Assembly (NCBI GenBank): GCA_944388995.1
Contig: CALXKN010000008.1
Span: 17,160-81,159 of the forward strand
Reading direction: 5' to 3'
From: an uncultured Spirochaetota bacterium
GTDB lineage: Bacteria; Spirochaetota; Spirochaetia; JAFGXN01
Length of the DNA stretch: 64,000 nt
Shown: piece after piece, positions 1-64,000 of the stretch
Layout: each line of letters begins with the position of its first letter
Numbering within the stretch: position 1 is the first letter of the stretch
Made by a program: the position numbers and the translations under genes
The notes under the pieces: model-generated
Databases searched by the model: none
Told to the model about the DNA's origin: nothing
Seen by the model: the letters and a program-made list of their open reading frames with translations, nothing else

Positions 1-1
1 G

Positions 2-826
2 CATTCGGTAGCGTTTCAGGGTGAGCACGGTGCGTTCAGCGAAATCGCACTGAAAAAATTTTTCGATCCTGAAAAATACTGCTCTCTGCCGTGTAAAACT
101 TTTCACGATGTTTTCGAATCGGTTCTGAAAGGCGAAGCCGAATTCGGTATTGTTCCGATTGAAAATTCGCTGGCTGGGTCGATTCATACAAACTACGATT
201 TACTGCTGCGCTATCCCGACCTGACGATTTGCGGCGAAACAAAAATTCGCGTTTCACACAACCTTATCGGTATCAAAACCACAGAATTGAAAAATATCAA
301 ACGGGTTTATTCGCATCCTCAGGCGCTTAGTCAGTGCGCGCGGTTTATCGAAGAGCACGGTTACCGGACATTCGCCGTTGTCGATACGTCGGGCTCCGTC
401 GCCATGGTGAAAGAGATGAACGACCCGCAGGCGGCCGCCATTGCCGGCGACGCGGCGGCCGAATACTGGGACATGAAAATCCTCAAACCGGGAATCGAGT
501 CCGATCCGAAAAATTTCACCCGTTTCTACATCGTCTGCCGCAAAGAAAACAAACCGAAAACCGAAAATCCGGACAAAGTGTCGATTGTCTTTTCAACAAA
601 GGACGAACCGGGCGCCTTGCTGAAAATTCTGAAAATCTTTGCCGACGGCGGCCTGAACCTTTCCAAACTCGAATCGCGGCCGATTTTCGGCAAACCGTGG
701 GAATACCTTTTCTACGCCGCTCTCGATACGGACGGAAAAACCGACACAAAGGGGATTTTCGAAAGCGTCAAAGACCACTCCGAATTTTTTAAAGTGCTCG
801 GCAGCTTTAAAAAAATGCAGGACTGA
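2..826 (+). CDS. pheA: Prephenate dehydratase (PDT catalytic domain plus C-terminal ACT regulatory domain); the 5' end is cut by the window edge
   Basis: The frame of ORF 287..826 stays open back to nt 2 (..FQGEHGAFSEIALKKFF..GIVPIENSLAGSIHTNYDLL..). PDT-type sequence is followed by an ACT-like tail (IVFSTKDEPGALLKILKIFADGGLNLSKLESRP). Confidence 0.85.
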   Translation, partial: HSVAFQGEHGAFSEIALKKFFDPEKYCSLPCKTFHDVFESVLKGEAEFGIVPIENSLAGSIHTNYDLLLRYPDLTICGETKIRVSHNLIGIKTTELKNIKRVYSHPQALSQCARFIEEHGYRTFAVVDTSGSVAMVKEMNDPQAAAIAGDAAAEYWDMKILKPGIESDPKNFTRFYIVCRKENKPKTENPDKVSIVFSTKDEPGALLKILKIFADGGLNLSKLESRPIFGKPWEYLFYAALDTDGKTDTKGIFESVKDHSEFFKVLGSFKKMQD

Positions 827-839
827 AATCCGGCGGCAG

Positions 840-2429
840 TCAGCAGACTGTCCGCCGTTTTTTTATTTTTCTTTTGAAATACAGATAACCAAATGTTATC
901 GGCAAAAAAGCTCCGATCAGTAATAAGCAGGCATAAAGCGCTAAATTTAAAAAATTCCACTGTATTGTTTTCAGAACGGGAAGAACCTGAAAAAAAACTC
1001 CCGCCGCAATTAACAGAACAAGAACAGAACATCCCCATTTGAAAATCAAAACAAACGGAGACCGTCCTAAAACAATTTTATTAACCGTAAACATCTGTAG
1101 CAAATCATACGTTAAAAACGATACGACAGGAGCTGTACTGACCGTTAAAAGCTGCTTATCCGGCGTTTCAAAAATAAGCAGTCCGACAATGGAAAATGTA
1201 AAAATGACGACAGCCTCAATAACAGCGATATACTTTGTCTTTTTATAATTTCCGGTAATATCGATTAAAATTGTAAAAGGAATCCTTATGCTTCTGAAAT
1301 AGTAGTGCGCGGAAAACAGAACCATCAGTGAAATAATCGAATAATCGGGCTTGTCGTGCAGATACCACTGCATAAACGGATAAAATCCGAACAGCAGTAA
1401 TATTGTAAAACAAGTAATCAGAATAAATGAAAAATTTTCATATTTCTTATATATAAGAGAAAACCGTTCTTTATTTTCGTTAAGTAAATTCCCCAAAGAA
1501 TTTTGAGGCGCCCGCAGCATTAACCCGGCAATAATGCTCACATAACCGATTAGCAAATAATAGACGCTGTATACAGAAACCGTTTTTAATGTAGAGAAAA
1601 ATGACAGCAGAATCGGAATTGTATTAAAAACCAATAAATCCGCTATTTTATGCGGAAGCAAGTCTTTTGTCATTCCGAAAATAGATGTGTCTTTTTCTTC
1701 CTTGTGCCTGTATAAAAACGGATAATGTCTGCGTACATAAGTGACGGTTATCAGCGATGAAAGAAAAGAAATCCCCGCTTTACAACATAAAATAACAATA
1801 TATAAAAAATTTTTATCCGTTTCAGGAAAAAACCGAACCGAATAAAAAATAATAATTGAAACCAACGGAATTCCCAGTGATGAAAAAATTCCTAAAATTC
1901 GTTGAATATAACCCTTTTGATTTGCCGTCAAAAACAACGATTCGGGAGCGGAAATAAAATATCCGTATATAGAAGAAAGACCCAACAGTAAAATTGTTAA
2001 AAAAGGCAAAATAAAAGGGAATTGTCCGCTACGGACATCTTTTATAAGAAAAGGATATAAAAAAGCCGCTGTTATCAACAAGGTTGCAAAAACATACCCT
2101 ATGCGTCTCATAATAATTTTTGCGCCGTTAAAAACAGCGCAAATTCTCAGCGTATCCCGCTCCGCCAACGGCTTGTAAAAATGAAAAATAAAAGCAGATC
2201 CGACGCCTAATTCGATAATATTCAAATAAGCCAAAACCTGCCCGGCTGTGCTTTGCAGTCCGTTGATTTCATCTCCCAGAACGGATAAAAAAAGCCGTAC
2301 TTCAAAAAACTTCAGAAATACGGTTCCGATCATAAACAAAGTCGGTATGAAAAAATTATAAAAGGTGTTTTTCTTTCTGGACTCGCCGGCCATGGAATAG
2401 AGTAAAACACAGAAAGCCGATATTGTCAA
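840..2429 (-). CDS. Polytopic membrane protein, MOP-superfamily flippase-like (Wzx/MurJ-type polysaccharide biosynthesis protein)
   Basis: 529 aa with about 12-14 hydrophobic segments, the size and architecture typical of polysaccharide-biosynthesis flippases. No diagnostic motif was recognised. Confidence 0.5.
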   Translation of the reverse strand: MTISAFCVLLYSMAGESRKKNTFYNFFIPTLFMIGTVFLKFFEVRLFLSVLGDEINGLQSTAGQVLAYLNIIELGVGSAFIFHFYKPLAERDTLRICAVFNGAKIIMRRIGYVFATLLITAAFLYPFLIKDVRSGQFPFILPFLTILLLGLSSIYGYFISAPESLFLTANQKGYIQRILGIFSSLGIPLVSIIIFYSVRFFPETDKNFLYIVILCCKAGISFLSSLITVTYVRRHYPFLYRHKEEKDTSIFGMTKDLLPHKIADLLVFNTIPILLSFFSTLKTVSVYSVYYLLIGYVSIIAGLMLRAPQNSLGNLLNENKERFSLIYKKYENFSFILITCFTILLLFGFYPFMQWYLHDKPDYSIISLMVLFSAHYYFRSIRIPFTILIDITGNYKKTKYIAVIEAVVIFTFSIVGLLIFETPDKQLLTVSTAPVVSFLTYDLLQMFTVNKIVLGRSPFVLIFKWGCSVLVLLIAAGVFFQVLPVLKTIQWNFLNLALYACLLLIGAFLPITFGYLYFKRKIKKRRTVC

Positions 2430-2744
2430 TTATTGCAATAACAAGAAGTTCCGTTCAAGGCGCTCCGGTTACCGGCGTATATTCTCCGGTAAGGGAATAT
2501 TGTTTTACCCGGAAATGCCATGTTTATATGCCTCTCCGATAAACATGAAGAAACAAAAAAGAAAGAATTCTTTTTCCAATATCTTTAAACAAATAAGGAA
2601 TCATTTCTTCCTTTGTTTTCGGAAAAAAAGACCTTCGGAATACAGTTCTTTCTAATTTTGTTTGCGTCAAAATAAACAGACAGCAAAAGTTCGCCAAAGA
2701 AACCCACCAATAATCATACATTGCGGTTGCATTATATAATAAAA

Positions 2745-3389
2745 TTATTTCACCTGCAAGAGACTGATAATCGCCTGGTTGCGGTTTAAAACCGGATTGA
2801 CAAGAGCGTAGTCGTAAGCGGTGCGGCCGGAGTAGTCGGTGAGGGAAATGTCGGCGCCGCCGTTAATCAGAGCGATGATAATCTGCGGATTGTAACTTTC
2901 ATCGGCGGCAATCATCAGCGCGGTCTGACCGTCTTCGTCCTGTAAATCGGGATTGGCGCCCGCTTCCAACAGCGCGACAATGATATCCGGATTGCTATTT
3001 TCCTCAGCCGCACACATCAGCGCCGTTTCGCCGTCTTCTTCGACGGCATTCACGTCGGCTCCGAGACGGATCAGCGTTTTAATGATTTCGACATTACGGT
3101 TTTTTTCAGCCGCCATCATCAAAGCGGTCTTCTGATCTTCCTCGCGGGCGTTGACGTCGATTCCGAGTCCGACCAGCCATTCGATCACTTCGGGATGCTG
3201 ATTGCGTTCCGCGGCAATCATCAGTGCGGTTTCCATGTCATCAAAACGGAAAGTGAAGTCGGCTCCCGCGTCGCGGGCGGCCTGCAACTCCTTCACCGTT
3301 GCAACCCGCAGCAAATCTTCAAGATAATTTGCAAAAAGCAGAGACGGTAAAAATAAAAGAACTGCCAATAAGCCGACTTTTTTCATCAA
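2745..3389 (-). CDS. Secreted ankyrin-repeat protein
   Basis: N-terminal signal peptide (MMKKVGLLAVLLFLPSLLFA). At least five tandem ANK repeats (..TALMIAAERNQHPEVIEWLVGLGIDVNAREEDQKTALMMAAEKN..GADVNAVEEDGETALMCAA..). Confidence 0.85.
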   Translation of the reverse strand: MMKKVGLLAVLLFLPSLLFANYLEDLLRVATVKELQAARDAGADFTFRFDDMETALMIAAERNQHPEVIEWLVGLGIDVNAREEDQKTALMMAAEKNRNVEIIKTLIRLGADVNAVEEDGETALMCAAEENSNPDIIVALLEAGANPDLQDEDGQTALMIAADESYNPQIIIALINGGADISLTDYSGRTAYDYALVNPVLNRNQAIISLLQVK

Positions 3390-3448
3390 TTAAAGATACC
3401 ACGAGAAATTCTTTTTGTACAGAGCGGCGGTTTAAATATAATGAAAAT

Positions 3449-3781
3449 TTAATCTGTTTTTAAAGGAATCCACAGCTGGTAAGCGGTTTGTCCGTCCTCA
3501 AAAACCGTCCGGAAAACCGCCTGCTCAGGCCGGATTCCGATATTTTTATGAAGACAGAAGCTCTCCAAATCCGCCCGGTTTTGAGCGATAAAATCATCAG
3601 AAAGCGGTTCCCTCGACTGAAGAAAGACGTAAACGCCGCGGGGAATTGTCTTTCCGCCCTCCGGAGAACGGACGTAAAGCGCGGTTTCGCCGAAAAACCG
3701 GACGGTTTCCGCCGCGTTTTCATGACTTGCGGACGAGTAAAAAAAATCTTCGTACAAGCGCAGCCGTTTCCAGTTCAGCAT
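3449..3781 (-). CDS. Hypothetical protein, possibly translationally coupled to pepD (7-nt overlap)
   Basis: 110-aa ORF with no recognisable domain. Its start overlaps the pepD stop. Confidence 0.35.
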   Translation of the reverse strand: MLNWKRLRLYEDFFYSSASHENAAETVRFFGETALYVRSPEGGKTIPRGVYVFLQSREPLSDDFIAQNRADLESFCLHKNIGIRPEQAVFRTVFEDGQTAYQLWIPLKTD

Positions 3782-5160
3782 AGCGATAAAAGCATTTTCA
3801 GAACTTCGTAGGTACGGTCGGCAGAAGCGACGTCAAGAAATTCGCTGACCGAATGGACGTTTTCTGTCTGCGGTCCGAAGGAAATCATGTCAAGCCGCGG
3901 TTTCAGCGAAGCAAAGATTCCGCACTCCAATCCGGCGTGGATGACGGCAATCTGCGGCGGGCGGCCGGTTACTTTACGGAAGGCGGTCTGCGCCAGCTCT
4001 GACAGCGGCGATCGGGAAGCCGGTTCCCACATCGGATATTCGTCGGTTTTTTCGGCCTGAAAGCCGCAGGCGGCAAAAACGGCCGCGGTTTTTTCTTTGA
4101 CGGCGTTCAGTCCGCCGGCCGTCAGCGATCGGACGGAAACGGTCACCTGAACTTCTCCCCCTTCTTTGCAGCGGACAACCGCGACGTTGGCCGAAGTCTC
4201 CACCGTATCCGCAAAACGGCGGCTCATGGTTCCGACGCCGTTCGGCAGCGACGTTAAAAGCCGCAGAAGCGTTCCGCTTTCGTCAGCCGGAAAACATTCG
4301 GTTTCGGAAACCGGTGAAAGTCTGAATTCCGCTTCTTTCGGTAAAAATCCGGAAAGCCGCATCTGAAGTTCGGCCGCCGTCAGAGCGGTATTGACAACCG
4401 CCGACGAGCGCGACGGAATGACGTTGTGTTTGTCTCCGCCTTCAAAAGAAGCGATCCGAACGGGAGAGGTCCTGTTTACCTCCGCCAACGCTGCGGCGAG
4501 TGCGACAACCGCGTTCGGCCGGTTTTTACCGATGTCGCTTCCCGAATGACCGCCGGGAAGTCCGCTCAGTTCAATCCGGAAAAAACCCGCGGATTCTCCT
4601 TTTTCCCGTCTGATTTTCCGTCGGCCGCAAAACGTCGCGCCGCCGGCGCAGCCGACAATGATGACGCCGTCTTCTTCGGAATCCAGATTGATCAGCCGGT
4701 CGAAAGCAAGCGTTTCGGCGGACAGGGCGGCCGCACCGCAGAGACCTTCCTCTTCGCAGACGGTGAACAGCAGCCGCAGCGGCGGGTGAACGGCCTGCGG
4801 ATCATCGCATAACGCCAGCGCCATTGCCAGCGCTATGCCGTTATCGGCTCCCAACGACGTTCCGTCGGCCGAAAGCCGCTTTCCGTCGTCAATAACCGGA
4901 ATCGGATCGCGTTCAAAATCGACCGGCGAGGTTTCCGTTTTGACGCAGACCATGTCCATATGCCCCTGAATGAGGACGCCCGCATGCGTTTCAAAGCCGG
5001 CCGCCGCGGGAACGTCAATGCTCAGATTGCCGGCGCCGTCAACCGAATGCGCAAATTTTTTTTCTTCGGCAAACCGAATCAAATAACCGCGGATTTTTTC
5101 CTCCTTTCCGGACGGCCGCGGGATTTTCGCGATTTCCAAAAAGTAATCTTTCCAAGTCAT
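3775..5160 (-). CDS. pepD: Aminoacyl-histidine (Xaa-His) dipeptidase, M20 family
   Basis: HMDMVCVK, GADNGIALA and CEEEGL motifs with PepD-like length. The preferred start is MTWKDYFLEIAKIPRPSGKEE, which aligns with the E. coli PepD N-terminus. The longer track ORF starting at 5196 would overlap a TTGTCC-17-TATAAT promoter. Confidence 0.85.
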   Translation of the reverse strand: MTWKDYFLEIAKIPRPSGKEEKIRGYLIRFAEEKKFAHSVDGAGNLSIDVPAAAGFETHAGVLIQGHMDMVCVKTETSPVDFERDPIPVIDDGKRLSADGTSLGADNGIALAMALALCDDPQAVHPPLRLLFTVCEEEGLCGAAALSAETLAFDRLINLDSEEDGVIIVGCAGGATFCGRRKIRREKGESAGFFRIELSGLPGGHSGSDIGKNRPNAVVALAAALAEVNRTSPVRIASFEGGDKHNVIPSRSSAVVNTALTAAELQMRLSGFLPKEAEFRLSPVSETECFPADESGTLLRLLTSLPNGVGTMSRRFADTVETSANVAVVRCKEGGEVQVTVSVRSLTAGGLNAVKEKTAAVFAACGFQAEKTDEYPMWEPASRSPLSELAQTAFRKVTGRPPQIAVIHAGLECGIFASLKPRLDMISFGPQTENVHSVSEFLDVASADRTYEVLKMLLSLC

Positions 5161-5167
5161 CGTTCCG

Positions 5168-5196
5168 ATTATACCGTTTTTTAAAAACGCGGACAA
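5168..5196 (-). promoter_or_regulatory. Sigma70-like promoter for pepD (TTGTCC-17nt-TATAAT), with the -10 box 7 nt from the ATG (leaderless candidate)
   Basis: Minus-strand sequence reads ttgtccgcgtttttaaaaaacggtataatcggaacgATG. Confidence 0.4.
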
Positions 5197-5266
5197 GCGG
5201 AGTTAAAAGAGAAAATCGGGAAAAAACGTCCGGAATTTCTGTTTTAAACCGGAAAATTTCCCCCGC

Positions 5267-5295
5267 TTGCAAGATTTACTTTAAAAAGGTATAGT
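5267..5295 (+). promoter_or_regulatory. Sigma70-like promoter for rsmI (TTGCAA-17nt-TATAGT), with the -10 box 5 nt from the ATG (leaderless candidate)
   Basis: ttgcaagatttactttaaaaaggtatagtcggttATG. No Shine-Dalgarno sequence is present. Confidence 0.45.
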
Positions 5296-5300
5296 CGGTT

Positions 5301-6020
5301 ATGGGCGAATTGTACATGGTGGCCACACCGATCGGAAATCTCGGTGACATTACGCTGCGCGCGCTTGAAACGCTGAAATCGGTCGATTTGATCGCGTGCG
5401 AAGACACCCGCCGCACGCTGCAGCTTTTAAACCGTTTTTCGATTGCCAAAAAACTGATCAGCTGCCGGGCTCAGAACGAAGCGGCCGCCGCGCAAACCGT
5501 CTGCCGCGCCCTGGAAGCGGGGCAGTCGGTGGCCTACTGCAGCGATGCGGGAACTCCCGGCGTCAGCGACCCCGGAGCGCGTCTGGCGCAGACCGTCCGC
5601 CGGAACGGTTTCCGCGTCGTACCGATTCCGGGAGCGTCGGCAGTTACTGCGTTAATCAGCGTCTCTGCAACGGAAAGTAAAGGCTTTCGATTTGAAGGCT
5701 TTCTCAGTCCGAAAGAAGGCCGCCGTAAACGACGTCTCGAAGAGCTGATGAACGGCGACGTTCCGTTTATTCTGTACGAATCTCCGTTCCGCATTATTAA
5801 ACTTTTGCACAACATAGCCGATACAGACAGTGAACGGCTTATTACCGTCGGCCGCGAACTGACGAAACAGCATGAAGAAATCGCCGAAGGAACGGCCGCT
5901 TCGATTCTGAATTTATTTGAATCGAGAAATATGATCAAAGGCGAGTGGGTTTTACTGATAAACGGAAAAAAAGAGTTAAAGTCGGAAATCAAAAAAACCG
6001 ATAATAAAAAAGAGAGGTAA
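5301..6020 (+). CDS. rsmI: 16S rRNA (cytidine1402-2'-O)-methyltransferase
   Basis: Tetrapyrrole-methylase fold with RsmI-type N-terminus (LYMVATPIGNLGDITLRALETLKSVDLIACEDTRRT) and typical length. Confidence 0.9.
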   Translation: MGELYMVATPIGNLGDITLRALETLKSVDLIACEDTRRTLQLLNRFSIAKKLISCRAQNEAAAAQTVCRALEAGQSVAYCSDAGTPGVSDPGARLAQTVRRNGFRVVPIPGASAVTALISVSATESKGFRFEGFLSPKEGRRKRRLEELMNGDVPFILYESPFRIIKLLHNIADTDSERLITVGRELTKQHEEIAEGTAASILNLFESRNMIKGEWVLLINGKKELKSEIKKTDNKKER

Positions 6021-6022
6021 TC

Positions 6023-6304
6023 ATGTTGGGAAAAATCAACGGAATCAATCCAATTTCTAATACGACTCGAATCGAAGAAACGGTAAAAACGAAATCGGTT
6101 GCGGGATCCGATTCTATTTCGATTTCTTCCGATGCCGAAAAAATGAGCCGCCTTCACGCCCTGTGCGAAAAAGTAGCTCAAACTCCCGATATCCGCCAGG
6201 ACAAAATCGACGAGGTGATGAATCAAATGAAAAATCCGGACTTCATCAACGACAAGGTTTTATCCGTTGTTGCGGATAAGTTAATGGAGATTTTCAAAAT
6301 CTGA
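6023..6304 (+). CDS. flgM: Anti-sigma-28 factor FlgM-like protein
   Basis: 93 aa. The C-terminal region (IRQDKIDEVMNQMKNPDFINDKVLSVVADKLMEIF) matches the FlgM sigma-28-binding helix pattern. A rho-independent terminator follows. Confidence 0.5.
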   Translation: MLGKINGINPISNTTRIEETVKTKSVAGSDSISISSDAEKMSRLHALCEKVAQTPDIRQDKIDEVMNQMKNPDFINDKVLSVVADKLMEIFKI

Positions 6305-6330
6305 AAACCGGCTTTTGCCGGTTTTTTTTT
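6304..6330 (+). terminator. Rho-independent terminator after flgM
   Basis: ccggc-tttt-gccgg hairpin followed by a T9 run. Confidence 0.65.
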
Positions 6331-6355
6331 ATCTCCGGCGCGGTGAAAGAAAGGG

Positions 6356-6384
6356 TTGAAAAAACGAATTTTTCCGTCTATAAT
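6356..6384 (+). promoter_or_regulatory. Sigma70-like promoter (TTGAAA-17nt-TATAAT) for the nif3-like gene, with the -10 box 5 nt from the ATG (leaderless candidate)
   Basis: ttgaaaaaacgaatttttccgtctataatgcgttATG. Confidence 0.5.
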
Positions 6385-6389
6385 GCGTT

Positions 6390-7145
6390 ATGAAGTTGAA
6401 AGAGCTTTGCGCCTATTACGAATCGCTGCTGCGGATTTCCGAAACCGACGACATCAGCCTGAACGGACTTCAGGTCGGCGACGACGAGGCGGAAATCAAA
6501 ACCGTCGCGTTTGCCGTTGACGCGGCGAAGGAAACCATCGGAAAAGCGGCCGATGCGGGCGCCGATTTGCTCTTTGTTCATCACGGTCTGTTTTGGGGGA
6601 AGCCGTACCCGCTGACCGGCTCCGTTTACAGACGTTTTGATTTGCTTTTCCGGCGGCCGCTGGCGTTGTTTGCCGTTCATCTTCCGCTGGATCTGCACCC
6701 GACGCTCGGCAACAACGCCCGGCTGGCGCAGACGCTCGGCCTGCGGAATCTCCGCCCGTTCGGCGAATACCGCGGCGTTAAAATCGGTTTCAAAGGGGAG
6801 TGGAGCCAACCGCTTTCAGTTGACGACGTCCTCGGCCGTTTGGGGCTGACCCGCGGCGACTGCCTGAAAGTGTACGGCTTCGGCAAAAAAGAAGTTCGGA
6901 ACGCCGCCGTCATTTCGGGCGGAGCGGTCGACGAACTCTCCCAAGCGGTCGCCGAAAACCTCGATTTGTACATCACGGGCGACGCCGGACACGAGATTTA
7001 CCACTTCTGCAAAGAATCGCATATCAATATGCTGAGTATCGGTCACTACGCAAGCGAAACTTACGGCGTGAAAGCCGTCGCCGCCCAAACGGAAAAAGAC
7101 TGCGGTTTGAAAACGCTGTTTATCGATTGTCCGACCGGACTGTAG
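6390..7145 (+). CDS. Nif3-family dinuclear metal-centre protein (YqfO/YbgI, GTP cyclohydrolase 1 type 2 homologue)
   Basis: NIF3 signatures (LLFVHHGLFWG, ITGDAGHEIYHF). Confidence 0.85.
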   Translation: MKLKELCAYYESLLRISETDDISLNGLQVGDDEAEIKTVAFAVDAAKETIGKAADAGADLLFVHHGLFWGKPYPLTGSVYRRFDLLFRRPLALFAVHLPLDLHPTLGNNARLAQTLGLRNLRPFGEYRGVKIGFKGEWSQPLSVDDVLGRLGLTRGDCLKVYGFGKKEVRNAAVISGGAVDELSQAVAENLDLYITGDAGHEIYHFCKESHINMLSIGHYASETYGVKAVAAQTEKDCGLKTLFIDCPTGL

Positions 7146-7153
7146 GAGATTTT

Positions 7154-7795
7154 ATGGGAATCATTGCTAAAAAGAAAAAAGACAAAAAAAGTTTTCAAAC
7201 CGTTTTGAAGGAATTTCCGTCCGAAGTGAAAAAAAATTGGAAAATGAAGACGGCGATTTTGATGATTGCACCGATTGCGCTGCTGATCGATCAGATTACA
7301 AAATCGTTGGTCGTCCGCTTCATTCCGCTTTACGGTTCGCTTTGGGGCGATCCTTACGAAGGGATTCTGCGCATTATTCACGTCCGCAATACGGCGATCG
7401 CTTTCGGTTTGGGACGCGGTTTTGCCGACGAGGTGAAAGCGGTTCTGTTTATTCTGCTGCCGCTGATCATCGTCGTCGCGCTGATTGTTTATTCACTTTA
7501 CAAAAACGAACAGCCGCTTTATCAGCGGATTGCGTTTGCGCTGATTATCGGCGGCGGTTTGGGAAATCTGACGGACCGGATTTTCCGGCCCGGAAACGTC
7601 GTTGATTTTGTTGACACGGTTTGGTTCGGTATCGACGCGCTGCGCGATATTCCGCTTCTCAAGCTGCTGTCGTATGAACGGTGGCCGACCTGGAATTTTG
7701 CCGACGCCTGCGTTGTCGCCGCCGTCGCCATTCTTTTGGTCGGAATGATTGCCGAAGAAATTCAAATGAAGAAAAAAAAGAAACGGCCGGCTTAA
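7154..7795 (+). CDS. lspA: Lipoprotein signal peptidase II
   Basis: NTAIAFG, GNLTDRIFRPGNVVDFV and WPTWNFADA motifs across four transmembrane segments. The start was chosen at MGIIAKKKK, after a ggag RBS. Confidence 0.85.
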   Translation: MGIIAKKKKDKKSFQTVLKEFPSEVKKNWKMKTAILMIAPIALLIDQITKSLVVRFIPLYGSLWGDPYEGILRIIHVRNTAIAFGLGRGFADEVKAVLFILLPLIIVVALIVYSLYKNEQPLYQRIAFALIIGGGLGNLTDRIFRPGNVVDFVDTVWFGIDALRDIPLLKLLSYERWPTWNFADACVVAAVAILLVGMIAEEIQMKKKKKRPA

Positions 7796-8073
7796 ACGCC
7801 GACTGTTTCCGTTAACGCCGCAGTTTCCGCTTGAAATTCAGCAATCAGTTTTTCTTTTTGCTTTTTTGTCAGCTTTTTCAGGCGCGCCTCTTCCTTTAAT
7901 GCTTCCGGCCAGCCGGCTGTTTCGCGTAAAAAAACGACAGACAGCGGCTGACGGCCGCGGGTGTATTTGGCGCCTTTTCCGCTGCGGTGCTCTTCAAGCC
8001 GCGCCTTCCAGTCAGCCGCGGCTCCGGTGTAAAACGTTCCGTCACCGCAGGCCAGAATGTAAACGAATGCCAT
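7792..8073 (-). CDS. GIY-YIG nuclease family protein (UPF0213-like)
   Basis: MAFVYILACGDGTFYTG....KGAKYT matches the GIY-YIG signature. Confidence 0.8.
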   Translation of the reverse strand: MAFVYILACGDGTFYTGAAADWKARLEEHRSGKGAKYTRGRQPLSVVFLRETAGWPEALKEEARLKKLTKKQKEKLIAEFQAETAALTETVGV

Positions 8074-8076
8074 TTT

Positions 8077-9729
8077 TCAGTACCCGTCTGACTGGCTGCG
8101 GTTGATGTCCTTTTTGTACAGCTCGTTGTAGGCGAATCCGCGGTTTCTCAAATCGTCTTTGATTTCCTGCTTAAACGGCAGATACCGCCAAAAAATCTGA
8201 CGGACTTCCTTGTCAAGTTTCTGAATTCCGTGACTTTCCTTGGTAATCCAAATGACGTAATCGCGGATGAAATAATCTTTCAGATTACCTTTGAGTTTGT
8301 TATCATAAGCCCACTGATAGTAATTGCCGGTAATGCCTTCTTCCATCCAGTATTGAGCCGCCTTTTCCTTGGCAGTTTGCCAACGAAGATCGGCTACCGC
8401 AGTTAATACGGCAAATTCCAAATTTTTCGGATACATCGGAACGGCAACGCGGCCGCGGCTGGTAGCGCGGTTGTATTTTTCAAACGGCTCCCAACAGATT
8501 CCGAAATCCCCGTAACAAGGAACGGCAATGACATACGGTGGAATTCGATACTCTTCCCGTTTATACGGTCGCTTGAAAACCCCCGGTTCGATGTCTTCAA
8601 TTTTTGCCAAAATCCGCAAAATGTTTTCCCTGGTTCCCAAATTGTTTTTATCGGCAACAAAGTATGAAGAAAAGAAAATCGGAAAATGGTTTCCCTGACG
8701 ACCGACGCACATTTTCATCATCTGCCGAACGATTCCGAATTCCTCTTTCATGACATCTTCGTCAAAAACTGCGGAACTGCCGCCGGCTTCTGCAAGCGTT
8801 CCTTTCACCTGTTTGAGATTTTCCCGATACCGCTCCAAACTGTTCATGTCGGCGGTTAATTCGGCATCGATAGATTTGGCTTTTTGCATCAACATTCCGA
8901 ACTGATTAAATAGCTGCTTCTGCTGCGCATCATAAGGAAACAAAACACCGGGATATGACTGCGATTCTTTCTTTTGAAGGAAACAGGTCACCAACCGCTC
9001 CAACTCGGATTCCAGCTCCCTGCGCTGTGAAGATTTGGTTTTCGCATGATCGACGGTTGCCTGAATACTGGCTTCCACCCGCTGAATCTGTGATTCAAGA
9101 TGGCGGTTTTTGTTGTTGGCGTTAACGGTTTTCGTCTCGTCACCGGCAGAAGCTCCGATTTGGTTCTGTGCTACGCATTTCAGCCATTCGTCGACGTAAT
9201 ACACCGGGTTGTCGTTTTCTTTATCCAAAATCACGTGCGACAAAAGCAGTTTCGCATCACTGTTCATCAACGCCAAATTCAATACTCCGAAACGAATCAA
9301 ACCTTCCCGTTCCGGCGTCGGCTGCAGAATCATTTCGCGAATATGGTTTTCCAAAAAATTCCAAAAAGCGGAAATAACCTTTCCGCGGTACATGGTTTTT
9401 TCCTGCGAATCGGTCGCTTTTACGAATGCATTTAGATTTTTATGAAGAGCCGCCGCTTCCGTGCCGCCGTTTTCCAACAGCTTTCGGTAATAATCGGAAT
9501 CTTGGAAAAGACCGTTGGGGTCCGCCGAAAAAAATGAAGTAATTTCTTTGAATTGTGTTTGCGTTAAATCAACTGTCAGCCGCGTTTTTTTCTCTGCCTG
9601 CGGTTCATCCTGAGATCCGACCGTTTCTGAACCGCCGATGACATCGGAAGTTTCCGCATCGCGGTCGATTTGACCTTCAAACCGGTCAAGCATATCGCTC
9701 AAATCACCGAAATCATTCTGTTCGTCCAT
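8077..9729 (-). CDS. Hypothetical protein with an acidic N-terminus and a coiled-coil-like middle region
   Basis: 550-aa ORF with no recognisable domain. The C-terminal half is rich in conserved-looking aromatic residues. Confidence 0.5.
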   Translation of the reverse strand: MDEQNDFGDLSDMLDRFEGQIDRDAETSDVIGGSETVGSQDEPQAEKKTRLTVDLTQTQFKEITSFFSADPNGLFQDSDYYRKLLENGGTEAAALHKNLNAFVKATDSQEKTMYRGKVISAFWNFLENHIREMILQPTPEREGLIRFGVLNLALMNSDAKLLLSHVILDKENDNPVYYVDEWLKCVAQNQIGASAGDETKTVNANNKNRHLESQIQRVEASIQATVDHAKTKSSQRRELESELERLVTCFLQKKESQSYPGVLFPYDAQQKQLFNQFGMLMQKAKSIDAELTADMNSLERYRENLKQVKGTLAEAGGSSAVFDEDVMKEEFGIVRQMMKMCVGRQGNHFPIFFSSYFVADKNNLGTRENILRILAKIEDIEPGVFKRPYKREEYRIPPYVIAVPCYGDFGICWEPFEKYNRATSRGRVAVPMYPKNLEFAVLTAVADLRWQTAKEKAAQYWMEEGITGNYYQWAYDNKLKGNLKDYFIRDYVIWITKESHGIQKLDKEVRQIFWRYLPFKQEIKDDLRNRGFAYNELYKKDINRSQSDGY

Positions 9730-9761
9730 TTACTCCTCCTTTTTTCTGTCCTCTTCGGGAT

Positions 9762-10583
9762 TCAATTCACTTTTTCGGCTAAAACGGTTCGTTCGCGTTC
9801 ACTCAAATCGGGTTCTTCACCGGCCAGCAGCGCTTTGACCGCTTTTTTCTCTTTTTCCGACAATTTTACGCTTTTCAAAACGTGGTTACGGAACGCTTCG
9901 CATGCATATGGGCATACTTTTTCAGCAATCATCAGCAGAACTTCGGCATAACTTCGAATTTCTTTTTGCGCATGACCGTCGAGCCGCAATTTTAGAAAGT
10001 GAAACAGATTATGCAAATCGATTTGCCAATACCATTCCGTGTATAAACTGAGCGGCAGGTTGATTCGCGACAGTTCACGTGCAATGTTTTCGCCGATCAA
10101 CTTTTCGTAAGAATCGTAAGCGGCAGTTTGCTGATCAATTAAATTTTGCAGAACCGCTTCCCGAAGCACGGCAGGAACTTCTTCCTCCGAACGCCCTTGT
10201 TTATTATTCTGACTTTGAAACGCAATATCTTCGGCGGCCGGAACGTAAAACTCATTACGCATAACAGAATAACGGCCGGAAATTTCGTTCAGCCGCGCTG
10301 TTCGGTGACGAATCCATTGACGAGCAACAAAAATCGGCAGTTTGACGTGAAATGTGAAAACCACCTGTTCGAACGGAGAAGTGTGTTCGTTTCGCAGTAA
10401 ATAATTGATAAGCCCCTGATCTTCCCGAACTGTTTTCGTTCCGTCGCCGTAGGAAACGCGTGCCGACTGCACAATCCGCGAATCGCTTCCCATATAATCG
10501 ACCAAGCGAACAAATCCTTTATCCAAAACGGGAAACGCTTTGTCCAATACGGCTTCCGCTTCCGGAACGACACAATGCGCCAT
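9762..10583 (-). CDS. thyX: FAD-dependent thymidylate synthase
   Basis: ThyX motif RHRTARLNEISGRYS (RHRx7S). Confidence 0.9.
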   Translation of the reverse strand: MAHCVVPEAEAVLDKAFPVLDKGFVRLVDYMGSDSRIVQSARVSYGDGTKTVREDQGLINYLLRNEHTSPFEQVVFTFHVKLPIFVARQWIRHRTARLNEISGRYSVMRNEFYVPAAEDIAFQSQNNKQGRSEEEVPAVLREAVLQNLIDQQTAAYDSYEKLIGENIARELSRINLPLSLYTEWYWQIDLHNLFHFLKLRLDGHAQKEIRSYAEVLLMIAEKVCPYACEAFRNHVLKSVKLSEKEKKAVKALLAGEEPDLSERERTVLAEKVN

Positions 10584-10636
10584 AATCTTACCTCAATTTC
10601 GATTATAATATATTGAACGAAATTTGTCACGTCTTT

Positions 10637-11974
10637 TTAAAAAACAACCGAAACCGCCGGCGCTTCCGGCAAAGGCAGAGCGGCGGCTGGGTTTTCCGCC
10701 GCGCCGTTTTTTTGGACAATGACAACGGAACCGTCGGGCGCGTTTCCGTTGTCCGTATCGTAAGTCGAAAAATTGTACCGGTACAGATAATCCTGCATGG
10801 TGCGGCCGTCGGCGTAAGTATAAACGGCCTTTTCAGGATTTTTCAGTTCGCCGTCATAATAGGAAACGTCGTAGGCGTAGACAAATGTGCCGTCCGCACT
10901 GTAATACTCGCCGCGGACAATGGCAGATCCGTTGACGGCAAAAGTGTAGTAAAAAGTGATTTCTCCGGAGGAAGAGTAGTGGTTTTCCTTAATGGACCGC
11001 GGTGAGCCGCCGCTGTAATTGTAAATCCGTTCCTTTGAAAGAACAAAATACTGCGTCAGAAACTCATTGTCGGACAAACCGGCGCCGGTTTCGTTTTCCG
11101 TTCCCGGACGGCGGGTAAAGTATTCGATCCGTTCGATTTTACCGCTGCGGATGACGCGCCGCTCCGTTCCCTCCCACCGCGTGCGGTCGGGTTCGGTTTG
11201 GTTAAAATCTTTCGAATAATACTGATTGATGTTCAGATAGCGAACCTCCGAATCGGCATTCGCTGTTTCTTCTGTTACTGAGTAATAAAAATGGGCGCGG
11301 TAATGCGACGGCTGTGCTTTCGGATCGGTGTAAATTCCTTCATATCTCAAAAGTCCGTCGCTGTCGTAACCGTAAACGATTGTTTCGATATGCCGCTCTT
11401 CGGAGACGCCCGAAACGGAGGTGTAAAGATAATACGTATCTTCTTTTTTGTACAATCCGTCGTTGGTGTAACTGTAAACCGAATAATTTGAATCATCCGC
11501 CCAGCCTGCTTTGATTTGCTTCAGTTTTTGTGTGAACGTTGTCGGCCGCGACCATGTGACGAAGCGATTGCCGGTCGATTCATTGGAGACGGAAGCGCGC
11601 ACAAAATACGTTCCGGCACCTAAGCGATCCAAATACTGTGAATTGTAGGCAATAAACCAGCCGCCGTTTTGCGTAAAGGTTTCTGTCGTAATCAATCGAG
11701 AGGCGGAAAAAACGCCTTGATAGTTGTCGATATGATATGAAAAATCTTCGTTTTTAGAGAATTCCAGATAATAAACTGAATCGGAAATTGAAGTCCAAAC
11801 GAGGGCAGGATAGTAACACTCCCCGTAATCGGTTTTCGAAAAGACAACCGCATTGGTTCCGATCTCAACAGGAAAACCGACGTAATTTCCGCTTTTCGGA
11901 TCAACGGGATTTTCGAATGCAAAACAGGAAAAAAGAAAAAAAACCGACAATAAGACTAAAATTTTCTTTTTCAC
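10637..11974 (-). CDS. Lipoprotein with YD-repeat-like motifs (beta-rich, Tyr/Asp/Thr-rich)
   Basis: Signal peptide with lipobox (LLSVFFLFSCF). Repeated Y-x-YD/G motifs (YGYDSDGLLRYEGIY, YTYADGRTMQDYLYRY, YAYDVSYYDGELK). Confidence 0.5.
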   Translation of the reverse strand: MKKKILVLLSVFFLFSCFAFENPVDPKSGNYVGFPVEIGTNAVVFSKTDYGECYYPALVWTSISDSVYYLEFSKNEDFSYHIDNYQGVFSASRLITTETFTQNGGWFIAYNSQYLDRLGAGTYFVRASVSNESTGNRFVTWSRPTTFTQKLKQIKAGWADDSNYSVYSYTNDGLYKKEDTYYLYTSVSGVSEERHIETIVYGYDSDGLLRYEGIYTDPKAQPSHYRAHFYYSVTEETANADSEVRYLNINQYYSKDFNQTEPDRTRWEGTERRVIRSGKIERIEYFTRRPGTENETGAGLSDNEFLTQYFVLSKERIYNYSGGSPRSIKENHYSSSGEITFYYTFAVNGSAIVRGEYYSADGTFVYAYDVSYYDGELKNPEKAVYTYADGRTMQDYLYRYNFSTYDTDNGNAPDGSVVIVQKNGAAENPAAALPLPEAPAVSVVF

Positions 11975-12579
11975 AGACTGTTCCTGTTTAAATAAGTCTG
12001 GCGATATTTTTCTTCAGCTGCATTGATAAATGCCGTCTTTTGAGGTCGGTCTCCGGAAAACAGAACCGCCGCCGCAATCAAAAAACCGCCGGCCGCTGCA
12101 GTGCAAACTCCGGCAGGAACCAGACAAGCAACCGTTTCTTTGCGTGCCTGAACGGCAATCGATGTTTCGACAGCGGCTGTGTAGCGGCTGTACGGAACGA
12201 GCGCACCGCCGAACAAGGCGGCGCCCGCAGCCGCCAGCCCGGCGCCGCTGCCGAGAAACTGAAACGCCAACCGATCACGTTTGCGTCTTGTTTCCAGACG
12301 ACCGATTTTTCCATCGGTTTTTTCGCTCTCTTTTGAAACAATCCGCCTCGATACGTCGAAAAATCGGGCAACAGTCGCCGGTGATTCTTCGGCGATCATC
12401 CGGTCAAAGGCGGCCGTCAGCGTTTGAAATTCATGCAGCAGATCTTCGTCTAAAGGCAGCGGATTCGCCAAAGAGGCTTCGGCTTTTATCAAAAAAAGTT
12501 CCGTCCGGCTGCCGTCAATTCTCTGAGCCGCCGCCGAAAGAGCCGTAAAAAGAAAAACCGTTACAATAAAATTTTTCAT
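11971..12579 (-). CDS. Secreted hypothetical protein
   Basis: The preferred start is the internal MKNFIVTVFLFTALSAAAQ signal peptide. A C-terminal Gly/Ala-rich hydrophobic segment is present. Confidence 0.45.
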   Translation of the reverse strand: MKNFIVTVFLFTALSAAAQRIDGSRTELFLIKAEASLANPLPLDEDLLHEFQTLTAAFDRMIAEESPATVARFFDVSRRIVSKESEKTDGKIGRLETRRKRDRLAFQFLGSGAGLAAAGAALFGGALVPYSRYTAAVETSIAVQARKETVACLVPAGVCTAAAGGFLIAAAVLFSGDRPQKTAFINAAEEKYRQTYLNRNSL

Positions 12580-12643
12580 GCCGCAAAAAAAAGCATCAAC
12601 CGTTATTTTAAACCGATTGATGCTTTTGTCACTGATTTTTATC

Positions 12644-13891
12644 TTATTCGGCAACCGTTTCCGCAGCTGTCTCTTCTCCCGTTCCGGCATCATCGGTTTC
12701 GGTTTCCATCACCGAATCGTCGATTCCGTCATCAACAACGGGGGAATCTTCCGGAGGCAGAACAATCTCTTCCTCTTCCAAAATGATTTCTTCTTCGGCC
12801 GCAAGACGGTCGGCTTCATTGTAAACCACGTCGGCCGCGGCAATTTTCTCGTTGAACTGACGGACAGCTTCCTGATTCAGCTGAAAGCCGGTTTCGATTT
12901 CGGCAAACGCCCGGATTTGATCCAACTCAATCGTGTGTTCGGGAATCATCGAATAAACGTAAAAAACAATATAAGCGTTATAATCACTGTAATCGTACAC
13001 AGCGCTGACGCCGCCGTTCGGAACATCTTTCAATAAATCATCCACGTCTTTTGTGTTCTCGGTGATATAAACAAATCCACGGTTGGCTTTGTAGTCTTTT
13101 CTATCAAAATACGGATTGTCTTTCATGTATTTGGCTGCGGTCTTCATAAAGGCTTTTTCGGAATCGATTTTTGCAATATCCGCTTCCAGTTCTTTGAGAA
13201 GTTTTTCCGCAGCCGTCTCTTCGACAACCTCTTCGACGGTTTCCTCAACGCCTTCCACAATTCCGACCGTTTCTTCCGTTCCGTCGGCATTTTCTTCCGT
13301 AATTTCGCCTTCAATGACCTCTTCCGTTACTTCTTCCTCAACCGGTTTTGTAACAAACAGCTGACTGACATAATAACATTTCGGAACTGTGAAAAAATCT
13401 TCTTTTCTTTCGTCGTACCAACTCCGAACCTGATCTTCCGTCGGTTTTTGGTAAGTGTCGGCATAAATGGTTTCAATCAGTTTGTTCTGTAAAAGCGCAT
13501 CGGCCGTCATCTGACGGACTTCTTCCTTTGTTTTTCTTTCATAATAAGGAAACAACTCTTCGGCAATTTCCAGCGTCGGATAACGGCGGGCGCTTAAAAC
13601 AAAGTAATTGTAAATTTGATCGATTTCTTCATCTTCCAACTGAATCTGATACTCTTGCTGTAATTGCTCTACAACTGTTTCCCGAATAAACTGAGATTCA
13701 ACCATGCTTTTGGCCTGTTCTTCAATTCCCGGAAACCTCTCTTCTTCAGGCGGCAGAATATCTTCTACGGCTTTATTGAATTCGCTGACCGTAATGACTT
13801 TTCCGTTAACGGTCATATACGGACGGTTTCCGCAAGCGGCAACAGTCAAAATAAAAATTACGGACAAAGCCGCAAATAAAGATCTTTTCAT
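12644..13891 (-). CDS. Lipoprotein with an acidic E/T-rich linker (possible SurA/PpiD-like periplasmic chaperone)
   Basis: Lipobox LTVAAC. Low-complexity EEVTEEVIEGEITEENADGTEETVG linker. No PPIase motif recognised. Confidence 0.45.
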   Translation of the reverse strand: MKRSLFAALSVIFILTVAACGNRPYMTVNGKVITVSEFNKAVEDILPPEEERFPGIEEQAKSMVESQFIRETVVEQLQQEYQIQLEDEEIDQIYNYFVLSARRYPTLEIAEELFPYYERKTKEEVRQMTADALLQNKLIETIYADTYQKPTEDQVRSWYDERKEDFFTVPKCYYVSQLFVTKPVEEEVTEEVIEGEITEENADGTEETVGIVEGVEETVEEVVEETAAEKLLKELEADIAKIDSEKAFMKTAAKYMKDNPYFDRKDYKANRGFVYITENTKDVDDLLKDVPNGGVSAVYDYSDYNAYIVFYVYSMIPEHTIELDQIRAFAEIETGFQLNQEAVRQFNEKIAAADVVYNEADRLAAEEEIILEEEEIVLPPEDSPVVDDGIDDSVMETETDDAGTGEETAAETVAE

Positions 13892-13982
13892 GCGTTTTGC
13901 TCCTTGATATCATTTATTAAATTATAAACCGATTTTCCGCCGCCGTCAAGTCATTTTTACGCCGCGCGGAGATTACGGACCA

Positions 13983-14696
13983 CTACCAACAACCGCCGCG
14001 CTCCAAAATCAATGCCGCGGCGGCGGCCGCTGCCGTTTCGGTCCGCAAAATCCGCTCACCGAGAGCGTAAACGGAAAAACCGTAATCCGCAAACAGCCGC
14101 CGTTCATTGTCGGTCCAGCCGCGTTCACTGCCGACTGCCGCCGTTGCCGGAAGTAAAAACGCACTCTGATGCCGAAACGAAACGGCATTAGGCCGATTAT
14201 CGAAAACAAACCGCGGCTCTTCCGGCGGAAGTTTTTCCAAGGCGGCTTTCAGCGAATAAGGAACGGCAATTTCCGGAAGACGGGTTTCTCCTGCCTGAAC
14301 CGCGCCTTCAATCAGAAATTTTCGATAATTTTCCTCCTTCCACAAAGATCCGGCGCGGTAACTTTTATCGGTCAGTTCGGTCTGTGCAAACCAAATCCGG
14401 CCGACGCCCATGGCGGTTAAATCCTTTAAAAGCCGCCGCGCGGTAATCGGTCTTACCATGCCGACAATCAGGGTCAGTGCAAACAGCGGCGGCGATTCCG
14501 ACTGCGGCTCAAACCGGCAAACGCACTCTTTTCCGTCCATCGCCTCGATGTAAGCCGTTCCTTTCATGCCGTTGACAATACCGGCGGAAAAAGTGTCGCC
14601 TTTGCCTTTTTTCAGGATTTCTTTTAAATGACGGTAGCGTCCGTCATCCGAGGGCAGCACAAATGCCCCCGGTTCGAACAAAATCAGGTTCATCAA
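13983..14696 (-). CDS. rsmE: 16S rRNA (uracil1498-N3)-methyltransferase
   Basis: RsmE/SPOUT-type architecture (PUA-like N-terminus, GPEGGW-like C-terminal GSERGWTDNE). Confidence 0.8.
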   Translation of the reverse strand: MMNLILFEPGAFVLPSDDGRYRHLKEILKKGKGDTFSAGIVNGMKGTAYIEAMDGKECVCRFEPQSESPPLFALTLIVGMVRPITARRLLKDLTAMGVGRIWFAQTELTDKSYRAGSLWKEENYRKFLIEGAVQAGETRLPEIAVPYSLKAALEKLPPEEPRFVFDNRPNAVSFRHQSAFLLPATAAVGSERGWTDNERRLFADYGFSVYALGERILRTETAAAAAAALILERGGCW

Positions 14697-15718
14697 GCCT
14701 CCGGAACCGCATCGTATTCCAAAGAGAAAACGATTTCGGCATCCTCAAAAAGCAAATCGGTGAGCCGGTAATAAAGATTTTCATTTTTTTGAAGCGTGAG
14801 CAGCAACGCCGCCCAATCCCTCCACTGCGCTTCGGGAAGCGTTTCCGCCGGCAAAATTTCCCCGACATAAAAAACGGAAAAGGAGAGCGGTTCGCCCTCA
14901 TACACGGCGGAACATTCTCCCGGCTCCAACGCCCAAACCGTATCAGTCACGGCCTTTCCGTAACCTCGAAACTCCGGCCAAAAAGCGCCTAAAAATGTTG
15001 CCGGATCATCGAATTCCAAATCAGAGTATTTTTTGACGGCTTTCTCGAATTCCATGCCGTTCTCGACAGCTTTTTTCGCTTTTTCAAGCGTTTTTCGCGC
15101 TTTTTGTTTCCCTTTTTCTGTTCCGTCATGACGTTTCAGAATTTGAAAAACGATTTTGCGCTGCGGTTTTTCGGCAAAAGTTTTTCGATTCTCTTCGACA
15201 AATTGATCGATTTCGGCATTCGTCGGCTTTTCAGCTTCGGGCAAACCGGCTAAAAATTTCATCTTTTTATATTCAATTAAATTATCTCGCAGCATTTCCG
15301 AAACGGGAATATTTTTGTATGCGGCGGCTTTTTCAATCCGGCTTCTGTCTTTGTAAACGAACTCCATAAGAATTTCGGTTTGAGCATCTTCTTCGGCCGT
15401 TGTCATCGTTCCGTTTTCAGCCGCTTTTTGATCAAGCAGCAGCGCTTCGGCTATAGACAGTGCAACGGTTTTTCGAGCGCCGCGAATGTCGTCTTCGCCC
15501 GCAAACGGGTTGTAAATAAGGTAGGCGCCGAGTTTGGCGTCCGTCATGTCTTCCGTGATTTCGGTTCCGTTGACGGTTAAAACGACCTGTTCCGGACTGC
15601 CTTCCGGTACTTCCGGAATATTGTCTGAATTTTCTTTTTTGCAGCCGCTCATCAAAAAGAGGGCGCACAAAACAAACACAATTCTGTTCTTAACAAATAA
15701 ATCCTGCAAAACCGACAT
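14693..15718 (-). CDS. Lipoprotein, possibly SurA-N-like chaperone
   Basis: Lipobox LMSGC. Lys-rich helical middle region. Confidence 0.45.
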   Translation of the reverse strand: MSVLQDLFVKNRIVFVLCALFLMSGCKKENSDNIPEVPEGSPEQVVLTVNGTEITEDMTDAKLGAYLIYNPFAGEDDIRGARKTVALSIAEALLLDQKAAENGTMTTAEEDAQTEILMEFVYKDRSRIEKAAAYKNIPVSEMLRDNLIEYKKMKFLAGLPEAEKPTNAEIDQFVEENRKTFAEKPQRKIVFQILKRHDGTEKGKQKARKTLEKAKKAVENGMEFEKAVKKYSDLEFDDPATFLGAFWPEFRGYGKAVTDTVWALEPGECSAVYEGEPLSFSVFYVGEILPAETLPEAQWRDWAALLLTLQKNENLYYRLTDLLFEDAEIVFSLEYDAVPEA

Positions 15719-16703
15719 AATCTCCTTTATAAAATACGCAAAGTTGTCCCGGCGTCACGGCGCGAACCGACGTTTCCCATTCGATAACAATACGACCGTC
15801 GGCTTTCACCTCTTTTACGCGGCCGGGGCGGCCTTCGTCGCGGTAACGGATTTTAACGGTTCCTTCCGTTCCGACGGAACACTCTGTCAGAGCCGAAAAA
15901 TTGACATCACGAATAGTGACTGTTTTGCTAAGAAGCATCTCTTCTTTACCGACGTAAACGGTATCCGATTCGGCGTCAATTTTCAATACAAACAGCGGAT
16001 AGCCGATTCCGATATTTAATCCGCGCCGCTGTCCGACTGTGTAACGGTGAATTCCGCGATGGCGGCCGACTTCTTTTCCGTTCGGCAGCTCTATAAACGG
16101 ACCGTCGGTTTCATCGGAAAAAAACCGTTTGTAATCACCGACGCACAAATCCTGACTCTCTTTTTTTTCGGCTGTCGGAAGACCGGCTGCCGCCGCTATT
16201 TTGCGTACTTCCGCTTTTGTCATTTCTCCCAGAGGAAAAATCGTTTTCGCTAACTGCCGCTGTGAAAGCATCGCTAAAAAATACACCTGATCTTTTTCGG
16301 CATGAGCACCCTTTTTTAAGCGATAGCGCCTCATTTTTTCGTCGTAATCAATGACGGCATAGTGTCCGGTTGCAAAACGGTCGAATTCGATTCCAAGTTC
16401 TTCCGCTTTCTCCCAAAAAATTCCGAATTTAACTTCTCGATTGCAGCGGACGCACGGATTGGGCGTTCTCCCGTTTTCATAATCTTCTTTGACATAAGCG
16501 ATAATTTTTTCGCGATACTCTTTTGTCAAATCAATTTCATAAAACGGGATCTTTAAAAATTCCGCCGTTTTCTTGGCGTCACTGTGGTCATCTTCGGAGG
16601 TCAGTTTCATGGTAATTGCCGTCACATCATGTCCCTGTTGTTGCAGCAAATAAGCACAGACGGAAGAATCGACTCCGCCGCTGAGTCCGATAGCAATTTT
16701 CAT
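15690..16703 (-). CDS. mnmA: tRNA-specific 2-thiouridylase
   Basis: PP-loop SGGVDSSV; conserved TGHYA motif. Confidence 0.9.
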   Translation of the reverse strand: MKIAIGLSGGVDSSVCAYLLQQQGHDVTAITMKLTSEDDHSDAKKTAEFLKIPFYEIDLTKEYREKIIAYVKEDYENGRTPNPCVRCNREVKFGIFWEKAEELGIEFDRFATGHYAVIDYDEKMRRYRLKKGAHAEKDQVYFLAMLSQRQLAKTIFPLGEMTKAEVRKIAAAAGLPTAEKKESQDLCVGDYKRFFSDETDGPFIELPNGKEVGRHRGIHRYTVGQRRGLNIGIGYPLFVLKIDAESDTVYVGKEEMLLSKTVTIRDVNFSALTECSVGTEGTVKIRYRDEGRPGRVKEVKADGRIVIEWETSVRAVTPGQLCVFYKGDYVGFAGFIC

Positions 16704-16792
16704 GTTGTTATTATAACAGAATTCGTGTAAATTTTAAATATTTTTATTGAAAATTCGCCCGTCATCCTCCATAATAAAAATAGGAGTTTTTT

Positions 16793-17659
16793 ATGAAAGA
16801 GATTAAAGGTATTATTCCGGCAATGGTGACTCCGTTTGACCAAAACGGCGAAGTCAATACCGATTCCGTAAAAAAATTGGTCAACGTTTTGATTGATGAA
16901 AACGCTGACGGGTTTTATGTCTGCGGCAGCACGGGTGAATCGCTTTTGCTTTCCTTAAACGAACGGAAACTGATCCTGGATACGGTTTTGGAAGCCGTCA
17001 ATGGCCGCGTACCGGTTATTACGCAGGTTGGCTGTATTGCTACCCGCGAAGCGGTTGAATTGGCGGCGCACGCAAAAAAAGCCGGCGCCGATGCGGTCTC
17101 TTCTCTTCCCCCGTTTTATTACAAATTCTCCGGAAAAGAGTTGGAGACCTACTACAAAACCGTTATGGATGCTGCCGAACTGCCTATGATTGTTTATAAC
17201 ATTCCGGCTCTGACAGGCGTCAATATGTTTTCCCAGTGTCCGAATTTATTTAAAGATGAGCGCGTTTACGGCGTAAAACACACCACAACAGACTTATACC
17301 AAATGTCGATGTTCAGGGAATTAAACCCGAAACTGAAACTTTATTTCGGAAGTGACGAGCAAATGATTGCCGGACTTTCCATGGGAGCCGACGGCGCCAT
17401 CGGTTCAACATTTAACTTTCAGTGCAAAGAAACCGTCGCTTTATACCGAACGCTGCAGAACAATGATTTCATCGGAGGGCTGCCGCTTCAAAAGAAACTG
17501 AACGAAGCGATTACACTGATTTTGGAAACCGGTTTATATAACTCGATTAAATATATTATCGAGAAAAAATACGGCTTCCCGATGGGAGAATGCCGCAAAC
17601 CGTTCGCTTCTTTGCCCGATGCGGAAAAGACCAAACTGAACCGGTTTTTCGGATTTTAA
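16793..17659 (+). CDS. nanA: N-acetylneuraminate lyase (DapA/NanA family)
   Basis: GSTGE motif and IVYNIPALTGV (Schiff-base Lys region), which is NanA-like rather than DapA-like (GTTGE). A ggag RBS is present. Confidence 0.7.
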   Translation: MKEIKGIIPAMVTPFDQNGEVNTDSVKKLVNVLIDENADGFYVCGSTGESLLLSLNERKLILDTVLEAVNGRVPVITQVGCIATREAVELAAHAKKAGADAVSSLPPFYYKFSGKELETYYKTVMDAAELPMIVYNIPALTGVNMFSQCPNLFKDERVYGVKHTTTDLYQMSMFRELNPKLKLYFGSDEQMIAGLSMGADGAIGSTFNFQCKETVALYRTLQNNDFIGGLPLQKKLNEAITLILETGLYNSIKYIIEKKYGFPMGECRKPFASLPDAEKTKLNRFFGF

Positions 17660-18252
17660 TTGTTTTCGAGAAAGCGGACGCGGGCGGCTGTCAGTTCCGA
17701 AATTCCGCTTCGAAATTCGCCGGCTTTCGACAGCGGAACAACAACGGAACAGCCGACCGTTTCTCCGAAATTTTCTTTTTGCCATTCGCCGCCGTTTTTC
17801 TCTGCAAAACGGCGGATTTTTTCGTAATCGGCGTAAGAAACTTCAAACGTCACAGCCGCTTTTTCCGTCAATTCTTCGGTTTCCAAATGCGTCAGCAGCT
17901 CTTTGACCGCATCGGAGTATGCACGCACCAATCCGCCGGTTCCCAGCTTGGTTCCGCCAAACCATCGGACGACAGTCACCAAAATGTCGGTCAGTCCGCT
18001 GCCTTTCAAAACTTCCAGCATCGGCCGCCCAGCCGTTCCGGAAGGTTCATGATCATCGGAACAGCCGGCAAACTCTCTTCTTGGGCCGCAAAGGAATGCA
18101 TGACAGACGTGCGTCGCGTCGGGATAACGTTCTTTTTGCCGCCTGATAATTTCTTTGACTTGAGCCGGATTATCAATAAGAAAGTTTTCAGCAAGAAATT
18201 TCGATTTGCAGACAACTGTTTCGCTTTGTCCGCTGCCGACAGCTCTTTTCAT
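17656..18252 (-). CDS. yigZ: YigZ/IMPACT-family protein (UPF0029)
   Basis: DDHEPSGTAGRPML......RWFGGTKLGTGGLVRAY matches the IMPACT signature. Confidence 0.85.
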   Translation of the reverse strand: MKRAVGSGQSETVVCKSKFLAENFLIDNPAQVKEIIRRQKERYPDATHVCHAFLCGPRREFAGCSDDHEPSGTAGRPMLEVLKGSGLTDILVTVVRWFGGTKLGTGGLVRAYSDAVKELLTHLETEELTEKAAVTFEVSYADYEKIRRFAEKNGGEWQKENFGETVGCSVVVPLSKAGEFRSGISELTAARVRFLENN

Positions 18253-19289
18253 ACGATCAGCTTTTCAAATAAACTGCCGATTTTGTTCTTCAATGATGGA
18301 TTTTCATTGAATTTTGAACGAATCAGGCGGGAAATCTCTTCGAAACGATATAAAACAATGCGCTCAAAGTTGAAATGTTTTGCCAACACATCGGCAACGG
18401 CAATTTCCGGTTTGATATAATAACGCAGATTTTTCGGCATAAGACGGCGGTATTCTTCCGATAATCCGGGATTCAGCAGTTTTCCGCGGGCTTTCAGGGC
18501 GCATTCGTCCTCTTCTATAAAATAATCGGTTCCGAAACAGCGGCCGAAAATTTTCAGCGTATCCAAATATCCCAAACGGCAGAAACGATCCAGAAATTCG
18601 CTTTCAAAATCAAAAACGCCGAAAAGCGTCGAAATTTTTCCGAAATCAATCGAATTTTTGATGTAAATCAGATTGACGCCTTCGTAATCGGGCGCTTTAT
18701 TCCGTCCCAATCCGGAAATATCGACGGTAATGATGTTTTTGTATCCGCTGTCGCGGACAATCCGGAAAGGGATATTGTCGGCAATACCGCCGTCCATGCA
18801 CCGTTTTCCGTGAAGCGGCTGCGTTTTGATGCCGGGAAAGGCTGTGGCCGCCAGAAGATACGGAATCAGTTCTCCTTCGGGAATCTCTTCGATAAACAGC
18901 TCTTCCTGCCGAAGCCGGGAGAGGTTAAACGTTGTCAGACCGTAACGGATTCCGCTTGTTCTGATTTTTTTCTCGTCAATATGCCGTTCAAGCAGCCGTT
19001 TCAGAGGCGCGGCGCTGACGCCGAAATTTTTAACAACTCCGATAAGGAAATCTTTTACTCCGGCGTCCGGCGGCAGTCCGAGAATTTTTTCGAGGGTAAC
19101 GGCGCGCCACAACTCAAAGGCCGAATCCCAATCGTTTTGCGCCATCAGAGCGCCGTTTACGGCGCCGATACTGGAACCGATAACAACGTCGTAACAAATG
19201 CCAAGCTCCCGCAACGCTTTCCATACGCCGATTTGGTAAATGCCTTTGGCGCCTCCGCCGGCCAAAACCAGCGCATACCGGTTTTCCAT
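18249..19289 (-). CDS. Patatin-like phospholipase
   Basis: GGGAKG oxyanion motif, GSSIG (GxSxG) nucleophile and DGG catalytic Asp. Confidence 0.85.
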   Translation of the reverse strand: MENRYALVLAGGGAKGIYQIGVWKALRELGICYDVVIGSSIGAVNGALMAQNDWDSAFELWRAVTLEKILGLPPDAGVKDFLIGVVKNFGVSAAPLKRLLERHIDEKKIRTSGIRYGLTTFNLSRLRQEELFIEEIPEGELIPYLLAATAFPGIKTQPLHGKRCMDGGIADNIPFRIVRDSGYKNIITVDISGLGRNKAPDYEGVNLIYIKNSIDFGKISTLFGVFDFESEFLDRFCRLGYLDTLKIFGRCFGTDYFIEEDECALKARGKLLNPGLSEEYRRLMPKNLRYYIKPEIAVADVLAKHFNFERIVLYRFEEISRLIRSKFNENPSLKNKIGSLFEKLIV

Positions 19290-19299
19290 ATACGCCTCC

Positions 19300-20673
19300 T
19301 TAAATCCCGGAATTTTCCTGCCCGATTTTCCGTCTCAGCCGGAAAATCAAGGCGGCCGAAATCAAAAGCGTTACGGCTTCGGCGGCGGGAACGGCCGTAT
19401 AAATTCCGTGAATTCCGAACGCTTTCGGGAAAAAGGTCAGAAACAAAACCGGCAGAACCAAGGCCCGCGCTCCGGAAATCAAAAGCGATTCGACGGGCCG
19501 GTGAACGGCCGTCATCCACGCCGAATTAATCATATTAAAACCGATAAAGAAAAACGCAAACCGGATGTACTTCGTAAATTCGCAGCCGATTTCATACGCC
19601 TTCGAAGATTTGTCGTCCAAAAAGAGATGAACCGCCGCGTCGCCGAAAAACGTTAAGAACAGAATACAGCCGGCGGAAAAGGCAAACGCGGTTATCCTCG
19701 AAATTTTTAAAATTCCGCGGATTCGGTCGCGGCGCCCGGCGCCGTAATTGACAGAAACCAACGGAGTAATGGCGTCGCTGACGGCGTACAAAGTCATTTG
19801 CCCGAACCATAAAATGTAATTGATTGCCGTAAAGGCAGCGACCCCGTCCGTACCAAAACCGGCAATCATAATCCGGTTGAAGAGAAAAACCACCACTCCC
19901 GCCGAAATTTCCGACAGAAATTCTGAGGAACCGTTAAACGCCGCCAGAAGCAGTTCATGCCAACGCCCGTCCGGCCGTTTCAGTTTCAGATTTTTCGAGA
20001 AAAAGAGAATGTAAACCAAAAACACGGCTGTCGGTCCGACCGAAGAGAGTCCGGTTGCCAACGCGGCGCCGGAAACGCCCCATTGAAAACCGACAATGAA
20101 CAGCGCGTCCAAAGCAATGTTAATGACAGCCGTCGATAACAAGCCGAACGTTGCCAGCTTCGGTCTGCCGTCAACCCGGATAAACAACGAAAACGTGTAA
20201 ACGAGTCCCCATGTCAGAAAAAACGGACTGACAGCGCGCAAATAAGCGACTGCCAGCGTGTGAAGCGAACCTTCTTTGGCTCCCAAAAAAGAGGTGACTT
20301 CTTCGGCAAAAACGAAAAAGAAAACCGAGAAAAAAATCATAACGGAAGAAACGGCTACAACCGTTTTTGTGAACATGGCGTGCGCTTTATCAAAGCGGTT
20401 TTCACCCAGATATTTTCCGACCCTCACCGATCCGCCGCTGCCGAAAACCAAATTCAGTCCGCTCATCAGCGACATAACGGGGGAAATCAGGTTGACGGCC
20501 GCCAATGACTCTTTTCCGCAAAAATTCCCGACAAACATGGCGTCGATCATGCTCGCCGACGATAACGCCAACAATGAAATGACGTTGGCAATTCCGAATT
20601 TAAAAAAAAGAGGCGTAATGCTTTTTGTCAGAATTTCGTTTTGGTTTTCATTCATAGCCGAAATGTTCGTCAT
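19300..20673 (-). CDS. MATE-family efflux transporter
   Basis: 12-TM MATE architecture. The start was chosen at MTNISAM; the track ORF extends to 20760. Confidence 0.75.
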   Translation of the reverse strand: MTNISAMNENQNEILTKSITPLFFKFGIANVISLLALSSASMIDAMFVGNFCGKESLAAVNLISPVMSLMSGLNLVFGSGGSVRVGKYLGENRFDKAHAMFTKTVVAVSSVMIFFSVFFFVFAEEVTSFLGAKEGSLHTLAVAYLRAVSPFFLTWGLVYTFSLFIRVDGRPKLATFGLLSTAVINIALDALFIVGFQWGVSGAALATGLSSVGPTAVFLVYILFFSKNLKLKRPDGRWHELLLAAFNGSSEFLSEISAGVVVFLFNRIMIAGFGTDGVAAFTAINYILWFGQMTLYAVSDAITPLVSVNYGAGRRDRIRGILKISRITAFAFSAGCILFLTFFGDAAVHLFLDDKSSKAYEIGCEFTKYIRFAFFFIGFNMINSAWMTAVHRPVESLLISGARALVLPVLFLTFFPKAFGIHGIYTAVPAAEAVTLLISAALIFRLRRKIGQENSGI

Positions 20674-20774
20674 TCTATTAAATTTACTCCGAAAAGTAAA
20701 GCAACGGAATATTTTTTTCTTGTTTTTCAAAAAAATCATGGTATAATTTTGTATAATCAAACAAGAGGTATTTT

Positions 20775-21587
20775 ATGCATCCGTTTTTTTCTCCGAACCC
20801 GGTTGTTTTGGCTCACCGCGGCGATTCAAAACGTTTTCCCGAAAATACGATGCCGGCTTTCCGTTCCGCACTGCAAATGAAAGTCGATGTTATCGAAACC
20901 GACGTTCACATTACAAAAGACGGAACGGTTGTTATCTGGCACGACGACGACTTGTCCCGGCTTTGCGGAGAAGCGGTTCCCGTTTACGAAAAAACCTATG
21001 AACAACTGCTGACGTATGACGCCGGCTGTTTTTACGTTGACGAAAACGGAAACAAACCGTTTGAAGGAAAAGGAATCACGATTGCCCGTTTTGACGAGCT
21101 TCTTGAGGCGGATGCGAATCAAAGAATCAACGTTGACATGAAAGACCCTAAACCGGAACTGGTGCGGGCCATGGCGGATCTGCTGCAGAAATACAACGCG
21201 GCCGGACGGGTTTGCGTAGCGTCGTTCCATCCGCAGAATATCCTGCTTCTGAGAAAAATCATGCCGGAAGCGTTAACGTCTTTTACTTCAAAAGAGGTGG
21301 CAAAATATGTTCTGACTGTCAATTTGGGACTCGGATTTTTATGGAAGCGTTTTCCCTCCTGTGTGTTTCAGATGCCGGAACGGATGCCGGAAACCAAACA
21401 CGGAATCCGGCTGCTGACAAAGCGTTTCATCAGATATTGCCATAAAAGAGACATCAAAATTCAAATTTGGACGATTAACGAAGCCGACGAAATGCGGCGG
21501 CTTTTGGCGATGGGAGTCGACGGATTGTTTACCGATGATCCGTCGCTGATGCTCGAAGTTCTGAAACGGCCGGTTCAAAATCCATGA
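20775..21587 (+). CDS. Glycerophosphodiester phosphodiesterase
   Basis: GDPD motifs HRGDS..ENT and IETDVHITKDG. Confidence 0.85.
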   Translation: MHPFFSPNPVVLAHRGDSKRFPENTMPAFRSALQMKVDVIETDVHITKDGTVVIWHDDDLSRLCGEAVPVYEKTYEQLLTYDAGCFYVDENGNKPFEGKGITIARFDELLEADANQRINVDMKDPKPELVRAMADLLQKYNAAGRVCVASFHPQNILLLRKIMPEALTSFTSKEVAKYVLTVNLGLGFLWKRFPSCVFQMPERMPETKHGIRLLTKRFIRYCHKRDIKIQIWTINEADEMRRLLAMGVDGLFTDDPSLMLEVLKRPVQNP

Positions 21588-22246
21588 CACTTTCAATCAC
21601 CGGTATTCTGATTCTCTTTGCCCTTTACGCTTTTTTGCTGGCGGATATTTTTGCCATTTCGTTTCACAAACCGTATTTACGGTGGGTTTTGGGGAAACCG
21701 GAACTGATGCCGATTCTGGCGCTGTTCTACTGGTACAATGCGCCGGAAATCAACCCGTTTATTATGGCGGCACTGTTCTTCGGATGGATCGGGGATCTTT
21801 TTCTTCTGAAAAAAGAAAAAACGGTATGTTTCCTTGCCGGAACGGGAGCTTTTCTCATCGGACATATTTTTTACATTCTGACCTTTGCCGAAATTTCCGG
21901 GTTTTACAAAACCGTTCCGCCGTTTGCATGGCTGATTTTAGCGGTCGGAATCGTTTTGTTGTTCGCCGCTTACTTTATTGTTCTTCAATACAAAAAAATT
22001 ATGATCCTTCCCGGACTGATTTATTATTCAGCCGTTATTTTTCTGAATTTCACTATTGCCTGTTGTTATTCTCATTTAAATCAAACGGCTTTCACTGTGA
22101 CGCTTTTAGGAAGTCTGCTTTTTTTGATTTCCGACTCACTCTTGGCTTTGCGCTCCATCGCCAAAAAACTGCCGCCGCATACGCCGTTGATTATTCTGAC
22201 TTATGTACCGGCTCAGTTTTTATTGATTATGGGAACGCTGCTGTAA
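21584..22246 (+). CDS. YhhN-family membrane protein (lysoplasmalogenase-like)
   Basis: About seven TM segments with YhhN-like conserved positions (GWIGDLFLL, FLIGHIFY). Overlaps the GDPD stop. Confidence 0.55.
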   Translation: MTLSITGILILFALYAFLLADIFAISFHKPYLRWVLGKPELMPILALFYWYNAPEINPFIMAALFFGWIGDLFLLKKEKTVCFLAGTGAFLIGHIFYILTFAEISGFYKTVPPFAWLILAVGIVLLFAAYFIVLQYKKIMILPGLIYYSAVIFLNFTIACCYSHLNQTAFTVTLLGSLLFLISDSLLALRSIAKKLPPHTPLIILTYVPAQFLLIMGTLL

Positions 22247-22248
22247 TT

Positions 22249-23049
22249 TTACCGCCACAAATAAATTTTGTACAATTTCCTCGCATAAAAATAATAGACC
22301 GCAAAATACAGAACCGTCAGAACCGCCAGAACGGGAAGCCGGTTCAAGCTGTAAATCGCCAGAAACAGGAACGAAAAAACCAGCTCGGAAAACATCAGCA
22401 GCAAATTGTCTTTCAGAGTGTTGACCTTCCGATCCGCCAGATAAATAACAGCCGTCAGCAATTCCAAAAGAATAAAAAGCAGACAAATGTACAAAAGAAC
22501 ATAAGAACGGTAATAAAGTTCCTTTCCAACGGTTGCCGAATCAATCGGAATCAGAACGGAAAGAAACGCGAATCCGACAAGCAGAACGTAAAAAATGACA
22601 TCAAACCGGTTGTTTTCGCTTCCCAGAGAAAAAAACGCGCCGCAAAACGAGTAGAGCGGAACCAGCAAAATCACCGCATAAAAAATTTTCATCCCGTAAA
22701 CGAAGAAAAAATCAAGTCCGGTTAAAATCGGATAATTCAGAAAAAATGTCTTTAAGTGAATGAACAACAGAACAAAAAGGGACAGAATATGGAAAAAAAT
22801 CTCATTGGACATAATCGTGCGGAACCGGTAATAAGTCAGTCCGATAAAACCGTAAATGAGAATCGTCAGAACAAAGAGAAAAACATAAAACGCTGCTATC
22901 GAAAAAAAATCGGGAAAATCGGCAAAACGGTAATCGTAATGGCTGCGGTTCGTCAAAAAAAAGACAAAGTTGAAAACCGATAGCAGCGGCAAAAAAAGTC
23001 CCGCCGCAAAAACGATTTTCAGCAATCGGTTGCGCATTCGGAGTGTCAT
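22249..23049 (-). CDS. Hypothetical polytopic membrane protein
   Basis: 266-aa ORF with 7-8 hydrophobic segments. Confidence 0.5.
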   Translation of the reverse strand: MTLRMRNRLLKIVFAAGLFLPLLSVFNFVFFLTNRSHYDYRFADFPDFFSIAAFYVFLFVLTILIYGFIGLTYYRFRTIMSNEIFFHILSLFVLLFIHLKTFFLNYPILTGLDFFFVYGMKIFYAVILLVPLYSFCGAFFSLGSENNRFDVIFYVLLVGFAFLSVLIPIDSATVGKELYYRSYVLLYICLLFILLELLTAVIYLADRKVNTLKDNLLLMFSELVFSFLFLAIYSLNRLPVLAVLTVLYFAVYYFYARKLYKIYLWR

Positions 23050-23126
23050 ACTTCATTATTATAAAAAAACGAAAATCATTCAAGGATTTTTTCGTTTTGT
23101 TCGATAATATAAAGACGGGAGGTTCC

Positions 23127-23804
23127 ATGAAGAAATTCGTTTTTATCGCTTTTTGTCTGCTGTCCGCGTTTTCGGCAACCGCAAACGATGTCGCTTCTTT
23201 TGCCAATTTAGGTTTTTCAAATGATTCCCGGTTCTTTTTGTTTGCCGAAACGGGGCAAAATCTCGAAAAAGGGCAAATTTACGCCAACGGATATTTGGTT
23301 GACGTTGTTAAAAATCAGTTTGTCAGAAACGGTATAAAAAAAGCCGTTTACGAAGGATCGGTCAATGCCGGTTATTCCGATGCGGGCGCTTTATTTAATT
23401 TACTTGCCGAATGGAACAATTTTTTGAAACCGTACGCCATCAACCATTTGAACACCGGCCGTTTGATTTATTCGTTGGAACCGGGAGCCGAAGCGAAGAA
23501 CGTTTTGACTTACCGTGATTTTTTTACAAAGAAAAATTACGAAATCGAGCTGAACCAAATGAAAATCGAAAATCCGTTAAAGTCGTCGTTTTTCATTTCA
23601 GTGAAGGTGACGGACGCCGACGGAAACCGGCTGGCGAAAGCGGTCGGAATGCCCGATTTTCAGCGGGAAAATGTTTCCGATTACTTTATCCGGCAAGTCA
23701 TCATATCTCCGGATAACAAACAGATCGTATTTGTAATAGCAAAAACCGTTATTATTGACGGAGAGACCTCCATTCGTTATATGGTGGAAACGCTTTCGTT
23801 ATAA
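23127..23804 (+). CDS. Secreted hypothetical protein
   Basis: The preferred start is the internal MKKFVFIAFCLLSAFSATA signal peptide. Confidence 0.55.
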   Translation: MKKFVFIAFCLLSAFSATANDVASFANLGFSNDSRFFLFAETGQNLEKGQIYANGYLVDVVKNQFVRNGIKKAVYEGSVNAGYSDAGALFNLLAEWNNFLKPYAINHLNTGRLIYSLEPGAEAKNVLTYRDFFTKKNYEIELNQMKIENPLKSSFFISVKVTDADGNRLAKAVGMPDFQRENVSDYFIRQVIISPDNKQIVFVIAKTVIIDGETSIRYMVETLSL

Positions 23805-23893
23805 TATTGTCTTTGAAAGAAGAACGACGCTTTTGTGAAAACCTTTTCGGTATCGTTGACAAAACGCCGTTCTCTCTTTATAATAATTCCATT

Positions 23894-23980
23894 GGAGAGA
23901 TGTCCGAGTGGTTTAAGGTGCACGCTTGGAAAGCGTGTGTACGGTAACACGTACCGGGGGTTCGAATCCCCCTCTTTCCG
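23894..23980 (+). tRNA. tRNA-Ser (anticodon GGA) with a long variable arm
   Basis: Cloverleaf with acceptor stem GGAGAGA/TCTTTCC (one G-U pair), D-arm GTCCGAGTGG, anticodon loop TTGGAAA, T-arm GGGGGTTCGAATCCCCC. The encoded end is discriminator G, without CCA. Confidence 0.9.
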
Positions 23981-23989
23981 TTTCCCTTG

Positions 23990-24085
23990 GGTAAGACGGC
24001 AGACAAATCGGAGCGGCTCAACCCTGCCAGGTTCGGAAGAAAGCAACAGTCGGCTGTTTCCGGTTGTGCCTGTTTTGTTTTATTC
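23990..24085 (+). ncRNA. ffs: Probable SRP RNA (4.5S, ffs) immediately upstream of dnaX
   Basis: Domain-IV-like core CCAGG-TTC-GGAA-GAA-AGCA (compare E. coli CAGG-UCC-GGAA-GGA-AGCA) with a GGAA tetraloop at 24035-24038. Lies within a long imperfect hairpin ending in a U-rich tract. An ffs-dnaX linkage is common in bacteria. Confidence 0.5.
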
Positions 24086-24108
24086 AAGGGTTTTCTTTGG
24101 GAAAAGCC

Positions 24109-25830
24109 ATGTCCTACGAAGTCACAGCCATCCGAAAGCGTCCCCATACCTTTGAATCCCTCGTCGGGCAGGAATTTGTTGTCTCTGCCTTAACGAATTC
24201 CATTGCCAACGGAAATTTTGCCCGCGCCTACCTTTTTTCCGGTCCCCACGGGGTCGGAAAAACATCCGTTGCGCGTATTTTGGCGGCCGCTTTAAACTGT
24301 GAACACGGTCCGACGCCCCATCCGTGCTGCCGGTGCGCTTCCTGCAAAGAAATCATTGCCGGCAATTCCCTTGACGTTACCGAAATTGACGGTGCTTCCA
24401 ACACATCAGTCAGCGATATCCGCGTGATAAAAGACGAAATTCTTTTTCCTCCGAATTCATCGCGTTTTAAAATCTATATTATTGACGAAGTTCATATGCT
24501 TTCCAACAGCGCGTTCAACGCTTTATTGAAAACCATTGAAGAGCCGCCTGAACACGTTGTTTTTATTTTCGCCACAACCGAAGTTCACAAAGTTTTGCCG
24601 ACCATCCGCAGCCGCTGCCAGCAGTTTCATTTCCGGTTAATCGATACCGACGTCGTTAAAAATCTGCTGAAGGACCGCTGTCTGGAAAGAACCATCCGTT
24701 TCGAAGACGACGCCCTGCTCTGGATTGCGAAGGAAGCGGCCGGTTCCGTGCGCGATGCCTATATGCTTTTCGATCAGATTTTAACCTTTTCTAATGGAGA
24801 AATAACGCTTCAAAAAATCCGGGAAAACATGGGCGTCATCGGGTTCGACCGTATCAACGATTTGGTCGTGCTGATGGCGGAGGGAAAGGAAAAAGAAGTC
24901 TTGGAAACCGCTTCCGCAATTCTTTCAGCCGGCGTTTCCATCGAACAATTAATCAACGATTTGGCCGAATATTTCCGCGGAATTCTGCTGATAAAAACCG
25001 GTATTGAAAAGGAATCTTTAATCGGAGTGCGGAAAGACCGTTATCATGCGGAAGCCGTCGGGGCATTCTCCGTTTCCGGAGTCGAAAACGCTTTATCCCT
25101 TCTGTTTTCTCTTTACAGGGATATCCGCTTTTCCGTCAACCCCCGATTTGAATTGGAATTGATTTTAAGCCGTTTATCCCGTCTAAAAGATTTTCTGACA
25201 AAAACGGAAATTTTGGAAGAACTCGGCATTCTGAAGCAACAGCTTTTAAAACAGATTTCCCTGCACGGCTCGTCCGTTTCTGTACCGGAAAAAGAGAGGG
25301 AAATTCCTGCTAAAACAACGGAGCGTCCTCCTGCCGAAGACTTGCTGTCGTCTCCGGCCGAAACGGTTTTCCGCCAACCGCCTGCCGGGTTCGCGCAACG
25401 GTCGGAGCAACCGCTGCCGGCGGCCGCGGAAACACACTCTGCCGGCGGAACGGCGGAACGGCCGCTGACCTCAAAAGAAATTCTGCCGCTTTTAATCCGG
25501 ATTGCGGTCGAAAACAAAAAACCTCTTTTGAAAACCGTCCTGTCGGAAATCAAAAAAGCGCACGCCGACGGAACGCGGCTGACGCTTTACTGTAAAAATG
25601 ATTACGGCCGGGATGCGGTTTGCCAATCGGCTCCGCTGCTTGAAAGAGAGGTTTTTGAGAAAACCGGTATCGCTTACAAAATCGACGCGGAAACCGCCCC
25701 CGATTTATCGGCCAACCTTCAGACGCCGTCGGAAGCGGCCGAACTCGAACTTTTCAGGCAGGTCTTCAACGCCGAACCGGTCGGGAAGAATCCTGTTCCT
25801 TCCGCAGAAAGCGGGGACTTGAATTTTTAA
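24109..25830 (+). CDS. dnaX: DNA polymerase III subunit gamma/tau
   Basis: Walker A GPHGVGKTS, zinc module CxxC..CxxC and DExH box IIDEVHML. The start was chosen at MSYEV. Confidence 0.9.
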   Translation: MSYEVTAIRKRPHTFESLVGQEFVVSALTNSIANGNFARAYLFSGPHGVGKTSVARILAAALNCEHGPTPHPCCRCASCKEIIAGNSLDVTEIDGASNTSVSDIRVIKDEILFPPNSSRFKIYIIDEVHMLSNSAFNALLKTIEEPPEHVVFIFATTEVHKVLPTIRSRCQQFHFRLIDTDVVKNLLKDRCLERTIRFEDDALLWIAKEAAGSVRDAYMLFDQILTFSNGEITLQKIRENMGVIGFDRINDLVVLMAEGKEKEVLETASAILSAGVSIEQLINDLAEYFRGILLIKTGIEKESLIGVRKDRYHAEAVGAFSVSGVENALSLLFSLYRDIRFSVNPRFELELILSRLSRLKDFLTKTEILEELGILKQQLLKQISLHGSSVSVPEKEREIPAKTTERPPAEDLLSSPAETVFRQPPAGFAQRSEQPLPAAAETHSAGGTAERPLTSKEILPLLIRIAVENKKPLLKTVLSEIKKAHADGTRLTLYCKNDYGRDAVCQSAPLLEREVFEKTGIAYKIDAETAPDLSANLQTPSEAAELELFRQVFNAEPVGKNPVPSAESGDLNF

Positions 25831-25853
25831 CCGAAATTCTCTTTAATACCGGT

Positions 25854-26174
25854 ATGAATCCTTTTGAAGCCTTTAAAAATTTAGGAAAAATCCAGTCCCA
25901 AATGAAAGAAATTCAGGATAAACTTGACCGCCTGTCTGAAACGGGATGTTCATTGGGGGAAACCGTCCGTGTCACACTGAACGGAAAATTTGAAATGACC
26001 GACATTCAGATCGATCCCACGTCTCTGAAGCCGGAAGATTGGGATTTGCTTCCGCCGCTCATCAAAGCCGCCCACGCCGACGCCGTTGAAAAAATTCGCA
26101 GCGCCGTGCAACGAGAAACGGCCGCTTTAACCGGCAGTTTAAATATTCCCGGTTTTCCCGGATTCGGAATGTGA
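25854..26174 (+). CDS. ybaB: YbaB/EbfC nucleoid-associated protein
   Basis: YbaB-type sequence in the canonical dnaX-ybaB-recR arrangement. Confidence 0.85.
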   Translation: MNPFEAFKNLGKIQSQMKEIQDKLDRLSETGCSLGETVRVTLNGKFEMTDIQIDPTSLKPEDWDLLPPLIKAAHADAVEKIRSAVQRETAALTGSLNIPGFPGFGM

Positions 26175-26175
26175 A

Positions 26176-26760
26176 ATGGACGCGCTTGACGCTTTGGCAC
26201 TCAGTTTTTCCAAACTGCCGGGAATCGGCCGCAAAAGCGCCCGGCGGATTGCTTTCTCGCTTTTAAAAACCGATGACCGTTTCAACGCGCTTTTGGCTTC
26301 TCAAATCATTGAACTGAAAGAAAAAATCCGGGAGTGTTCGGTTTGCGGCGCTTACTGCGAAGGAGAAATTTGTCCGATTTGCGATAACCCGCAGCGGGAC
26401 AGAACTCAAATCTGCGTTGTGGAACAGTCATCCGATTCGGCTTCGATTGAAAGCACGGGAGAATTCCACGGTCTGTACCACGTTCTGCACGGAACCATTT
26501 CCCCGCTGGACGGCGTCGGCCCTCAGGATCTGACCATTGACAAGCTGCTCAGGCGGTGCGACGGAACCGTCAGAGAGGTGATCATTGCAACAAACGCAAC
26601 GGTTGAAGGCGACACGACAGCGCTTTACCTTGTTTCATTGTTAAAAGAAAAAAACGTCAAAGTTTCCCGATTGGCATCGGGGCTTCCTGTCGGAGGCGAT
26701 TTGGAATACATCGACAAAATCACGCTTTCCCGCTCGCTGCGGGGACGAATTGAATTTTAA
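26176..26760 (+). CDS. recR: Recombination protein RecR
   Basis: HhH region (LPGIGRKSARRIAF), C4 zinc finger (CSVCGAYCEGEICPIC) and Toprim domain. Confidence 0.9.
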   Translation: MDALDALALSFSKLPGIGRKSARRIAFSLLKTDDRFNALLASQIIELKEKIRECSVCGAYCEGEICPICDNPQRDRTQICVVEQSSDSASIESTGEFHGLYHVLHGTISPLDGVGPQDLTIDKLLRRCDGTVREVIIATNATVEGDTTALYLVSLLKEKNVKVSRLASGLPVGGDLEYIDKITLSRSLRGRIEF

Positions 26761-26773
26761 CGCTTTGAATCGC

Positions 26774-29700
26774 TTATTCAGTCAGTTGCTGAACAAGAAG
26801 ATCCATTCGGTATTCAGCCGCTTCAAACGCCGACAGATGACGGAAAAATTCTTTTGCCGCCTTTTCGGGCGCGGCACCGCTCAAAACGCGGTAAAAAGCA
26901 AAAACCGCAATCAAATCAAGCATTTTTTCGCCGCGGAACCAATACTTTTCCCGGTACAGATTGACTTCCGCAAACGACAAGATTTTTTTATCTTTTAAAG
27001 CGGAAGCAAGCGTTTTATCTTTGCGGCACAACAACCGCGCAAAAACCGACAGCAAAGCGAATGTCCGGCTGCGATCTGCCTTAACGGAAGAGCGGCCGTT
27101 CAATGCTTCGAAAACCGTTTCAAACAGAATCTGTCCGTTTAAAAACTCTTCGGTCTCGGGAATACCGGCTAAAAGAGACAAAGCGGCGGTAAACGTCCAC
27201 TCTTCATGATAACCGATAAGAGAAGCCAACCACTCTGTTTGTGACGGAGAGGCGTCCGAAAGCGTTTGAGCAATTTTACCGAGCTTTTCGCAATTTTTCC
27301 CGATTCGGCTGAAAATCCGTTCCTTCCGGGTAAAAAGCGTCTGAAAGCGTTCTTTTTCTTTCAGTTTTTCGGCTGCCTTTTCGGTCTCTTTCCGGATTTT
27401 TTCGTCAAATTTCCACTGCGGAAGCTTTCCGGTTTTTTTTCCGAGAACAACGGCCGTCAGTTTTTCAAAATTCGCTTTATTTTTGTCAAAAAACGGTCTG
27501 AAAAATGCCGAAACTGCTTCAAATTCGAGTTTTTCAGCTTCAAACGCGACATCTTCGCAGCCGCTGCCGTTTAACTTCGCTCTCAGATTTTCATAACGGC
27601 CATCGAAATCTTCAACGATATGAAAATCGGTGAACAACTGATATTCGTAACCTGCCAAAAGGCAAAACAAACCGTTGTCAACCAGATCGCGAGCAGAACG
27701 AATGTACGACAAGCTTTTAATGAAATCGGTAAAAATAACATACCGCCGCTCCGTCTCTTCTATTCCGATAAAATCAGCCAACACAGTGTGTTTCATTTGC
27801 CCATCAGCTTTGTCTTTATATAAAACAGTGTGTTTTATGGTTCCGGCTGTTGATTCGTATTTATTGTTGTAAACAACCAATGCGTTTTCGTTACCGCATT
27901 TATTGGAATAGGCAAAAACATTTTCGTTTAGTCGTCCTTCGGTATCATTGAAATTGTAAAGCCGAAAATTGACGACTTCCGAAAATAGATAGCGTTTGCG
28001 AAAAATGGGGAAAATTTCCCTTTCATGCCGGTCTATCAGCCACTGATCGGGTTTTTCGTCCCATTGCGGACGGGAAAATTCCATTCCGTACTTTTCGTAA
28101 AAACCTTCGATTTGACCGTGACCGATCATCGGTAAACCCGGCATGGTTGCCAGGAGCAGACAAACTCCGAAGTATTTATCTCCTTTTCCGAATTGTTCGG
28201 CAGCAGTCTTTTCATCGGGATTGTTCATGAAATTAACATACCGCTTGAGAATATCGGGATCAAACTCCAGTGTTTCCCGAATCAAATAACGGTATTTCGC
28301 ATTTTCTTCTTTTTTGAGCATATTCATAAAAGCGCTGTTGTAAACGCGGTGCATTCCGAGAGTCCGGACAAAATAACCTTCCATCATCCAGAACGCTTCC
28401 GCCAACAGCAGTGTGTCGGGAACTTCCGCCGCCACTCGATCAACCACTTCCCGCCAAAACTCCTGCGGCATAGCTTTATTGAAATCAACCGTCAGCATTC
28501 CGTGTTCGGCACGCGTCGGAATATCTCCGCCTTGCCCGGGAGCAGGGAACCACAGCCGCTGAATGTGACGCTTGGCAAGCGTCATTGCCGCGTCAAAACG
28601 GATAATTGGAAAATTGCGGGCCACATGAAGAATCACCTGAATGACTGCTTCTTTTGCTTCCGTATTCAAAAAATTAATTTGCGCCGTATCGTTCCACGGC
28701 AAACCGGTCCCGTCGTTTCCATGGTAAATGTAACGGTTTTCATTTTTGTTTTTATCGTAGCGGCGGAACACAACGGCGCAGTCTTCTTTGCTGTAATATT
28801 TATCTTCGATTTGAACCGTAATGTTCGGATCGCCGCTCAGATCGGGTCCGTTAAAGTTGTACTGCGGATACGGATTCTCCGGCAGCTGAAGAAACCAATC
28901 CGGATGGATACTGATCCACCGCGAATCGATGGCCGTATGATTGGGAACCATGTCAGCCGAAAGCCGAATTCCCCGTTTGGAACACCGCTCTTTTAAACGT
29001 GTCAACGCCGGCCAACCGCCGAGCGAAGCGGCAATTTCGTAATCGTAAAGGGAATAAGCTGAAGCTTCCGCATCCGGATTTCCGCAAATCTGTTTGATAC
29101 GCTTGGAAGCGGCACTTCGTTCCCACAAACCGATCAGCCATAATGCTGTAATTCCTCTATCCCGTAAAATATCCAATTCGGCGTCAGGAATTTGATCCAA
29201 ACGGCGGATTTCTTTTTCGTATTTTTGCGACAGCTGCGAAAGCCAAACCAGAGTGCTTTTAGCAATCATAATGACTTTTGGCATCCAGTCGCGGTCTTCA
29301 CTGTACGCTTCAAATTCATCCAGTCCCAACCCGTAATCCGGAATTTCCGATGAACCCTCTTCGCCGCCGCTCCAAGGAAGTTTGTAATCTTCCTTGAGCA
29401 TATTGAGCGCCAGCTGCAGATCGAACAAAAAATCGGGAATTAAATCTGCCCAATTTTCAGCAATAAACGCCAACTGATCAAAAATCGAATTTGGAAAGCG
29501 CTTAAACGGTTCCCTTAAAAAATCATCAAATGAAAGCCCTTTCAATTTTCCTGAAGTTTTAAAAACCGCAGCATCGCTTTTGATTTTTTTCCGGTACAGA
29601 CTGTTTTGAAGAAGTTTTGTATTATCAAAAACCGGTTTGTATCTTAAAAGAGCCGGATTTTCATTATTTAAATCAATAATCAGGGATTTAACAAAAAATC

Positions 29701-30076
29701 CTTCAAATAAATCGAATTTTTCTCTTTTTTCGGGAAATTCGGTAAAAAATTCTTTTTTTAAATCTTCCTGTTCGGTTGTTGTCAAAGCCGCGTTTAACGA
29801 TTTTTCCAATCTTTCAGCCAAATCCGGCTGAACGGTTTCTGTGTAAACGCGGACAATCGTCAGATAAACGGCATTAATCAATCCGATGGCGCTGATTTCC
29901 GCCGGACCGGCAAAAGATGTCTCGGAACGACTGTTTAAAGCAAATGCCAATCTCCGAGCAACCGTTGCCGACTTGATTTTAAGATACGTTTCAGGAGAAA
30001 ACTCAAATTCTGTCAACCGATAGCGGGTAACAGCGTTTTTATTTACGGGAATGAAAGAATCTGCTTTCTTTGCCAT
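26774..30076 (-). CDS. Large (1100-aa) alpha-amylase-family (GH13-like) protein
   Basis: GH13 conserved regions are present: region I DMVPNHT, region II IIRFDAAMTLAKRH (nucleophile Asp), region III LLAEAFW (acid/base Glu), and region IV-like FMNNPD with Asn in place of the usual His. Long N- and C-terminal extensions. Confidence 0.55.
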   Translation of the reverse strand: MAKKADSFIPVNKNAVTRYRLTEFEFSPETYLKIKSATVARRLAFALNSRSETSFAGPAEISAIGLINAVYLTIVRVYTETVQPDLAERLEKSLNAALTTTEQEDLKKEFFTEFPEKREKFDLFEGFFVKSLIIDLNNENPALLRYKPVFDNTKLLQNSLYRKKIKSDAAVFKTSGKLKGLSFDDFLREPFKRFPNSIFDQLAFIAENWADLIPDFLFDLQLALNMLKEDYKLPWSGGEEGSSEIPDYGLGLDEFEAYSEDRDWMPKVIMIAKSTLVWLSQLSQKYEKEIRRLDQIPDAELDILRDRGITALWLIGLWERSAASKRIKQICGNPDAEASAYSLYDYEIAASLGGWPALTRLKERCSKRGIRLSADMVPNHTAIDSRWISIHPDWFLQLPENPYPQYNFNGPDLSGDPNITVQIEDKYYSKEDCAVVFRRYDKNKNENRYIYHGNDGTGLPWNDTAQINFLNTEAKEAVIQVILHVARNFPIIRFDAAMTLAKRHIQRLWFPAPGQGGDIPTRAEHGMLTVDFNKAMPQEFWREVVDRVAAEVPDTLLLAEAFWMMEGYFVRTLGMHRVYNSAFMNMLKKEENAKYRYLIRETLEFDPDILKRYVNFMNNPDEKTAAEQFGKGDKYFGVCLLLATMPGLPMIGHGQIEGFYEKYGMEFSRPQWDEKPDQWLIDRHEREIFPIFRKRYLFSEVVNFRLYNFNDTEGRLNENVFAYSNKCGNENALVVYNNKYESTAGTIKHTVLYKDKADGQMKHTVLADFIGIEETERRYVIFTDFIKSLSYIRSARDLVDNGLFCLLAGYEYQLFTDFHIVEDFDGRYENLRAKLNGSGCEDVAFEAEKLEFEAVSAFFRPFFDKNKANFEKLTAVVLGKKTGKLPQWKFDEKIRKETEKAAEKLKEKERFQTLFTRKERIFSRIGKNCEKLGKIAQTLSDASPSQTEWLASLIGYHEEWTFTAALSLLAGIPETEEFLNGQILFETVFEALNGRSSVKADRSRTFALLSVFARLLCRKDKTLASALKDKKILSFAEVNLYREKYWFRGEKMLDLIAVFAFYRVLSGAAPEKAAKEFFRHLSAFEAAEYRMDLLVQQLTE

Positions 30077-30181
30077 GATGACTCCTTCCAGATTATAGCA
30101 CAGCTTTTAAATTTCGGCTACTTTTTTATTTTTTCTTTTCAAAAGCCATTTTTTATTGTATAGTGATAATGGAGAGAAATC

Positions 30182-31438
30182 ATGAAACAAATTCAAATAG
30201 CCGAAAATACGTGGAAAATCGGCAGTAATTTGGGAAACGAAGAACTTTTTGAAGGAATTTGGCCGACTCCCGACGGAGTTTCCGTCAATTCGTATTTTAT
30301 CCGTGAAGAGAAATCGGTTTTAATTGATATTGTCAAAAAAGACAGCGGATTCATTGACGAATACGAAGAAGAACTGAACGCCGTCGGCGCTTCCCTGAAA
30401 ACCATCGATTATTTGATTGTCAACCATATGGAACCGGATCACACCGGCGCGCTGCTGCAATTAACCCGCTTCAATCCGGAGGTCAGGATATTCTGCACAA
30501 AAAAATCCGTTCCGATGCTCAAAGCGTTTTACGGAATCGAAAAAAACGTGACCGCCGTTTCCGACGGCGAAACTTTGGATTTAGGCAACGGACGGGTTTT
30601 AACCTTTCTGGAAACGCCTAATATTCATTGGCCGGAAACAATGATGACCTACGATTCAAAAAACCAAATTCTGTTTTCCTGCGACGCTTTCGGTTCGTTT
30701 AAAGCGCTTCCGGAGGGAAAAACCTTCGACGATGAAATGACCGGGCAGGAGATGAATGAATTTCAGGCGGAAACGCTGCGTTATTATTCCAACATTGTTT
30801 CGACTTTTACGCCGTTTGTCATTAACGGACTGAAAAAACTCGAGGCTCTGAAGGTTAAAATCATCGCGCCTTCCCACGGAATGGTGTGGAGAAAAAATCC
30901 GCAAACCATTGTTTCCTGGTACCAAAAACTGTGCGACTTTGCTGTCCGCGGCGGCCGGCGTATCACGGTGATTTGGAGCAGCATGTATGGCAATACGGAA
31001 GCGATGTTAAAAACCGTTACCGATACTCTGAACGAAACCGGAATTCCGTATTCAGTCTACCGCATTCCCGACGAACCGAAACTTTCGTATATTTTGGCCG
31101 ACTGTTGGCGTTCGGAAGGCATCATTCTCGGAATGCCGACATACGAATACCGGATGTTTCCGCCGATGGCGCACGTCATCGATTTGCTTGACAGAAGCCA
31201 CATAAAAAACCGGCTGGCGTTCCGTTTCGGTTCGTTCGGTTGGTCCGGAGGCGCCCAAAAACAGCTTGATGAACTGACAGCCAAACTGAACTGGACGTTT
31301 TTGAATCCGGTTGAATTTCAAGGCGCGCCGAAAGAGGAAGACAAGGCTAAAGCTGCCGCTGAAATCCGCGAAATGGCAAACCGGATTAACGCCGGACGCG
31401 GTAATGATTCTCCGCTGAAAGACGGCGCCGTTTTCTGA
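30182..31438 (+). CDS. Flavodiiron protein (A-type flavoprotein FprA; metallo-beta-lactamase plus flavodoxin domains)
   Basis: Di-iron HxEPDH motif (NHMEPDHTG). C-terminal flavodoxin-like domain (WSSMYGNTE). Confidence 0.85.
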   Translation: MKQIQIAENTWKIGSNLGNEELFEGIWPTPDGVSVNSYFIREEKSVLIDIVKKDSGFIDEYEEELNAVGASLKTIDYLIVNHMEPDHTGALLQLTRFNPEVRIFCTKKSVPMLKAFYGIEKNVTAVSDGETLDLGNGRVLTFLETPNIHWPETMMTYDSKNQILFSCDAFGSFKALPEGKTFDDEMTGQEMNEFQAETLRYYSNIVSTFTPFVINGLKKLEALKVKIIAPSHGMVWRKNPQTIVSWYQKLCDFAVRGGRRITVIWSSMYGNTEAMLKTVTDTLNETGIPYSVYRIPDEPKLSYILADCWRSEGIILGMPTYEYRMFPPMAHVIDLLDRSHIKNRLAFRFGSFGWSGGAQKQLDELTAKLNWTFLNPVEFQGAPKEEDKAKAAAEIREMANRINAGRGNDSPLKDGAVF

Positions 31439-31444
31439 CGCCCG

Positions 31445-31490
31445 TCCGTAAAAAAAATCCCGCGCCGAAAAAAGCGCCGGGATTTTTTTT
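31445..31490. terminator. Bidirectional rho-independent terminator between fprA and jag
   Basis: A8-tcccgcgcc...gcgccggga-T8. Confidence 0.6.
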
Positions 31491-31509
31491 ACGTTAAAAT
31501 ACCGCGGAA

Positions 31510-32184
31510 TCAGGCGTTGAAATTCTTCTTGTAAATAACCCTTACTTTTTTGTAAAGCCCTTCGCCTTCGCTGATGGTTTCAATATCTTCCCATTCCGCC
31601 AACGTCAAATGAATAATTCTCCGTTCAAACGGATTCATCGGATCCAGTAAATGCGAAGTTTTCGTCCGCCGCACGTGTCTTGCCGTTTTTTCCGCCAAAT
31701 CCTGCAGCGAATGCTCGCGGCGGCCGCGGTAATTTTCGATGTCAACGACGATTTTCAAATCTTCTTTTTTCTTGGAAACAAAAACATTCGCCAATAATTG
31801 AAGCGCGTCCAATGTTGAACCTTTGCGGCCGATTAACAGGTTGGTTTTATCGCTTTCAATATTAATGTGAATTTTGTTTTCTTCCGTTTTGTTGATTTCC
31901 AAAGTCGCCGAAATACCCATTTTTTCAACGATATTTTTCAGAAAATCAACGGTTTCCAGTTCGATTTCCGTAATTTCATACGATTCGGCGGATGATTCCT
32001 CCTCCTCTTCTTCTTTTTCCTCAATCCCGTCGTCAATATAAACCTTGATTTTGACGGGGCCTTTTTTGAAAAAACCTTTTTTTTCTACGACTTCAACGTC
32101 AAAAGCGTCTCTTTCCAATCCGAGCTCGTTGACGGCATTCTGAACGGCTTCTTCTTCTGTTTTTCCTGTAAACTCATATGTCAT
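31510..32184 (-). CDS. jag: Jag/KhpB RNA-binding protein (KH plus R3H domains)
   Basis: Jag-N, an acidic linker and an R3H motif (RRIIHLTL), directly downstream of yidC. Confidence 0.85.
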   Translation of the reverse strand: MTYEFTGKTEEEAVQNAVNELGLERDAFDVEVVEKKGFFKKGPVKIKVYIDDGIEEKEEEEEESSAESYEITEIELETVDFLKNIVEKMGISATLEINKTEENKIHINIESDKTNLLIGRKGSTLDALQLLANVFVSKKKEDLKIVVDIENYRGRREHSLQDLAEKTARHVRRTKTSHLLDPMNPFERRIIHLTLAEWEDIETISEGEGLYKKVRVIYKKNFNA

Positions 32185-32201
32185 ATTTTTCTCCTTAAAA
32201 A

Positions 32202-33974
32202 TTATTTTGCAAACGCTTTTTTCTTTCCGGCAATTTTCTTTCCGCCGGAAGAAGAATTTTTATTCCGGGCATTTTTCTTTACCGCGTTGTAAATCAACTG
32301 CTGAATGACCGACAGAATATTCATGACAATCCAGTAAACAAACAGACCGGACGGCATATTGTAAAGCGTAAAAAAGAAAATAACCGGCAGCAGATACATC
32401 ATGATTTTCATCTGTTTATTGGCCGCCTGTTCCGTTCCGATTTGCATGATTTTCATCGACAAAAGCTGAGTGACAATGAACAAAATCGGCAGAATCCGGA
32501 TACTGTTTTGCGAAAACGCGGTAATTAACGGAATATTCTTTTCCCAAGTATAAACCGAATCGGGCGATGAAAGGTCGGTAATCCACCAAATAAACGGTTC
32601 CTGAAAAAGATCATAATCGGAACGCAGTAAATTGAACAGCGGAATTAAAATCAGCATCTGCAAAATCATCGGCAGACAGCCTTTCATCGGATTGATTTTA
32701 TTATCGCGGTAAAAATTAGCCATTTCGGCCTGCATTTTCTGCGGATTGTTTTTGTATTTATCCTGAATTTCTTTGATTTTCGGTTGGAGTTTCTGCATCG
32801 CCGCCGAAGATTTCATTTGTGACATGGAAAAAGGAACCAAAATCAACTTGATAAAAATCGTCAGAAGAACGATGACCCAACCCCAGTTATGAATGTGAAG
32901 AATATTGTGAAAGAAATTCATCACTCCTTTCAGAGCAACCGAAATGATGCCGCGGCCGGCGCCGGCTTTATCCAGCGACATTCCGCTGTAACCGAATGCG
33001 TTGTCATTGCTGTTGTTGTAAACGGCCAAAAAATGTTTGACGCGCGGACCGATGTAAAACCGGTACGTATCCGTAATTTCGATTTCGTTAAAAGGCTTCC
33101 GTTCAAAGAAAATTTCGCTGAAGACATAACCGTTATCGGAATATTTATCCATAACGATTCTGTGAGTTGTCAGTTTCGGTTCGACGCCGATAGCGGCAAA
33201 ATAACGGCTTTCGATTCCGACCCAATCAACCCGCGTCGTAATCAGAACCCGTTCATAGTCGGAATATTTTCTCAGTTTTTCATCTTTATAGATGATAAAA
33301 TCCCTGTAATTGGCCGAACCGGATTTGTTTTTTTTGGAGGTTTCGACAAACGCCGGACCGATTTGCGGTAAAAATTCCAATGTGTAGGAAGGCTGTTCGT
33401 TGGACAAAAACGGAATTTTCGTTTCCTGACTGAGAATTTCAACGGTCAGTTCAATCATGAACTCACCGTTAAAAATCCTGTATTTCTTGTTCAAAGTGAA
33501 AGGAACGCTGTTTTTATCCGTAAAATCTCGGGTAAAAACAACCGATGTTTCATTTTCCTTCTGTTCAACCGTGTAATCAAAAACGGAATCAATGTCGTTG
33601 CCGCGGTAATTCCCGAATCTCAAATCGAAAGCCTTTTCCGTTCCGTTACCGTGAACCAAATCAATCACTTCCTGAGATTTTTCATTCGGTCTGACAAAAA
33701 TATGGGAAACGGTTCCGCCGACAGGGGAAAACACAATATCGTAGACATCGGTTTTAACCGAAAACTCTTCCTTATCTGCCGCATCCTCTCCGATCGGCAG
33801 AACGGGAACGTTGTTAAATTCAGCGTTTTCCGGCCGCGTATCGGCAACAGCGGATCGGTTTTCGCCGACAGTATTGTTCCGGTTTTCGAACGAACGGTTA
33901 AACCAGAAAATAATCAAAAACGAAACGGTTCCCAAAAAAAGGAAGAACATAAAATTCTTTATAAAATTAACCAC
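32202..33974 (-). CDS. yidC: Membrane protein insertase YidC
   Basis: Large periplasmic domain followed by a 5-TM insertase core (NWGWVIVLLTIFIKL...). Conserved rnpA-yidD-yidC-jag order. Confidence 0.9.
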   Translation of the reverse strand: MVNFIKNFMFFLFLGTVSFLIIFWFNRSFENRNNTVGENRSAVADTRPENAEFNNVPVLPIGEDAADKEEFSVKTDVYDIVFSPVGGTVSHIFVRPNEKSQEVIDLVHGNGTEKAFDLRFGNYRGNDIDSVFDYTVEQKENETSVVFTRDFTDKNSVPFTLNKKYRIFNGEFMIELTVEILSQETKIPFLSNEQPSYTLEFLPQIGPAFVETSKKNKSGSANYRDFIIYKDEKLRKYSDYERVLITTRVDWVGIESRYFAAIGVEPKLTTHRIVMDKYSDNGYVFSEIFFERKPFNEIEITDTYRFYIGPRVKHFLAVYNNSNDNAFGYSGMSLDKAGAGRGIISVALKGVMNFFHNILHIHNWGWVIVLLTIFIKLILVPFSMSQMKSSAAMQKLQPKIKEIQDKYKNNPQKMQAEMANFYRDNKINPMKGCLPMILQMLILIPLFNLLRSDYDLFQEPFIWWITDLSSPDSVYTWEKNIPLITAFSQNSIRILPILFIVTQLLSMKIMQIGTEQAANKQMKIMMYLLPVIFFFTLYNMPSGLFVYWIVMNILSVIQQLIYNAVKKNARNKNSSSGGKKIAGKKKAFAK

Positions 33975-33990
33975 AACATCTCCTTATATC

Positions 33991-34278
33991 TCATTTTAAA
34001 GGATCGTAACCGCCCGGATGAAAAGGGTGACACTTTAAAATTCTTTTGACAGTCAGAAACAAACCTTTAACCGGTCCGTATTTTTTCAGCGCCTGAACCG
34101 CATAAGCGGAACAGGTCGGATAAAACCGGCAGGTCGGCGGAAAAAGAGGAGAGATGCAAATCTGATAGAAACGAATCGGTAAAATCAAAAGAGCCGAAAA
34201 AAACGAACCGGCTTTAACACACAAAAAATTTATTTTTGAGAATTTTATTAAATTGTTTTTCCCGTTCTTCGTATTCAT
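33991..34278 (-). CDS. yidD: Membrane protein insertion efficiency factor YidD (start uncertain; overlaps the rnpA 3' end)
   Basis: [34 protein letters not shown]....[14 protein letters not shown] matches the YidD signature. Confidence 0.75.
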
Positions 34279-34555
34279 ACAGACCCGGATAAACGATAAA
34301 AACAAAATCAAATCCCGTTTTGATTTTTTTCTTGTTTTTTCTGAAAATTTCTTTTAACTGTCTTCTGATTTTGTTTCTTTTGACGGAACACCCGAATTTT
34401 CTGACAGGACAAATTAAAACACGGCTGTAGTTTAAACCGTTTTTCCGATAGCGTAAACTCATCCCTTCCGCAGAAATTTTTTCCGCCTCCGCAAAGAGCG
34501 TTTTTATGTCTTTACGGAGGCGGATAATTTCTTTCTTAGTAAGGCTTTCTCTCAT
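34214..34555 (-). CDS. rnpA: RNase P protein component
   Basis: Basic 113-aa protein with the RNR-like motif (KIRRQLKE) and conserved position after rpmH. Confidence 0.85.
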
Positions 34556-34691
34556 CGGAAACGGTTAAATTCTTTCTGCCTTTTTTTCTTCTTCTGGCCA
34601 AAACCAAACGGCCGCCTTTGGTTGCCATTCTCGCTCTGAAACCGAATTTTCTGTTTCTTTTAACCCGACTGGGCTGATAAGTCATTTTCAT
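34536..34691 (-). CDS. rpmH: 50S ribosomal protein L34 (absent from the ORF track because it is under 60 aa)
   Basis: Manual translation gives [44 protein letters not shown]..., matching the L34 consensus. Its 3' end overlaps the rnpA start. Confidence 0.8.
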
Positions 34692-34793
34692 CTTCTTTTC
34701 TCCAATTCAGCAATTTATCTTTATATTAAATTAAGACGATTCAGATTGATTGTCCTGTCAGTATAAATTTTACATCCAAGATTGTCAAGGGCT

Positions 34794-35228
34794 TCAATTT
34801 TCCGATATTATTTTTTTGATTTCTTTTATAACGGAATTTAGTTTTTTCTGTTCTTCTTTACTTTTCGGAATCAAGTCGGAGCAGTAGCGGTCTTTAAATA
34901 AATCGGGACGGGAAACATAAAAAATTTCTTTGAGATTTTCACATCCTTTGTTTTTTCTCAAACCGTCAATGATTTTTCCCTCTATGAATTTCATCGTAAT
35001 TTGGAACGATGAATGGGAAACGGCTGCAATCAGTCTGGTTCCGTTTTTATCAAAATATAAAGGATAACTGTTTTCAGCCAAACCGGCGCCAACAATTTCC
35101 TTCCAGTTATGAAAAGGCGATTTTTTTACAATTTTTGATTCTTCCAGTAAAGAAGCGAGTGAAACCGTTTTTATAACTTTTCCGTATTCTTTTAATTTCA
35201 ATTCTTCAAAAAACGGACGACCGTTCAC
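34794..35228 (-). CDS. DUF721-like protein downstream of recF
   Basis: 144 aa at the position of the conserved recF-DUF721 partner. Overlaps the recF stop. Confidence 0.5.
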   Translation of the reverse strand: MNGRPFFEELKLKEYGKVIKTVSLASLLEESKIVKKSPFHNWKEIVGAGLAENSYPLYFDKNGTRLIAAVSHSSFQITMKFIEGKIIDGLRKNKGCENLKEIFYVSRPDLFKDRYCSDLIPKSKEEQKKLNSVIKEIKKIISEN

Positions 35229-36291
35229 TGATTTCTCCTCCTTCGACGAATAAAACCGTTGTCTCTTTCTTCATATAATCGCTGTAATTTTCTTCCGGTA
35301 AAAAAGTAAAAAAAATTTGGTCGTAAAAATTCAGTCGTTTTAAAAATCTTTTTCTTTTTTCGCCGTCCACTTCGAGAATTACGTCGTCAAGAAGCAGAAT
35401 CGGTCTGATTCCGGCTTCTTTTAAAAATTCGGTCTGAATCAGCTTCAAAATAAGCGACAGAATGCGTTTTTGTCCTGTCGAAGCGGTTTTTGAAAAGTCT
35501 TTTTTTTCCGAAACAAAAACAAAGTTGTCGCGGTGAGGCCCTTTTGAAGTTGTTAAAAACCGGATATCGTCGTTTCTGGCCCCGCGGATTTCTTTCAGCT
35601 GTTCTTCTTCCGTTTTTCCTTTTAACGAAGAACGGTAAACCAGCTCAATATCTTTTCTTTGGCCTGTGATGTCTTTATAAATTTCCGAAAACATTCCGTT
35701 GATTTTTTTTACCTGTTCTTCCCTGAAACGGAAAACGGAGAATGCCGTTTGAGACAACTGACGGTCGTAAATATCAAGAAGATGGTAGTTTTTTTCTTTC
35801 AGTAAAGTATTCCTTTGGTTTAAAATCAGTTTGTATCTGCGTTTCAAATCGATATATTCGCAGTGATAAAAACAGATAATCTGATCAATGTATTTCCGTC
35901 TCAAATCCGGTTCTCCGGTAATAATGTGAAAATCCTCATGAGAAAACAAGACAACGGGATTAAGACGAATCATCTCCTTTCTGTCTTTTAAAGGATTTCC
36001 GTTCAGTAAAATCTGACGGTTTTTTTCTTCTTTGAAGCGGATTTCGTTGTCTTCGTCTTCTTCAATATTGAATTTTCCGGTTAAAGAACAGCTGTTGGTT
36101 CCGTATTTTTTGAAAATTTGTTCGCTTTTCCGTTTAAAAGAGGAACCGTAAGAGAGAATATACAATGATTCGAGAATGTTTGTTTTTCCCTGTCCGTTAT
36201 TCCCGACAAGAAAAATTTCTCTGGACGGAAAGCGGACGGTTCCGTTCCGGATGTTGCGGAAATTATAAAATGTAACCGATCGGAAACTCAT
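35206..36291 (-). CDS. recF: DNA replication and repair protein RecF
   Basis: Walker A GNNGQGKTN, signature and D-loop (LLLDDV). Confidence 0.9.
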   Translation of the reverse strand: MSFRSVTFYNFRNIRNGTVRFPSREIFLVGNNGQGKTNILESLYILSYGSSFKRKSEQIFKKYGTNSCSLTGKFNIEEDEDNEIRFKEEKNRQILLNGNPLKDRKEMIRLNPVVLFSHEDFHIITGEPDLRRKYIDQIICFYHCEYIDLKRRYKLILNQRNTLLKEKNYHLLDIYDRQLSQTAFSVFRFREEQVKKINGMFSEIYKDITGQRKDIELVYRSSLKGKTEEEQLKEIRGARNDDIRFLTTSKGPHRDNFVFVSEKKDFSKTASTGQKRILSLILKLIQTEFLKEAGIRPILLLDDVILEVDGEKRKRFLKRLNFYDQIFFTFLPEENYSDYMKKETTVLFVEGGEISERSSVF

Positions 36292-37400
36292 TGAGATGCT
36301 GTCATCGGCATAACGATGTGCAGAAATTTCTCCTGAGGCACGCTGTAAACCGTCACGGCTTTTTCCGGATGAGAAAAACGGATTTCGATGTTTTCGGAAT
36401 CAATGATTTTTAAAGGATCAAGAAGAAACATATAATTCAGTGAAATCGTAACGTTACCGCCGCCGGTATAAACGCACGGAATTTTTCCGAACGCCTTTCC
36501 GAACGTGTTTTCTTTATCGGTTTCGACCGACATTTCATTGTCCGTAATCCGCAAGTTGATTCTGTTGGTCTTATTCTCAATCATAACGGAAATTCTGTTG
36601 ATAACGCTGATCAGCTCGTTTTTATTCACAACGATTGATTTGTCGTCGTCTTTGGGAATGATTCTTTCGTAGTCGGGATAGGAATTATTGATGATAAACG
36701 AATACAGATAAGTGCTGCCGAATTTAAAGACGATTTTTTTATCGCCGATCATAATTTCAAAATCACCATCGTTGCCGGTCAGTCTTTTGAAAAGGGTCAG
36801 CGCTTTTTTCGGAATGATGATGTCTTTAAAGTCGGGAACTTCCGTTTCGGAAGAATCAATAATCGACATCTGTTTCATATCGGTGGAAACCATTCTCAGC
36901 GAAGAGTTTTTTTTGCAGAAGAGAACGCCGGTCAGATAAATTCTGTTTTCGTCGTTGGAAACGGAAAACAGAGTGTGATTAATCATTTTCAGAAATTCTT
37001 TTTGTGAAAATGAAAAAGAAACGACATTCTCATCCATACCGATTTCGGGAAAGGTATCGGAAACAGTCATTTTCAGAGTATAAAAAAGACTGTCGTTGTT
37101 TTTTAAAGATACATTGAAATCCGTATGAACCGATTCAAAAAGAAGTTCTTCATCGGGACAGCTTCTCAGCACTGTTAAAAACTTATCGCAGTAAACGACG
37201 GCCGATCCTTCTTCCAGAACATCGACCTTCAGCGAAGTTTCATAACTGAAATTGGAGTCGGTTGCTTTGATAATCAGTATATTGTCGGCAGCCTGAAGAT
37301 AAACGCTCGACATGAAAGAGGCAAAATTCCTCGAAGAAGCAATTTCGTAAGCGATACCGATTTCTTTTAAAAGAGCTTCTTTTTGACAGGTGAATTTCAT
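36288..37400 (-). CDS. dnaN: DNA polymerase III beta sliding clamp
   Basis: 370 aa with three-domain clamp architecture, in a dnaA-dnaN-recF operon. Confidence 0.9.
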   Translation of the reverse strand: MKFTCQKEALLKEIGIAYEIASSRNFASFMSSVYLQAADNILIIKATDSNFSYETSLKVDVLEEGSAVVYCDKFLTVLRSCPDEELLFESVHTDFNVSLKNNDSLFYTLKMTVSDTFPEIGMDENVVSFSFSQKEFLKMINHTLFSVSNDENRIYLTGVLFCKKNSSLRMVSTDMKQMSIIDSSETEVPDFKDIIIPKKALTLFKRLTGNDGDFEIMIGDKKIVFKFGSTYLYSFIINNSYPDYERIIPKDDDKSIVVNKNELISVINRISVMIENKTNRINLRITDNEMSVETDKENTFGKAFGKIPCVYTGGGNVTISLNYMFLLDPLKIIDSENIEIRFSHPEKAVTVYSVPQEKFLHIVMPMTASQ

Positions 37401-37646
37401 AAAATTTCTCCTTATAAACAGATAACGATTAATATATTAATATATATTAATTCATTATCTTTATTACACTGTTGATTTGTTGATAATCCTTTTAAATCCT
37501 TTTAACATATAAAATAAGCTGTATAACAGTCTGTCAGTTAAAAGTGTTTTCATGTATGTAAATTGTCAGTTTCTCCTTTTTCTTTTAAAAAGCATATTCA
37601 TATCATATCAAAAAAAACAGAGTTTGCACAGTTTTTATATAAGTTA
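37401..37646. other. Candidate oriC in the dnaA-dnaN intergenic region
   Basis: 246-bp AT-rich region (aatatattaatatatattaattcattatctttatta) with DnaA-box-like TTATCAACA on both strands (37478-37486 on the minus strand, 37633-37641 on the plus strand). Confidence 0.45.
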
Positions 37647-39029
37647 TCAACAGTTTTTCAGACTGTTTTGAATTTCATTGATGTCGGATTTTAAAATGGA
37701 GTCAAACTGAATGCGGTTCGAAATTTTATTTTTTGAATTAATGACTGTTGAGTGATCCTGTCCGAAATACTCTCCGATTTCGGTTGTGGTCAGTTCCGTC
37801 ATTTGAGTTGCGATGTAAACGGCGGCTTGTCTGTGTATGATAATATTTTTTTTTCTGCTTTTTGATTTTATATCGGCGGTCGGAATATTGTAAAAGTCGG
37901 CAACTTTTTTGACAATCAAATCCATGGAAATTTTTGTATTGTTCTGAACTTTGGACATATTTTTATTCTCTTTGATATACTCTTTTGCATCTTCCAAAGT
38001 TCCCGTATCCGAATTAAAATCGATAAAGAAGAGAAAGGATTTTAAAATTCCTTCCAAATCACGGACGTTTCCGAAAATATTTTCCGAAAGATAAAAGTAG
38101 ACCTCCTCTTCCAGTTTTAAATTTTTATGATTGAAGATATTCTCTTTTTTCAGCTGTTCGGTTTTCTGCTTTAAAATTTTGAATTTAACGTCTGCCGTCG
38201 GTTCGGAAATATCAACCGTAATTCCGCTTTTAATCCGCGAAGCCAGTCTGTCGGTAAAATTCGGAAGTTCCGAAATCGGTCTGTCGCAGGTAAAACAAAT
38301 CTGTTTTCCGTTATCTTTCAGTTTATTGAAAAGAATAAAAAGTTCATGCTGAAGACCGTCTTTGCCTTTAAAAAGATGAATGTCGTCAATTAAAAAAGCG
38401 TCGGCATTTTCGAATAAAGAAAAACTTGTGTTGTTTTTTTTATCCATTTTGGATTTTACATTGTCGTAAAGGGCGTCAATTAAATCCTGGGAACTGATAC
38501 AGATGACATTCATTTCCGGATTTTCTTTGAGAATACGGTGGGCAATGGCCTGCATTAAATGGGTTTTTCCCATTCCGACCTGACCTAAAATCAAAAGCGG
38601 GTTACAGGCTTCCGATCCGATGTGTGACGCTGCCAGCAAAGCGATTTTTTTTGCGTGGCTGTTGTTCTGTCCTTCGATAAAAGTTTCGAATGTGTACAGC
38701 GGATTCAATTTACAGAATCTGTTTTCCTTGTTTTGTTTTTCCGGTGTTTCCGACGGGGATTCTTTTTTTGACGGATTCGCTACCGCAACCGGTTCTTCGC
38801 TGATGACGTAGTTTAAGGAAATTTCGTCGTCAAAACTGATGTTCAGATAGTTTTCGATATCGGACTGATAATTTTTTTTGATTTTTGATTCGATGAAAGA
38901 AGGACAGGTGATTGTCAGTGTTTTTCCGTTCAGAGAAAACGAAACATAGTCGAAAAAAGGAGTAAAATTTTTCTTTTTAATCTTTTTCAGATAATCAACC
39001 AAGTCTTCTTTCAACTCATCGTTATTCAT
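37647..39029 (-). CDS. dnaA: Chromosomal replication initiator DnaA
   Basis: AAA+ Walker A GQVGMGKTHL and a C-terminal DnaA-box-binding HTH (TEIGEYFGQDHSTVI). Confidence 0.95.
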   Translation of the reverse strand: MNNDELKEDLVDYLKKIKKKNFTPFFDYVSFSLNGKTLTITCPSFIESKIKKNYQSDIENYLNISFDDEISLNYVISEEPVAVANPSKKESPSETPEKQNKENRFCKLNPLYTFETFIEGQNNSHAKKIALLAASHIGSEACNPLLILGQVGMGKTHLMQAIAHRILKENPEMNVICISSQDLIDALYDNVKSKMDKKNNTSFSLFENADAFLIDDIHLFKGKDGLQHELFILFNKLKDNGKQICFTCDRPISELPNFTDRLASRIKSGITVDISEPTADVKFKILKQKTEQLKKENIFNHKNLKLEEEVYFYLSENIFGNVRDLEGILKSFLFFIDFNSDTGTLEDAKEYIKENKNMSKVQNNTKISMDLIVKKVADFYNIPTADIKSKSRKKNIIIHRQAAVYIATQMTELTTTEIGEYFGQDHSTVINSKNKISNRIQFDSILKSDINEIQNSLKNC

Positions 39030-39089
39030 AAATATCCCCTCACCATCATAACACAGGATTTGAAAAAGTCCAAGGAAAAAAAGCGAATG

Positions 39090-39118
39090 TTTACTTTTTA
39101 TCGGAAAAAATGTATAAT
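39090..39118 (+). promoter_or_regulatory. Promoter for gyrB (TTTACT-17nt-TGTATAAT extended -10), with the -10 box 5 nt from the ATG (leaderless candidate)
   Basis: tttactttttatcggaaaaaatgtataatgacctATG. Confidence 0.4.
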
Positions 39119-39123
39119 GACCT

Positions 39124-41058
39124 ATGCAGAAAGATTATTCGGCAAGTAATATTCAGATTTTAAAAGGTTTGGAAGCGGTCAGAAAAAGGCCTGGTATGTA
39201 CATCGGTACGACAGGCGAAGAGGGGCTTCATCATCTTGTTTATGAGATTGTCGATAACAGTATTGACGAGGCTTTAGCCGGTTACTGCGATCAAGTTGAT
39301 GTTTTCATCGAACAAGGAAATATTATAAGAGTTGAAGATAACGGACGCGGAATTCCGACAGATATTCATCCCGAAGAGGGAGTTAGCGCTCTGGAGGTGG
39401 TTTTAACTAAACTTCATGCCGGAGGAAAATTTGATAAGAATTCGTATAAAGTTTCCGGAGGTTTGCACGGCGTCGGTGTTTCTGTTGTCAACGCTCTTTC
39501 GGAATGGCTGGAAGTAACCGTTTACAGAAACGGAAAGATTTTTTATCAGCGTTATAAAAGAGGAATTCCGGAAAAGGCGGTTGCCGTCCTGGGAGAAACG
39601 GAAAGAACGGGAACGGTTGTCAGATTCAAACCGGACGGGGAAATTTTTAAGGATACGCAGATTTTCAAATTCGACATTCTTTCATCGCGTCTGCGTGAAC
39701 TTTCGTTTTTGAATAAAGGAATCAAAATCAACATTACCGATTTCAGAACTCCCGTTCCGAAAGAAAACAAATTTCTGTTTGAAGGCGGGGTAAAATCGTT
39801 TGTGTCGTTTTTAAACGAGAACAAAAAACCGCTTCAGTCGGAACCGATTTATTTTGAATCCGAAAAAGAGACCGAAAAAGGCGTTGTAAAAATTGAAGTG
39901 GCGATGGAGTACAGCGAGAGCTACAACGAGCTGATTTTGTCTTTTGTCAACAATATCAATACGCGCGAAGGCGGAACCCATCTCAGCGGGTTTAAAACGG
40001 CTTTGACAAGAGTTTTTAACGAAAAGTTAAAAACATCCAAAGTCGGTAAGCGTTCGAAGCTGACCGAACCTTTGAGCGGTGAAGATACCCGCTTCGGTTT
40101 GACGGCCGTCGTCTCGGCAAAAGTTCCCGACCCTCAGTTTGAAGGGCAGACAAAAGCCAAACTGGGAAATACCGAAATCAGAAAAATTACGGAAACAATC
40201 GTTTACGATAATCTGCTGCTGTATTTTGAGCAGAATCCCGATACGGTCGAAGTGATACTTTCAAAAGCGGTGGAATCTTCCATGGCGCGGATGGCCGCTC
40301 AGCGCGCGCGCGCGAATGTGCTTCGGAAAAACAGTCTGGAAAGCGGATCCCTTCCCGGAAAATTGGCCGACTGTTCGGAAAAAGATCCGTCGCTTTGTGA
40401 GATTTACATCGTTGAGGGAGATTCAGCAGGAGGAAGCGCCAAAGGAGGGCGTGATAGCAAACATCAGGCCATTCTTCCTCTTTGGGGAAAAATGCTGAAT
40501 GTCGAAAAAGCCAGAATCGAGCAGGTGGTAGACAACGATAAACTGAAGCCGGTGATTCAGGCTTTGGGAACAAACGTCGGAAAGCACTTTAATTTGGAAA
40601 AGTTACGGTATGACAAAGTCATCATTATGGCCGATGCCGACGTTGACGGTTCCCATATCCGTACACTGCTGCTGGCGTTTTTTTTCCGCTATATGACGCA
40701 GTTAATCGAGACCGGGCATGTTTATCTGGCAATGCCGCCGCTTTATAAAATCGAATATAAAAAAAAGCACCATTACGCATACGACGATAATGAAAAAGAC
40801 CGGATTCTGAACGAGATCGGCGTTTCGGAAGAAGAGAATTCTGTAAAAATTCAACGGTACAAAGGTCTCGGAGAGATGAATCCGGAACAACTTTGGGATA
40901 CAACGATGAATCCGGAAACAAGGCAAATGATGAAAGTGACAATGGAAGATGCCGTTGAAGCCGACAGAATTTTTACCGTTTTAATGGGAAGCGAAGTCGA
41001 GCCCAGGAAAAAATTCATTGAAGAAAACGCGTTGTCGGTCACTAATCTGGATATTTAG
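39124..41058 (+). CDS. gyrB: DNA gyrase subunit B
   Basis: GHKL ATPase motifs, Toprim EGDSAGG and a C-terminal tail. Confidence 0.95.
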   Translation: MQKDYSASNIQILKGLEAVRKRPGMYIGTTGEEGLHHLVYEIVDNSIDEALAGYCDQVDVFIEQGNIIRVEDNGRGIPTDIHPEEGVSALEVVLTKLHAGGKFDKNSYKVSGGLHGVGVSVVNALSEWLEVTVYRNGKIFYQRYKRGIPEKAVAVLGETERTGTVVRFKPDGEIFKDTQIFKFDILSSRLRELSFLNKGIKINITDFRTPVPKENKFLFEGGVKSFVSFLNENKKPLQSEPIYFESEKETEKGVVKIEVAMEYSESYNELILSFVNNINTREGGTHLSGFKTALTRVFNEKLKTSKVGKRSKLTEPLSGEDTRFGLTAVVSAKVPDPQFEGQTKAKLGNTEIRKITETIVYDNLLLYFEQNPDTVEVILSKAVESSMARMAAQRARANVLRKNSLESGSLPGKLADCSEKDPSLCEIYIVEGDSAGGSAKGGRDSKHQAILPLWGKMLNVEKARIEQVVDNDKLKPVIQALGTNVGKHFNLEKLRYDKVIIMADADVDGSHIRTLLLAFFFRYMTQLIETGHVYLAMPPLYKIEYKKKHHYAYDDNEKDRILNEIGVSEEENSVKIQRYKGLGEMNPEQLWDTTMNPETRQMMKVTMEDAVEADRIFTVLMGSEVEPRKKFIEENALSVTNLDI

Positions 41059-41067
41059 GAGTCGGCC

Positions 41068-43518
41068 ATGGAAGAAACGCAGCCGGGAAATATCATTCCC
41101 GTATCCATAGAAGATGAAGTCAAACAGTCTTATCTGAATTATGCCATGTCGGTTATCGTCAGCCGCGCGTTGCCGGACGTCCGCGACGGACTGAAACCGG
41201 TTCACCGCAGAATCTTATACGCGATGAATGAACTGGGACTGGCGTCAAATAAAGAAACCAAAAAATGCGCCCGCATTGTCGGTGAAGTTTTGGGTAAGTA
41301 CCATCCGCACGGCGATCAGTCGGTTTACGACGCGTTGGTCCGTATGGCGCAATGGTTTTCGCTGAAGTATCCTCTGATTTACGGCCAGGGCAATTTCGGA
41401 AACTTGGACGGCGATTCGGCCGCCGCCATGCGGTATACCGAAGCCAAAATGGAAAAGTACGCTGAATTGATGATGACAGACATCAATAAAGATACGGTTG
41501 ACTGGATGCCGAATTATGATGAATCGACGCAGGAACCGACCGTTCTTCCTTCAGCTTTTCCGAATTTGCTTGTCAACGGATCAAACGGAATTGCTGTCGG
41601 TATGGCGACGAATATGGCTCCGCATAATATCAACGAAGTCTGCGCTGCTGTTTCCGCCTATATCCGGAATCCCGATATTACCGTTGAAGAATTGATGCAG
41701 TATATAAAAGGCCCCGATTTTCCGACCGGCGGTCTTATTTACGGTACAGAAGGAATTAAAAAAGCGTACAGAACGGGTCGCGGAAAAGTTTTGATTCGGT
41801 CAAAGTGTTCGATTGAGACAATGAAATCCGGAAGGATGTGCATTGTTGTTACCGAAATTCCTTACATGGTCAACAAAAAGTCGTTGCTGGAACGGATTGC
41901 CGATTTGGTGAAAGACAAAAAAATCGAAGATATTTCCGCTCTGCGCGATGAATCTTCCGACAGGGTTGGCGTCCGGATCGTTATTGAGTTGAAAAAAGAC
42001 GCCAATGTCAAATTGGCGCTCAATAAACTTTATCTGCTTTCCGATCTCCAGAAAAGTTTCAGTATTATCAATTTGGCTTTGGTGAAAGGCCGTCCGGAAA
42101 CATTAAATTTAAAACAGCTGATTTTTCATTATGTTGAACACCGGAAAGAAGTGGTTACCCGCAGAACGGTTTTCGATTTGAATAAAGCCAAAGCCCGCTG
42201 TCATATTCTGGAAGGGTTAAAAATTGCGCTTGCCAATATCGATGAAATCATCGCCCTTATTAAAGCGTCAAAAACGGTTGATGAGGCAAGAAAGCGCTTG
42301 ATTGAACGTTTTGCCTTTTCCGAAATTCAAGCCAACGCCATCCTCGAAATGAGACTTCAGAAACTGACCAACCTGGAAACGGAAAAAATCCTGAACGAGT
42401 TGGCGGAAATCCTGAAAATGATTGCGTATTACGAAGACTTGCTGACACATGAAGATAAACTGATGGGGGTTGTACGGTCGGAAATCGAGCAAGTTTCCGA
42501 AGCAAATCAGTCAGACCGGCAAACCGAAATTCTGCTGCAGGAAGCGGAAGAAATCGACGCCGAAGACATGATTGCCGAAGAAAACGTGGTTGTTCTGATT
42601 TCAAACAAAGGTTTTATCAAACGGCAGCCCGTTTCATCATACCGGATTCAAAACCGCGGCGGCGCCGGTTCTTCTTCGACAAAATTTCATGTTGACGATT
42701 TTCTTGAACATCTTTTTATTGCCTCAACTCATGAGTACATCGTCTTTCTGACAAACGAAGGACGGGCTTATTATCTGAAAGTTCACGAAATTCCCGAAAG
42801 CAGCAAAGCGGCTAAAGGAACGCATATCAAACAGCTGCTTTCCATTACCGCAAACGAAGAGATTTCCGCTGTAGTAGCTTTAAAGGAATTTAATGAAACT
42901 TCGTTTTTATTTATGGCAACCGGATGCGGAAATGTTAAGCGTCTGGCTACATCAGAGCTGGAAAACGCCAAAACGCGCGGAAAAATCGTAATCCGTCTGC
43001 AGCAGGGCGACCGCCTTGTCAGCGTTATTCCGACAGACGGAAAACGGGAAATGTTTCTCGTTACAAGAAGGGGGCTTGCCCTCCATTTTAAAGAGGAAGA
43101 CGTCCGCGTTATGGGAAGAACCGCCTCCGGCGTGCGCGGAATCAGATTAACCAAAGGTGATGAAGTCGTTGCCGTTCTGTCTTTTAAGGAAAACGAACAG
43201 CTTTTTCTGATTTCCGAATTTGGATTTGCAAAGAGAACTAATCTTGAAAACAGCACTTCGCACTCGCGCGGATCGAAGGGAATCATTTACTATAAAGCCG
43301 GAGAAAAGACAGGCGAACTGGTCGGCGCTCTATGCGTTTCAGAAAAAGACGAATTGGTCTGCATTACCTCTCAAGGAATGACATTAAAATTGAAAGTTGA
43401 TCAAATCCCCGTATTGGGAAGATCTGCTTCAGGCGTGCGTGCGGTTCGCGTAAAAGAACCTGATTGTCTCGTCGGAGTGGCGCGCGTTGTTAACGAAGAT
43501 GCTCCGGATGAAAAATAA
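41068..43518 (+). CDS. gyrA: DNA gyrase subunit A
   Basis: Active-site region AAMRYTEAK (catalytic Tyr), GyrA-box-like C-terminal beta-pinwheel repeats. Confidence 0.95.
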
Positions 43519-43534
43519 TCCGCAGAACGACATC

Positions 43535-43575
43535 AGCACCCCGAAGCCGAATGGCTTCGGGGTGCTTGTTTTATT
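43535..43575 (+). terminator. Rho-independent terminator after gyrA
   Basis: Perfect 14-bp stem (agcaccccgaagcc / ggcttcggggtgct) with a gaat loop, followed by tgttttatt. Confidence 0.75.
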
Positions 43576-43594
43576 ATAAAGACAGTACCGTCAA

Positions 43595-43610
43595 TGTTCC
43601 ACGTGGAACA
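43595..43610. promoter_or_regulatory. parS centromere-like site 1 (TGTTCCACGTGGAACA)
   Basis: Perfect 16-bp palindrome (24-bp with flanks). One mismatch from the B. subtilis parS TGTTCCACGTGAAACA. Lies 1.7 kb from parAB and about 4.5 kb from dnaA. Confidence 0.7.
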
Positions 43611-43645
43611 TTGAGAGCTTCTTCACGGCTTTATCGATTTTTGAA

Positions 43646-43661
43646 TGTTCCACGTGGAACA
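43646..43661. promoter_or_regulatory. parS centromere-like site 2 (TGTTCCACGTGGAACA)
   Basis: Identical 16-bp core to site 1 within a 20-bp perfect palindrome, 51 bp centre-to-centre from site 1. Confidence 0.7.
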
Positions 43662-43696
43662 TTGACATGGATTTTTATCCGTGTTAATTATACGGT

Positions 43697-44992
43697 ATGA
43701 AACGGTGTGTTTTTCTATTTTTAACGGTTTTTACGGCGTTCGGTTCGTTTGCTGAACAAAATGGAATTCGGATTGAAATTGACGGATCCGGGGAAAAGAC
43801 CGTTGCTGTTAAAGAATCTGAAGTTGCGGGAACCTCTGCTTTTGTTTTTTCTTTTAAAAAACAAGTCGGGTTATTTGCCGATAAAGTTACCGTTGAAGAT
43901 GCAGTGAAGGGGTTTAAATTTTATTCCGAGATTCGGGAAAAGGCAAATTTATACCGCAAAGAAGAAGAAAAAATTCGCAGCGATATTCTTGAAAAAGAAA
44001 AACATTTCAAAAAGGAAGCTGATCGCTTATATGATATTTACAACAGAAAACTCGAACCTCTTGTCCGAGCATTGACCGTTTTAGAAAAAAGCCGCTCTTC
44101 CGGCGGAGAAGTCGATGTAAATTCGGTTAAACAAAAGATTATTGAGCTGGAAACGGCACGCGATGAGGAAATTGCCGGCGAGAGAAAAAAATATTTTCCC
44201 GACGGATTGCAAACGAATATTGAAGTGACGATTGAAGAAACGGTTGAGGAAAAAATTATCGAAGAGTTCCGGCTGAACCGTTCTTCGTTTTCGGGGACAC
44301 AGATGTCACTTTCCGATGTAAAGAATTCCGTTTCTCTTCAAAATGCTGTACTTTCTTTTGTTCCGGTGAAAAATCTTAAATTGATTTATGAAGACGAAAA
44401 GACGGAAACATCATCAACAGTTTTAAAAAACGCAGCGCCGGACTTTCAAGCCGTAGGATTGCGTTTAAATTTTCCGAATACAGAAAAAACGTTTCGTTTT
44501 GACTGTGAAGAATTTCTTCGTTTGCTTTCGTCTTTTTTTGATTCACAAAACACGGCGCCGGTCGAAGTTCCGAAAACGGCGGCGGCTCAACAGGTCGGTT
44601 ATGTACTGAAAGCAAGGCGCTGCCTTCCCGAGGAATTTGGTTTAAGAAAAACACGACGCATCAGCAAAGAGTTGTTTGTTCCTGTTTCATTTGAAACCAA
44701 AACAGCGAACATTTCCGTTTCAGCGGCTGAGGTCGGCGGAAAGCGTTTTGTGTTTGTTCTTCCCGAAAAACAGGAAGGGAGTTTGGCTGAACATGTTTGC
44801 CTGATTTTTGAAGAAGCCGAAGTTGTCCGTTTGATACGGCTGATTGAAGAAAAACAAAAGTCTGTCGGTACGGTTTCCGTTGATTGGGATTTTCTTTCGT
44901 TCGATTCTGATTTGAAGACGGAAGTCGAAATAACGGATAACGGAGCGATTTTTCCCGAAGAAAAAATGAAGCAGCTGTTTCGGATAAAGTAA
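43697..44992 (+). CDS. Secreted hypothetical protein
   Basis: Signal peptide MKRCVFLFLTVFTAFGSFA. Charged coiled-coil-like N-terminal half. Confidence 0.55.
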   Translation: MKRCVFLFLTVFTAFGSFAEQNGIRIEIDGSGEKTVAVKESEVAGTSAFVFSFKKQVGLFADKVTVEDAVKGFKFYSEIREKANLYRKEEEKIRSDILEKEKHFKKEADRLYDIYNRKLEPLVRALTVLEKSRSSGGEVDVNSVKQKIIELETARDEEIAGERKKYFPDGLQTNIEVTIEETVEEKIIEEFRLNRSSFSGTQMSLSDVKNSVSLQNAVLSFVPVKNLKLIYEDEKTETSSTVLKNAAPDFQAVGLRLNFPNTEKTFRFDCEEFLRLLSSFFDSQNTAPVEVPKTAAAQQVGYVLKARRCLPEEFGLRKTRRISKELFVPVSFETKTANISVSAAEVGGKRFVFVLPEKQEGSLAEHVCLIFEEAEVVRLIRLIEEKQKSVGTVSVDWDFLSFDSDLKTEVEITDNGAIFPEEKMKQLFRIK

Positions 44993-45005
44993 ATTTACAA
45001 AAAAA

Positions 45006-45030
45006 GCGGGCCTTCGCCCGCCTGTCGTTA
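45006..45030. terminator. Bidirectional terminator
   Basis: gcgggc-cttc-gcccgc hairpin flanked by A-rich and T-rich runs, between convergent genes. Confidence 0.6.
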
Positions 45031-45038
45031 AATCCGAA

Positions 45039-45257
45039 TTAAACCGATTCGACGCCTTCCAGTTCAGGAATATTGTCTTTTAAGTATTTTTCGATACCGT
45101 TTTTCAGAGTCATTTGAGCCATCGGACAGCCGTGACAGCTGCCTTTCAGTTTTACATAAGCGATGTTTCCTTCCATTTTAACAAATTCTACATCGCCGCC
45201 GTCGGCTTGAAGGGAAGGGCGGACATGCTCGATATATTGTTTGACTTGTTCTTCCAT
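45039..45257 (-). CDS. NifU-like Fe-S cluster assembly/delivery protein (Nfu C-terminal domain)
   Basis: GSCHGCPMAQMTLKNGIE matches the Nfu CxxC signature. Confidence 0.85.
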   Translation of the reverse strand: MEEQVKQYIEHVRPSLQADGGDVEFVKMEGNIAYVKLKGSCHGCPMAQMTLKNGIEKYLKDNIPELEGVESV

Positions 45258-45369
45258 AAAAATCTCCTTATTTGCAGTTTAACACTTTTTTTGTGCGGAG
45301 ACAAGAAATTTCGATTTTTTTTTGTTTTTATTGAAGAAAAAATCCTTTTTGACTATTATTATTTATAGT

Positions 45370-46131
45370 ATGAAAACAAAAATTACGGCATTTGTCAATC
45401 AAAAGGGCGGCGTCGGAAAAACGACGACAACAGTAAATCTCGGTGCGTATTTAGCCGACGCGGGGAAAAAAGTTCTTTTAATCGATTTTGATCCACAAGG
45501 AAATCTTTCTTCAAATGTCGGTATTGCCGACGTTGAGAAGGGTATTTACGAATTGCTGGCAGGGCAGGCCGATGCAAATGAATGTGTTTATGAAACGCCT
45601 GTTGACAATCTTTTTGTTTGTCCGACCGATATCAATTTGGCGGGAGGAGCTGTCGAATTGATTTCGGTTGATGATCGGGAATTTGTTTTAAAAGAAGCGA
45701 TGGATGAATGGCGCGGCGTTTACGATTATATTTTTATTGACTGTCCGCCCGCATTGGGAGTACTGACTATTAACGCGTTGACGGCAGCCGATGAGGTGAT
45801 TGTTCCGCTTCAATGTGAATATTTTGCGTTGGAAGGTTTGTCACAGTTATTGGATACGATTGAAATGGTGCGGAATACCACTAACCCGAAATTAACATTT
45901 CCTCGTATACTGTTTACAATGTACGATTCAAGAACCCTTCTTTCCCGCGACGTTGTGGATAATTTGAATCAAAACTATCCGGATCGGCTTTTTAAAACCA
46001 TCATTCCTCGGAATGTCAAGTTGGCAGAAGCGCCGTCTCATGGCGTTCCGATTAATTTATACGACAGTTTATGTCTTGGAGCAAAGAGTTACGAAAATTT
46101 GGCAAAGGAGTATATGAACGATGGCAAATGA
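45370..46131 (+). CDS. parA: Chromosome partitioning ATPase ParA/Soj
   Basis: Deviant Walker A KGGVGKTTT. The start was chosen at MKTKI. Confidence 0.9.
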   Translation: MKTKITAFVNQKGGVGKTTTTVNLGAYLADAGKKVLLIDFDPQGNLSSNVGIADVEKGIYELLAGQADANECVYETPVDNLFVCPTDINLAGGAVELISVDDREFVLKEAMDEWRGVYDYIFIDCPPALGVLTINALTAADEVIVPLQCEYFALEGLSQLLDTIEMVRNTTNPKLTFPRILFTMYDSRTLLSRDVVDNLNQNYPDRLFKTIIPRNVKLAEAPSHGVPINLYDSLCLGAKSYENLAKEYMNDGK

Positions 46132-47029
46132 AAATCGTCCTGCAAGAATGAAACGATCGGGATTAGGAAAAGGGATCGAAAATCTGAAACCGAAGGCAGC
46201 GGCTCCTTCCGTAAAAAAGTGGGAAGAAGAGGCGGCCCAAAACGGCGGTATTCGCGAAATTGCGCTCGATGATATTTTTGCCTATACCGATCAGCCGAGA
46301 AAATATTTTGATGAAGAGTCTTTAAACGAACTGGCCGATTCGATTCGGCAAGTCGGCGTTCTGCAGCCGATTTTGGTTATCAGTCGCGAGTCGCGGTATA
46401 TGATTGTTTCCGGAGAACGGCGTTACCGCGCCGCGGTCAAAGCCGGCTTGAAAACCATTCCGGCAGTGGAAATGTCGTTGACTGACGAAAAAGCGGATGA
46501 AATTGCGGTTATTGAAAATATTCAGCGTGAAGATTTAACTCCACTGGAAGAAGCGCGCGCTTATCAGGCGTTAATGCGCCGTTACGGTTATACGCAGGAG
46601 CAGGTTGCCGAAAAAGTCGGAAAAAAGCGTTCGACAATCACCAATGCCGTCCGTTTACTGAAATTACCTGAAGACATTTTAACCGGATTGGAAGAAAATA
46701 AAATTACAGCGGGACATGCACGGAGTTTGGCCGGGTTAAAAAAAGAATCGGAAATGCGGAAGTTTTATCAGATGATTATCTCAAAAGGTTTAAGCGTCCG
46801 CGATATTGAAAAACTTCTGGCAAAAGACGAAAAAAAGGCGGAACCGACAGCGGCCGCCGGAAAACCGTCCAAATCGGAGGATATTCTCGCCGTTGAATCG
46901 CAGTTGATGGAACGGCTGGGAACTCACGTTCTTATCAACGGAACGGAAAAACGGGGAAAAATTGTCATTGATTATTATTCGCTCGATGATTTAAATCGAT
47001 TGATCGAACTGTTGGGAGGCGGTTTTTAA
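46121..47029 (+). CDS. parB: Chromosome partitioning protein ParB/Spo0J
   Basis: ParB box GERRYRAA plus an HTH. Confidence 0.9.
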   Translation: MANENRPARMKRSGLGKGIENLKPKAAAPSVKKWEEEAAQNGGIREIALDDIFAYTDQPRKYFDEESLNELADSIRQVGVLQPILVISRESRYMIVSGERRYRAAVKAGLKTIPAVEMSLTDEKADEIAVIENIQREDLTPLEEARAYQALMRRYGYTQEQVAEKVGKKRSTITNAVRLLKLPEDILTGLEENKITAGHARSLAGLKKESEMRKFYQMIISKGLSVRDIEKLLAKDEKKAEPTAAAGKPSKSEDILAVESQLMERLGTHVLINGTEKRGKIVIDYYSLDDLNRLIELLGGGF

Positions 47030-47046
47030 CCGCCGCGCAGAGAGTT

Positions 47047-48054
47047 TTAAAATTCCAATTCAATCAAAAGCGGGAAGTGATCCGAAACTCCGGTAAATGT
47101 TTTGGTTGAAAACGAACGCGGTTTTCCGTTCCGGTTGACCATAAAATCGTATTCCGGAATTTCGCAGCGAATTAAATTCGGTTTTTGGGTCGGATCGATA
47201 ATCGGTTCATTGACAAAAATGTGATCGATTTTTTCCCATTCGGAGCTGTAAAAATAGCTGCCTTTTTCCGGCGGCAGTTCGCTCCAAATCGAATACAAAA
47301 CATCGCCTTTTACTTCTTCTTTGTTTTCGGAAAAAACCAAACAGCGATTCCGTTCTTCTTTCGGAATACGGTGCAGGTTCTTTTTCGAAACCAGTGCTGT
47401 CGGGTAACGAAACTCCTGTTTTTTGAATTCATACAGATCTTCGTTTAAGTCGCCCGCCACAATCACCGGCAGCGGGTTATTTTGAATCAGCCGTCTCACC
47501 GTTTGAGCTGACAGTTTGCGTTTTTCTTCGGTCTCTTCATCGCCGCCGAGTTTACTCTTCCAATGGTTGAGGATGATTTCGAATTCGATTCCGCGGTATT
47601 CGAAAAAGACTTCATTAATATTGCGTAAAATACTGCGGCCGAGTTCAAGTCGGTGGGTTTTGACTTCGTTTACCGGAATGCGTGAAATCACGGCGGAGTT
47701 AATATTGGAATTTTCCTGATCCAGACAGTAATTAAAACGATACCCGCGCGTCGGTAAATAGAATCGAACAAGAGAGTCAATACAGTTTTGATTTTCGACT
47801 TCAAATAAAAGAACGATGTCGGCATCGGTTTCTCGAATCACCTCTGCCAAATTGTTCAGTTTGTTTTGAAACATTTCCGAACCCCATTGACCGGATTCGG
47901 GATTGTAATTGTGATATTCTCCGCCGTCGGCAACGTCGTCAAAAAGATTTTGAACGTTGTACGACAAAATGGAAAGCGATTCGGCCGGCACAAAACAGCT
48001 GCACGAAAGCAGAAGAACCAAAATCAAAACCGGGAAAATATTTCTTGTTTTCAT
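47047..48054 (-). CDS. Secreted endonuclease/exonuclease/phosphatase (EEP) family protein
   Basis: Signal peptide with lipobox (LLLSCSC). EEP N-terminal motif LSILSYNVQNLFD and C-terminal SDHFPL. Confidence 0.7.
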   Translation of the reverse strand: MKTRNIFPVLILVLLLSCSCFVPAESLSILSYNVQNLFDDVADGGEYHNYNPESGQWGSEMFQNKLNNLAEVIRETDADIVLLFEVENQNCIDSLVRFYLPTRGYRFNYCLDQENSNINSAVISRIPVNEVKTHRLELGRSILRNINEVFFEYRGIEFEIILNHWKSKLGGDEETEEKRKLSAQTVRRLIQNNPLPVIVAGDLNEDLYEFKKQEFRYPTALVSKKNLHRIPKEERNRCLVFSENKEEVKGDVLYSIWSELPPEKGSYFYSSEWEKIDHIFVNEPIIDPTQKPNLIRCEIPEYDFMVNRNGKPRSFSTKTFTGVSDHFPLLIELEF

Positions 48055-48092
48055 ATAAATAATAATGCGGTTTTTAAGCGAATTCTGCATTT

Positions 48093-49121
48093 TTACCACC
48101 ATTTTTTCTTTTTAAAATAAATAATCATTCCGAGTGTCACGGCAGTCATCAGCAAAAGGGCAAACGGATAGCCGAATTTCCAACGCAGCTCCGGCATATC
48201 GGTGAAATTCATCCCATAAACACCGGCAATAAATGACAACGGCATAAAAACAGTTGAAACGATAGTCAGAACCTTCATAATGCGATTGACCGATTGCGCG
48301 TTTTTCGAATCCAAAGAGTCAATTAGAAAAGAAAACGAATCGCGCAGTTTTTCGGTGAGGTTGACTGCCTGTGTGACGTTGTTTGTCAAATTAGCAAACA
48401 GTTTTTTGGTTTTTGAAGAAGCGAATGAAAATTCCGGTTGACAGATTTTGTTCAGAATAACAAGGAGAGGCATCAATGAACGGGAGAGTCGTGTCACTTG
48501 TTTCCGAAATGCGTGAAGCTTCGAAATGTCGTCAAAATCGGAGAAAAAAAGCTGTTCTTCCAAATCATCGTAGTAGTCAAGCATGCTCTTTGCCGTTTTG
48601 TACGCATTGTCAATCAAAAAATTGAGAATCGAAAAAAGTAAATAATCAGATCCGAGGGTACGTACGTTGGAAGAGGGGTCGGTTAATCTTGTTAACAAAA
48701 AGTTTAAATCGCTATTGGCTGCTTCGGAGAGCGAAATCAGCAGTCGTTTTTTCCATAAAAAAGACATTTGATTTTCTTCGATACAGTGTTCCTGCTCGTT
48801 CCAATCGACGGCGTTGAGCGTTAAAAAACAGCTGTCGTCATATTCGTCCAGTTTCGGCGGCTGAGGCACGACGGCGGCGTCTTCGAGAATCAGTTTGTTG
48901 AAGCCGAATCGTTTTCCCAATCGGTCGGTGAGTTCCCGAGAAATGCCGCTGCCGCATTCGATCCACACATTATCGGGTTCCGGCAGTTCACTGAGTTCCG
49001 GTAAGTCTATTCGGCAGGCGTATTTTTCTTTCGAGTACTGGTGATAGAGAATTTTTGCCTCGCCCCTCTCTTTGCGTTTGGAAACAGCGGCCGGCGGCTT
49101 CTGTTTTTGTAAAGAATTCAT
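48093..49121 (-). CDS. corA: CorA-family magnesium/cobalt transporter
   Basis: GMN motif (AGVYGMNF) before the final two TM helices. Confidence 0.85.
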   Translation of the reverse strand: MNSLQKQKPPAAVSKRKERGEAKILYHQYSKEKYACRIDLPELSELPEPDNVWIECGSGISRELTDRLGKRFGFNKLILEDAAVVPQPPKLDEYDDSCFLTLNAVDWNEQEHCIEENQMSFLWKKRLLISLSEAANSDLNFLLTRLTDPSSNVRTLGSDYLLFSILNFLIDNAYKTAKSMLDYYDDLEEQLFFSDFDDISKLHAFRKQVTRLSRSLMPLLVILNKICQPEFSFASSKTKKLFANLTNNVTQAVNLTEKLRDSFSFLIDSLDSKNAQSVNRIMKVLTIVSTVFMPLSFIAGVYGMNFTDMPELRWKFGYPFALLLMTAVTLGMIIYFKKKKWW

Positions 49122-49195
49122 AAAAAACTCCGAAATACGAAAAACCGATGGAAAAAATTTTTCCTTTTATATATTATATCGGCAAGAGGGAAAGA

Positions 49196-50356
49196 ATGAA
49201 ACAGAAAATTGTTTATATTGCCGGCTTTCGTCAGCATGCCGGAAAAACAACCACCTCGCTCGGCATGATCCATTCGTTGAGCCGAATTTTCGATCCCGAC
49301 GACATCGGCTACATTAAACCGGTCGGTCAAGAAACCGTCGAAATCGAGGATGGAAAAAAAATCGATAAAGACGCGGCTGTCATCAAAAAATTCTGTCTGC
49401 CCAATCTCGACCTACGCTATGTTTCTCCTGTTCAAATTGCTTCCGGCGTCACGAAACAGTATTTGACTTCAAAGCATAAATCGCATTTGACAAAAGAGTA
49501 TGCGCAGAAAATTGCCGACTCCGTCGAAAAAATGAAAGATAAAAAAATCATTATCGCTGAAGGAACCGGACACCCCGGCGTCGGCAGCCTCATCGGATTA
49601 TCGAATGCCGACGTCAGCAAAATGCTGAAAGCGCCGGTTTTGTATTTAGCAGGCGGCGGCTTGGGTAAAAGCCTCGATATGCTTTCGCCCGATTTGAGTT
49701 ACTTCACCGTCAACGGCGCCGATTTCCGCGGTGTGATTTTCAATAAACTTTTTCCGCAAAAATTGGATGAGATGAAAGGATACCTCTCCGAAAAAAATAT
49801 CAACGACATTTACCGCCGCCGTCGCTCACTGTCGGTGCTCGGCTATTTTCCCGAAGACGATATTTTGAATCAGCCGTCAATGGCGCTGTTGGTCCGCAAA
49901 TTTCCCAATGCGTATTTAACGGAAATTGTCAGTGAAAAACAGTGGGAGAAGCCGTCGCGTTCGGTAAAAATCATCACTCTTCCTCATCAAATTTTCGAAC
50001 CGGAAGAGTATCTTCATGCCGGAGATATTGTTCTTCTGAATGCGGCTTCGACAAGAAGGTTAAAGAAGATTTTGGAATTCAACAGTGTTCTTGAAGATAA
50101 ACTCGGCGGCATCATCCTCTCTTGCAGTGACAAACAGCCTCGGGAGGTTTTAGAGGAAAAAGCAAAGCTGCTTGAAAAACAGAATCTGCCGTTCTTTTTC
50201 GTTCCGCTGACAACAAGTGAAATTGAGACAACAGTCAGAAAAGCCGCTGAAAATACAAAATTGCAAATCTACGACGATGATAAAATCGCCAAAGTCAAAG
50301 CCATGTTCGATCACTATTTTGACTTGGAAAAATTTCGGAGAATTTATAAAATATGA
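49196..50356 (+). CDS. BioD-like P-loop (AAA_26) plus DRTGG-domain protein, i.e. phosphotransacetylase N-terminal-like domains without the PTA catalytic domain
   Basis: P-loop GFRQHAGKTTTSLG; C-terminal DRTGG-like GDIVLLNAAST..GGIILSC..PFFFVPLTTSE. Confidence 0.5.
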   Translation: MKQKIVYIAGFRQHAGKTTTSLGMIHSLSRIFDPDDIGYIKPVGQETVEIEDGKKIDKDAAVIKKFCLPNLDLRYVSPVQIASGVTKQYLTSKHKSHLTKEYAQKIADSVEKMKDKKIIIAEGTGHPGVGSLIGLSNADVSKMLKAPVLYLAGGGLGKSLDMLSPDLSYFTVNGADFRGVIFNKLFPQKLDEMKGYLSEKNINDIYRRRRSLSVLGYFPEDDILNQPSMALLVRKFPNAYLTEIVSEKQWEKPSRSVKIITLPHQIFEPEEYLHAGDIVLLNAASTRRLKKILEFNSVLEDKLGGIILSCSDKQPREVLEEKAKLLEKQNLPFFFVPLTTSEIETTVRKAAENTKLQIYDDDKIAKVKAMFDHYFDLEKFRRIYKI

Positions 50357-51177
50357 AAAATCCCAATGAAGACTTTAAACGCATTACGGTTGACCAAAAT
50401 CTCTTCGACACCATTCGCCGAAAAAACGCCTTTATCTGCGATATGGATGGTGTTCTGTATCACGGCAATCGCCTGATTCCCGGCGCCAAAGATTTTATCG
50501 AGTGGCTGAAACGGGAAAAGAAAAAATTCCTGTTTCTCACCAACAGCTCCGAACGATCACCGCAGGAGTTGGCTGACAAACTGCACCGGTTGGGAATTGA
50601 TGTTGATAAGGAGCATTTTTATACCAGTGCTCTGGCGACAGCCGAATTTCTGGCGTCCCAAAAACCGGGCGGCAGTGCCTATATTATCGGGGAAGCAGGA
50701 CTGATTAATGCTCTTTACAATGTCGGATATACAATCAATGATGTCAATCCCGATTATGTGGTAGTCGGAGAGGCCCGAACCTACAATTTGGAGGTACTGA
50801 CTCATTCCGTCAATCTGGTTCGACGCGGCGCACGGCTGGTCGGCACCAACCCCGATATTACGGGACCGGTTGAGAAAGGAATTATGCCGGCGACGGGAGC
50901 GCTGGTCAAACCGATCGAGCTGGCAACGGGGAAAAAATGCTACTTTGTCGGAAAACCGAATCCGCTGATGATGCGCACCGCTTTGAAAAAATTGGGGTGT
51001 GTGCGGGAAGAAACGGCGATTATCGGCGACCGGATGGATACCGATATCCTCGCCGGCGTCGAAACCGAAATGGATACCGTTCTCGTCTTATCCGGCGTCA
51101 CATCGCCCGAAGAAATCGACACCTATGCTTACAGGCCGAAAATTGTTATCAATGATGTCGGGGATTTTGCCCGGTAA
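50353..51177 (+). CDS. HAD-IIA family hydrolase (NagD-like sugar phosphatase)
   Basis: DxDG motif I (ICDMDGVLY), LTNSS, GKPN and GDRMDTD motifs. Confidence 0.85.
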   Translation: MKNPNEDFKRITVDQNLFDTIRRKNAFICDMDGVLYHGNRLIPGAKDFIEWLKREKKKFLFLTNSSERSPQELADKLHRLGIDVDKEHFYTSALATAEFLASQKPGGSAYIIGEAGLINALYNVGYTINDVNPDYVVVGEARTYNLEVLTHSVNLVRRGARLVGTNPDITGPVEKGIMPATGALVKPIELATGKKCYFVGKPNPLMMRTALKKLGCVREETAIIGDRMDTDILAGVETEMDTVLVLSGVTSPEEIDTYAYRPKIVINDVGDFAR

Positions 51178-51333
51178 CAGATAACCGGGTTATATCCGAA
51201 AAAAGAGAAAAAAACGGACGAAATATGAACGTCCGCTTTTTTTATATTGACAGAAAAATGAACATAAATTATATTTGTAGTGAGTGTATCACTCATTTTA
51301 AAACATTTTTTATGAGAGGAAGAGGTGGAGTTT

Positions 51334-53007
51334 ATGGGAAGTTTTTCTGTTCGGAAACGGAAACAGTTCGTTTGTTTTTCTGTATTAAAAGCGTTGACAG
51401 CAGCAGCCGTCTTAACGGTCATGTCGTGCGGCGGAGCCGTAGCTGTCGAAAATGTCAAAGTCACGCCGACGGCACTGTCGCTGGGCATCGGCGAAACGGC
51501 GGTTTTAAAAGCGGAAGTGGAACCGGCAGACGCCTCCGTGAACGCGGTGCTTTGGAGCGTTACGCAAGGAACGGCCGTCACGGTGGACGGATACGGCAAG
51601 GTCACGGCAATGACAGCCGGTACGGCAACCGTCACAGCGGAAACGGTCGACGGCGGTAAAACGGCTTCGTGTACGGTGACGGTCGGCAGTATCAGCGACG
51701 GAACAGGCGGAACAGACGGAACAGGAGAAACAGGCGGAACGGTGGCCGTTGAATCCGTTACGCTTGACCGTTCGTCGGTGACGCTGGGAGTCGGCAACTC
51801 GGTCACGCTGCAGGCAACGGTCGAACCGGCGGAAGCAGCCGCCACGGTGGTCTGGAGTCTGGCTTCCGGTGACGGCATTGTGACGGTCGACCAGAAAGGA
51901 CGTATTACGGCAAAAGCGATCGGTGCGGCAACTGTGGCTGTCGAAGCCGGCGGTGAAACGGCCACCTGTCTGGTTACGGTCATTCGGGAAGGTGTCATTG
52001 CCGATTTGGCTTTTATTGACGCGGTTGAAAGAGATATGCAATCAACTTGGGGCCTTAACGACGGTTGGGTTAAAGAAATTGACGGAACCGTACGGATGAA
52101 TTGGCGAAATATGAAAATCGTTAAAGAGGTTACAGAATTGTACTTGAGTAATGAAAATCTTTCTTCTTTGGACGGAATCGAATATTTTACCGGTTTGGAA
52201 TTGTTATCCTGCAGCAATAACCGGCTGACAGCATTGGATGTCGGAAATTTGCACAATTTAAAAACATTGTATTGCGGTAACAATCAGATAGAAACAGGGA
52301 AGCTGATTTTACCGCCGCAGCTTACCTATTTGAGCTGCTCTGATAACCGGTTGGAACAACTGGATGAAACGGTATTACCGGCCGGTCTGACGGAATTGTA
52401 TTGCCAAAATAATCCGCTGACAAAATTGGAAGTGGGAACGCTTACGAAACTGACAAAATTGGACTGTGCCGGAGGACAATTAACACGATTATCGGTAAAC
52501 GGATTAACCGAATTGACCTATCTGGCCTGCGGTTTTAACAATCTTTCTCATCTGGATATAGCAATGGGTAGAGAAGAAATCAATTCAAATCTGGAAACAT
52601 TGTACTGTCAGTATAATAATTTGGCTTATATAAACGTATATGAAATAAAGACATTGAAAGTTCTTGTCTGTGACAATAATAAAATCAGCAGTTTGAACCT
52701 ACCGTACTCGACTTCCACAGAGCAAAGTCCGTTGTACTATCTGACATGTTCCGGAAATAATATAAGCCGGCTGGATGTGGCAAAGTACATAAAGCTCAAC
52801 GCTCTGGATTGCGAAAAAAATGAAATAACCGAATTAAATATTACTAAGCTGACCGGTTTAACATCAACATCTTTTTTCCGCTGCGGAGGGCAGAGAAATG
52901 AAAGCAATCAAATGGTTTTACATCTGACAAGTGATCAGAATACTTTATGGACAAAGAATTGGAAAAAATATAACAACGGTGTCGAAACCCGAATCGCAGA
53001 GCCGTAA
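51334..53007 (+). CDS. Surface lipoprotein with two Big_2 (bacterial Ig-like) domains followed by leucine-rich repeats
   Basis: Lipobox VMSCGG. Two Big_2 units (VTPTALSLGIGETAVLKAEVEPADASVNAVLWSV..GKVTAMTAGTATVTA). Ten or more LRRs (LxxLxCxNNxLTxLDV). Confidence 0.8.
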   Translation: MGSFSVRKRKQFVCFSVLKALTAAAVLTVMSCGGAVAVENVKVTPTALSLGIGETAVLKAEVEPADASVNAVLWSVTQGTAVTVDGYGKVTAMTAGTATVTAETVDGGKTASCTVTVGSISDGTGGTDGTGETGGTVAVESVTLDRSSVTLGVGNSVTLQATVEPAEAAATVVWSLASGDGIVTVDQKGRITAKAIGAATVAVEAGGETATCLVTVIREGVIADLAFIDAVERDMQSTWGLNDGWVKEIDGTVRMNWRNMKIVKEVTELYLSNENLSSLDGIEYFTGLELLSCSNNRLTALDVGNLHNLKTLYCGNNQIETGKLILPPQLTYLSCSDNRLEQLDETVLPAGLTELYCQNNPLTKLEVGTLTKLTKLDCAGGQLTRLSVNGLTELTYLACGFNNLSHLDIAMGREEINSNLETLYCQYNNLAYINVYEIKTLKVLVCDNNKISSLNLPYSTSTEQSPLYYLTCSGNNISRLDVAKYIKLNALDCEKNEITELNITKLTGLTSTSFFRCGGQRNESNQMVLHLTSDQNTLWTKNWKKYNNGVETRIAEP

Positions 53008-53042
53008 TCCGCACCGGACTTATTGATTCAACAGATAAAACG

Positions 53043-53070
53043 AAAACGGCCCGGATTCGGGCCGTTTTCG
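53043..53070. terminator. Bidirectional terminator between convergent genes
   Basis: aaaacggcccggattcgggccgttttcg hairpin. Confidence 0.65.
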
Positions 53071-53403
53071 ATAAGGAATATTGTGCGGAAAGCGGATCAT
53101 AAAGAGAGAAAACACTCATTATAAATGAGATAAAAATTCAATTTAAACAAGGACAAAAAAGAAATCCGTTCGGGCATTCCGAATACTTTAATGAGTACAT
53201 TAATCATTTAAAATGAGTAAACCGGCCGTCTTCCGGGTTGCGCCGGAAAAATGTCTGTTTGTCCTTGGCAGAAATCACTGCCGTCGGAAAGAATCGCCGA
53301 CAGGTTAAACTGTCGACGGTCTGATTCGGTCGGCATGGTTTTACAGCGGCTTTTCAAACCGATCGAGGCGGCGCCATTCTGCCTGAGCACTCATAAATGA
53401 TTC

Positions 53404-55218
53404 CTATTCTTTTTTTTCGAAAACGTATCTGATGTCAAAACTGTCGAGAGCATCAAATGTCACATTTTCCCATTTATTGCGAACGGCCAAAAACGCATAC
53501 GGCCGCACCAGATAAACCAGCGGCACCTCTTCCCAAATGATTGACTGGTAACGGTCCCACAACGCTTTCGCCTTTTCGGCATCCGCGGTGTAGGAGGCTT
53601 CCGTATACAGACGGTCGATTTCGGCTTCCCATTCGGTTGCCGGCGTTTTCTGATTTGGATACCACATATGGAGGTTGCCGCCGCTCGGCCACACGTTGAC
53701 GCCCTGGCTCGGAAACAGGTTGCTGCCGGAAAGCGCAATCGACAACGACTGCCAATCGAACGAGTAGAGGAGGGAGTCTACCATTTTCGCAAAATCGACC
53801 GTGCGGATTTCCATCGCAATTCCCTGTTTTTTCAAATCATCGGCATAAATGTTGGCAATGTCCGACAGCTGCGGATTGTCAGCGGAAATCCAAAAGTCAA
53901 ACGCGACGGCGTTGCCCTCTTTATCGCGTAAAACGCCGGCAGAGTCCTTCTCCATTCCGATAGACGTCAACAGCGCGGCCGCTTTTTCCGGATTGTAAAA
54001 ATAGTTGAAAACAAGACTCTCCTCAAACACCGGCGAGGCTTCATGAAAAAAGTGGGTGACCGGTTTCGCTAAACCACGGTAAACATTGCGGATGATTTTT
54101 TCCCGATCCAGAAGGCAGCTCATTGCCTGCCGGAACTCTTTCTGTGAAAACCAATTATAATACTTGCGAGGCAGCGCACTGCGGTTAGGGTTTTGATTCC
54201 ACGTGATAAAAGCCGCTGTCGGAGCCGGACCGCCGTTAATCACCTCGTAACCGCCTTTTTCCTGTTCGGACAGCACGGAATCCAAATCGGCAGGCATCAC
54301 CGACAGCGTTTCCAGTTCGCCGTTTTTGAAAAGCAGCAGCTGCGTTGAAGGATTGGAAACGAACGAAAAACGCACCGTATCAAGGTAGGGCAGCCGCTGA
54401 CCGACGCTGTCTTCCAAAAAATAGTGCGGGTTGCGCCGCAGCTCCAAAACCAGTCCGGGCGTGTAACGGCTGATGTAAAACGGTCCGGCAGTCGGAACGG
54501 TGCTCGGATCGGTATTAATGGTAATAAAATCAATGACACGTTGAGAGCCGCCTTCCTTCTTTGCCGCCTCATAAAGAAACCGCGGCCCGATTTGCAGATT
54601 CGCCGCCAACAAAGGATCGGCGACAATTCGCGGAAAAGTCAGCCGAAACGACGAATCGGTCAGCTTCTCCGCGGTAATTTCGCCGCGGCTCCCGTCCGGC
54701 ATCGGCACAAACATCCCCGAATATTCAGCCATATTCAAAGCCGGATCTTTGATGATTTCCTCAATCCAAAAAACAGCGTCGTCGGCATTGAATGCGATTG
54801 TTTCGCCTGTCTTCGGCACAAACCAACACAAACCCGACTTAAATGTGAAATCAACCTCGGTGACCTGACGCTGCTCATCAACACGGACTTCAAAATCGGC
54901 AATGTGCCCCGACCATTTTTTTTCATAAACATCATATTCCAACAAATACGGACAAAGGTAACTCATCACAGCGCTCGTTGGTAAATCATTGATACGCGTC
55001 AAATTGAATGTCGACGGGTCCGACTCCATCGCCTCGTTCCAAACCCCACCGTAACGTCCGATTTTCCGCTCTCCGCCGCCCGGCCGAACCGTCATCTGCG
55101 ACAGAAAGCCGTTTTGGGCTTCCGCCCGCAAAGCCGCCGCCTCCTGCGTCGACACTTCCTTTTTCGGACCGCATGAAACTGCAGCCGCCGCCAAAACCGC
55201 CAAAAAAAAGCCCTTCAT
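53404..55218 (-). CDS. ABC transporter substrate-binding lipoprotein, family 5 (OppA/DppA-like peptide or nickel binding)
   Basis: Lipobox AAVSCG. Size of about 600 aa and SBP_bac_5-like sequence. Confidence 0.7.
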   Translation of the reverse strand: MKGFFLAVLAAAAVSCGPKKEVSTQEAAALRAEAQNGFLSQMTVRPGGGERKIGRYGGVWNEAMESDPSTFNLTRINDLPTSAVMSYLCPYLLEYDVYEKKWSGHIADFEVRVDEQRQVTEVDFTFKSGLCWFVPKTGETIAFNADDAVFWIEEIIKDPALNMAEYSGMFVPMPDGSRGEITAEKLTDSSFRLTFPRIVADPLLAANLQIGPRFLYEAAKKEGGSQRVIDFITINTDPSTVPTAGPFYISRYTPGLVLELRRNPHYFLEDSVGQRLPYLDTVRFSFVSNPSTQLLLFKNGELETLSVMPADLDSVLSEQEKGGYEVINGGPAPTAAFITWNQNPNRSALPRKYYNWFSQKEFRQAMSCLLDREKIIRNVYRGLAKPVTHFFHEASPVFEESLVFNYFYNPEKAAALLTSIGMEKDSAGVLRDKEGNAVAFDFWISADNPQLSDIANIYADDLKKQGIAMEIRTVDFAKMVDSLLYSFDWQSLSIALSGSNLFPSQGVNVWPSGGNLHMWYPNQKTPATEWEAEIDRLYTEASYTADAEKAKALWDRYQSIIWEEVPLVYLVRPYAFLAVRNKWENVTFDALDSFDIRYVFEKKE

Positions 55219-55224
55219 GCCGCC

Positions 55225-55253
55225 ATAGTAAAAGAAAGCCGCCGTCCTGTCAA
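55225..55253 (-). promoter_or_regulatory. Promoter for the oppA-like gene (TTGACA-17nt-TACTAT), with the -10 box 6 nt from the ATG (leaderless candidate)
   Basis: Minus-strand sequence reads ttgacaggacggcggctttcttttactatggcggcATG, immediately abutting repeat copy A. Confidence 0.45.
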
Positions 55254-55254
55254 C

Positions 55255-55421
55255 CTTTTCGTTTTTTGGGCGCGCGCCCCTGCGGGGCGCCGGGCTTTCC
55301 GCTGCAATTCGCAGCCTCCCTGCGCCTTCACCGCGGCAAAGCTGCCGCTTTGCCCTGCGCCTTCTCTCCGTCGGCAGCTCATTTCCGCTTCAATCCCTCG
55401 CGCCTTCGGCAAGGTGCTGCG
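55255..55421. repeat. GC-rich 166/167-bp structured repeat, copy A
   Basis: About 99% identical to 56426..56591 (a single 2-bp indel). Contains a GGGCGCGCGCCC palindrome and hairpins gctgc-aattc-gcagc and ggcaaagc-tgcc-gctttgcc. About 68% GC in a genome of about 50% GC. Confidence 0.9.
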
Positions 55422-55616
55422 GAAATCGGCATTTTATTGTTTTAGTGTAAAAATGGGAACTTCCGAAAACAGTCAACCGTTTTTCGGAAAAATAACTGCC
55501 CTAAACGTATTTTTGTGTTATAATAACTCCAATAAAAATTTCGTATGGCAAACACAGCAAAAGCAAAACCCGAAAAAAACGCCGATTAAAACCGGAGCGG
55601 AAGATTCGGGAGAAAC

Positions 55617-55922
55617 TTGGAGCGATCGGGTATGAGCTGTAATCTTCCTGAAAGCGTGGTTTTCGATATTGAACGATTCGCAAAGAAAAACAAGATTAAA
55701 AAGGTCGTTCTGTTTGGCTCCCGCGCGAGGGGCAATCATTCGGAACGAAGCGACATTGATTTGGCGGTCAGCGGTGGAAACGCGGCGGATTTTTATTACG
55801 ACGTCAATGAAGAAGCGCGGACTCTTTTAATTTTTGATGTGGTCAATCTGGACGGACCGGTCAGCGGCGAACTGCGCGCCGAAATAGAAAAGGACGGAGT
55901 TTTACTCTATGAAGAAATTTGA
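55617..55922 (+). CDS. Minimal nucleotidyltransferase (MNT), MntA-like antitoxin of a type VII TA pair
   Basis: GS-x9-DxD nucleotidyltransferase motif (LFGSRARGNHSERSDIDLAV). Overlaps the downstream HEPN gene by 14 nt. Confidence 0.8.
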   Translation: MERSGMSCNLPESVVFDIERFAKKNKIKKVVLFGSRARGNHSERSDIDLAVSGGNAADFYYDVNEEARTLLIFDVVNLDGPVSGELRAEIEKDGVLLYEEI

Positions 55923-56304
55923 CAATTTTTGCAAAGCGCTTTCGAATTTGCGGGAAGGATTGCAGCTTGAAGAACCGTATTCTGTCGTCGAACGGACGGG
56001 CATCATCGGGCTGTTTGAAATTTGCTTTGAGCAGGCATGGAAGCTGATGAAAGCGGTTTTGGAAGAGCACGGCAGGACAATCGACCGCGTCGGTTCCCCG
56101 AAAGTTGTCATTCAGCTTGCATATCAGAGCGGGATGATTGACGACAGCGAAAAATGGCTTTCCCTGCTCAGAGATCGAAATATCCTTGCTCACACCTACA
56201 GCGACGAAGATTCGCTTGCCGTGATTCGAACGTTAAAGACGGACTACGAGCCCTTGTTCGCCACCCTCAAAGAAGAGATTGAAACGCGCCGGCTTTCGGC
56301 GTAA
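55909..56304 (+). CDS. HEPN-domain protein, HepT-like toxin
   Basis: HEPN Rx4-6H motif RNILAH in the C-terminal helix. Size and pairing are typical of HepT/MntA pairs. Confidence 0.75.
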   Translation: MKKFDNFCKALSNLREGLQLEEPYSVVERTGIIGLFEICFEQAWKLMKAVLEEHGRTIDRVGSPKVVIQLAYQSGMIDDSEKWLSLLRDRNILAHTYSDEDSLAVIRTLKTDYEPLFATLKEEIETRRLSA

Positions 56305-56425
56305 AGCGGAGGCGCGAAACAACTGAGTCCGGTATGAAAGTAGAAGAAATGGGAGCGAAAACTCTTTCAATCGCCACTGATTCTGCCAGCATCTTTACAT
56401 TTGGCTCCGCCCCCCCTCGCTGAAT

Positions 56426-56591
56426 CTTTTCGTTTTTTGGGCGCGCGCCCCTGCGGGGCGCCGGGCTTTCCGCTGCAATTCGCAGCCTCCCGCGCCTTCA
56501 CCGCGGCAAAGCTGCCGCTTTGCCCTGCGCCTTCTCTCCGTCGGCAGCTCATTTCCGCTTCAATCCCTCGCGCCTTCGGCAAGGTGCTGCG
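56426..56591. repeat. GC-rich 166-bp structured repeat, copy B
   Basis: Direct repeat of 55255..55421, located between the convergent HEPN gene and the 961-aa gene. Confidence 0.9.
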
Positions 56592-56655
56592 AAAGAGGCG
56601 TCTGAAAACTATAAATATGAGAACAATCTCATTTAAACCTCATCCATTTTTATCT

Positions 56656-59541
56656 TCAGCAGAAATGCGCCATATCGCGCGGATAATACTTGCAGTCGTG
56701 CAGTTCCGTGTCGTCAAGCCCCAGCGCCTTTACCAGGGCAGCAGACGCTATGCACCAGTACCCGCGGTACTGGTTCTTTTTCAAGTCAAATTTTGTTATA
56801 AGCCCATCAGTCTTCGTGTGAATCCACTGTCTTTTAAGATACCGTTTTAACCGCTCAACAGCCGCCGCTTTATTCTCTTTTGAAAGCAGTACCACCTCAT
56901 ATACCGCATTGGAATATTTCGGACAGCAGAGCTTTTCCGTGCGTATCTGCCAGGATGAGTCCAGCGTCTGCATAAGGAAATCCAGATAAAAATCCCGCTG
57001 TTCCGATTTTTGTAACAATTTTCGATAGTCATCCAGAAATTCAGTCCTGTTAAAAAGCATAATCAAGTACAGAACAGTTTCCATATCTTCATAATTATCA
57101 TTGCCGTCCTGTGCGTCTATCAAATGACGCAAAATCAGGTCTACTTCGGGAAGCAGCTCATGCATATCTAGCCCTAAGGAATATCCTGTATAAAATTTGT
57201 AAAATGCATAAGTATATATTTGATATTTAAACGCTCTTATGTCCGATTCTGCCTGATGTTCATCAGTCTCAATATTATGATGATGATACGTTTGCAGTAT
57301 TTCTTTCAGCTTTTGGGAATCTTTCTTGAATCTTTCGTCAAAATATTCCTGGGGTTTGACTTTATCCCTCATCATTCTTACCCGGGGCGGAAGTTTTTCC
57401 CGCTCCTCCTCCGTAAGAAATTGCGACAGTTCAACTAAAAAGGGCTCTATAAACTCCGACATGAGTTTCGCTTTATTCCCGGCTGAGTGATCATAAGGTA
57501 TTTCAATTGCCGATGTCCGCCGTTTCTCATCCTTCCACAAGCGTCCTATTTTAATAAATGAACCGCCTTTCTCAAATATGTACAACGATATAATCAGTGT
57601 GCAGTCTTCATACTCACATTCTATATAATCTTGCTCCCCCAAGCAGTAATCTCTGTAGGTAAGATTCCTCAAAGTGGTTATTATCCAGGGTATCCACTCT
57701 TTTTTGATGACAACACTATCCCATGACTGCCATGACCCGGTACCGAAACGGCTGCCGGTTCTGGTGTTGATTCGTAGTTCGCCTTTGGGACTCCAGGGCG
57801 TGGGAAGTTTTTTCCGTTCTTCTTCAGGAAGAAATTGTGACAAGGCCACTAAGAAGGGTTCTATAAATTCCGACATGATTTTCAAGTCGTTGTCCGATTC
57901 TTCAAAATTAAATTCGAAACGGGTATAACGCCACTTTGATGTCAGGGTATAACTCTGCTCATTTTTTGCATGCCAAGGAAAATAAGGTATTTCAAGTGCC
58001 GGCGATATCTTCTTTTCATCCTTCCACATGGGAAATATTTTTATATAGGAATACCCATCCCCTATAGGACAGATACTTAATGTTAATTGGCACGTTCCCC
58101 ATTTATTTATGATGCTTTCAACTCCTGTTTGATAATTATCAACACTAAGATTTCTCAATGTGCTTATTATCCAGGGTATCCGGTTTTTTTGTATAACAAT
58201 ACTTTTCTGCTGCCCGCCGCCGAATGTACCGGTTCTTTTTCCGTTAATCCGTAATTCATCGTTATCTAATTCCTCGAAGCTGTATTCAAAATCGGCATTC
58301 AGAGTTTTTTTGCTTTGATATTTTGTTATCTTCTCTATTTTGGCTACTATCGATTCGTCGTCCGACTTATCGGTTTCGCCTGCATACCAATCTTTGCCTT
58401 CGAGCCATACCCCGAACCAGAAAGGAAGATCCCCCCAAGGTCTTTGACAGAGTTCTTTCTTTTCGTTGACACTCCAGGGGGGCGACAGTTTACCCCTTTC
58501 TTCTTCCGTGAGAAACTGCGACAATGCAACCAGAAACGGCTCTATAAATTCCGACATTAATTTTGTTTCTTTCCGGGATACATAGGGTATTTCAATATTC
58601 CATGAACTCTTATTTTCATTTTTCCAGACAGGATAAATTTTGATATAGGAATAATCAAAGGGTACTACATTTATAATAAAACTTAAATTACAGTAACCGT
58701 ATTCATATACGAGAGTTTGCGGGGTGTTATAATCGTCGATAGTGGCATTTCTTAGTGTGGTAATGATCAAAGGTATCCACGCTTTTTTTATGATAATACT
58801 TTCCCATTGTCCCCTGCCGAATGAATCTGTTCGCTTTGCATTGATTTCCAACTCGTCATCATTTAATTCTTCATTGTCAGCTTTTTCCTCAAAATAAAAT
58901 TCGAAATGAACATTCCCGCCCTTACTGATCAGGTATTCTTTTTCTGCCAGTCCGTATTGTGTTATACCGGTCATTGCTTTGAAAAAATTGAGGGAACCGC
59001 TTTCCTTATCGGCAAAAATGATGTTCTGTTTTTTGTTTTCCCTCCAGGGAGGCGGAAGTTGTGTTCTTTCTTCTTCGGTAAGGAATTGTGCCAATTCAAC
59101 CAAAACAGGTTCGATAAATTCCGCCATTAACCTGCTTTTATCCCAGGGTAGATATGGTATTTCAATAAACGGTGTCGTTTTTTCCTTCGGTTCCTTCCAT
59201 ATGGGCATTATTTGAAGGGTCGCATAATCTTTGGCAGATGGTAAAAACTCCAGATTGACTTGACATTCTTCATATTCGTGAACGATATGTCTGTTCCAAA
59301 TCCCTTCCGGAAAGTTGATGTCGTAATCCTCAAAAGGAAGGGTTCTCAGTGTGGTGATAATCCGGGAAATCCACGCTTTTTTTATGACGATACAGTAATA
59401 CAAAGGCATACGTTCCGCTTCATCCAACAATGGAAAGGTTATTTTTTCGAAAATCCGTATTTCGTCGTTGTCCGATTCCTCAAAATGAAATTCAAAGGTA
59501 TCGGATATTTCGGCATCTCCCCTTCTGCCTGTAATGAACAT
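56656..59541 (-). CDS. Large modular protein with four rearranged ~170-200-aa tandem repeats plus a C-terminal domain paralogous to ORF 59781..60401
   Basis: Repeats fall at roughly aa 16-212, 213-417, 418-541 and 542-~740, with shared motifs FEFxFEESDNDELRI..KRTxxFGxGQWxSIxIKKxWIPxIITTLRN..DY, ..YIKIxPxWKxExK..EIPY.. and KLMSEFIEPFLVxLSQFLTEEERxKLPPPW. The C-terminal ~200 aa is about 70% identical to the stand-alone ORF upstream. Confidence 0.7.
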   Translation of the reverse strand: MFITGRRGDAEISDTFEFHFEESDNDEIRIFEKITFPLLDEAERMPLYYCIVIKKAWISRIITTLRTLPFEDYDINFPEGIWNRHIVHEYEECQVNLEFLPSAKDYATLQIMPIWKEPKEKTTPFIEIPYLPWDKSRLMAEFIEPVLVELAQFLTEEERTQLPPPWRENKKQNIIFADKESGSLNFFKAMTGITQYGLAEKEYLISKGGNVHFEFYFEEKADNEELNDDELEINAKRTDSFGRGQWESIIIKKAWIPLIITTLRNATIDDYNTPQTLVYEYGYCNLSFIINVVPFDYSYIKIYPVWKNENKSSWNIEIPYVSRKETKLMSEFIEPFLVALSQFLTEEERGKLSPPWSVNEKKELCQRPWGDLPFWFGVWLEGKDWYAGETDKSDDESIVAKIEKITKYQSKKTLNADFEYSFEELDNDELRINGKRTGTFGGGQQKSIVIQKNRIPWIISTLRNLSVDNYQTGVESIINKWGTCQLTLSICPIGDGYSYIKIFPMWKDEKKISPALEIPYFPWHAKNEQSYTLTSKWRYTRFEFNFEESDNDLKIMSEFIEPFLVALSQFLPEEERKKLPTPWSPKGELRINTRTGSRFGTGSWQSWDSVVIKKEWIPWIITTLRNLTYRDYCLGEQDYIECEYEDCTLIISLYIFEKGGSFIKIGRLWKDEKRRTSAIEIPYDHSAGNKAKLMSEFIEPFLVELSQFLTEEEREKLPPRVRMMRDKVKPQEYFDERFKKDSQKLKEILQTYHHHNIETDEHQAESDIRAFKYQIYTYAFYKFYTGYSLGLDMHELLPEVDLILRHLIDAQDGNDNYEDMETVLYLIMLFNRTEFLDDYRKLLQKSEQRDFYLDFLMQTLDSSWQIRTEKLCCPKYSNAVYEVVLLSKENKAAAVERLKRYLKRQWIHTKTDGLITKFDLKKNQYRGYWCIASAALVKALGLDDTELHDCKYYPRDMAHFC

Positions 59542-59780
59542 TGCATCTACCAGTTTAAGAAAAGCTTTTGTATCAGCGGATTGGGCAGATTCTTCATGTT
59601 GATCGTCTTCTTTATTATATTTTATTCCGACTCCTAAGGAACGCAGCCGTCATATCGAAGGGGTGCAACGGTATGACGGCCAACACTCCGCTTTCACGCG
59701 GTGGTCTTATGCTGTTCATGTCGATACCGGACCGCTTCCGACACAACCGAATGAAGTTTTCCGATTTTCCGAATCAATTT

Positions 59781-60401
59781 CTAACAGAAATGGGTCATAT
59801 CGTAGGGATAGTATTTACAGTCTTTCAGTTCCGTATCGTCAAGTTTGAGGGCTTTTACCAAAGCGGCGGCGGCGATGCACCAATACCCCCGGTACCACCC
59901 TATTTTCAGATCCCGGTTGGTTATAACACCTTCGGTTAATGACATAAACCACTGCCTTTTAAGATACCTCTTTAACCGCTGGACGGCTTCCGCCTTGTTT
60001 TCTTTTGACAGCATTACCACCTCGTATACCGAATTGGTCTCTTTGGGGCAACGAAGTTTTTCCGTACTTATCTGCCATGTGGAGTCTACTATCTGTACAA
60101 GATAATCCAGGTAAAAATCCCGCATTTTCGATTTTTGTAATAACTCCTTATATTCATCCAGAAATTCTGTCCGGTTAAAAAGAATGATTAAGTATATAAT
60201 CATTTCCATATCATCATAACCTCTGTCCCTTTCTCTCGTTGTATCAATCAAATTTCTTATGATAAGGTCTACTTCGGGAAGCAGCTCATTCATACCAAGC
60301 CCCAGGGAATAGCCTGCATAAAATTTACAAGCTGCTTCCATATATATGTGATATTTAAACGACCATACATTATATTTTTCCGGATGGCTTATTCTCTTCA
60401 T
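59781..60401 (-). CDS. Stand-alone paralogue of the C-terminal domain of the 961-aa protein (unknown function)
   Basis: FKYHIYMEAACKFYAGYSLGLGMNELLPEVDLIIRNLID...YRGYWCIAAAALVKALKLDDTELKDCKYYPYDMTHFC aligns with FKYQIYTYAFYKFYTGYSLGLDMHELLPEVDLILRHLID...CKYYPRDMAHFC. Confidence 0.65.
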   Translation of the reverse strand: MKRISHPEKYNVWSFKYHIYMEAACKFYAGYSLGLGMNELLPEVDLIIRNLIDTTRERDRGYDDMEMIIYLIILFNRTEFLDEYKELLQKSKMRDFYLDYLVQIVDSTWQISTEKLRCPKETNSVYEVVMLSKENKAEAVQRLKRYLKRQWFMSLTEGVITNRDLKIGWYRGYWCIAAAALVKALKLDDTELKDCKYYPYDMTHFC

Positions 60402-60642
60402 ATTTACTCATCCGTTCAGCAAGATCAGACGCATCCTTATTATATCTTTCCCTAAAATATTCTTCTGTTTTTATGGTGTCTCTCATCTGTTATTCCTTGT
60501 GTATTTTGTAAATTTTTGGTTTATTCTCGTTATACATAACATTGCCATTTTCATCAAGTTGGTAATATGTTACTTTTCCTCCCTTCGGAACGCCTGCGGC
60601 GTGGCTACAATCCTTTGTGCGAGAAGATTTTTATCAATGGTG

Positions 60643-60700
60643 TCCGTACACACCCATTGATGTTGTCAAAGAACTCCTTCTGTACGGAGATAGGGGGAGG
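60643..60700. repeat. 58-bp perfect direct repeat, copy 1 (copy 2 at 63943..64000)
   Basis: tccgtacacacccattgatgttgtcaaagaactccttctgtacggagatagggggagg is identical at both sites. Contains an internal 8-bp inverted repeat (tccgtaca/tgtacgga). Confidence 0.9.
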
Positions 60701-60701
60701 G

Positions 60702-60929
60702 TTATTCAAAAGTTATTACCATATGCGAACCTGCCGTTTTTTCGGTTACTTTCTGTATAATCTCTTTTTTGTCATCTTCAGTTAATGGCTCGTTTTCTGG
60801 AACAAGCCAATTTTTCATTGAACTTTTATAACAGACAAAACCGCCTACTATCATTTCGCCTGCGATTCTCGCAGTTCTGCCATCGAGTTCTACATCTATG
60901 TATGTGTTTGTTCCGGTTATTTTTGTCAT
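60702..60929 (-). CDS. Small hypothetical protein, possibly an immunity protein; a truncated copy of its 5' end lies at 62318..62350
   Basis: 75-aa ORF 8 nt downstream of a DUF600-like gene. Its first ~10 codons recur after the second DUF600-like gene. Confidence 0.45.
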   Translation of the reverse strand: MTKITGTNTYIDVELDGRTARIAGEMIVGGFVCYKSSMKNWLVPENEPLTEDDKKEIIQKVTEKTAGSHMVITFE

Positions 60930-60938
60930 ATATTAATC

Positions 60939-61271
60939 CTATGCATTATCCCATTCGTCTTGAAGAGCCTGATCCCATTCAAAGGTCATATCAAAGTGAC
61001 CGTTCTTTTCAAGGGTGTAAATAGCTTTGTTCCATTGTGCAAAATGTAACTCTTTTGCACTATTATGAAATTTTATTAAATCAATTTTTGTTTCTCGATT
61101 AAGTGCTAAGTTTAAAGCATTTTTCCATTCTCCATTAATCTGATATTTTGCATTCGTACCAATATATTTATCACTACATTCAATATTCAGTTCAATTTTA
61201 TCCCAAGAGGAATCAATACTATCATTCAATTGCGAACCAATATTTTTATATATATCTTCAATATTTTTCAT
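60939..61271 (-). CDS. DUF600/EsaG(YezG)-like immunity protein, paralogue 1
   Basis: N-terminus IYKNIGSQLNDSIDSSWDKIEL resembles EsaG IYNEIANEISSMIPVEWEKVY. Its C-terminal block NGHFDMTFEWDQ is shared with paralogue 2. Sits immediately downstream of the nuclease toxin fragment. Confidence 0.55.
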   Translation of the reverse strand: MKNIEDIYKNIGSQLNDSIDSSWDKIELNIECSDKYIGTNAKYQINGEWKNALNLALNRETKIDLIKFHNSAKELHFAQWNKAIYTLEKNGHFDMTFEWDQALQDEWDNA

Positions 61272-61283
61272 AAATACTCCTAT

Positions 61284-61648
61284 TAATTTAAGAAGAACAA
61301 ATTTTCTGTTTTTTCTATTTTTCCATCCGATGTTTTTATAATGTATGTTACATCAAAATCTGTCGGTCTTAGATTATCAGCATAGTTTATTTTTATATCA
61401 ACTTCAACCTTTTTTCCCTCTGAAAGTGCATCGTTCCATTTTTTTTCCATGGTTTTCCATTCACCATTATTTAGTGTGGCGGTTTGTGGAACATAATTTA
61501 TTTGTTCTCCAGGACCATTGAAAATTCTTGCAATAATATGTCCGCCCTGGTCATCACCTTTAATACCATCTTTTATATCAACTGATTTTCCTTGTTGATA
61601 AACATTTCTGTCTTTTGTTTCAAGTTTTAATTCTCCGCTTACTTTGTT
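61284..61648 (-). pseudogene. Orphan C-terminal fragment of a His-Me-finger (Serratia-type / Endonuclease_NS) non-specific nuclease toxin domain; no start codon
   Basis: A stop-to-stop frame translates to ..KDGIKGDDQGGHIIARIFNGPGEQINYVPQTATLNNGEWKTMEKKWNDALSEGKKVEVDIKINY.., with the His-Me-finger catalytic His in GGH (canonical DRGH) and the metal-ligating Asn in N-Y-VPQ (Serratia nuclease N-I-TPQ..LNQGAW). In-frame tag and taa stops lie upstream and there is no ATG before the motif. Confidence 0.55.
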
Positions 61649-61731
61649 TTACAACTATTTTCTTTTACTTGCAATTGTTCCAAAACGATTAAGTGCAGCA
61701 ACAATATCTTCATAATCAGCATCTATTTCAT

Positions 61732-62262
61732 CTAACTGTCCCAGATTTCCTTAAATTTTAAACCTTTGATACTGTTTTTCTTAACAATATCTATAAACTC
61801 ATCTGTTACAAAATAATCTCGAATAATTAATTGATTTTGTAGTTTAACTTGAAAAAGAGGTGGATAATTGTTTTCCTTAAAATAATATTGCTCAACACCT
61901 AAAATATCATTCTCAAAATACTTATATTTAGTTTTTTTTCGATCTAAGCAGTCCAAAACAGTTAAATTATTTAATAGTACAAAATCGTCATTAAGCGGAA
62001 CAAATCTTATATTTATTTGAGAAATGTCAGAAAGTACTGCCATAAATTTTTTATTTATGAAGAATCCTCTACAATCATAACATTCACAAATATCCCCTGC
62101 AGGATTATTAGAATCTCTATCGTATTCTAATTGAAAATCAGAAGGAATGCTTATTTCTATACCTTTATTAAACTGACGTAAAATTTTTCTATCAGTTTCT
62201 TCGTTTTTTATATAGCATCCTTTGTAATTATCAATATCTGTTTCTAAAATGTATATTTTCAT
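61732..62262 (-). CDS. Hypothetical protein (putative immunity protein) with a G8 tract in its RBS
   Basis: 176-aa ORF in the immunity-gene array. The run ggggggggatatATG sits immediately upstream of its start. Confidence 0.5.
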   Translation of the reverse strand: MKIYILETDIDNYKGCYIKNEETDRKILRQFNKGIEISIPSDFQLEYDRDSNNPAGDICECYDCRGFFINKKFMAVLSDISQINIRFVPLNDDFVLLNNLTVLDCLDRKKTKYKYFENDILGVEQYYFKENNYPPLFQVKLQNQLIIRDYFVTDEFIDIVKKNSIKGLKFKEIWDS

Positions 62263-62266
62263 ATAT

Positions 62267-62274
62267 CCCCCCCC
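62267..62274 (-). repeat. Homopolymeric G8 tract (C8 on the plus strand) 4 nt upstream of the start codon of ORF 61732..62262
   Basis: Plus strand reads atatatccccccccTAATTG; the ATG of the minus-strand gene is at 62260-62262. Confidence 0.9.
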
Positions 62275-62362
62275 TAATTGTGAATTTTTAAGAAACCACT
62301 CAATAATTCCTTTCGGATTGTTTGTATGTGTTTGTTCCGGTTATTTTTGTCATATATTAATC

Positions 62363-62686
62363 CTATGCATTATCCCATTCGTCTTGGAGAGTTTGATCCC
62401 ATTCAAATGTCATATCAAAATGACCATTCCTTTCAAGAGAGTAAACAGCTTTGTTCCATTTATGCTCAGGCGACATAGATTCTTGAAGTTCAAAAACGCT
62501 ATCCATTAAAGTATTTACAGTTAATAAAGGAAACTTTAATTCTTTTTTTTCAAACGATGATAAAGTATATTCTGCCTGAAATGAACACATTTTATTTAGA
62601 CTTGATTCTATTTTTACAGTCACTTTTTCCCATTTACCGGAAATATTATCTTGAACCGCCTTGCCTAATTCTTTATATAAATCCAT
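62363..62686 (-). CDS. DUF600/EsaG(YezG)-like immunity protein, paralogue 2
   Basis: GKWEKVTVKIE ... WNKAVYSLERNGHFDMTFEWDQTLQDEWDNA. Its C-terminal 40 aa is nearly identical to 60939..61271. Confidence 0.55.
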   Translation of the reverse strand: MDLYKELGKAVQDNISGKWEKVTVKIESSLNKMCSFQAEYTLSSFEKKELKFPLLTVNTLMDSVFELQESMSPEHKWNKAVYSLERNGHFDMTFEWDQTLQDEWDNA

Positions 62687-62732
62687 AGCATCTCCATTAA
62701 TTGTTGAATATTTTTTTGAATAGTTGGCTCAT

Positions 62733-63842
62733 TTATTTCTCTTTATTTAAAATAAACAGATACTCAGAGACGTGTATATTACGGTTATTCAAATTTCTGC
62801 TTCCCCGGAATGTATTATAAGTCATTTCAACGGTTTTCAGTTTTCCGTAGTGTTCCAGCATTGTTTTCATTTGCTCAAAAGTAATAAATCCTTCAGAATT
62901 ATAAGAGATAATGACAAACTTTGAATCAATTTTATCTATGATTTTTTCCATGGATTTTAAGGCTGAATAAGGTTTGTTGAATTCCGAGCGGTTCCAATCC
63001 TGAGTTATCCCTGAAACTTTACTGATTTCAGCATCCAGCCTGTTCTTTATGATAAGATTCAGCATAAAATAATTTGAACCATAGGGATGCTGGTTATACG
63101 GGGGATCCAGATAAGTAATATCTATTTTTTTTAATTCCCCGGCAAGTTCCACAGCATCTTTTTTATAGATTTTAACCTTTGAATTGAAATTGCTTAAAAC
63201 CGGCTCTTTCAGTTCTATTTTTCCAAAAATGCGGGTTAAAGCGTTTTTCCCGGCAGCGCCGAAACATCCGATTCCGGTATTTTTGTCCTTGTAAAACCCT
63301 TTGAAAACCCCGCTTGTATTGACATGAACCGAAGCCTCCGTTACGAGCGGCGCTAAAAAAAATTTTTTCATGTCTTCTTCCTGCACCACTTTATCAATCA
63401 GACTGCGGTAAGTGTCGATTAACAGAGCGTTCTCATGGGTATAAAAAACCCTTTCTCCTCTTTGAATATTTCCGTCATCCTGAGGGGCATAATTTTTTGT
63501 GATAATTCTCGGTTCTTTTTTGCTGCGGCACATTTCTTCTATTATTGATTTATATTCCCGCCATTTTTCATGCGGAAAATCTTTTTTGTCAGTCAGATAG
63601 CATTCATTGATGAGGCGGGAATATTCTTCCAGATCATTGGCAATTAAAACACTGCTGTATTTTTTCAGCATCCGGGCAACAATTCCCGAACCGGAGAAAA
63701 TATCCGCACAAACAAGTTTTTCTTTTCCCAATAAACCGGCAATTTTTTTGACTTCTTCTTCTATATTCCTGATAAGCTGCCGTTTGTTCCTGATATAAGT
63801 AATGATCTGTGCAGTAAGATATTCTTTATTTTCTTCTTTCAT
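62733..63842 (-). CDS. DNA N6-adenine methyltransferase (DPPY motif), either orphan or part of an R-M system beyond the window
   Basis: Motif I DIFSGSG and motif IV TYLDPPYNQHPYGSNYF. No restriction endonuclease gene is visible within the window. Confidence 0.7.
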   Translation of the reverse strand: MKEENKEYLTAQIITYIRNKRQLIRNIEEEVKKIAGLLGKEKLVCADIFSGSGIVARMLKKYSSVLIANDLEEYSRLINECYLTDKKDFPHEKWREYKSIIEEMCRSKKEPRIITKNYAPQDDGNIQRGERVFYTHENALLIDTYRSLIDKVVQEEDMKKFFLAPLVTEASVHVNTSGVFKGFYKDKNTGIGCFGAAGKNALTRIFGKIELKEPVLSNFNSKVKIYKKDAVELAGELKKIDITYLDPPYNQHPYGSNYFMLNLIIKNRLDAEISKVSGITQDWNRSEFNKPYSALKSMEKIIDKIDSKFVIISYNSEGFITFEQMKTMLEHYGKLKTVEMTYNTFRGSRNLNNRNIHVSEYLFILNKEK

Positions 63843-63942
63843 GGCTGTAAAGATTTATATTGTTCCAAATTTCCGGTTTATTCTATGCTTTTTGACAGAC
63901 CTTTATACTCAGTATCCCTCTCCGCAAAAATCAACCCGGATT

Positions 63943-64000
63943 TCCGTACACACCCATTGATGTTGTCAAAGAACTCCTTCTGTACGGAGATAGGGGGAGG
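63943..64000. repeat. 58-bp perfect direct repeat, copy 2 (cut by the window end)
   Basis: Identical to 60643..60700, about 100 bp upstream of the methyltransferase start. Confidence 0.9.

Follow-up and report, generated by a model that had tools for sequence, protein, structure and literature searches.

Architecture of the locus

The window, a 64-kb stretch of DNA from an uncultured spirochaete, carries a predicted toxin-antitoxin (TA) pair between two direct copies of a GC-rich repeat. On the left lies an oppA-like lipoprotein gene and on the right a gene for a PoNi-like immunity protein, with the following features in order.

53404-55218, minus strand: oppA-like lipoprotein, family 5 solute-binding (Pfam SBP_bac_5, 162 bits); conserved, anchors the variable site on the left
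55225-55253, minus strand: promoter-like site TTGACA-17-TACTAT for the oppA-like gene (10/12 matches)
55252-55424, minus strand: repeat copy A, a Flavo-1-like structured element, 173 nt (model R1, 185 bits)
Copy A, start in minus-strand order: P1 5' strand GGCGCG, then box 1 GATTGAAGCGGAAAT (55395-55381)
Copy A, centre: 72-nt insert with apical hairpin GGGCAAAGC-GGCA-GCTTTGCC
Copy A, end: box 2 ATTGCAGCGGAAAGC (from 55308), P3 hairpin GCGCCCC-GCA-GGGGCGC, P1 3' strand CGCGCC, A-tract
55425-55591, plus strand: AT-rich P region, with an extended -10 TGTTATAAT at 55516-55524
55592-55642, plus strand: 3'-end remnant of hsdM (type I restriction-modification, R-M), KPERKIREKLGAIGYEL-stop, overlapping the MNT start (from translation and alignment)
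55632-55922, plus strand: minimal nucleotidyltransferase (MNT) antitoxin-type gene, HI0073-like, 96 aa (Pfam Polbeta 59.4 bits, NTP_transf_2 40 bits)
55909-56304, plus strand: HEPN toxin-type gene, HI0074 family, 131 aa (TIGR01987, NTase_sub_bind)
56305-56358, plus strand: 3' flank that moves with the TA core; 56358 is the right homology edge against the R-M-operon copy and other strain types
56363-56410, minus strand: remnant of a lipoprotein gene, codons ~19-34 (93.75% identity to L028 1296-1343)
56423-56594, minus strand: repeat copy B, same structured element, 172 nt (model R1, 183 bits)
56656-59541, minus strand: PoNi-like immunity protein, 961 aa, internally repetitive (Pfam PoNi_C and PoNi_N); right anchor in the window strain

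The two genes between the repeats form a pair of the HI0073/HI0074 MNT-HEPN type, with toxin and antitoxin roles that are predicted from sequence. As in other such pairs, MNT precedes HEPN with a 14-nt overlap, the translations carry the nucleotidyltransferase GS...D.D signature (GSRARG...SDIDLAV) and the HEPN Rx4H motif (RNILAH), and HEPN passes TIGR01987 (92.1 bits, cutoff 55.8). It also scores 101.8 bits with NTase_sub_bind, and has 1jog (HI0074) and 8xdj (a HEPN toxin) as PDB relatives. The original prediction had named the pair MntA/HepT. We do not retain this name: the MNT protein is not an MntA equivalog (44.8 bits with NCBIfam NF047752, under the cutoff of 60), and Pfam HepT-like gives just 25.5 bits. 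HI0073/HI0074 pairs are relatives of type VII MntA/HepT systems and are often found inside type I R-M operons.

Unlike these embedded pairs, the pair in the window is detached, with 17 hsdM codons left and a foreign AT-rich promoter region in front. The hsdM remnant aligns to the hsdM-MNT junctions of two of the compared loci (designated by L numbers here and below), L041 and L053; the latter reads ELEREIREKLGAIGYEL-stop, and its upstream ORF is a Pfam N6_Mtase. The last 17 hsdM codons are still attached, so the TA pair is a piece broken out of a type I R-M operon, and it is in such an operon that the TA core originated. The closest non-identical relatives of the pair (~70% identity) lie between hsdM and hsdS in Treponema. 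We considered whether close TA homologues mark a donor locus that bears the repeat and rejected this, as the Treponema copy (69%) lies in an R-M operon free of the element.

The lipoprotein gene that left the remnant at 56363-56410 is intact in L028, where it lies downstream of another copy of the element. What had been described as a cassette is not a discrete mobile unit: it combines an AT-rich promoter region, the hsdM 3' remnant, the MNT and HEPN genes and the lipoprotein-gene remnant into one mosaic. The repeats do flank MNT and HEPN together with their promoter region, as proposed, with the extended -10 placed at 55516-55524. A 36-mer pattern from this promoter gave no matches in JGI metagenomes.

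On the left side, the oppA-like gene is 96.8% identical in nucleotides to that of L019; orthologues at 79-81% identity have purL 70 nt upstream instead, and the whole island is absent, which fits a gain and a loss of the segment equally well. The -10 of the oppA-like promoter stops 6 nt before the ATG, so that the transcript would be of the leaderless type. Copy A was said to abut the -35 box of this promoter; the promoter-like site (55253-55225) and the end of copy A share 2 bp (55252-55253). In L028, the oppA-like promoter plus ATGAAGGGC is duplicated together with the element. On the right side, the end of the PoNi-like gene is syntenic with L019 1-165.

A repeat with the fold of a three-way junction

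Copies A and B differ by one 1-nt indel and by one mismatch near each end. They had been placed at 55255-55421 and 56426-56591 with about 99% identity. The pair stands, and within these coordinates the identity is ~99.4%, the indel being the sole difference there, but the true extent is slightly longer (173 and 172 nt). The indel is a T at 55326 of copy A; the T-less state is common to copy B and the copy in L028. The contrast in GC also holds, with figures slightly different from the 68% and 50% first given: copy A has 65.3% and copy B 64.5%, whereas the DNA that separates them has 47.0% and the window as a whole 44.3%. The 12-bp palindrome GGGCGCGCGCCC is found at 55268-55279 and 56439-56450, as predicted. 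The duplicated stretch reaches 12-17 nt past the family core on both sides. In the 64-kb window there is no third copy, by a box search with up to 3 mismatches, a repeat search or a covariance-model search.

We also considered a protein-coding reading of the repeats (ORFs of 65-71 aa), and rejected it on three grounds: a 1-nt indel distinguishes the copies, the length of P3 varies, and base pairs change in a compensatory way. The same indels and compensatory changes among copies dispose of the idea that the repeats are parts of a decayed gene.

The element folds as a three-way junction, and this fold is backed by compensatory changes. In the proposed structure 99.1% of cells are paired, and 6 pairs have changed on both sides; none of 500 shuffles equalled the observed value, and slid controls fell to 31-48% paired. 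Pairs 24-26/128-130, 33-34/120-121 and 38-40/114-116 are kept in all 13 of 13 copies. Helix P1 covaries between phyla (GGCGCG/CGCGCC, GGCGCA/TGCGCC, GCGTT/AACGC, GCGGCA/TGCCGC), a series taken from clear cases alone, as the automatic search for P1 partners was noisy for about one third of the loci. The predicted fold energy is -82.8 kcal/mol (z = -2.4). G-U pairs appear in the minus-strand reading only, which hints that one strand matters, something that a repeat acting only passively as DNA would not need. The conserved boxes have the same orientation, as direct repeats, and are set on opposite arms of one helix.

An expanded relative of Flavo-1

At gathering thresholds, Rfam reports only tRNA and SRP RNA across the whole window, and it is in E-value mode alone that a link to the Flavo-1 RNA motif (RF01705; Weinberg et al. 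2010, PMC2864571) surfaces. Both copies match its covariance model on the minus strand with 21.6 bits (E = 0.34), short of the gathering threshold of 42; the score is low because a 72-nt insertion replaces the 26-nt centre. The conserved, purine-rich box/internal-loop halves of Flavo-1, GAUUGAAGCGGAAAU and AUUGCAGCGGAAAGC, are matched exactly to the consensus over model positions 1-76. Among loci with the same two-box pattern, scores form a continuous series, from 46-76 bits in Flavobacteria through 34 in Spirochaetales L008 to 21.6 in the window. In the opposite direction, model R1, a covariance model made from the spirochaete copies, retrieves the two-box loci of Flavobacteria and L008 at 22-62 bits.

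Like Flavo-1, the element has both conserved halves letter-exact on its minus strand (GGGAUUGAAGCGGAAAU ... AUUGCAGCGGAAAGCCC), a matching layout of helix and internal loop with a variable hairpin at the centre, and an intergenic, multi-copy distribution that is not bound to one orientation of the neighbours. Unlike Flavo-1, it has an insert of 72 nt instead of ~26, whose apical hairpin is invariant in the spirochaete lineage, it adds a closing helix P1 and a 3' hairpin P3 to make the three-way junction, and its host is a gut spirochaete (Treponema-like) rather than one of the Flavobacteria. The original view of a REP/MITE-like, multi-copy structured element is kept in its outline and corrected in its identity: read on the minus strand, the repeat is an expanded Flavo-1 relative that stays below the threshold.

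A genome scan found 30 loci in total. Thirteen of them are in BRZ_M__bin37, a metagenome-assembled genome of the same species, a lower bound set by the exact-box pattern, and these score 152-187 bits with model R1. Other relatives are present in further Spirochaetales and in Bacteroidota. The repeat unit is thus multi-copy, with at least 13 copies in one genome and relatives beyond the species; it belongs to a dispersed family of structured intergenic elements of ~145-170 nt, the spirochaete branch of the Flavo-1 family. Their commonest position is between convergent genes (10 of 32 loci), followed by divergent genes (7), an orientation opposite to both neighbours (5) and a co-directional one (4). 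Two scans for the two-box pattern on viral contigs gave 0 matches. A literature search gave nothing specific on REP elements in Flavobacterium or spirochaetes, nor on HEPN/MNT pairs with flanking direct repeats.

Flavo-1 itself is among the most often matched Rfam "sRNA" families, an orphan without assigned function (PMC9029176; PMC9723704). In Flavobacterium psychrophilum its matches lie on the sense or the antisense strand of transcripts, and many show no transcription (PMC9723704), and in Leptospira matches have been reported among transcripts (bioRxiv 10.1101/2023.03.29.534852).

Occupied, empty and hybrid sites in related strains

In L019, a 97%-identical relative whose genome was compared as 8-kb pieces, one single copy of the element lies at the same spot, between the same PoNi-like and oppA-like genes and with no MNT or HEPN. 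Its left flank is that of copy B and its right flank that of copy A, and this is the empty site that a comparison of strains was expected to reveal. The cassette occurs with the same left junction in several lineages at ~97% identity (diverged versions, 96-97%), so that the empty site of L019 could equally be a secondary deletion.

The joints of the segment vary around the element. In strains that match at 99.9% elsewhere, the indel and a boundary G/A have changed places between copies A and B, through gene conversion. L056 carries a hybrid element in which copy B and a second type of element meet within the conserved box 2; in L045, L051 and L052 the element on the right is another one, R2; and in L049 the breakpoint lies at the 3' edge of the element. 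L054 and L055 share a duplication of 300-360 bp that takes in the P region. In both, repeat and P region are duplicated before a different gene; in L054 (5515-5873, matching 55252-55611 of the window) there are two successive units, each made of element, P region and gene. The TA core also exists with no element at all, in L057 and, inside a type I R-M operon, in L053. TA genes without repeats were named as an observation that would speak against the original reading; they exist, yet the repeats are multi-copy and not limited to these two. Three different right-hand continuations start at or a few bases from 56358, and this shared right edge is not neatly explained by pure homologous recombination.

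How the segment came to lie between the repeats

To explain these results we propose, as the probable course of events, that A and B are two copies of one resident dispersed structured repeat and that the mosaic segment was joined by homologous recombination between copies. The element lies upstream of the oppA-like promoter, and recombination between its copies would link the segment to the chromosome, the repeats acting as portable homology rather than as sites of a dedicated enzyme. Gain by a RecA-type route might proceed through a circle or donor segment that bears one copy and integrates; loss by the same kind of route might follow when the two direct copies recombine and the segment pops out, as may have happened in a relative. 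The TA pair may persist since its loss would be costly. We envision the element as a selfish or neutral structured repeat of the REP type, with at most generic effects on RNA ends and probably no dedicated regulation of its neighbours. No recombinase, integrase or transposase was found in the 41-64 kb part of the window, and the best reading of the setting is a hypervariable island in which general homologous recombination works on a dispersed structured repeat. The proposal of a cassette inserted by recombination at a repeated structured element thus survives as to the element and the recombination, given its many copies and the empty site in L019, and fails as to a discrete mobile unit.

In this respect the element resembles REP/REPIN, ERIC and Correia-type MITEs, which are likewise GC-rich, folded, intergenic and present in many copies per genome, and whose copies recombine homologously to give insertion/deletion polymorphism and gene conversion. 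It falls outside the size and copy number of REP/REPIN, being branched and ~150 nt long (145-173) against palindromic units of 20-40 nt, and seen in tens of copies against hundreds; no RAYT (IS200-like tyrosine transposase) was found in the window at 41-64 kb nor near the retrieved copies. The MITE combination of terminal inverted repeats with a target duplication was not seen. At the ends of the element, P1 (GGCGCG/CGCGCC) forms an inverted pair, and the conserved flanks CGAA...CCCGAA/CCCAAA belong to the element; none of the compared loci offered a clean site lacking the element alone.

The repeats might instead be recombination sites on which a specialised enzyme acts, in the manner of integron attC or of a REPIN or MITE mobilised by a RAYT or other transposase, with the TA segment as the cassette that was captured or moved. 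TA pairs are typical cargo of chromosomal integrons. The element is a folded imperfect palindrome with conserved ends, two conserved boxes and a variable centre and lies between genes, so that it looks superficially like attC or a REPIN; elements recur at module junctions (copies A and B; R2 in L045, L051 and L052), and the consecutive units of L054 recall an integron array. We nonetheless regard such directed mobility as quite improbable. No integrase or transposase gene lies in the 41-64 kb part, the boxes are direct and not inverted, and there is no R''/R' pair RYYYAAC...GTTRRRY. The end points of the duplication are not fixed, since the duplicated stretch runs 12-17 nt past the core here, spans 360 nt in L054 and takes in the oppA promoter in L028. 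The TA core occurs without the element in L053 and L057, viral contigs gave no matches, the array does not exceed two units, and the cargo here, unlike that of integrons, comes with a promoter of its own and with remnants of foreign genes. We rejected the attC reading proper because the ends of the element (5'-GGCGCG...CGCGCC-3' in the window, 5'-GCGTT...AACGC-3' in related elements) have a polarity opposite to that of attC and because intI is lacking at 41-64 kb.

Alternatively, each copy could be a working small RNA, a terminator/insulator or an attenuator, and the duplication kept for its function, with copy B ending the convergent TA and PoNi transcripts and copy A acting on oppA. The strongly conserved structure, its compensatory changes, low fold energy and minus-strand-only G-U pairs speak for an RNA, as do the place of Flavo-1 among the sRNA candidates of Rfam, its matches among Leptospira transcripts, the frequent convergent position and weak minus-strand promoter-like sites just upstream of the copies (56637-56608 for B, 55459-55431 for A). 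We consider this unlikely, however. On neither strand does a U-tract come after the hairpins, and a terminator scan found no site inside either repeat; the one terminator-like site nearby (55411-55435, plus strand) lies across the boundary of copy A and extends into the cassette. The orientation of neighbours is mixed across the family, which, with the lack of sites within the repeats, lends no support to the shared terminator or attenuator first suggested as an alternative. Copy A lies between two divergent promoters and would be transcribed by neither neighbour, many Flavo-1 matches in F. psychrophilum are silent, and a single copy suffices in the related strain. That the duplication is a chimera of assembly or binning, due to the collapse or expansion of a repeat during metagenome assembly, is hardly credible. 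The source is metagenomic, and short-read Logan contigs (1047-1064 nt) do end exactly within the repeats, but the full arrangement with both junctions appears in independent assemblies of at least 8 samples, made with different assemblers, on contigs of up to 212 kb and at ≥99.9% identity; the diverged versions share the left junction, and the copies have variants of their own.

What the locus says about Flavo-1

Gain and loss of TA and defence genes mediated by repeats is expected biology, and the locus is a clear but ordinary case that changes no paradigm. It records a TA pair that left a type I R-M operon and was re-housed under a new promoter. As a long shot, Flavo-1-type elements could be the recognition sites of a putative recombination or mobilisation system common to Bacteroidota and Spirochaetota, in which a dimeric protein would bind the symmetric box pair and modules of promoter plus gene (such as the TA pair or the neighbouring L054 ORF) would be shuffled into and out of hypervariable defence and immunity islands. 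If this is true, an orphan "sRNA" motif that ranks among the most abundant in Rfam would at last have a function.

The spirochaete branch of Flavo-1 has a larger, three-way-junction fold and is a dispersed repeat that recombines and converts at the joints of a hypervariable island. Because its copies recombine, convert and mark these joints, the locus supports Flavo-1 as a REP-like genomic element over a classical regulatory RNA, and the occupied, empty and hybrid sites provide concrete pairs of strains for this REP-like reading.

Two structured repeats bracket a toxin-antitoxin pair

The original prediction placed near-identical, GC-rich direct repeats around an MNT and a HEPN gene, and the sequence bears this out:

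55225-55253 (-), promoter-like site TTGACA-17-TACTAT, upstream of the oppA-like gene on the far side of copy A
55252-55424, repeat copy A, 173 nt, GC 65.3%
55516-55524, extended -10 TGTTATAAT
55592-55642 (+), hsdM stub overlapping the MNT start and encoding KPERKIREKLGAIGYEL and stop, corresponding to the final 17 codons of HsdM from a type I R-M system
55632-55922, MNT gene, between copies A and B
55909-56304, HEPN gene, overlapping the MNT gene, between copies A and B
56363-56410 (-), lipoprotein-gene stub, 48 nt, 94% identity, just inside copy B
56423-56594, repeat copy B, 172 nt, GC 64.5%

The copies lie in direct orientation; besides a 1-nt indel, they differ by a single mismatch close to each end. 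Each has one 12-bp palindrome, GGGCGCGCGCCC, and the extended -10 falls inside the segment they bound, both as predicted. The GC contrast also held, at 65.3% and 64.5% against 47.0% between the copies (44.3% for the entire window) rather than the proposed 68% against 50%. A repeat search, a search for the two conserved boxes described below (up to 3 mismatches) and a covariance model built from the family detected no third copy in the 64 kb. Because at least eight independent metagenome assemblies, with contigs up to 212 kb, show the two-copy arrangement at 99.9% identity or above, it is not an assembly artefact.

On the oppA-like side, no Shine-Dalgarno sequence is present and the -10 ends 6 nt before the ATG (55218), an arrangement suggestive of a leaderless oppA-like mRNA.

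The element is a sub-threshold relative of Flavo-1

Rfam, in E-value mode, matches the minus strand of both copies to Flavo-1 (RF01705). The two conserved halves of the family, GGGAUUGAAGCGGAAAU and AUUGCAGCGGAAAGCCC (boxes 1 and 2), are present as exact matches, yet the score is 21.6 bits against a threshold of 42, the penalty coming from a centre of 72 nt versus about 26 nt. The element thus fails formal membership by score but has the family's defining core, from which it departs by a three-way junction and a long insert. With each species represented by one genome, a scan for the two boxes 50-80 nt apart returned 30 loci: 13 in the Spirochaetes MAG BRZ_M__bin37, so that the unit is indeed multi-copy beyond this locus, four in other Spirochaetales/Spirochaetaceae MAGs and the remainder in Bacteroidota. 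Since flavobacterial loci score 46-76 bits and one Spirochaetales locus 34 bits, the window element is the far end of a continuous series. The spirochaete model also matches three further sites weakly (L022 4601-4724 (-), L015 3764-3947 (-) and L014 282-435 (+)), at 22-27 bits and near strong copies; they may represent family members that have decayed or diverged. The L022 match is inverted and separated from a full copy by 85 bp.

Across 13 well-aligning spirochaete copies, the fold is a three-way junction:

P1, GGCGCG/CGCGCC
P2, Flavo-1 core, with another helix added and, at its apex, an invariant hairpin GGGCAAAGC-GGCA-GCTTTGCC
P3, a variable hairpin

In this alignment 99.1% of cells are paired and 6 pairs are changed on both sides; none of 500 shuffles reached these values, and sliding the partners lowered pairing to 31-48%. 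P1 covaries across phyla (GGCGCA/TGCGCC, GCGTT/AACGC, GCGGCA/TGCCGC), and G-U pairs arise only when the element is read on the minus strand. It is intergenic in every case and of mixed orientation, with 10 copies between convergent genes, 7 between divergent genes, 5 opposite to both neighbours and 4 co-directional. This agrees with the Flavobacterium psychrophilum transcriptome, in which Flavo-1 matches are sense or antisense to transcripts, or untranscribed (PMC9723704); the family is among the most abundant in Rfam annotated as sRNA without an assigned function (PMC9029176). The element can thus be classed as a REP-like repeat, dispersed and structured, that also behaves like REP-type repeats.

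An empty site carries a single copy

The main reading of the original prediction, recombination at a repeated structured element, gains support from L019, a locus of BRZ_M__bin37 that shares synteny with the window and is about 97% identical to it in nucleotide sequence (window 53391-55424 = L019 2263-230; window 56423-56822 = L019 402-1). There, as anticipated for an empty site, a single copy lies between the PoNi-like gene end and the oppA promoter, flanked on the left as copy B and on the right as copy A, and MNT/HEPN genes are absent. What the window has in addition is exactly one 173-bp copy and 998 bp of unique DNA.

The cargo is a mosaic

The predicted MntA/HepT label stands for the presence of MNT and HEPN genes but not for MntA itself: MNT scores 44.8 bits, below the equivalog cutoff of 60, and the HEPN protein, at 92 bits, clears the TIGR01987 model of the HI0074 family, making this an HI0073/HI0074-type pair. 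HI0074 (1jog) is among the PDB relatives, as is a HEPN toxin (8xdj), and the translations retain intact NTase GS...SDID and HEPN RNILAH motifs. The pair is an ordinary member of its class that has become detached from a type I R-M operon. Its closest non-identical relatives, about 70% identical, are from Treponema, where the pair lies between hsdM and hsdS, and Oscillospiraceae. At L053, another fetched locus, the same core (window 55590-56358, 96.6% identity) has the 3' end of an hsdM gene (Pfam N6_Mtase) on one side and hsdS on the other, with no element nearby. The 17-codon HsdM remnant shows that the pair was excised from an hsdM-MNT-HEPN-x-hsdS operon like those of L053 and L041. The lipoprotein gene is intact in L028 (1242-1961), downstream of another element copy. 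With these stubs on either side of MNT-HEPN, the 'cassette' is a mosaic that joins a promoter region of unassigned source and the hsdM stub to MNT-HEPN and the lipoprotein-gene stub, and not a discrete mobile unit.

Probable recombination on portable homology

Among strains otherwise 99.9% identical, copy A occurs with or without the 1-nt indel and copy B carries either G or A at its boundary; each variant equals the state of the other copy, the signature of gene conversion between them. Two other strains at about 97% identity (L054, L055) have a longer duplication, in which the AT-rich P region (55425-55591, +) is repeated after copy B as far as window 55611 or 55551, respectively, and leads into a different gene, a 309-aa ORF without a Pfam match (L054 5894-6823; L055 5835-6629). 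The second P copy in L054 extends 22 nt into the hsdM stub, so its source was the toxin-antitoxin unit; relative to L054, L055 has lost 59 nt between two GTATGG motifs. At L056 5514-5700, copy B is hybrid: within box 2 it changes over to R2 (...GGGCTTTCCGCTGCAATCTCGTGCCTTCGCCTGCGTCTGCCGCTTTCTCAAATCC...), a second, shorter Flavo-1-like type found directly after the toxin-antitoxin pair in L045 (995-1047), L051 and L052. At L049, where oppA is 96.7% identical, the DNA directly upstream of oppA is a fragment of a type I restriction R subunit (1691-3218), which replaces element and island with a breakpoint about 12 nt past the element's 3' end; no element remains at that site. At L028 966-1194, the element has been copied to a place before another, unrelated lipoprotein gene, accompanied by the oppA promoter and the opening three codons of oppA (ATGAAGGGC), a case of promoter capture through segmental duplication.

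The end points of shared sequence differ between events, and window 41-64 kb encodes no recombinase, whether integrase, transposase or other. This pattern fits general homologous recombination, with some microhomology-mediated events, on portable homology, rather than a site-specific system; an attC site was likewise rejected (wrong core polarity, no intI in 41-64 kb, junctions not fixed). Homologous recombination does not fully explain why three different right-hand continuations begin at or within a few bases of 56358.

On such homology, one mechanism would serve gain or loss. In the oppA orthologues of 79-81% identity, purL is found 70 nt upstream, and element, toxin-antitoxin pair and PoNi island are all absent, so these orthologues do not polarise the event. 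Versions of the cassette about 97% identical share the left junction in several lineages, so the cassette is not very recent; the BRZ_M__bin37 empty site may well be a pop-out deletion between two copies and not the ancestral state.

Genomic setting

Window 56656-64000 is an orphan immunity-gene island, which holds Imm74 and an Endonuclease_NS_2 fragment as well as:

56656-59541 (-), PoNi-like protein, 961 aa, four internal repeats
59781-60401, second PoNi_C gene
60643-60700 and 63943-64000, exact 58-nt repeat
60899-61036 and 62323-62460, 138-nt repeat, 93% identity
61732-62262, Imm11-like gene
62733-63842, Dam-like methyltransferase

Elsewhere, a tRNA adjoins a small SRP RNA (23894-24087), and gyrA with parA/parB (41068-47029) suggests a chromosomal region near the replication origin.

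The novelty is confined to two points: an orphan motif has an expanded variant in spirochaetes, and there is evidence that the motif behaves as a recombining genomic repeat.

Follow-up and report, generated by a model that had tools for sequence, protein, structure and literature searches.

The 961-aa open reading frame on the minus strand at 56656..59541 of the window (the whole 64,000-nucleotide stretch of DNA that was analysed) quite probably encodes a cytoplasmic polyimmunity protein, lying within a polyimmunity island, whose modules and PoNi domain would neutralise several toxins. The ORF call, Pfam, motif mapping and a family HMM together resolve this putative polyimmunity protein into four PC4/PUR-like modules followed by a PoNi domain at the C-terminus. 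Because four modules of a family linked to a putative toxin stand in line with a PoNi domain, the most likely reading is of one polypeptide giving protection against several rival toxins, with several toxin-neutralising domains joined in a single cytoplasmic chain.

A sequence-only reading of this DNA had described an ORF of 961 aa with four modules and a set of recurring motifs, and this description came through intact in the ORF call, the motif mapping and a search with a family HMM (A2) made only from standalone homologues from other samples and without any window sequence. Against the translated window the HMM gives five matches, all in the 961-aa ORF and none elsewhere, and its matches to the modules are far beyond chance. 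Each of the listed motifs recurs four times, with FEFxFEE starting at aa 16, 213, 418 and 542, KKxWIxxIITTLR at aa 53, 251, 450 and 612, EIPY at aa 127, 317, 517 and 680 and the MSEFIEP helix at aa 141, 331, 558 and 696. Modules are about 150-175 aa long (n=4). Module 1 (aa 13-187; 58981..59505, minus strand as for all the features given here) is complete, matching HMM positions 2-167 (E 1.5e-48), and retains a relic of the C-terminal extension known from standalone members, while module 2 (aa 212-365; 58447..58908; E 2.5e-59) carries a 6-aa insertion within the loop between strands 1 and 2. Amino acid identity between modules is 37-48%, rising to 44-55% over the module cores, and whole modules are 57-64% identical to one another as DNA; the approximately 70% DNA identity quoted earlier is reached only in tail blocks and best segments (67-76%). 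The array is not called by Tandem Repeats Finder because the modules are too diverged, and self-BLAST of the whole protein returns the identity match only, and in place of these the repeats were mapped by motifs and HMM.

Modules 3 and 4 are interleaved. The module 3 body (aa 415-526; 57964..58299) matches HMM positions 2-113 only (E 1.7e-48) and consists of eight strands and helix 1 without the second helix. A displaced 'tail' helix (aa ~550-586, MSEFIEPFLVALSQFLPEEERKKLPTPW; 57784..57894; HMM positions 110-146, E 4e-14) is found further on, and the 35-aa tail copy LKIMSEFIEPFLVALSQFLPEEERKKLPTPWSPKG stands in module 4 with ..FEESDND directly before it and ELRIN.. directly after it, in the first hairpin formed by strands 1 and 2, much as had been claimed from the letters, where module 3 was said to lack its tail and the SEFIEPFLV block to have moved between DND and ELRIN. 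The inserted helix splits module 4 strand 1 (FEFNFEESDND, aa 542-552; 57886..57918; repeat family D3 by motif mapping) from the remainder of module 4 (aa 587-733; 57343..57783; HMM positions 15-155, E 1.6e-48), which runs from strand 2 to its own tail helix. The helix in the module 4 hairpin probably supplies the one absent from module 3, and if so modules 3 and 4 would make an interlocked pair.

An assembly artefact as the source of the repeats, seen by the sequence-only reading as a danger to its own claim, is rejected because independent assemblies share every junction. The same architecture is present in an independent MAG contig (L017, JAHLFV010000136.1) at 98.7% nucleotide identity over 3.2 kb, in L015 (79% nucleotide identity), in L014 and in P0146, with the junctions recurring in each, and metagenome fragments P0001 and P0002 cover the M1-M2 and M3-M4 junctions. 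The comparison of copy number that had been called for gives 3, 4 or 5 modules across orthologues, with the variation at the N-terminal end; intact ORFs are of 987 aa (L017), 1138 aa (L015) and 724 aa (P0146), and the L014 version is broken into ORFs of 115 aa and 626 aa. Placement of the displaced helix is kept in all of these orthologues (L015, L014, L017 and P0146), and among those sharing it the identity of matching modules is 62-98%. Orthology between modules follows their position, with no homogenisation, window module 1 for example being orthologous to module 2 of L015 (78% amino acid identity). By these comparisons the tail displacement is old and fixed, and the real variation lies in the N-terminal module number and in mosaicism inside the PoNi domain. 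Values of dN/dS for the window against L015 are 0.26, 0.25, 0.37 and 0.40 for modules 1 to 4 and 0.19 for PoNi, and so all of the modules and PoNi evolve under purifying selection. The ongoing shuffling of modules by unequal recombination proposed earlier was thus overstated, given an old displacement in modules that are positionally orthologous and selectively maintained.

These selection data also bear on whether the long ORF arose by read-through of what was once a tandem array of genes and is now decaying, a functionless pseudogene in progress. Comparison with orthologues reveals an in-frame 28-codon leader (59542..59635) which carries the ancestral AGGAG ribosome-binding site at 59631-59635, and in the window copy the ancestral ATG start is ATA (59623-59625), and expression of the window copy is therefore uncertain. 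The L015 counterpart of the leader is a linker coming from an additional upstream module. A promoter and terminator scan around the 961-aa gene found no excess over shuffles. The lost ATG, a frameshift in the neighbouring PoNi gene, the toxin remnants in the island and the broken L014 copy would all suit decay; however the 2.9-kb frame is intact in the window, L017, L015 and P0146, and dN/dS stays at 0.19-0.40 in every segment, and so a pseudogene in progress seems improbable.

The module family is small: 1.84 billion proteins contain 51 cluster representatives of it, nearly all from gut Treponema, and its usual form is a standalone gene of about 175 aa. Searches with the module and the whole protein of Pfam, NCBIfam, PHROGs, PADLOC and PDB sequences return PoNi only, and the family profile has no match among PDB sequences. 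Identity of the modules with a well-characterised housekeeping family, which the sequence-only reading took as an outcome that would refute it, did not emerge, there being no Pfam match at E<=5 for 20 family members, PurA and Whirly included. The predicted structure has bbbba-bbbba topology, with two sheets and two packed helices, as expected of the sPC4L/PC4-like superfamily (Pfam clan CL0609: PurA, Whirly, PC4 and MRP), and a sequence match to a member family of that clan is absent for the 20 family members and the window protein. As modelled, the module would be a small Pur-alpha-like/PC4-like domain of an unannotated family. Its predicted topology, two sheets and two packed helices are shared with sPC4L-Imm1/2 and the CdiI structures 4NTQ_B and 5FFP_A (PMC9424270), and the toxin-binding immunity scaffold that the sPC4L-fold immunity proteins provide (PMC9424270) is a putative role for the modules also.

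A different reading of this fold has the modules bind single-stranded nucleic acid as true PUR/Whirly-type domains, and makes the protein a nucleic-acid-binding factor. The predicted pI is 9.0 for the module 3 body alone and 4.6-5.4 for the other modules, and this acidity argues against single-stranded nucleic acid binding, the surfaces of Pur-alpha, Whirly and PC4 being basic. Identity of modules to Pur-alpha (PUR, 3K44) is only 8-12%, with the absence of any PurA or Whirly match in Pfam as above, and the family occurs in a handful of gut Treponema, linked to a partner domain and to immunity genes, which is a context of bacterial conflict and not of nucleic-acid metabolism. Toxin binding is a use to which the same PC4-like fold is already known to have been put (PMC9424270), and a nucleic-acid binder is very unlikely.

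The case for the modules as immunity domains is made largely by the company that their homologues keep. A survey of homologue neighbourhoods, as had been advised, places standalone members directly downstream of a conserved C-terminal (CT) domain of about 260 aa, or of its remnants, in several loci, and all informative neighbours of module homologues are toxin or immunity genes. The CT domain sits on proteins encoded beside DUF4157/eCIS_core genes or is left as a truncated remnant. In every fetched locus with a CT domain a standalone family gene begins within a few bases of the CT end, the gap ranging from a stop/start overlap up to about 30 nt. This co-oriented linkage holds in four diverged contexts with partner identity down to 35-42%: a 788-aa protein with 175 aa (L001-L004), an 801-aa protein with 177 aa (L018, the partners 35% identical), a 266-aa protein with 192 aa (L021-24) and a 227-aa protein with 177 and 183 aa (L025/26). 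At L008, L009, L010, L011 and L025/26 the CT domain is reduced to 3' remnants (profile positions 171-265, 199-265 or 224-261) and these still adjoin full-length family members; many CT profile matches in databases are likewise fragments of 82-118 aa. Judged by gene order, the CT and family gene layout appears to be the signature of a toxin-tip/immunity cassette, and a CT remnant beside an intact family member looks like the classic layout of an orphan cassette of this kind. The CT domain may then be toxic, with the standalone family members its cognate immunity proteins.

Some loci are less tidy. In L010, L011 and L025 the CT gene is also preceded by a divergent family-like gene, and in P0122 a family-like domain is fused to the CT domain, arrangements that blur a simple toxin-then-immunity order. 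Standalone members without an adjacent CT domain occur in L005-7, L012/13 and L016, and L025 has family members alongside PoNi genes and a Colicin-DNase/WHH and DUF6985 pair. The CT domain itself has no match in Pfam, NCBIfam, PHROG, PADLOC or PDB sequences, its AF2 model from 19 sequences is unusable (pLDDT 47.6), and a second profile search retrieved 56 proteins only, none of which has an informative Pfam or recognisable trafficking domain. Translated relics of toxin tips as the origin of the inter-module linkers were considered and rejected because the CT HMM at maximum sensitivity gave no signal; the linker after module 1 continues into profile positions ~160-168, which is the standalone members' own C-terminal extension.

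Genes bearing the CT domain come after eCIS_core (PF13699) genes, and genes for Phage_base_V, AAA and DUF2997 are close by; the partner loci therefore seem to resemble eCIS, an assignment from a few marker genes in partial contigs. In the portion of Geller et al. 2021 (PMC8213781) that concerns toxins and their immunity genes, DUF4157 marks eCIS toxins, some of which have immunity genes, although for eCIS toxins generally immunity genes were mostly not found. The partner genes here compare with those DUF4157-marked pairs in following DUF4157/eCIS_core, at a variable locus end, and with the validated EAT-immunity pairs in having a small gene after them. In contrast no described family includes the partner domain or the small gene, and orphan remnant cassettes and a fused polyimmunity derivative are not found in that paper's passages on eCIS toxins and immunity.

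Alternatively, members of the module family could serve the eCIS-associated partner as chaperones or as adaptors for its loading, with the fusion as a multi-adaptor. An adaptor is not expected to outlast its effector, however, and purifying selection keeps the modules even though neither the 64-kb window nor the flanks that were fetched contain a partner gene. When the window was searched by tblastn with the 788-aa partner, the 801-aa partner and a DUF4157 protein, nothing homologous came up, and the window genes examined include none of eCIS. Further, the modules are fused to a known immunity domain inside an island of immunity genes, and a 3' remnant with an intact downstream gene is a hallmark of immunity cassettes, all of which leaves the adaptor with a slim chance.

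The final ~236 aa of the protein are better placed. Residues 725-957 match Pfam PoNi_N (PF08928; aa 725-831; 57049..57369; E 1.1e-4, a marginal 22.7 bits against a cut-off of 22.4) and PoNi_C (PF08929; aa 849-957; 56671..56997; E 1.4e-17, 64.9 bits against a cut-off of 25), the DUF1911 (PoNi_C) domain with its usual DUF1910 (PoNi_N) companion, and by these profile matches the C-terminus is a bona fide PoNi immunity domain. The earlier statement that there was no known domain in the protein accordingly stands for the modules and falls for the C-terminus. PoNi (DUF1911/DUF1910) proteins bind and neutralise PoNe DNases and can be, and often are, orphan (Jana et al. 2019, PMC6688995), and about 90% of PoNe genes have a PoNi neighbour immediately downstream (PMC6688995). 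The C-terminal 236 aa resemble those PoNi proteins in matching both PoNi_N and PoNi_C, and differ from them in being joined behind four unrelated domains. No toxin gene was found beside the fused PoNi, the upstream gene being another PoNi paralogue; Pfam detects no toxin domain in ORFs from 47-64 kb and there is no PoNe toxin gene among the window ORFs examined, which is consistent with an orphan PoNi as described in PMC6688995.

That paralogue, a standalone PoNi at 59781..60486, is 68% identical in amino acids to the fused PoNi, which is mosaic with it, and its ~35 N-terminal codons are read in another frame, and so it has an apparent frameshift. The remainder of the immunity island (60702..62686, from Pfam and ORF calls) comprises an Imm74 gene (60702-60929), a YezG-like gene (60939-61271), a 55-aa Endonuclea_NS_2 toxin-tip remnant which is the only toxin sequence in the island (61283-61450), an Imm11-like gene below cut-off (61732-62262) and a second YezG-like gene (62363-62686). 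All the genes of 59781-62686 are on the minus strand, as is the 961-aa gene, with spacers of 9 to 281 nt, and the stretch has the single orientation, short spacers, diverse immunity families and lack of an intact toxin gene that define a polyimmunity locus. The neighbouring immunity genes pointed to previously are thus real, and form a same-strand island of Imm74, YezG-like, Imm11-like and PoNi members.

A MNT/HepT-like toxin-antitoxin pair and a D12 methyltransferase also lie near the 961-aa gene. The sequence-only reading had held a novel anti-phage defence protein or repetitive surface protein to be equally possible, and these two neighbours and the repetitive architecture would be in keeping with it. 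Yet the protein lacks a signal peptide, a lipobox and any TM segment (hydropathy over 19 residues peaks at 1.2), carries neither an enzymatic nor an NTPase domain and has no match in PADLOC or PHROG, its homologues are small and acidic, and the informative neighbours of those homologues are, as noted, all toxin or immunity genes. A defence or surface role is thus hardly credible.

The fused poly-immunity array, on the pattern of SUKH or Imm concatenation, that had been put forward as one hypothesis is favoured by PoNi, the CT linkage and the immunity island, and the part of it concerning the modules is one we infer from the CT linkage. The protein combines PoNi with a family that is assigned to immunity in that way and is present in four copies, and on gene content the island and the mixed L025 locus are as polyimmunity loci and proteins have been defined (Zhang, de Souza, Anantharaman, Iyer and Aravind 2012, PMC3482391). 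Tandem repeats of one family with an unrelated domain, and domain content that differs between related strains, are likenesses to polyimmunity proteins (PMC3482391), as the same-strand, closely spaced and diverse orphan immunity genes with no intact toxin gene are to polyimmunity loci. Unlike in the described proteins the repeats belong neither to SUKH or SuFu nor to a numbered Imm family, and two adjacent domains are interleaved by the displaced helix. Mechanistically, the four modules, which are old paralogues each conserved in orthologues, would most likely bind and block different CT toxin variants, each module with its own specificity, and the PoNi domain would block PoNe-type DNases. Since no cognate toxin was found in the window, the protein would act as orphan, or pre-emptive, immunity against toxins delivered by competitors.

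The module family is new, and polyimmunity fusions, PC4-like immunity folds and PoNi have been described before, and so no concept is overturned. A wider and more tentative proposal, which we regard as possible but doubtful, is that eCIS loci of gut Treponema deliver an undescribed antibacterial toxin diversified by cassettes, and that the protein of 3-5 modules is an acquired, orphan, polyvalent shield on a Pur-alpha-like scaffold with modules 3 and 4 obligately interlocked. If the immunity reading is true, a Pur-alpha-like immunity domain and the ~260-aa domain linked to it would be two families that Pfam, NCBIfam, PHROGs and PADLOC do not have, and would give a concrete candidate toxin/immunity pair for the eCIS-like loci of gut spirochaetes. 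Permutation across domain boundaries is neatly illustrated by the conserved displacement of a helix from module 3 into module 4, and diverged modules with positional orthology are a natural system in which to ask whether fused immunity domains differ in specificity. Spirochaetes are not listed among the lineages with extended polyimmunity loci (PMC3482391), and polyimmunity proteins would, if this reading is true, be extended to them.

The 961-aa ORF at 56656-59541 (minus strand) probably encodes a polyimmunity protein, a single chain that joins a PoNi immunity domain to four PUR-like ones whose targets would be variants of a putative toxin linked to eCIS. The recurring blocks picked out by the sequence-only reading are each found four times by motif mapping, FEFxFEE starting at aa 16, 213, 418 and 542, KKxWIxxIITTLR at aa 53, 251, 450 and 612, EIPY lying at aa 127, 317, 517 and 680 and the MSEFIEP helix at aa 141, 331, 558 and 696. 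As also described there, the third module (M3) is without its tail (the second helix of a module) and ends after EIPYFPWHAK, and a 35-aa tail copy sits in M4 exactly between FEFNFEESDND and ELRIN; M4 keeps its own tail as well. M2 carries a 6-aa insertion in the same loop, the first hairpin, that holds the displaced helix in M4. A family HMM made only from standalone homologues from other samples gave five matches in the six-frame translation of the window, all within this ORF, the four module bodies scoring E-values of 1e-47 to 1e-58 and the displaced tail 4e-14. The DNA identity of about 70% claimed earlier is right for the conserved blocks (tail blocks 67-74%) and too high for whole modules (57-64%); amino acid identity over the module cores is 44-55%. 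The repeat is no assembly artefact, since the same junctions recur in L017 (a Candidatus Treponema excrementipullorum MAG contig, 98.7% identical over 3.2 kb), the architecture is found again in L015 (uncultured Treponema, 79% nucleotide identity), in locus L014 and in the database protein P0146, and the fragments P0001 and P0002 span the M1-M2 and M3-M4 junctions.

For the module family, Pfam (even at E<=5), NCBIfam, PHROGs, PADLOC and PDB sequences all give no match. A four-module profile finds 187 proteins in a collection of 5.8 billion sequences, nearly all standalone, of 170-200 aa and without any Pfam domain; exhaustive HMMER over 1.84 billion cluster representatives gives only 51 at E<=1e-3, and among 185,579 species genomes scanned the family turns up at 13 loci, most of them Treponema or spirochaete MAGs and the rest titled Paludibacteraceae, Methanobrevibacter and Mucispirillum, on contigs mostly of about 5-8 kb. 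One 442-aa metagenome protein (P0185) matches the profile weakly in a single stretch (E 1.7e-4), and by eye further very divergent module-like domains appear present. AlphaFold2 models M2 (aa 199-376, 40-sequence alignment) at pLDDT 80.4 and pTM 0.78 with the topology bbbba-bbbba, the tail being a confident second helix, and so a single module is predicted to be one PUR-type (PC4-like) domain of two PUR repeats. This fold is already known as a toxin-binding scaffold from sPC4L-Imm1/2 and from two CdiI structures (PMC9424270). Given the acidity of the modules (pI 4.6-5.4, against 9.0 for the M3 body taken by itself without a tail), a nucleic-acid binder seems very improbable, and with no hydrophobic segment in the 961-aa protein a defence or surface protein is scarcely to be expected.

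Standalone members start a few bases from the end of CT, a conserved C-terminal domain of ~260 aa in putative-toxin partner proteins, the spacing running from stop overlap up to ~30 nt beyond. L001-4 and L018 encode proteins of 788 and 801 aa (35% mutual identity) whose genes come after a DUF4157/eCIS_core gene and in which CT occupies the final third; in L021-24 it is a 266-aa protein at the same position, and in L025/26 a 227-aa homologue (42% identical) is followed by two family members. DUF4157 is one of the core domains of eCIS and shows a strong association with their toxins, a few of which have validated immunity genes (PMC8213781). Phage_base_V, DUF2997 and AAA ATPase genes lie near the CT loci. 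At L008, L009, L010, L011 and L025/26 CT is reduced to 3' pieces (profile positions 171-265, 199-265 and 224-261), every one still abutting an intact family member, and many database matches to CT are fragments of 82-118 aa. In L025 family members are found alongside two PoNi genes and a Colicin-DNase/WHH + DUF6985 pair. An intact toxin-immunity pair with orphan toxin-tip and immunity cassettes is the signature of a polymorphic toxin locus. On the basis of the pairing with CT, the orphan cassettes and the mix in L025, the module is assigned a putative role in immunity against CT; a chaperone or adaptor is an unlikely alternative. CT has no family match in Pfam, NCBIfam, PHROGs or PADLOC and no PDB match, and its AlphaFold2 model (pLDDT 47.6) is unusable. 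Neither CT nor the DUF4157 protein has a homologue in the window, and so the immunity here would be orphan.

A divergent module subfamily of 147-148 aa (E 1e-7, family HMM) immediately precedes the CT gene or remnant (L010 483-929, L011 9280-9723, L025 5548-5991), so that the putative toxin has PUR-like genes on both sides; in the metagenome protein P0122 a module-like domain is fused to CT itself. The eCIS-like locus of L001 has another set of the same layout at 3704-6903, where an eCIS_core gene (235 aa) is joined by a 715-aa domainless protein and a UCP033725 protein of 117 aa; these may form a further pair of effector and immunity protein.

The earlier statement that no known domain is present is borne out for the module family and fails at the C-terminus, where aa 725-957 match PoNi_N (PF08928, 22.7 bits against a cut-off of 22.4) and PoNi_C (PF08929, 64.9 against 25) in Pfam. 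Members of the PoNi group (DUF1911/DUF1910) neutralise PoNe DNase toxins, to which they bind, and orphans occur (PMC6688995). The next gene upstream is a second PoNi (59781-60401, minus strand), a 206-aa ORF 68% identical to the fused domain; about 35 N-terminal residues are missing from it and are encoded out of frame at 60370-60486, making the whole 59781-60486 with an apparent frameshift, from pseudogenisation or sequencing error. The fused PoNi domains of P0146 and L014 are 85-88% identical to that of the window in the N-half, whereas their C-half is nearer to the window's standalone PoNi (76-79%) than to its fused one (70-71%), a mosaic between lineages that implies recombination between fused and standalone paralogues. 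The C-half of the L015 fused PoNi is likewise nearer the standalone copy (59781-60401) than the fused one (56671-57369).

Beyond the second PoNi gene, on the minus strand, come Imm74 (60702-60929), a YezG-like gene (60939-61271), a C-terminal Endonuclea_NS_2 toxin-domain remnant of 55 aa (61283-61450; PF13930, E 3.5e-6), an Imm11-like gene below cut-off (61732-62262) and a second YezG-like gene (62363-62686), with GC down to 0.33-0.34 over 60-64 kb. This same-strand island is a heterogeneous polyimmunity locus as defined in PMC3482391. The remnant covers profile positions 90-130 of 132, the last third only, and lies 11 nt upstream of the first YezG-like gene, which makes the two an orphan toxin-tip and immunity cassette of YeeF/YezG type. 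In the metagenome protein P0179 a module-like domain is fused to the C-terminal part of a protein of Imm11-like type, similar to the product of 61732-62262. At the low-GC right edge 62733-63842 (minus strand) encodes a D12-class N6-adenine DNA methyltransferase (PF02086, E 9e-18); any partner restriction enzyme would fall beyond the window.

The orthologous polyproteins hold three modules (P0146, 724 aa), four (window and L017) or five (L015, 1138 aa), with the same layout of M3, displaced tail, M4 and PoNi in all. Orthology between modules follows their position: window M1 and M2 correspond to L015 m2 and m3 (78% and 79% amino acid identity), M3 to L015 m4 (62%) and P0146 m2 (86%), and M4 to L015 m5 (75%) and P0146 m3 (98%). 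Modules of one protein share only 37-48% identity, and in a neighbour-joining tree they are interleaved with standalone lineages, the extra first module of L015 clustering with standalone P0045. Between window and L015 dN/dS is 0.26, 0.25, 0.37 and 0.40 for M1 to M4 and 0.19 for PoNi. Orthology by position, divergence and low dN/dS thus indicate an old fusion kept by selection whose modules are not homogenised, and the displaced tail, earlier taken for a recombination scar, is fixed in orthologues and no recent scar. Because a PC4-like domain requires both helices, the one inserted in the M4 hairpin most plausibly complements M3, and would interlock M3 and M4.

The start of the window copy bears on whether the ORF is instead a decaying fusion, which is unlikely. 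In L017 an ATG stands seven bases after AGGAG; in the window (59623-59635, minus strand) this ancestral start is ATA (59623-59625), beside a 3-nt insertion, and translation would need ATG 59541 or a non-canonical codon. The 28 codons from ATA to ATG 59541 are still in frame, and this leader corresponds to the linker after the extra first module of L015. Synteny with L017 stops precisely where the gene ends at its 3' side, L017 continuing with DeoC, a Metalloenzyme-superfamily gene and an HtrA-like protease and the window with a direct repeat of ~173 nt (55252-55424 and 56423-56594, 98-99% identical) flanking an MNT/HepT-like toxin-antitoxin pair (Polbeta/NTP_transf_2, 55617-55922; NTase_sub_bind/HepT-like, 55909-56304). 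Insertion or duplication probably brought this cassette to its place between the polyimmunity gene and the SBP_bac_5 gene; two spurious ORFs, 55215-55412 and 56367-56582, merely translate the repeat. Further off, 51325-53007 (plus strand), which overlaps long spurious antisense ORFs, encodes 560 aa in which two Big_2 domains are combined with leucine-rich repeats (LRR_4), as is typical of surface proteins in Treponema.

Overall each of the four PUR-like modules would be part of one chain guarding against variants of the eCIS-linked putative toxin, to which the fused PoNi would add a further immunity domain. Polyimmunity proteins, the use of the sPC4L fold for immunity and PoNi are already known; what is new is the pair of families, the connection to eCIS together with the orphan cassettes, the occurrence in a spirochaete and the interleaving of domains.

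Follow-up and report, generated by a model that had tools for sequence, protein, structure and literature searches.

Why would an uncultured gut Treponema keep, on one strand, a series of immunity genes next to mere pieces of toxins? The question is raised by one part of a 64,000-nucleotide stretch of contig CALXKN010000008.1 (the window), in which an initial annotation had proposed that a polymorphic-toxin system is represented by a poly-immunity locus, an orphan His-Me nuclease tip and tandem EsaG/DUF600-like paralogues. These proposals were borne out, and the five features named there all lie where they had been placed. On the minus strand from 62686 to 60702, the order is a YezG-like gene (107 aa), Imm11 (176 aa), the nuclease fragment, a second YezG-like gene (110 aa) and Imm74 (75 aa). 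Beyond Imm74 in gene order, on its 3' side, come a PoNi gene with a frameshift and then a 961-aa PoNi polyimmunity protein. We conclude that this is very probably the downstream end of a polymorphic-toxin island, degenerate and rich in immunity genes.

Layout of the island

The features are as follows, in window positions.

63943-64000, no strand assigned: the 58-nt post-Imm74 sequence again, here downstream of the next Imm74 just beyond the window; interrupted by the window end
62733-63842, minus: solitary D12-class type II N6-adenine DNA methyltransferase, 369 aa (Pfam PF02086, E 9e-18; PADLOC MTase_II, E 4e-118)
62363-62686, minus: intact gene for a 107-aa EsaG/YezG (DUF600, Imm36)-like immunity protein (PF04634 at 23.4 bits; gathering threshold 21.7)
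62324-62353, minus: Imm74 5' remnant that reaches a putative recombination junction after its first 10 codons (MTKITGTNTY); inside repeat D4
62274-62321, minus: AHH nuclease toxin 3' remnant, last 15 codons (TIRKELLSGFLKIHN) and stop; the peptide matches the C-terminus of P0263
61732-62262, minus: gene for a 176-aa immunity protein of the Imm11 family, the type cognate to AHH tips (Pfam Imm11, 19.8 bits, below the gathering threshold of 22.1)
61655-61737, minus: second AHH-type toxin 3' remnant, last 26 codons (LDEIDADYEDIVAALNRFGTIASKRK) and stop; matches L047
61283-61648, minus: start-less fragment of an EsaD-type Endonuclea_NS_2 nuclease (PF13930), nucK, codons 94-214
60939-61271, minus: EsaG/YezG-like immunity gene, 110 aa, intact (PF04634, 20.8 bits, slightly below the gathering threshold)
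60702-60929, minus: Imm74 (Tci1 family), 75 aa (PF15603, E 1.3e-15)
60643-60700, no strand assigned: 58-nt sequence directly 3' of Imm74, with a perfect second copy at 63943-64000
59781-60486, minus: PoNi (DUF1910/1911) immunity gene with a frameshift near 60391; a 206-aa ORF at 59781-60401 keeps PoNi_C (E 6e-20)
56656-59541, minus: 961-aa polyimmunity protein, four diverged repeats of ~190 aa, then PoNi_N and PoNi_C (Pfam)

The GC content is 0.30 across 60702-62686 against 0.45 in the first 55 kb of the window, and gene content at the same chromosomal site varies between strains in related Treponema metagenome contigs, in line with the AT-rich, non-core character first suggested. The methyltransferase is a passenger gene of the island, between two Imm74 copies; it is identical in L001-L006, and no partnering restriction enzyme was found by PADLOC. 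The island also carries a HepT/MNT pair. The upstream Imm74 copy lies beyond the window and is visible in L001. Together with the 58-nt sequence, Imm74 makes up direct repeats of ~290 nt that bracket the 3.3-kb segment from the methyltransferase to YezG-110. No significant secondary structure was found in the 58-nt sequence, and promoter and terminator scans of the locus performed no better than chance level.

Identity of the immunity genes

Four immunity genes are intact in the island (YezG-107, Imm11-176, YezG-110 and Imm74). The expected profile matches to DUF600, Endonuclea_NS_2 and Imm families were all obtained; the scores below the gathering threshold for the 110-aa and 176-aa proteins count against our explanation. 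For the 110-aa protein, 33 of 35 family members match PF04634. Its AF2 model (pLDDT 90) has EsaG (8GUO_A/8GUP_A, E 6e-7, TM 0.7) and BH3703 DUF600 as top Foldseek matches, with no other significant PDB fold match. The 176-aa protein is assigned to Imm11 by transitive homology, since 37 of its 40 full-length homologues match this family (best E 1.4e-18). In related contigs, homologues of its gene always lie directly downstream of AHH toxins.

Every intact 214-aa nuclease gene in L025-L030 has the 110-aa gene 11 nt downstream, and the gap in the window, first given as 13 nt, is likewise 11 nt. From this gene order, the 110-aa protein is predicted to be the cognate partner of the nucK tip. The 107-aa protein, a third specificity type for which no partner nuclease was found, is 62% identical to the 108-aa product of the gene 3' of a full-length ARC-NS_2 toxin in L049. 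The two paralogues in the window share 44% identity (E 5e-28) and, as repeat D4, a common 138-nt block (62323-62460 equals 60899-61036 at 93%). Among the YezG-like types, the first ~70 residues differ and the last ~35 are common. It is known that esaG paralogues recombine via conserved blocks (PMC9484751).

The 75-aa ORF had been placed correctly but left unnamed; it is Imm74, the immunity counterpart of the constant Tox-ARC NADase domain, and closes every cassette at its 3' end (L001, L007-L011, L014, L015, L025-L027 and L049). The intact order of the 107-aa gene followed by Imm74 is present in L027. Imm74 has been linked to ARC (PMC3482391, PMC12356396), and ARC toxicity is partially rescued by Imm74/Tci1 (PMC12356396). 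As for the PoNi gene, tblastn with the 235-aa homologue P0160 placed residues 1-32 at 60486-60391 and residues 33-235 at 60392-59784, in different frames. The region of the 961-aa gene contains the DNA repeat families D1, D3, D7-D9 and D11, and the C-terminal 200 aa of its product are 68% identical to the 206-aa PoNi.

Source of the toxin tips

The architecture from which the tips derive is seen in related Treponema metagenome contigs. It consists of an N-terminal region (~105 aa, with no Pfam or NCBIfam match), a Tox-ARC NADase domain, a handle and a variable nuclease tip. Downstream of the toxin gene lie a tip-specific immunity gene (EsaG-like for NS_2, Imm11 for AHH) and then the constant Imm74. 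Among the tips are EsaD-type NS_2, whose C-tail comes in at least two versions, and AHH of at least two types. The constant domain matches the ARC structures 9RO8_A (E 3.6e-47) and Tac1 9OUF_A (E 9e-44), and the equivalents of Tac1 E516, W540 and E573 are conserved. P0262, an intact toxin of 445 aa with ARC, a complete NS_2 domain and the same nuclease tip, is followed in L049 by the 108-aa YezG-like gene and Imm74. It is the full-length toxin whose existence had been anticipated, and is not of the LXG, YeeF or Rhs type. In L007-L011, L014 and L015, an ARC-AHH toxin is followed by an Imm11-like gene and Imm74. Imm36/DUF600 with Tox-NucA and Imm11 with Tox-AHH were already recorded in spirochaetes (Zhang et al., 2012, PMC3482391), so that the arrangement had been called unusual for a spirochaete too readily.

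The handle (~30 aa, 88-111 nt) is 95-98% identical between cassettes with different tips and begins exactly at the ATG of the orphan 212/214-aa nuclease modules. Two such nucleases, nucQ and nucK, are identical up to residue 177, and their differences are confined to the final ~37 aa. With a conserved handle 5' and a conserved Imm74 3', the variable module of tip and tip immunity is thus bracketed by two conserved blocks.

One might see a defence island here, whose nuclease/immunity pairs work inside the cell as toxin-antitoxin or anti-phage modules and are not interbacterial weapons. The 212/214-aa modules do stand alone: they have an ATG of their own and are preceded by AT-rich DNA. In L026 and L027, genes for holin, endolysin and Mor lie nearby, and a type II methyltransferase and the HepT/MNT pair share the island. 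However, a start exactly at the handle of full-length ARC toxins is the signature of orphan polymorphic-toxin tips. No toxin or immunity protein matches any PADLOC defence model, and NS_2/DUF600, AHH/Imm11, ARC/Imm74 and PoNi are all established interbacterial toxin-immunity families. We consider a defence function unlikely.

Relation to known systems

S. aureus EsaD (EssD)/EsaG and B. subtilis YeeF/YezG have a homologous His-Me Endonuclea_NS_2 nuclease with a GGH-I/L-ARxF catalytic strand, the EsaG/DUF600 immunity fold, and the immunity gene immediately downstream. GGH had been read as a departure from the canonical motif, but EsaD itself has DDGGHLIARMF, so that GGH is native. Tandem esaG arrays (PMC9616950, PMC9484751) also consist of non-identical paralogues with a conserved block (here 138 nt, 93%), whereas only two paralogues are present here, mixed among unrelated immunity families. 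EsaG has ~160 aa and the Treponema immunity proteins ~108 aa, and the 5-residue 'finger loop' of EsaD is missing from the Treponema nuclease (an alignment gap). Ahead of the nuclease, EsaD has a T7SS trafficking domain and the Treponema protein an ARC domain, and there is no LXG/T7SS context here.

The initial annotation had considered a T7SS-like route, and the locus could be assigned, as in Firmicutes, to a contact-dependent system, either T7SS-like (LXG/EsaD-type) or of the CDI type, given that the nuclease and immunity protein are homologous to the T7SSb substrates EsaD and EsaG, that streptococcal relatives of the nuclease have 37-39% identity, and that LXG and CdiA proteins elsewhere carry ARC domains. 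This is very unlikely, because LXG, WXG, a filamentous-haemagglutinin-type domain and Rhs are absent from all Treponema homologues and the toxin body is a Tox-ARC NADase. Furthermore, spirochaetes are diderm, whereas T7SSb is a monoderm system. The genes that adjoin complete cassettes in related contigs are eCIS_core/DUF4157, Phage_base_V, AAA and Phage_GPD, and in P0267, ARC is fused to the C-terminal portion of a Phage_GPD hub domain.

Orphan CT/immunity modules are reportedly found downstream of rhs and cdiA genes (Poole et al., 2011; Koskiniemi et al., 2014). As in that case, the displaced tips keep a short conserved stretch followed by immunity genes, accumulate downstream and vary between strains, and the 212/214-aa Treponema modules start exactly at a conserved 88-nt handle. 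However, the body of the Treponema toxins, neither Rhs nor CdiA, is small at about 310-530 aa, the 3' end of the cassette (Imm74) is conserved too, giving two homology brackets, and the stubs in the window are truncated within variable sequence.

The ARC domain is homologous (E 1e-43 to 1e-47) to those of Tac1/Tci1 (S. parasanguinis LXG-ARC with Imm74, PMC12356396) and Pantoea ananatis PANA_2924 PAAR-ARC (9RO8, PMC12605009). With Tac1/Tci1, the similarity extends to the three kept residues and to Imm74 as the linked immunity gene. In described ARC toxins, ARC is the C-terminal warhead, whereas in Treponema it is internal, with a second nuclease warhead and two immunity genes in series. Unlike these systems, the window has Imm74 and no ARC domain. 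ARC-AHH cassettes beside eCIS_core, an AAA ATPase and a Phage_base_V spike, seen in related contigs, resemble eCIS-associated toxins with DUF4157/eCIS_core (Geller et al., 2021, PMC8213781). The eCIS_core, AAA and Phage_base_V genes are absent from the window, and the DNA available showed no genes for a sheath, tube or baseplate; for delivery, this neighbourhood is only a lead.

The locus as a whole is of a recognisable, already catalogued kind. As in heterogeneous polyimmunity loci (Zhang et al., 2012, PMC3482391), immunity genes of unrelated families are closely spaced on one strand and vary between strains; here there are at least five, from Imm36/DUF600, Imm11, Imm74 and PoNi/Imm-PA2201, and the adjacent 961-aa multi-domain protein resembles the polyimmunity proteins of that work. 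There was no record of extended polyimmunity loci in spirochaetes as of 2012 (PMC3482391). Because of the toxin stubs and an intact nuclease module just outside the window, the island combines features of a polyimmunity locus with those of an orphan-cassette array.

Toxin remnants

Breakpoints of the three toxin 3' stubs in the island were mapped at the nucleotide level against related contigs. Window positions 62326-61736, with an AHH toxin 3' end and the Imm11-like gene, equal L014 1302-1891 at 99.5%. The second AHH-type remnant matches the end of the ARC-...HAHHILF... toxin ORF of L047 at 100% over 62 nt, and the stop codon at which the 176-aa gene ends lies in this remnant. Both AHH-type 3' ends, the Imm74 5' stub and the PoNi frameshift had been overlooked previously.

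The largest stub is the 121-codon nuclease fragment. Positions 61286-61648 match Endonuclea_NS_2 (Pfam, E 6.8e-25) over profile positions 22-130 of 132, and the fragment matches the S. aureus EsaD/EssD nuclease 8GUO_B (E 2e-12). On alignment to EsaD, the catalytic His/Asn blocks are present as had been described: H37 (61540-61538) aligns with H528, N60 with the Mg-binding N551, and N51 sits within the N..PQ block. From codon 94 on, the fragment is 96% identical in nucleotides to L026, and 96-98% identical to intact copies; its intact 214-aa counterparts are P0008 and P0010. The fragment has lost codons 1-93, and with them strands beta1-3 and the 5' handle. Two stops stand directly upstream, and no in-frame ATG, GTG or TTG occurs before M66, which is beyond all catalytic residues, so that the fragment is start-less, as first stated. 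Lacking these codons and a usable start, it is considered inert.

It could be argued that the fragment still functions via recoding or reassembly with another fragment, since its catalytic His/Asn are intact, its 121 codons have no internal stops, it is nearly identical to intact copies, and separate N- and C-terminal fragments of EsaD reassemble in vitro into an active enzyme (PMC9616950). However, the C-terminal fragment of EsaD by itself is inactive (PMC9616950), the upstream stops and the deletion have just been described, and a recent deletion fits the high identity equally well, which makes residual function extremely unlikely.

Recurrence and formation of the island

The same arrangement was found again in at least five independent metagenome assemblies and is thus not an assembly artefact: although metagenome contigs often end inside the locus and repeats of 58 to 290 nt occur in it, chimeric joins across repeated Imm74/YezG blocks are barely conceivable, as order and junctions recur in L001-L006 and L051-L054 (two sample series, two assemblers) and every junction is spanned by contigs reaching well to either side. 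In the window, the toxin-immunity content is limited to immunity genes and displaced toxin tips. Just outside it, L001, from the same strain, has an intact 212-aa nuclease module (5659-6297) whose own 108-type immunity gene is disrupted, so that the island is not purely 'immunity only'.

For this degenerate end of a toxin island, the source would be a two-warhead toxin, combining an NAD(P)+ glycohydrolase (Tox-ARC) with a variable C-terminal nuclease tip. Homologous recombination within the handle and Imm74 blocks could allow cassettes to be exchanged. Since all three stub junctions fall outside the conserved blocks, simple homologous cassette exchange is insufficient alone. Repeated exchange combined with illegitimate deletions may have left this strain with its intact immunity genes, PoNi genes and three toxin 3' stubs.

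EsaG is contacted by beta6-8 of the C-terminal fragment of EsaD (PMC9616950), and by analogy the YezG-like proteins would bind and deform the nuclease, while Imm74 would occlude the ARC active-site cleft. If expressed, the intact immunity genes would protect this Treponema against ARC-nuclease toxins from neighbouring Treponema strains.

Composition and setting of the island

The island was initially annotated as a poly-immunity locus on the minus strand, and this arrangement is borne out. Positions and Pfam families of the open reading frames (ORFs) agree with that description, and the proposed profile searches for DUF600, Endonuclea_NS_2 and Imm families gave matches, with those of the 110-aa YezG-like and the Imm11 protein below the Pfam gathering score (GA).

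Features of the immunity island in the window
62733-63842, minus: D12 adenine methyltransferase, solitary type II, upstream of the YezG-107 gene (Pfam)
62363-62686, minus: YezG-like/DUF600 ORF, 107 aa, YezG-107 (Pfam 23.4 bits, GA 21.7)
61732-62262, minus: Imm11 ORF, 176 aa (Pfam 19.8 bits, below GA 22.1)
61648-61283, minus: Endonuclea_NS_2 fragment, open but start-less, 121 codons (PF13930, E 6.8e-25, profile positions 22-130 of 132)
60939-61271, minus: YezG-like ORF, 110 aa, YezG-110 (Pfam 20.8 bits, just below GA 21.7)
60702-60929, minus: Imm74 ORF, 75 aa (PF15603, E 1.3e-15)
59781-60401, minus: PoNi_C ORF, 206 aa (Pfam)
56656-59541, minus: PoNi_N and PoNi_C ORF, 961 aa (Pfam)

The genes for YezG-107, Imm11, YezG-110, Imm74, the frameshifted PoNi and the 961-aa PoNi protein thus all lie on the minus strand. 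At least four immunity genes of unrelated families stand in tandem on the same strand, with short spacers and with variation between strains, as in the polyimmunity loci defined by Zhang et al. (2012). The locus is also AT-rich, as had been proposed: GC content is 0.30 in 60702-62686 vs 0.45 in the first 55 kb of the window, and the contents differ between strains. Promoter and terminator scans of the locus gave chance-level results, and the methyltransferase is the sole defence-system match by PADLOC. On either side of this methyltransferase gene lies an Imm74 copy with the same 58-nt sequence after it (60643-60700 and 63943-64000); the fold of this sequence is not significant (z = -1). Recombination between the two flanking copies would remove a 3.3-kb segment, and the segment is missing in the related contig L025.

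The window holds dnaA, dnaN, recF and gyrBA, and GC skew reaches its minimum near 35-36 kb. Proteins identical to those that it encodes carry the label Candidatus Treponema excrementipullorum or Spirochaetia bacterium, and the related genome matches are uncultured Treponema or Spirochaetes metagenome-assembled genomes (MAGs). A HepT-like/MNT toxin-antitoxin pair lies at the island edge (55909-56304, plus strand, and adjacent at about 55.6-55.9 kb) and is missing from the otherwise syntenic contig L054. A 560-aa protein with Big_2 and leucine-rich repeats is encoded near the island (51325-53007, plus strand).

The nuclease fragment

The 121-codon fragment scores 88 bits for PF13930 (GA 27) and aligns with the nuclease domain of S. 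aureus EsaD (EssD; 8GUO_B, E 2e-12). The catalytic His and Asn blocks that had been read in it are present on this alignment: H37 (61540-61538) is the equivalent of the catalytic H528 of EsaD, N60 is that of the Mg-binding N551, and N51, P54 and Q55 form the conserved N..PQ Asn block (residue roles in EsaD from PMC9616950). The GGH of the fragment, once taken as a departure from DRGH, is the native motif of the EsaD subfamily, because EsaD itself reads DDGGHLIARMF.

The domain is incomplete. The first residue of the fragment is equivalent to residue ~494 of EsaD, and therefore the N-terminal half of the sheet (beta1-3) is absent; the fragment covers profile positions 22-130, vs 1-132 in the intact toxin P0262. 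Its homology to a 214-aa nuclease gene of related contigs begins at codon 94 of that gene. Two stop codons lie just 5′ of the fragment, and the first in-frame start is M66, past all catalytic residues. It was found that the C-terminal fragment of EsaD is inactive by itself (Wang et al., PMC9616950). Because of the missing strands, the late start and this precedent, the 121-codon fragment is predicted to be a dead remnant. That a programmed frameshift links the 176-aa ORF with the fragment was considered and rejected, since the 83 nt separating them belong to the 3′ end of a different toxin gene and include two stops.

EsaG/YezG-like immunity proteins

The 107-aa protein scores above the GA of PF04634 and the 110-aa protein below it. 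A direct phmmer search of the latter against the PDB was unsuccessful, and its relation to solved structures emerged from a family profile and a fold search. Nearly all members of its family (33 of 35) match PF04634 at E<0.01. Against the PDB, the 35-member profile places EsaG (8GUO_A) first, though only at E 0.034, with BH3703/DUF600 also on top. With the AF2 model of the 110-aa protein (pLDDT 90), all six Foldseek matches in the PDB at E<1e-3 are EsaG or BH3703 (E 6e-7, TM 0.65-0.70). NCBIfam added just weak matches to TIGR01741 (staphylococcal tandem DUF600). The two paralogues of the window are 44% identical (E 5e-28). In protein clustering at 90% identity, YezG-107 and the 176-aa Imm11-like protein fall into one cluster despite no detectable similarity, with a fused gene call as the probable bridge.

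A YezG-like gene lies directly 3′ of the NS_2 domain. The gap is 11 nt in the window, measured from the fragment stop to the YezG-110 start (13 nt had been given initially), and also 11 nt in contigs L025-L030; it is 18 nt in contig L049, where the gene follows a full-length toxin. The immunity type goes with the nuclease tail. In every case, the 110-aa gene begins 11 nt after the 214-aa nuclease with the so-called K-tail, and the Q-tail toxin is followed by a 108-aa type. YezG-107 is 62% identical to this 108-aa type, and its toxin partner was not found. The K-tail and Q-tail nucleases are identical over residues 1-177 and differ in the last ~37 alone; the immunity types diverge in their first ~70 residues, and the last ~35 are common to all. 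In the EsaD-EsaG pair, EsaG is contacted by beta6-8 of the EsaD C-terminal fragment (PMC9616950). Because tails and immunity types co-vary and beta6-8 of EsaD contact EsaG, we infer that the nuclease tail and the variable immunity region may form the discriminating interface. The YezG-like proteins would deform the nuclease as EsaG does.

Imm11, Imm74 and PoNi proteins

The 176-aa protein does not reach the GA of PF07791 (Imm11, DUF1629). It has 229 homologues among cluster representatives, and 37 of its 40 full-length phmmer homologues are Imm11 by Pfam (best E 1.4e-18). A 202-aa protein at the same gene position in contig L015 scores 23.2 for Imm11 and has no direct BLASTP similarity to the 176-aa protein. 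The gene position, 3′ of Tox-AHH, fits as well: a 3′ AHH stub is found 11 nt upstream in the window, and intact AHH toxins precede the Imm11-like homologues in L007-L011, L014 and L015. The Imm11-AHH pair has been recorded in spirochaetes (Zhang et al., 2012; PMC3482391).

The 75-aa protein scores 57.6 bits for PF15603 (GA 27.1). Tci1, which confers immunity to the ADP-ribosyl cyclase (ARC) toxin Tac1 (PMC12356396), belongs to the Imm74 family, and Imm74 was named as the primary immunity protein of Tox-ARC (Zhang et al., 2012; PMC3482391). No ARC domain is found in the window; in related loci, Imm74 closes each toxin cassette that contains ARC. Imm74 would block the ARC cleft.

The PoNi proteins (DUF1910/DUF1911, Imm-PA2201) have PoNi_C scores of 72.5 and 64.9 bits, and PoNi_N in the 961-aa protein scores 22.7 bits (GA 22.4). 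The shorter PoNi gene is frameshifted. The 961-aa protein (56656-59541, minus) carries four diverged ~190-aa repeats before PoNi_N/PoNi_C, as a "polyimmunity protein" would. One such repeat alone is fused in frame to the nuclease C-terminal tail in other strains (L002 666-965; proteins P0080, P0093 and P0095).

Cassette grammar of the source toxins

Homologues of the nuclease module in related contigs include longer proteins, and their extra N-terminal sequence is common to AHH-tipped proteins. The constant region is Tox-ARC: residues 107-242 of a 529-aa toxin in L015 align with 9RO8_A, an ARC toxin from Pantoea (E 3.6e-47), and with Tac1 9OUF_A (E 9e-44), and equivalents of E516, W540 and E573 of Tac1 are conserved in the Treponema ARC. 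In the full-length toxin P0262 (445 aa), ~105 N-terminal residues precede ARC, which a linker connects to a complete NS_2 domain; the next genes in L049 are the 108-aa YezG-like gene and Imm74, in this order. The ARC-AHH toxins are likewise followed by an Imm11-like gene and then by Imm74. Further tips are seen in P0264 and, of AHH type, in contig L047. Thus, one ARC and its linker, or handle, are joined to NS_2 with two tails, to AHH of several types and to another tip, as in polymorphic toxins, and the immunity gene co-varies with the tip. P0264 carries a third kind of tip, which has no Pfam match and shows a PD-(D/E)xK-like motif by eye (LDSYD...GEIISRK). ARC domains are strongly alignable across phyla (E 1e-43 to 1e-47, roughly 60-70% identical) among carriers from Treponema, Pantoea (PAAR), Streptococcus and Listeria (LXG), Zobellia (PAAR-like) and others, which is unusually high conservation for a toxin domain.

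The final ARC strand (MAETVIFER...) is the exact starting point of the 212/214-aa modules. Over their first 88-111 nt, these modules share 95-98% identity with differently tipped cassettes, and 5′ of the starting point there is no homology. The handle and Imm74 are conserved around varying contents, and therefore each unit of tip and tip-immunity gene sits between two conserved blocks.

Breakpoints and strain variability

The locus is a mosaic of such cassettes. Positions 61649-60684 share 96% identity with an intact cassette, starting at codon 94 of its nuclease. Positions 62326-61736 match, at 99.5% identity, the final 53 nt of a gene for an AHH toxin together with the Imm11-like gene that goes with it, which places an AHH stub at 62321-62274. 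The 3′ end of another toxin gene, again of AHH type, occupies 61737-61655, and 62353-62324 are the first 10 codons of Imm74. The five features of the initial annotation were correct, and what it had missed are the Imm74 5′ remnant, the two AHH-type 3′ stubs and the PoNi frameshift. The stubs would be debris of cassette displacement and deletion.

The arrangement of the window is present in several independent assemblies. Locus variants occur in L001, L002, L025, L027 and L054, and at the same site other strains have other contents, such as a chimera of a PoNi repeat and a nuclease tail, or an intact pair of 214- and 110-aa genes without the methyltransferase. L001, a metagenome contig identical to the window over the overlap, extends the island by ~2 kb beyond the end of the window. 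Read in the direction of transcription, starting at the far boundary, this extension encodes a 212-aa NS_2 module, a 142-aa chimera, a 180-aa Imm11-like protein and Imm74 with the same 58 nt. The intact 212-aa Q-tail module adjoins a Na/Ala symporter gene; the other island boundary is the HepT/MNT pair and housekeeping genes. At L001 5659-6744 (about 64.8-65.9 kb in window coordinates), the same strain as in the window keeps the Q-tail module, and the cognate 108-type immunity gene is disrupted: beyond codon ~43 its sequence has given way to that of an AHH toxin C-terminus, which gives the 142-aa YezG/AHH chimera.

Metagenome contigs L051-L053 (212 kb, 55 kb and 61 kb) all end inside the locus. 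Repeats evidently break short-read assemblies, and therefore published MAGs probably under-represent such islands. Horizontal transfer, suggested by an 87%-identical match in a "Mucispirillum" MAG (L012, CAMEOC010000174.1), was rejected; misbinned Treponema DNA is likelier because the 3.5-kb contig is 94-96% identical to the nuclease/YezG region of the window. Synteny of L015 with the window through a 604-aa gene was also rejected, since this gene encodes DHODH and that of the window SBP_bac_5.

Delivery route

The T7SS-like reading of the initial annotation is not supported. No LXG or WXG100 domain was found in any Treponema homologue or neighbour, and the Treponema toxin proteins have no LXG, WXG, Rhs or CdiA features. 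LXG is found solely on Listeria and Streptococcus relatives of the ARC or nuclease domains. The N-terminal ~105 aa of the toxins have no Pfam or NCBIfam match.

Three leads may relate to the route of delivery. Complete cassettes adjoin eCIS_core/DUF4157 genes, an AAA ATPase and a Phage_base_V spike, and DUF4157 is a highly specific marker of eCIS toxins (PMC8213781). In P0267, from one contig, the C-terminal end of a Phage_GPD hub domain is joined via a helical linker to ARC. ARC on VgrG or PAAR is known from T6SS. The eCIS_core, spike and GPD genes are absent from the window, and a metagenome scan with P0267 recovered Phage_GPD hub genes. Sheath and tube genes were not seen in the DNA covered. 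Nothing useful came from scanning viral_contigs with the spike protein of L008, the upstream DNA of L016 (Mucispirillum) holds flagellar genes alone, and no report linking Treponema to contractile injection systems was found in the literature.

The usual GPD proteins of the clade (L032-L041, L045) have a different, beta-rich C-terminal extension and lie beside D5-primase/PIN mobile-element genes. A second polymorphic system adjoins the ARC toxins in L007-L011, L015 and L050, in the order of a 504-1307 aa protein, eCIS_core/DUF4157 (~234 aa), proteins of 442, 481 or 730 aa with the first 94 aa in common, and PoNi. In L008, it is preceded by the AAA ATPase, the Phage_base_V spike, DUF2997 and a pentapeptide protein.

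Discussion

The locus matches the "heterogeneous polyimmunity locus" of Zhang et al. (2012) and the orphan-cassette concept, and it reveals no new kind of system. The Imm36/DUF600-NucA pair was recorded in spirochaetes too, and extended polyimmunity loci were not recorded there (Zhang et al., 2012; PMC3482391). EsaD/EsaG with its recombining esaG arrays is the closest mechanistic analogue. The Treponema system differs from it in its short EsaG-like proteins, in the missing finger loop of its nuclease, in its non-T7SS context and in the ARC-nuclease tandem with two serial immunity genes.

The analysis shows the identities of the domains, the cassette grammar, the breakpoints and the variability between strains. 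The intact immunity genes would be co-expressed, protecting against ARC-nuclease (and PoNe-type) toxins of neighbouring strains. As to the source, we tentatively propose, with more doubt than confidence, an undescribed polymorphic toxin architecture of gut Treponema with two warheads, an internal ARC NADase and a swappable nuclease tip, and with two serial immunity genes and handle/Imm74 recombination brackets; a contractile injection system resembling a phage tail, rather than T7SS or CDI, would deliver it. If true, spirochaetes would have their first defined interbacterial weapon system, and the window would be one strain's defensive "memory" of the weapon.

For annotation, the locus accounts for a group of short "hypothetical" genes together with pseudogene stubs. 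The ARC-plus-nuclease tandem, the paired immunity genes and the handle/Imm74 brackets are design features that can be tested. Two nuclease variants differing in the last ~37 residues, each with a different EsaG-like protein, provide a natural specificity switch, which can be used to probe how "toxin-deforming" immunity of the EsaG type discriminates its targets. Uncultured gut spirochaetes thus join toxin-immunity arms races with parts known from Firmicutes and Proteobacteria, namely EsaD/EsaG, AHH/Imm11, ARC/Imm74 and PoNe/PoNi.
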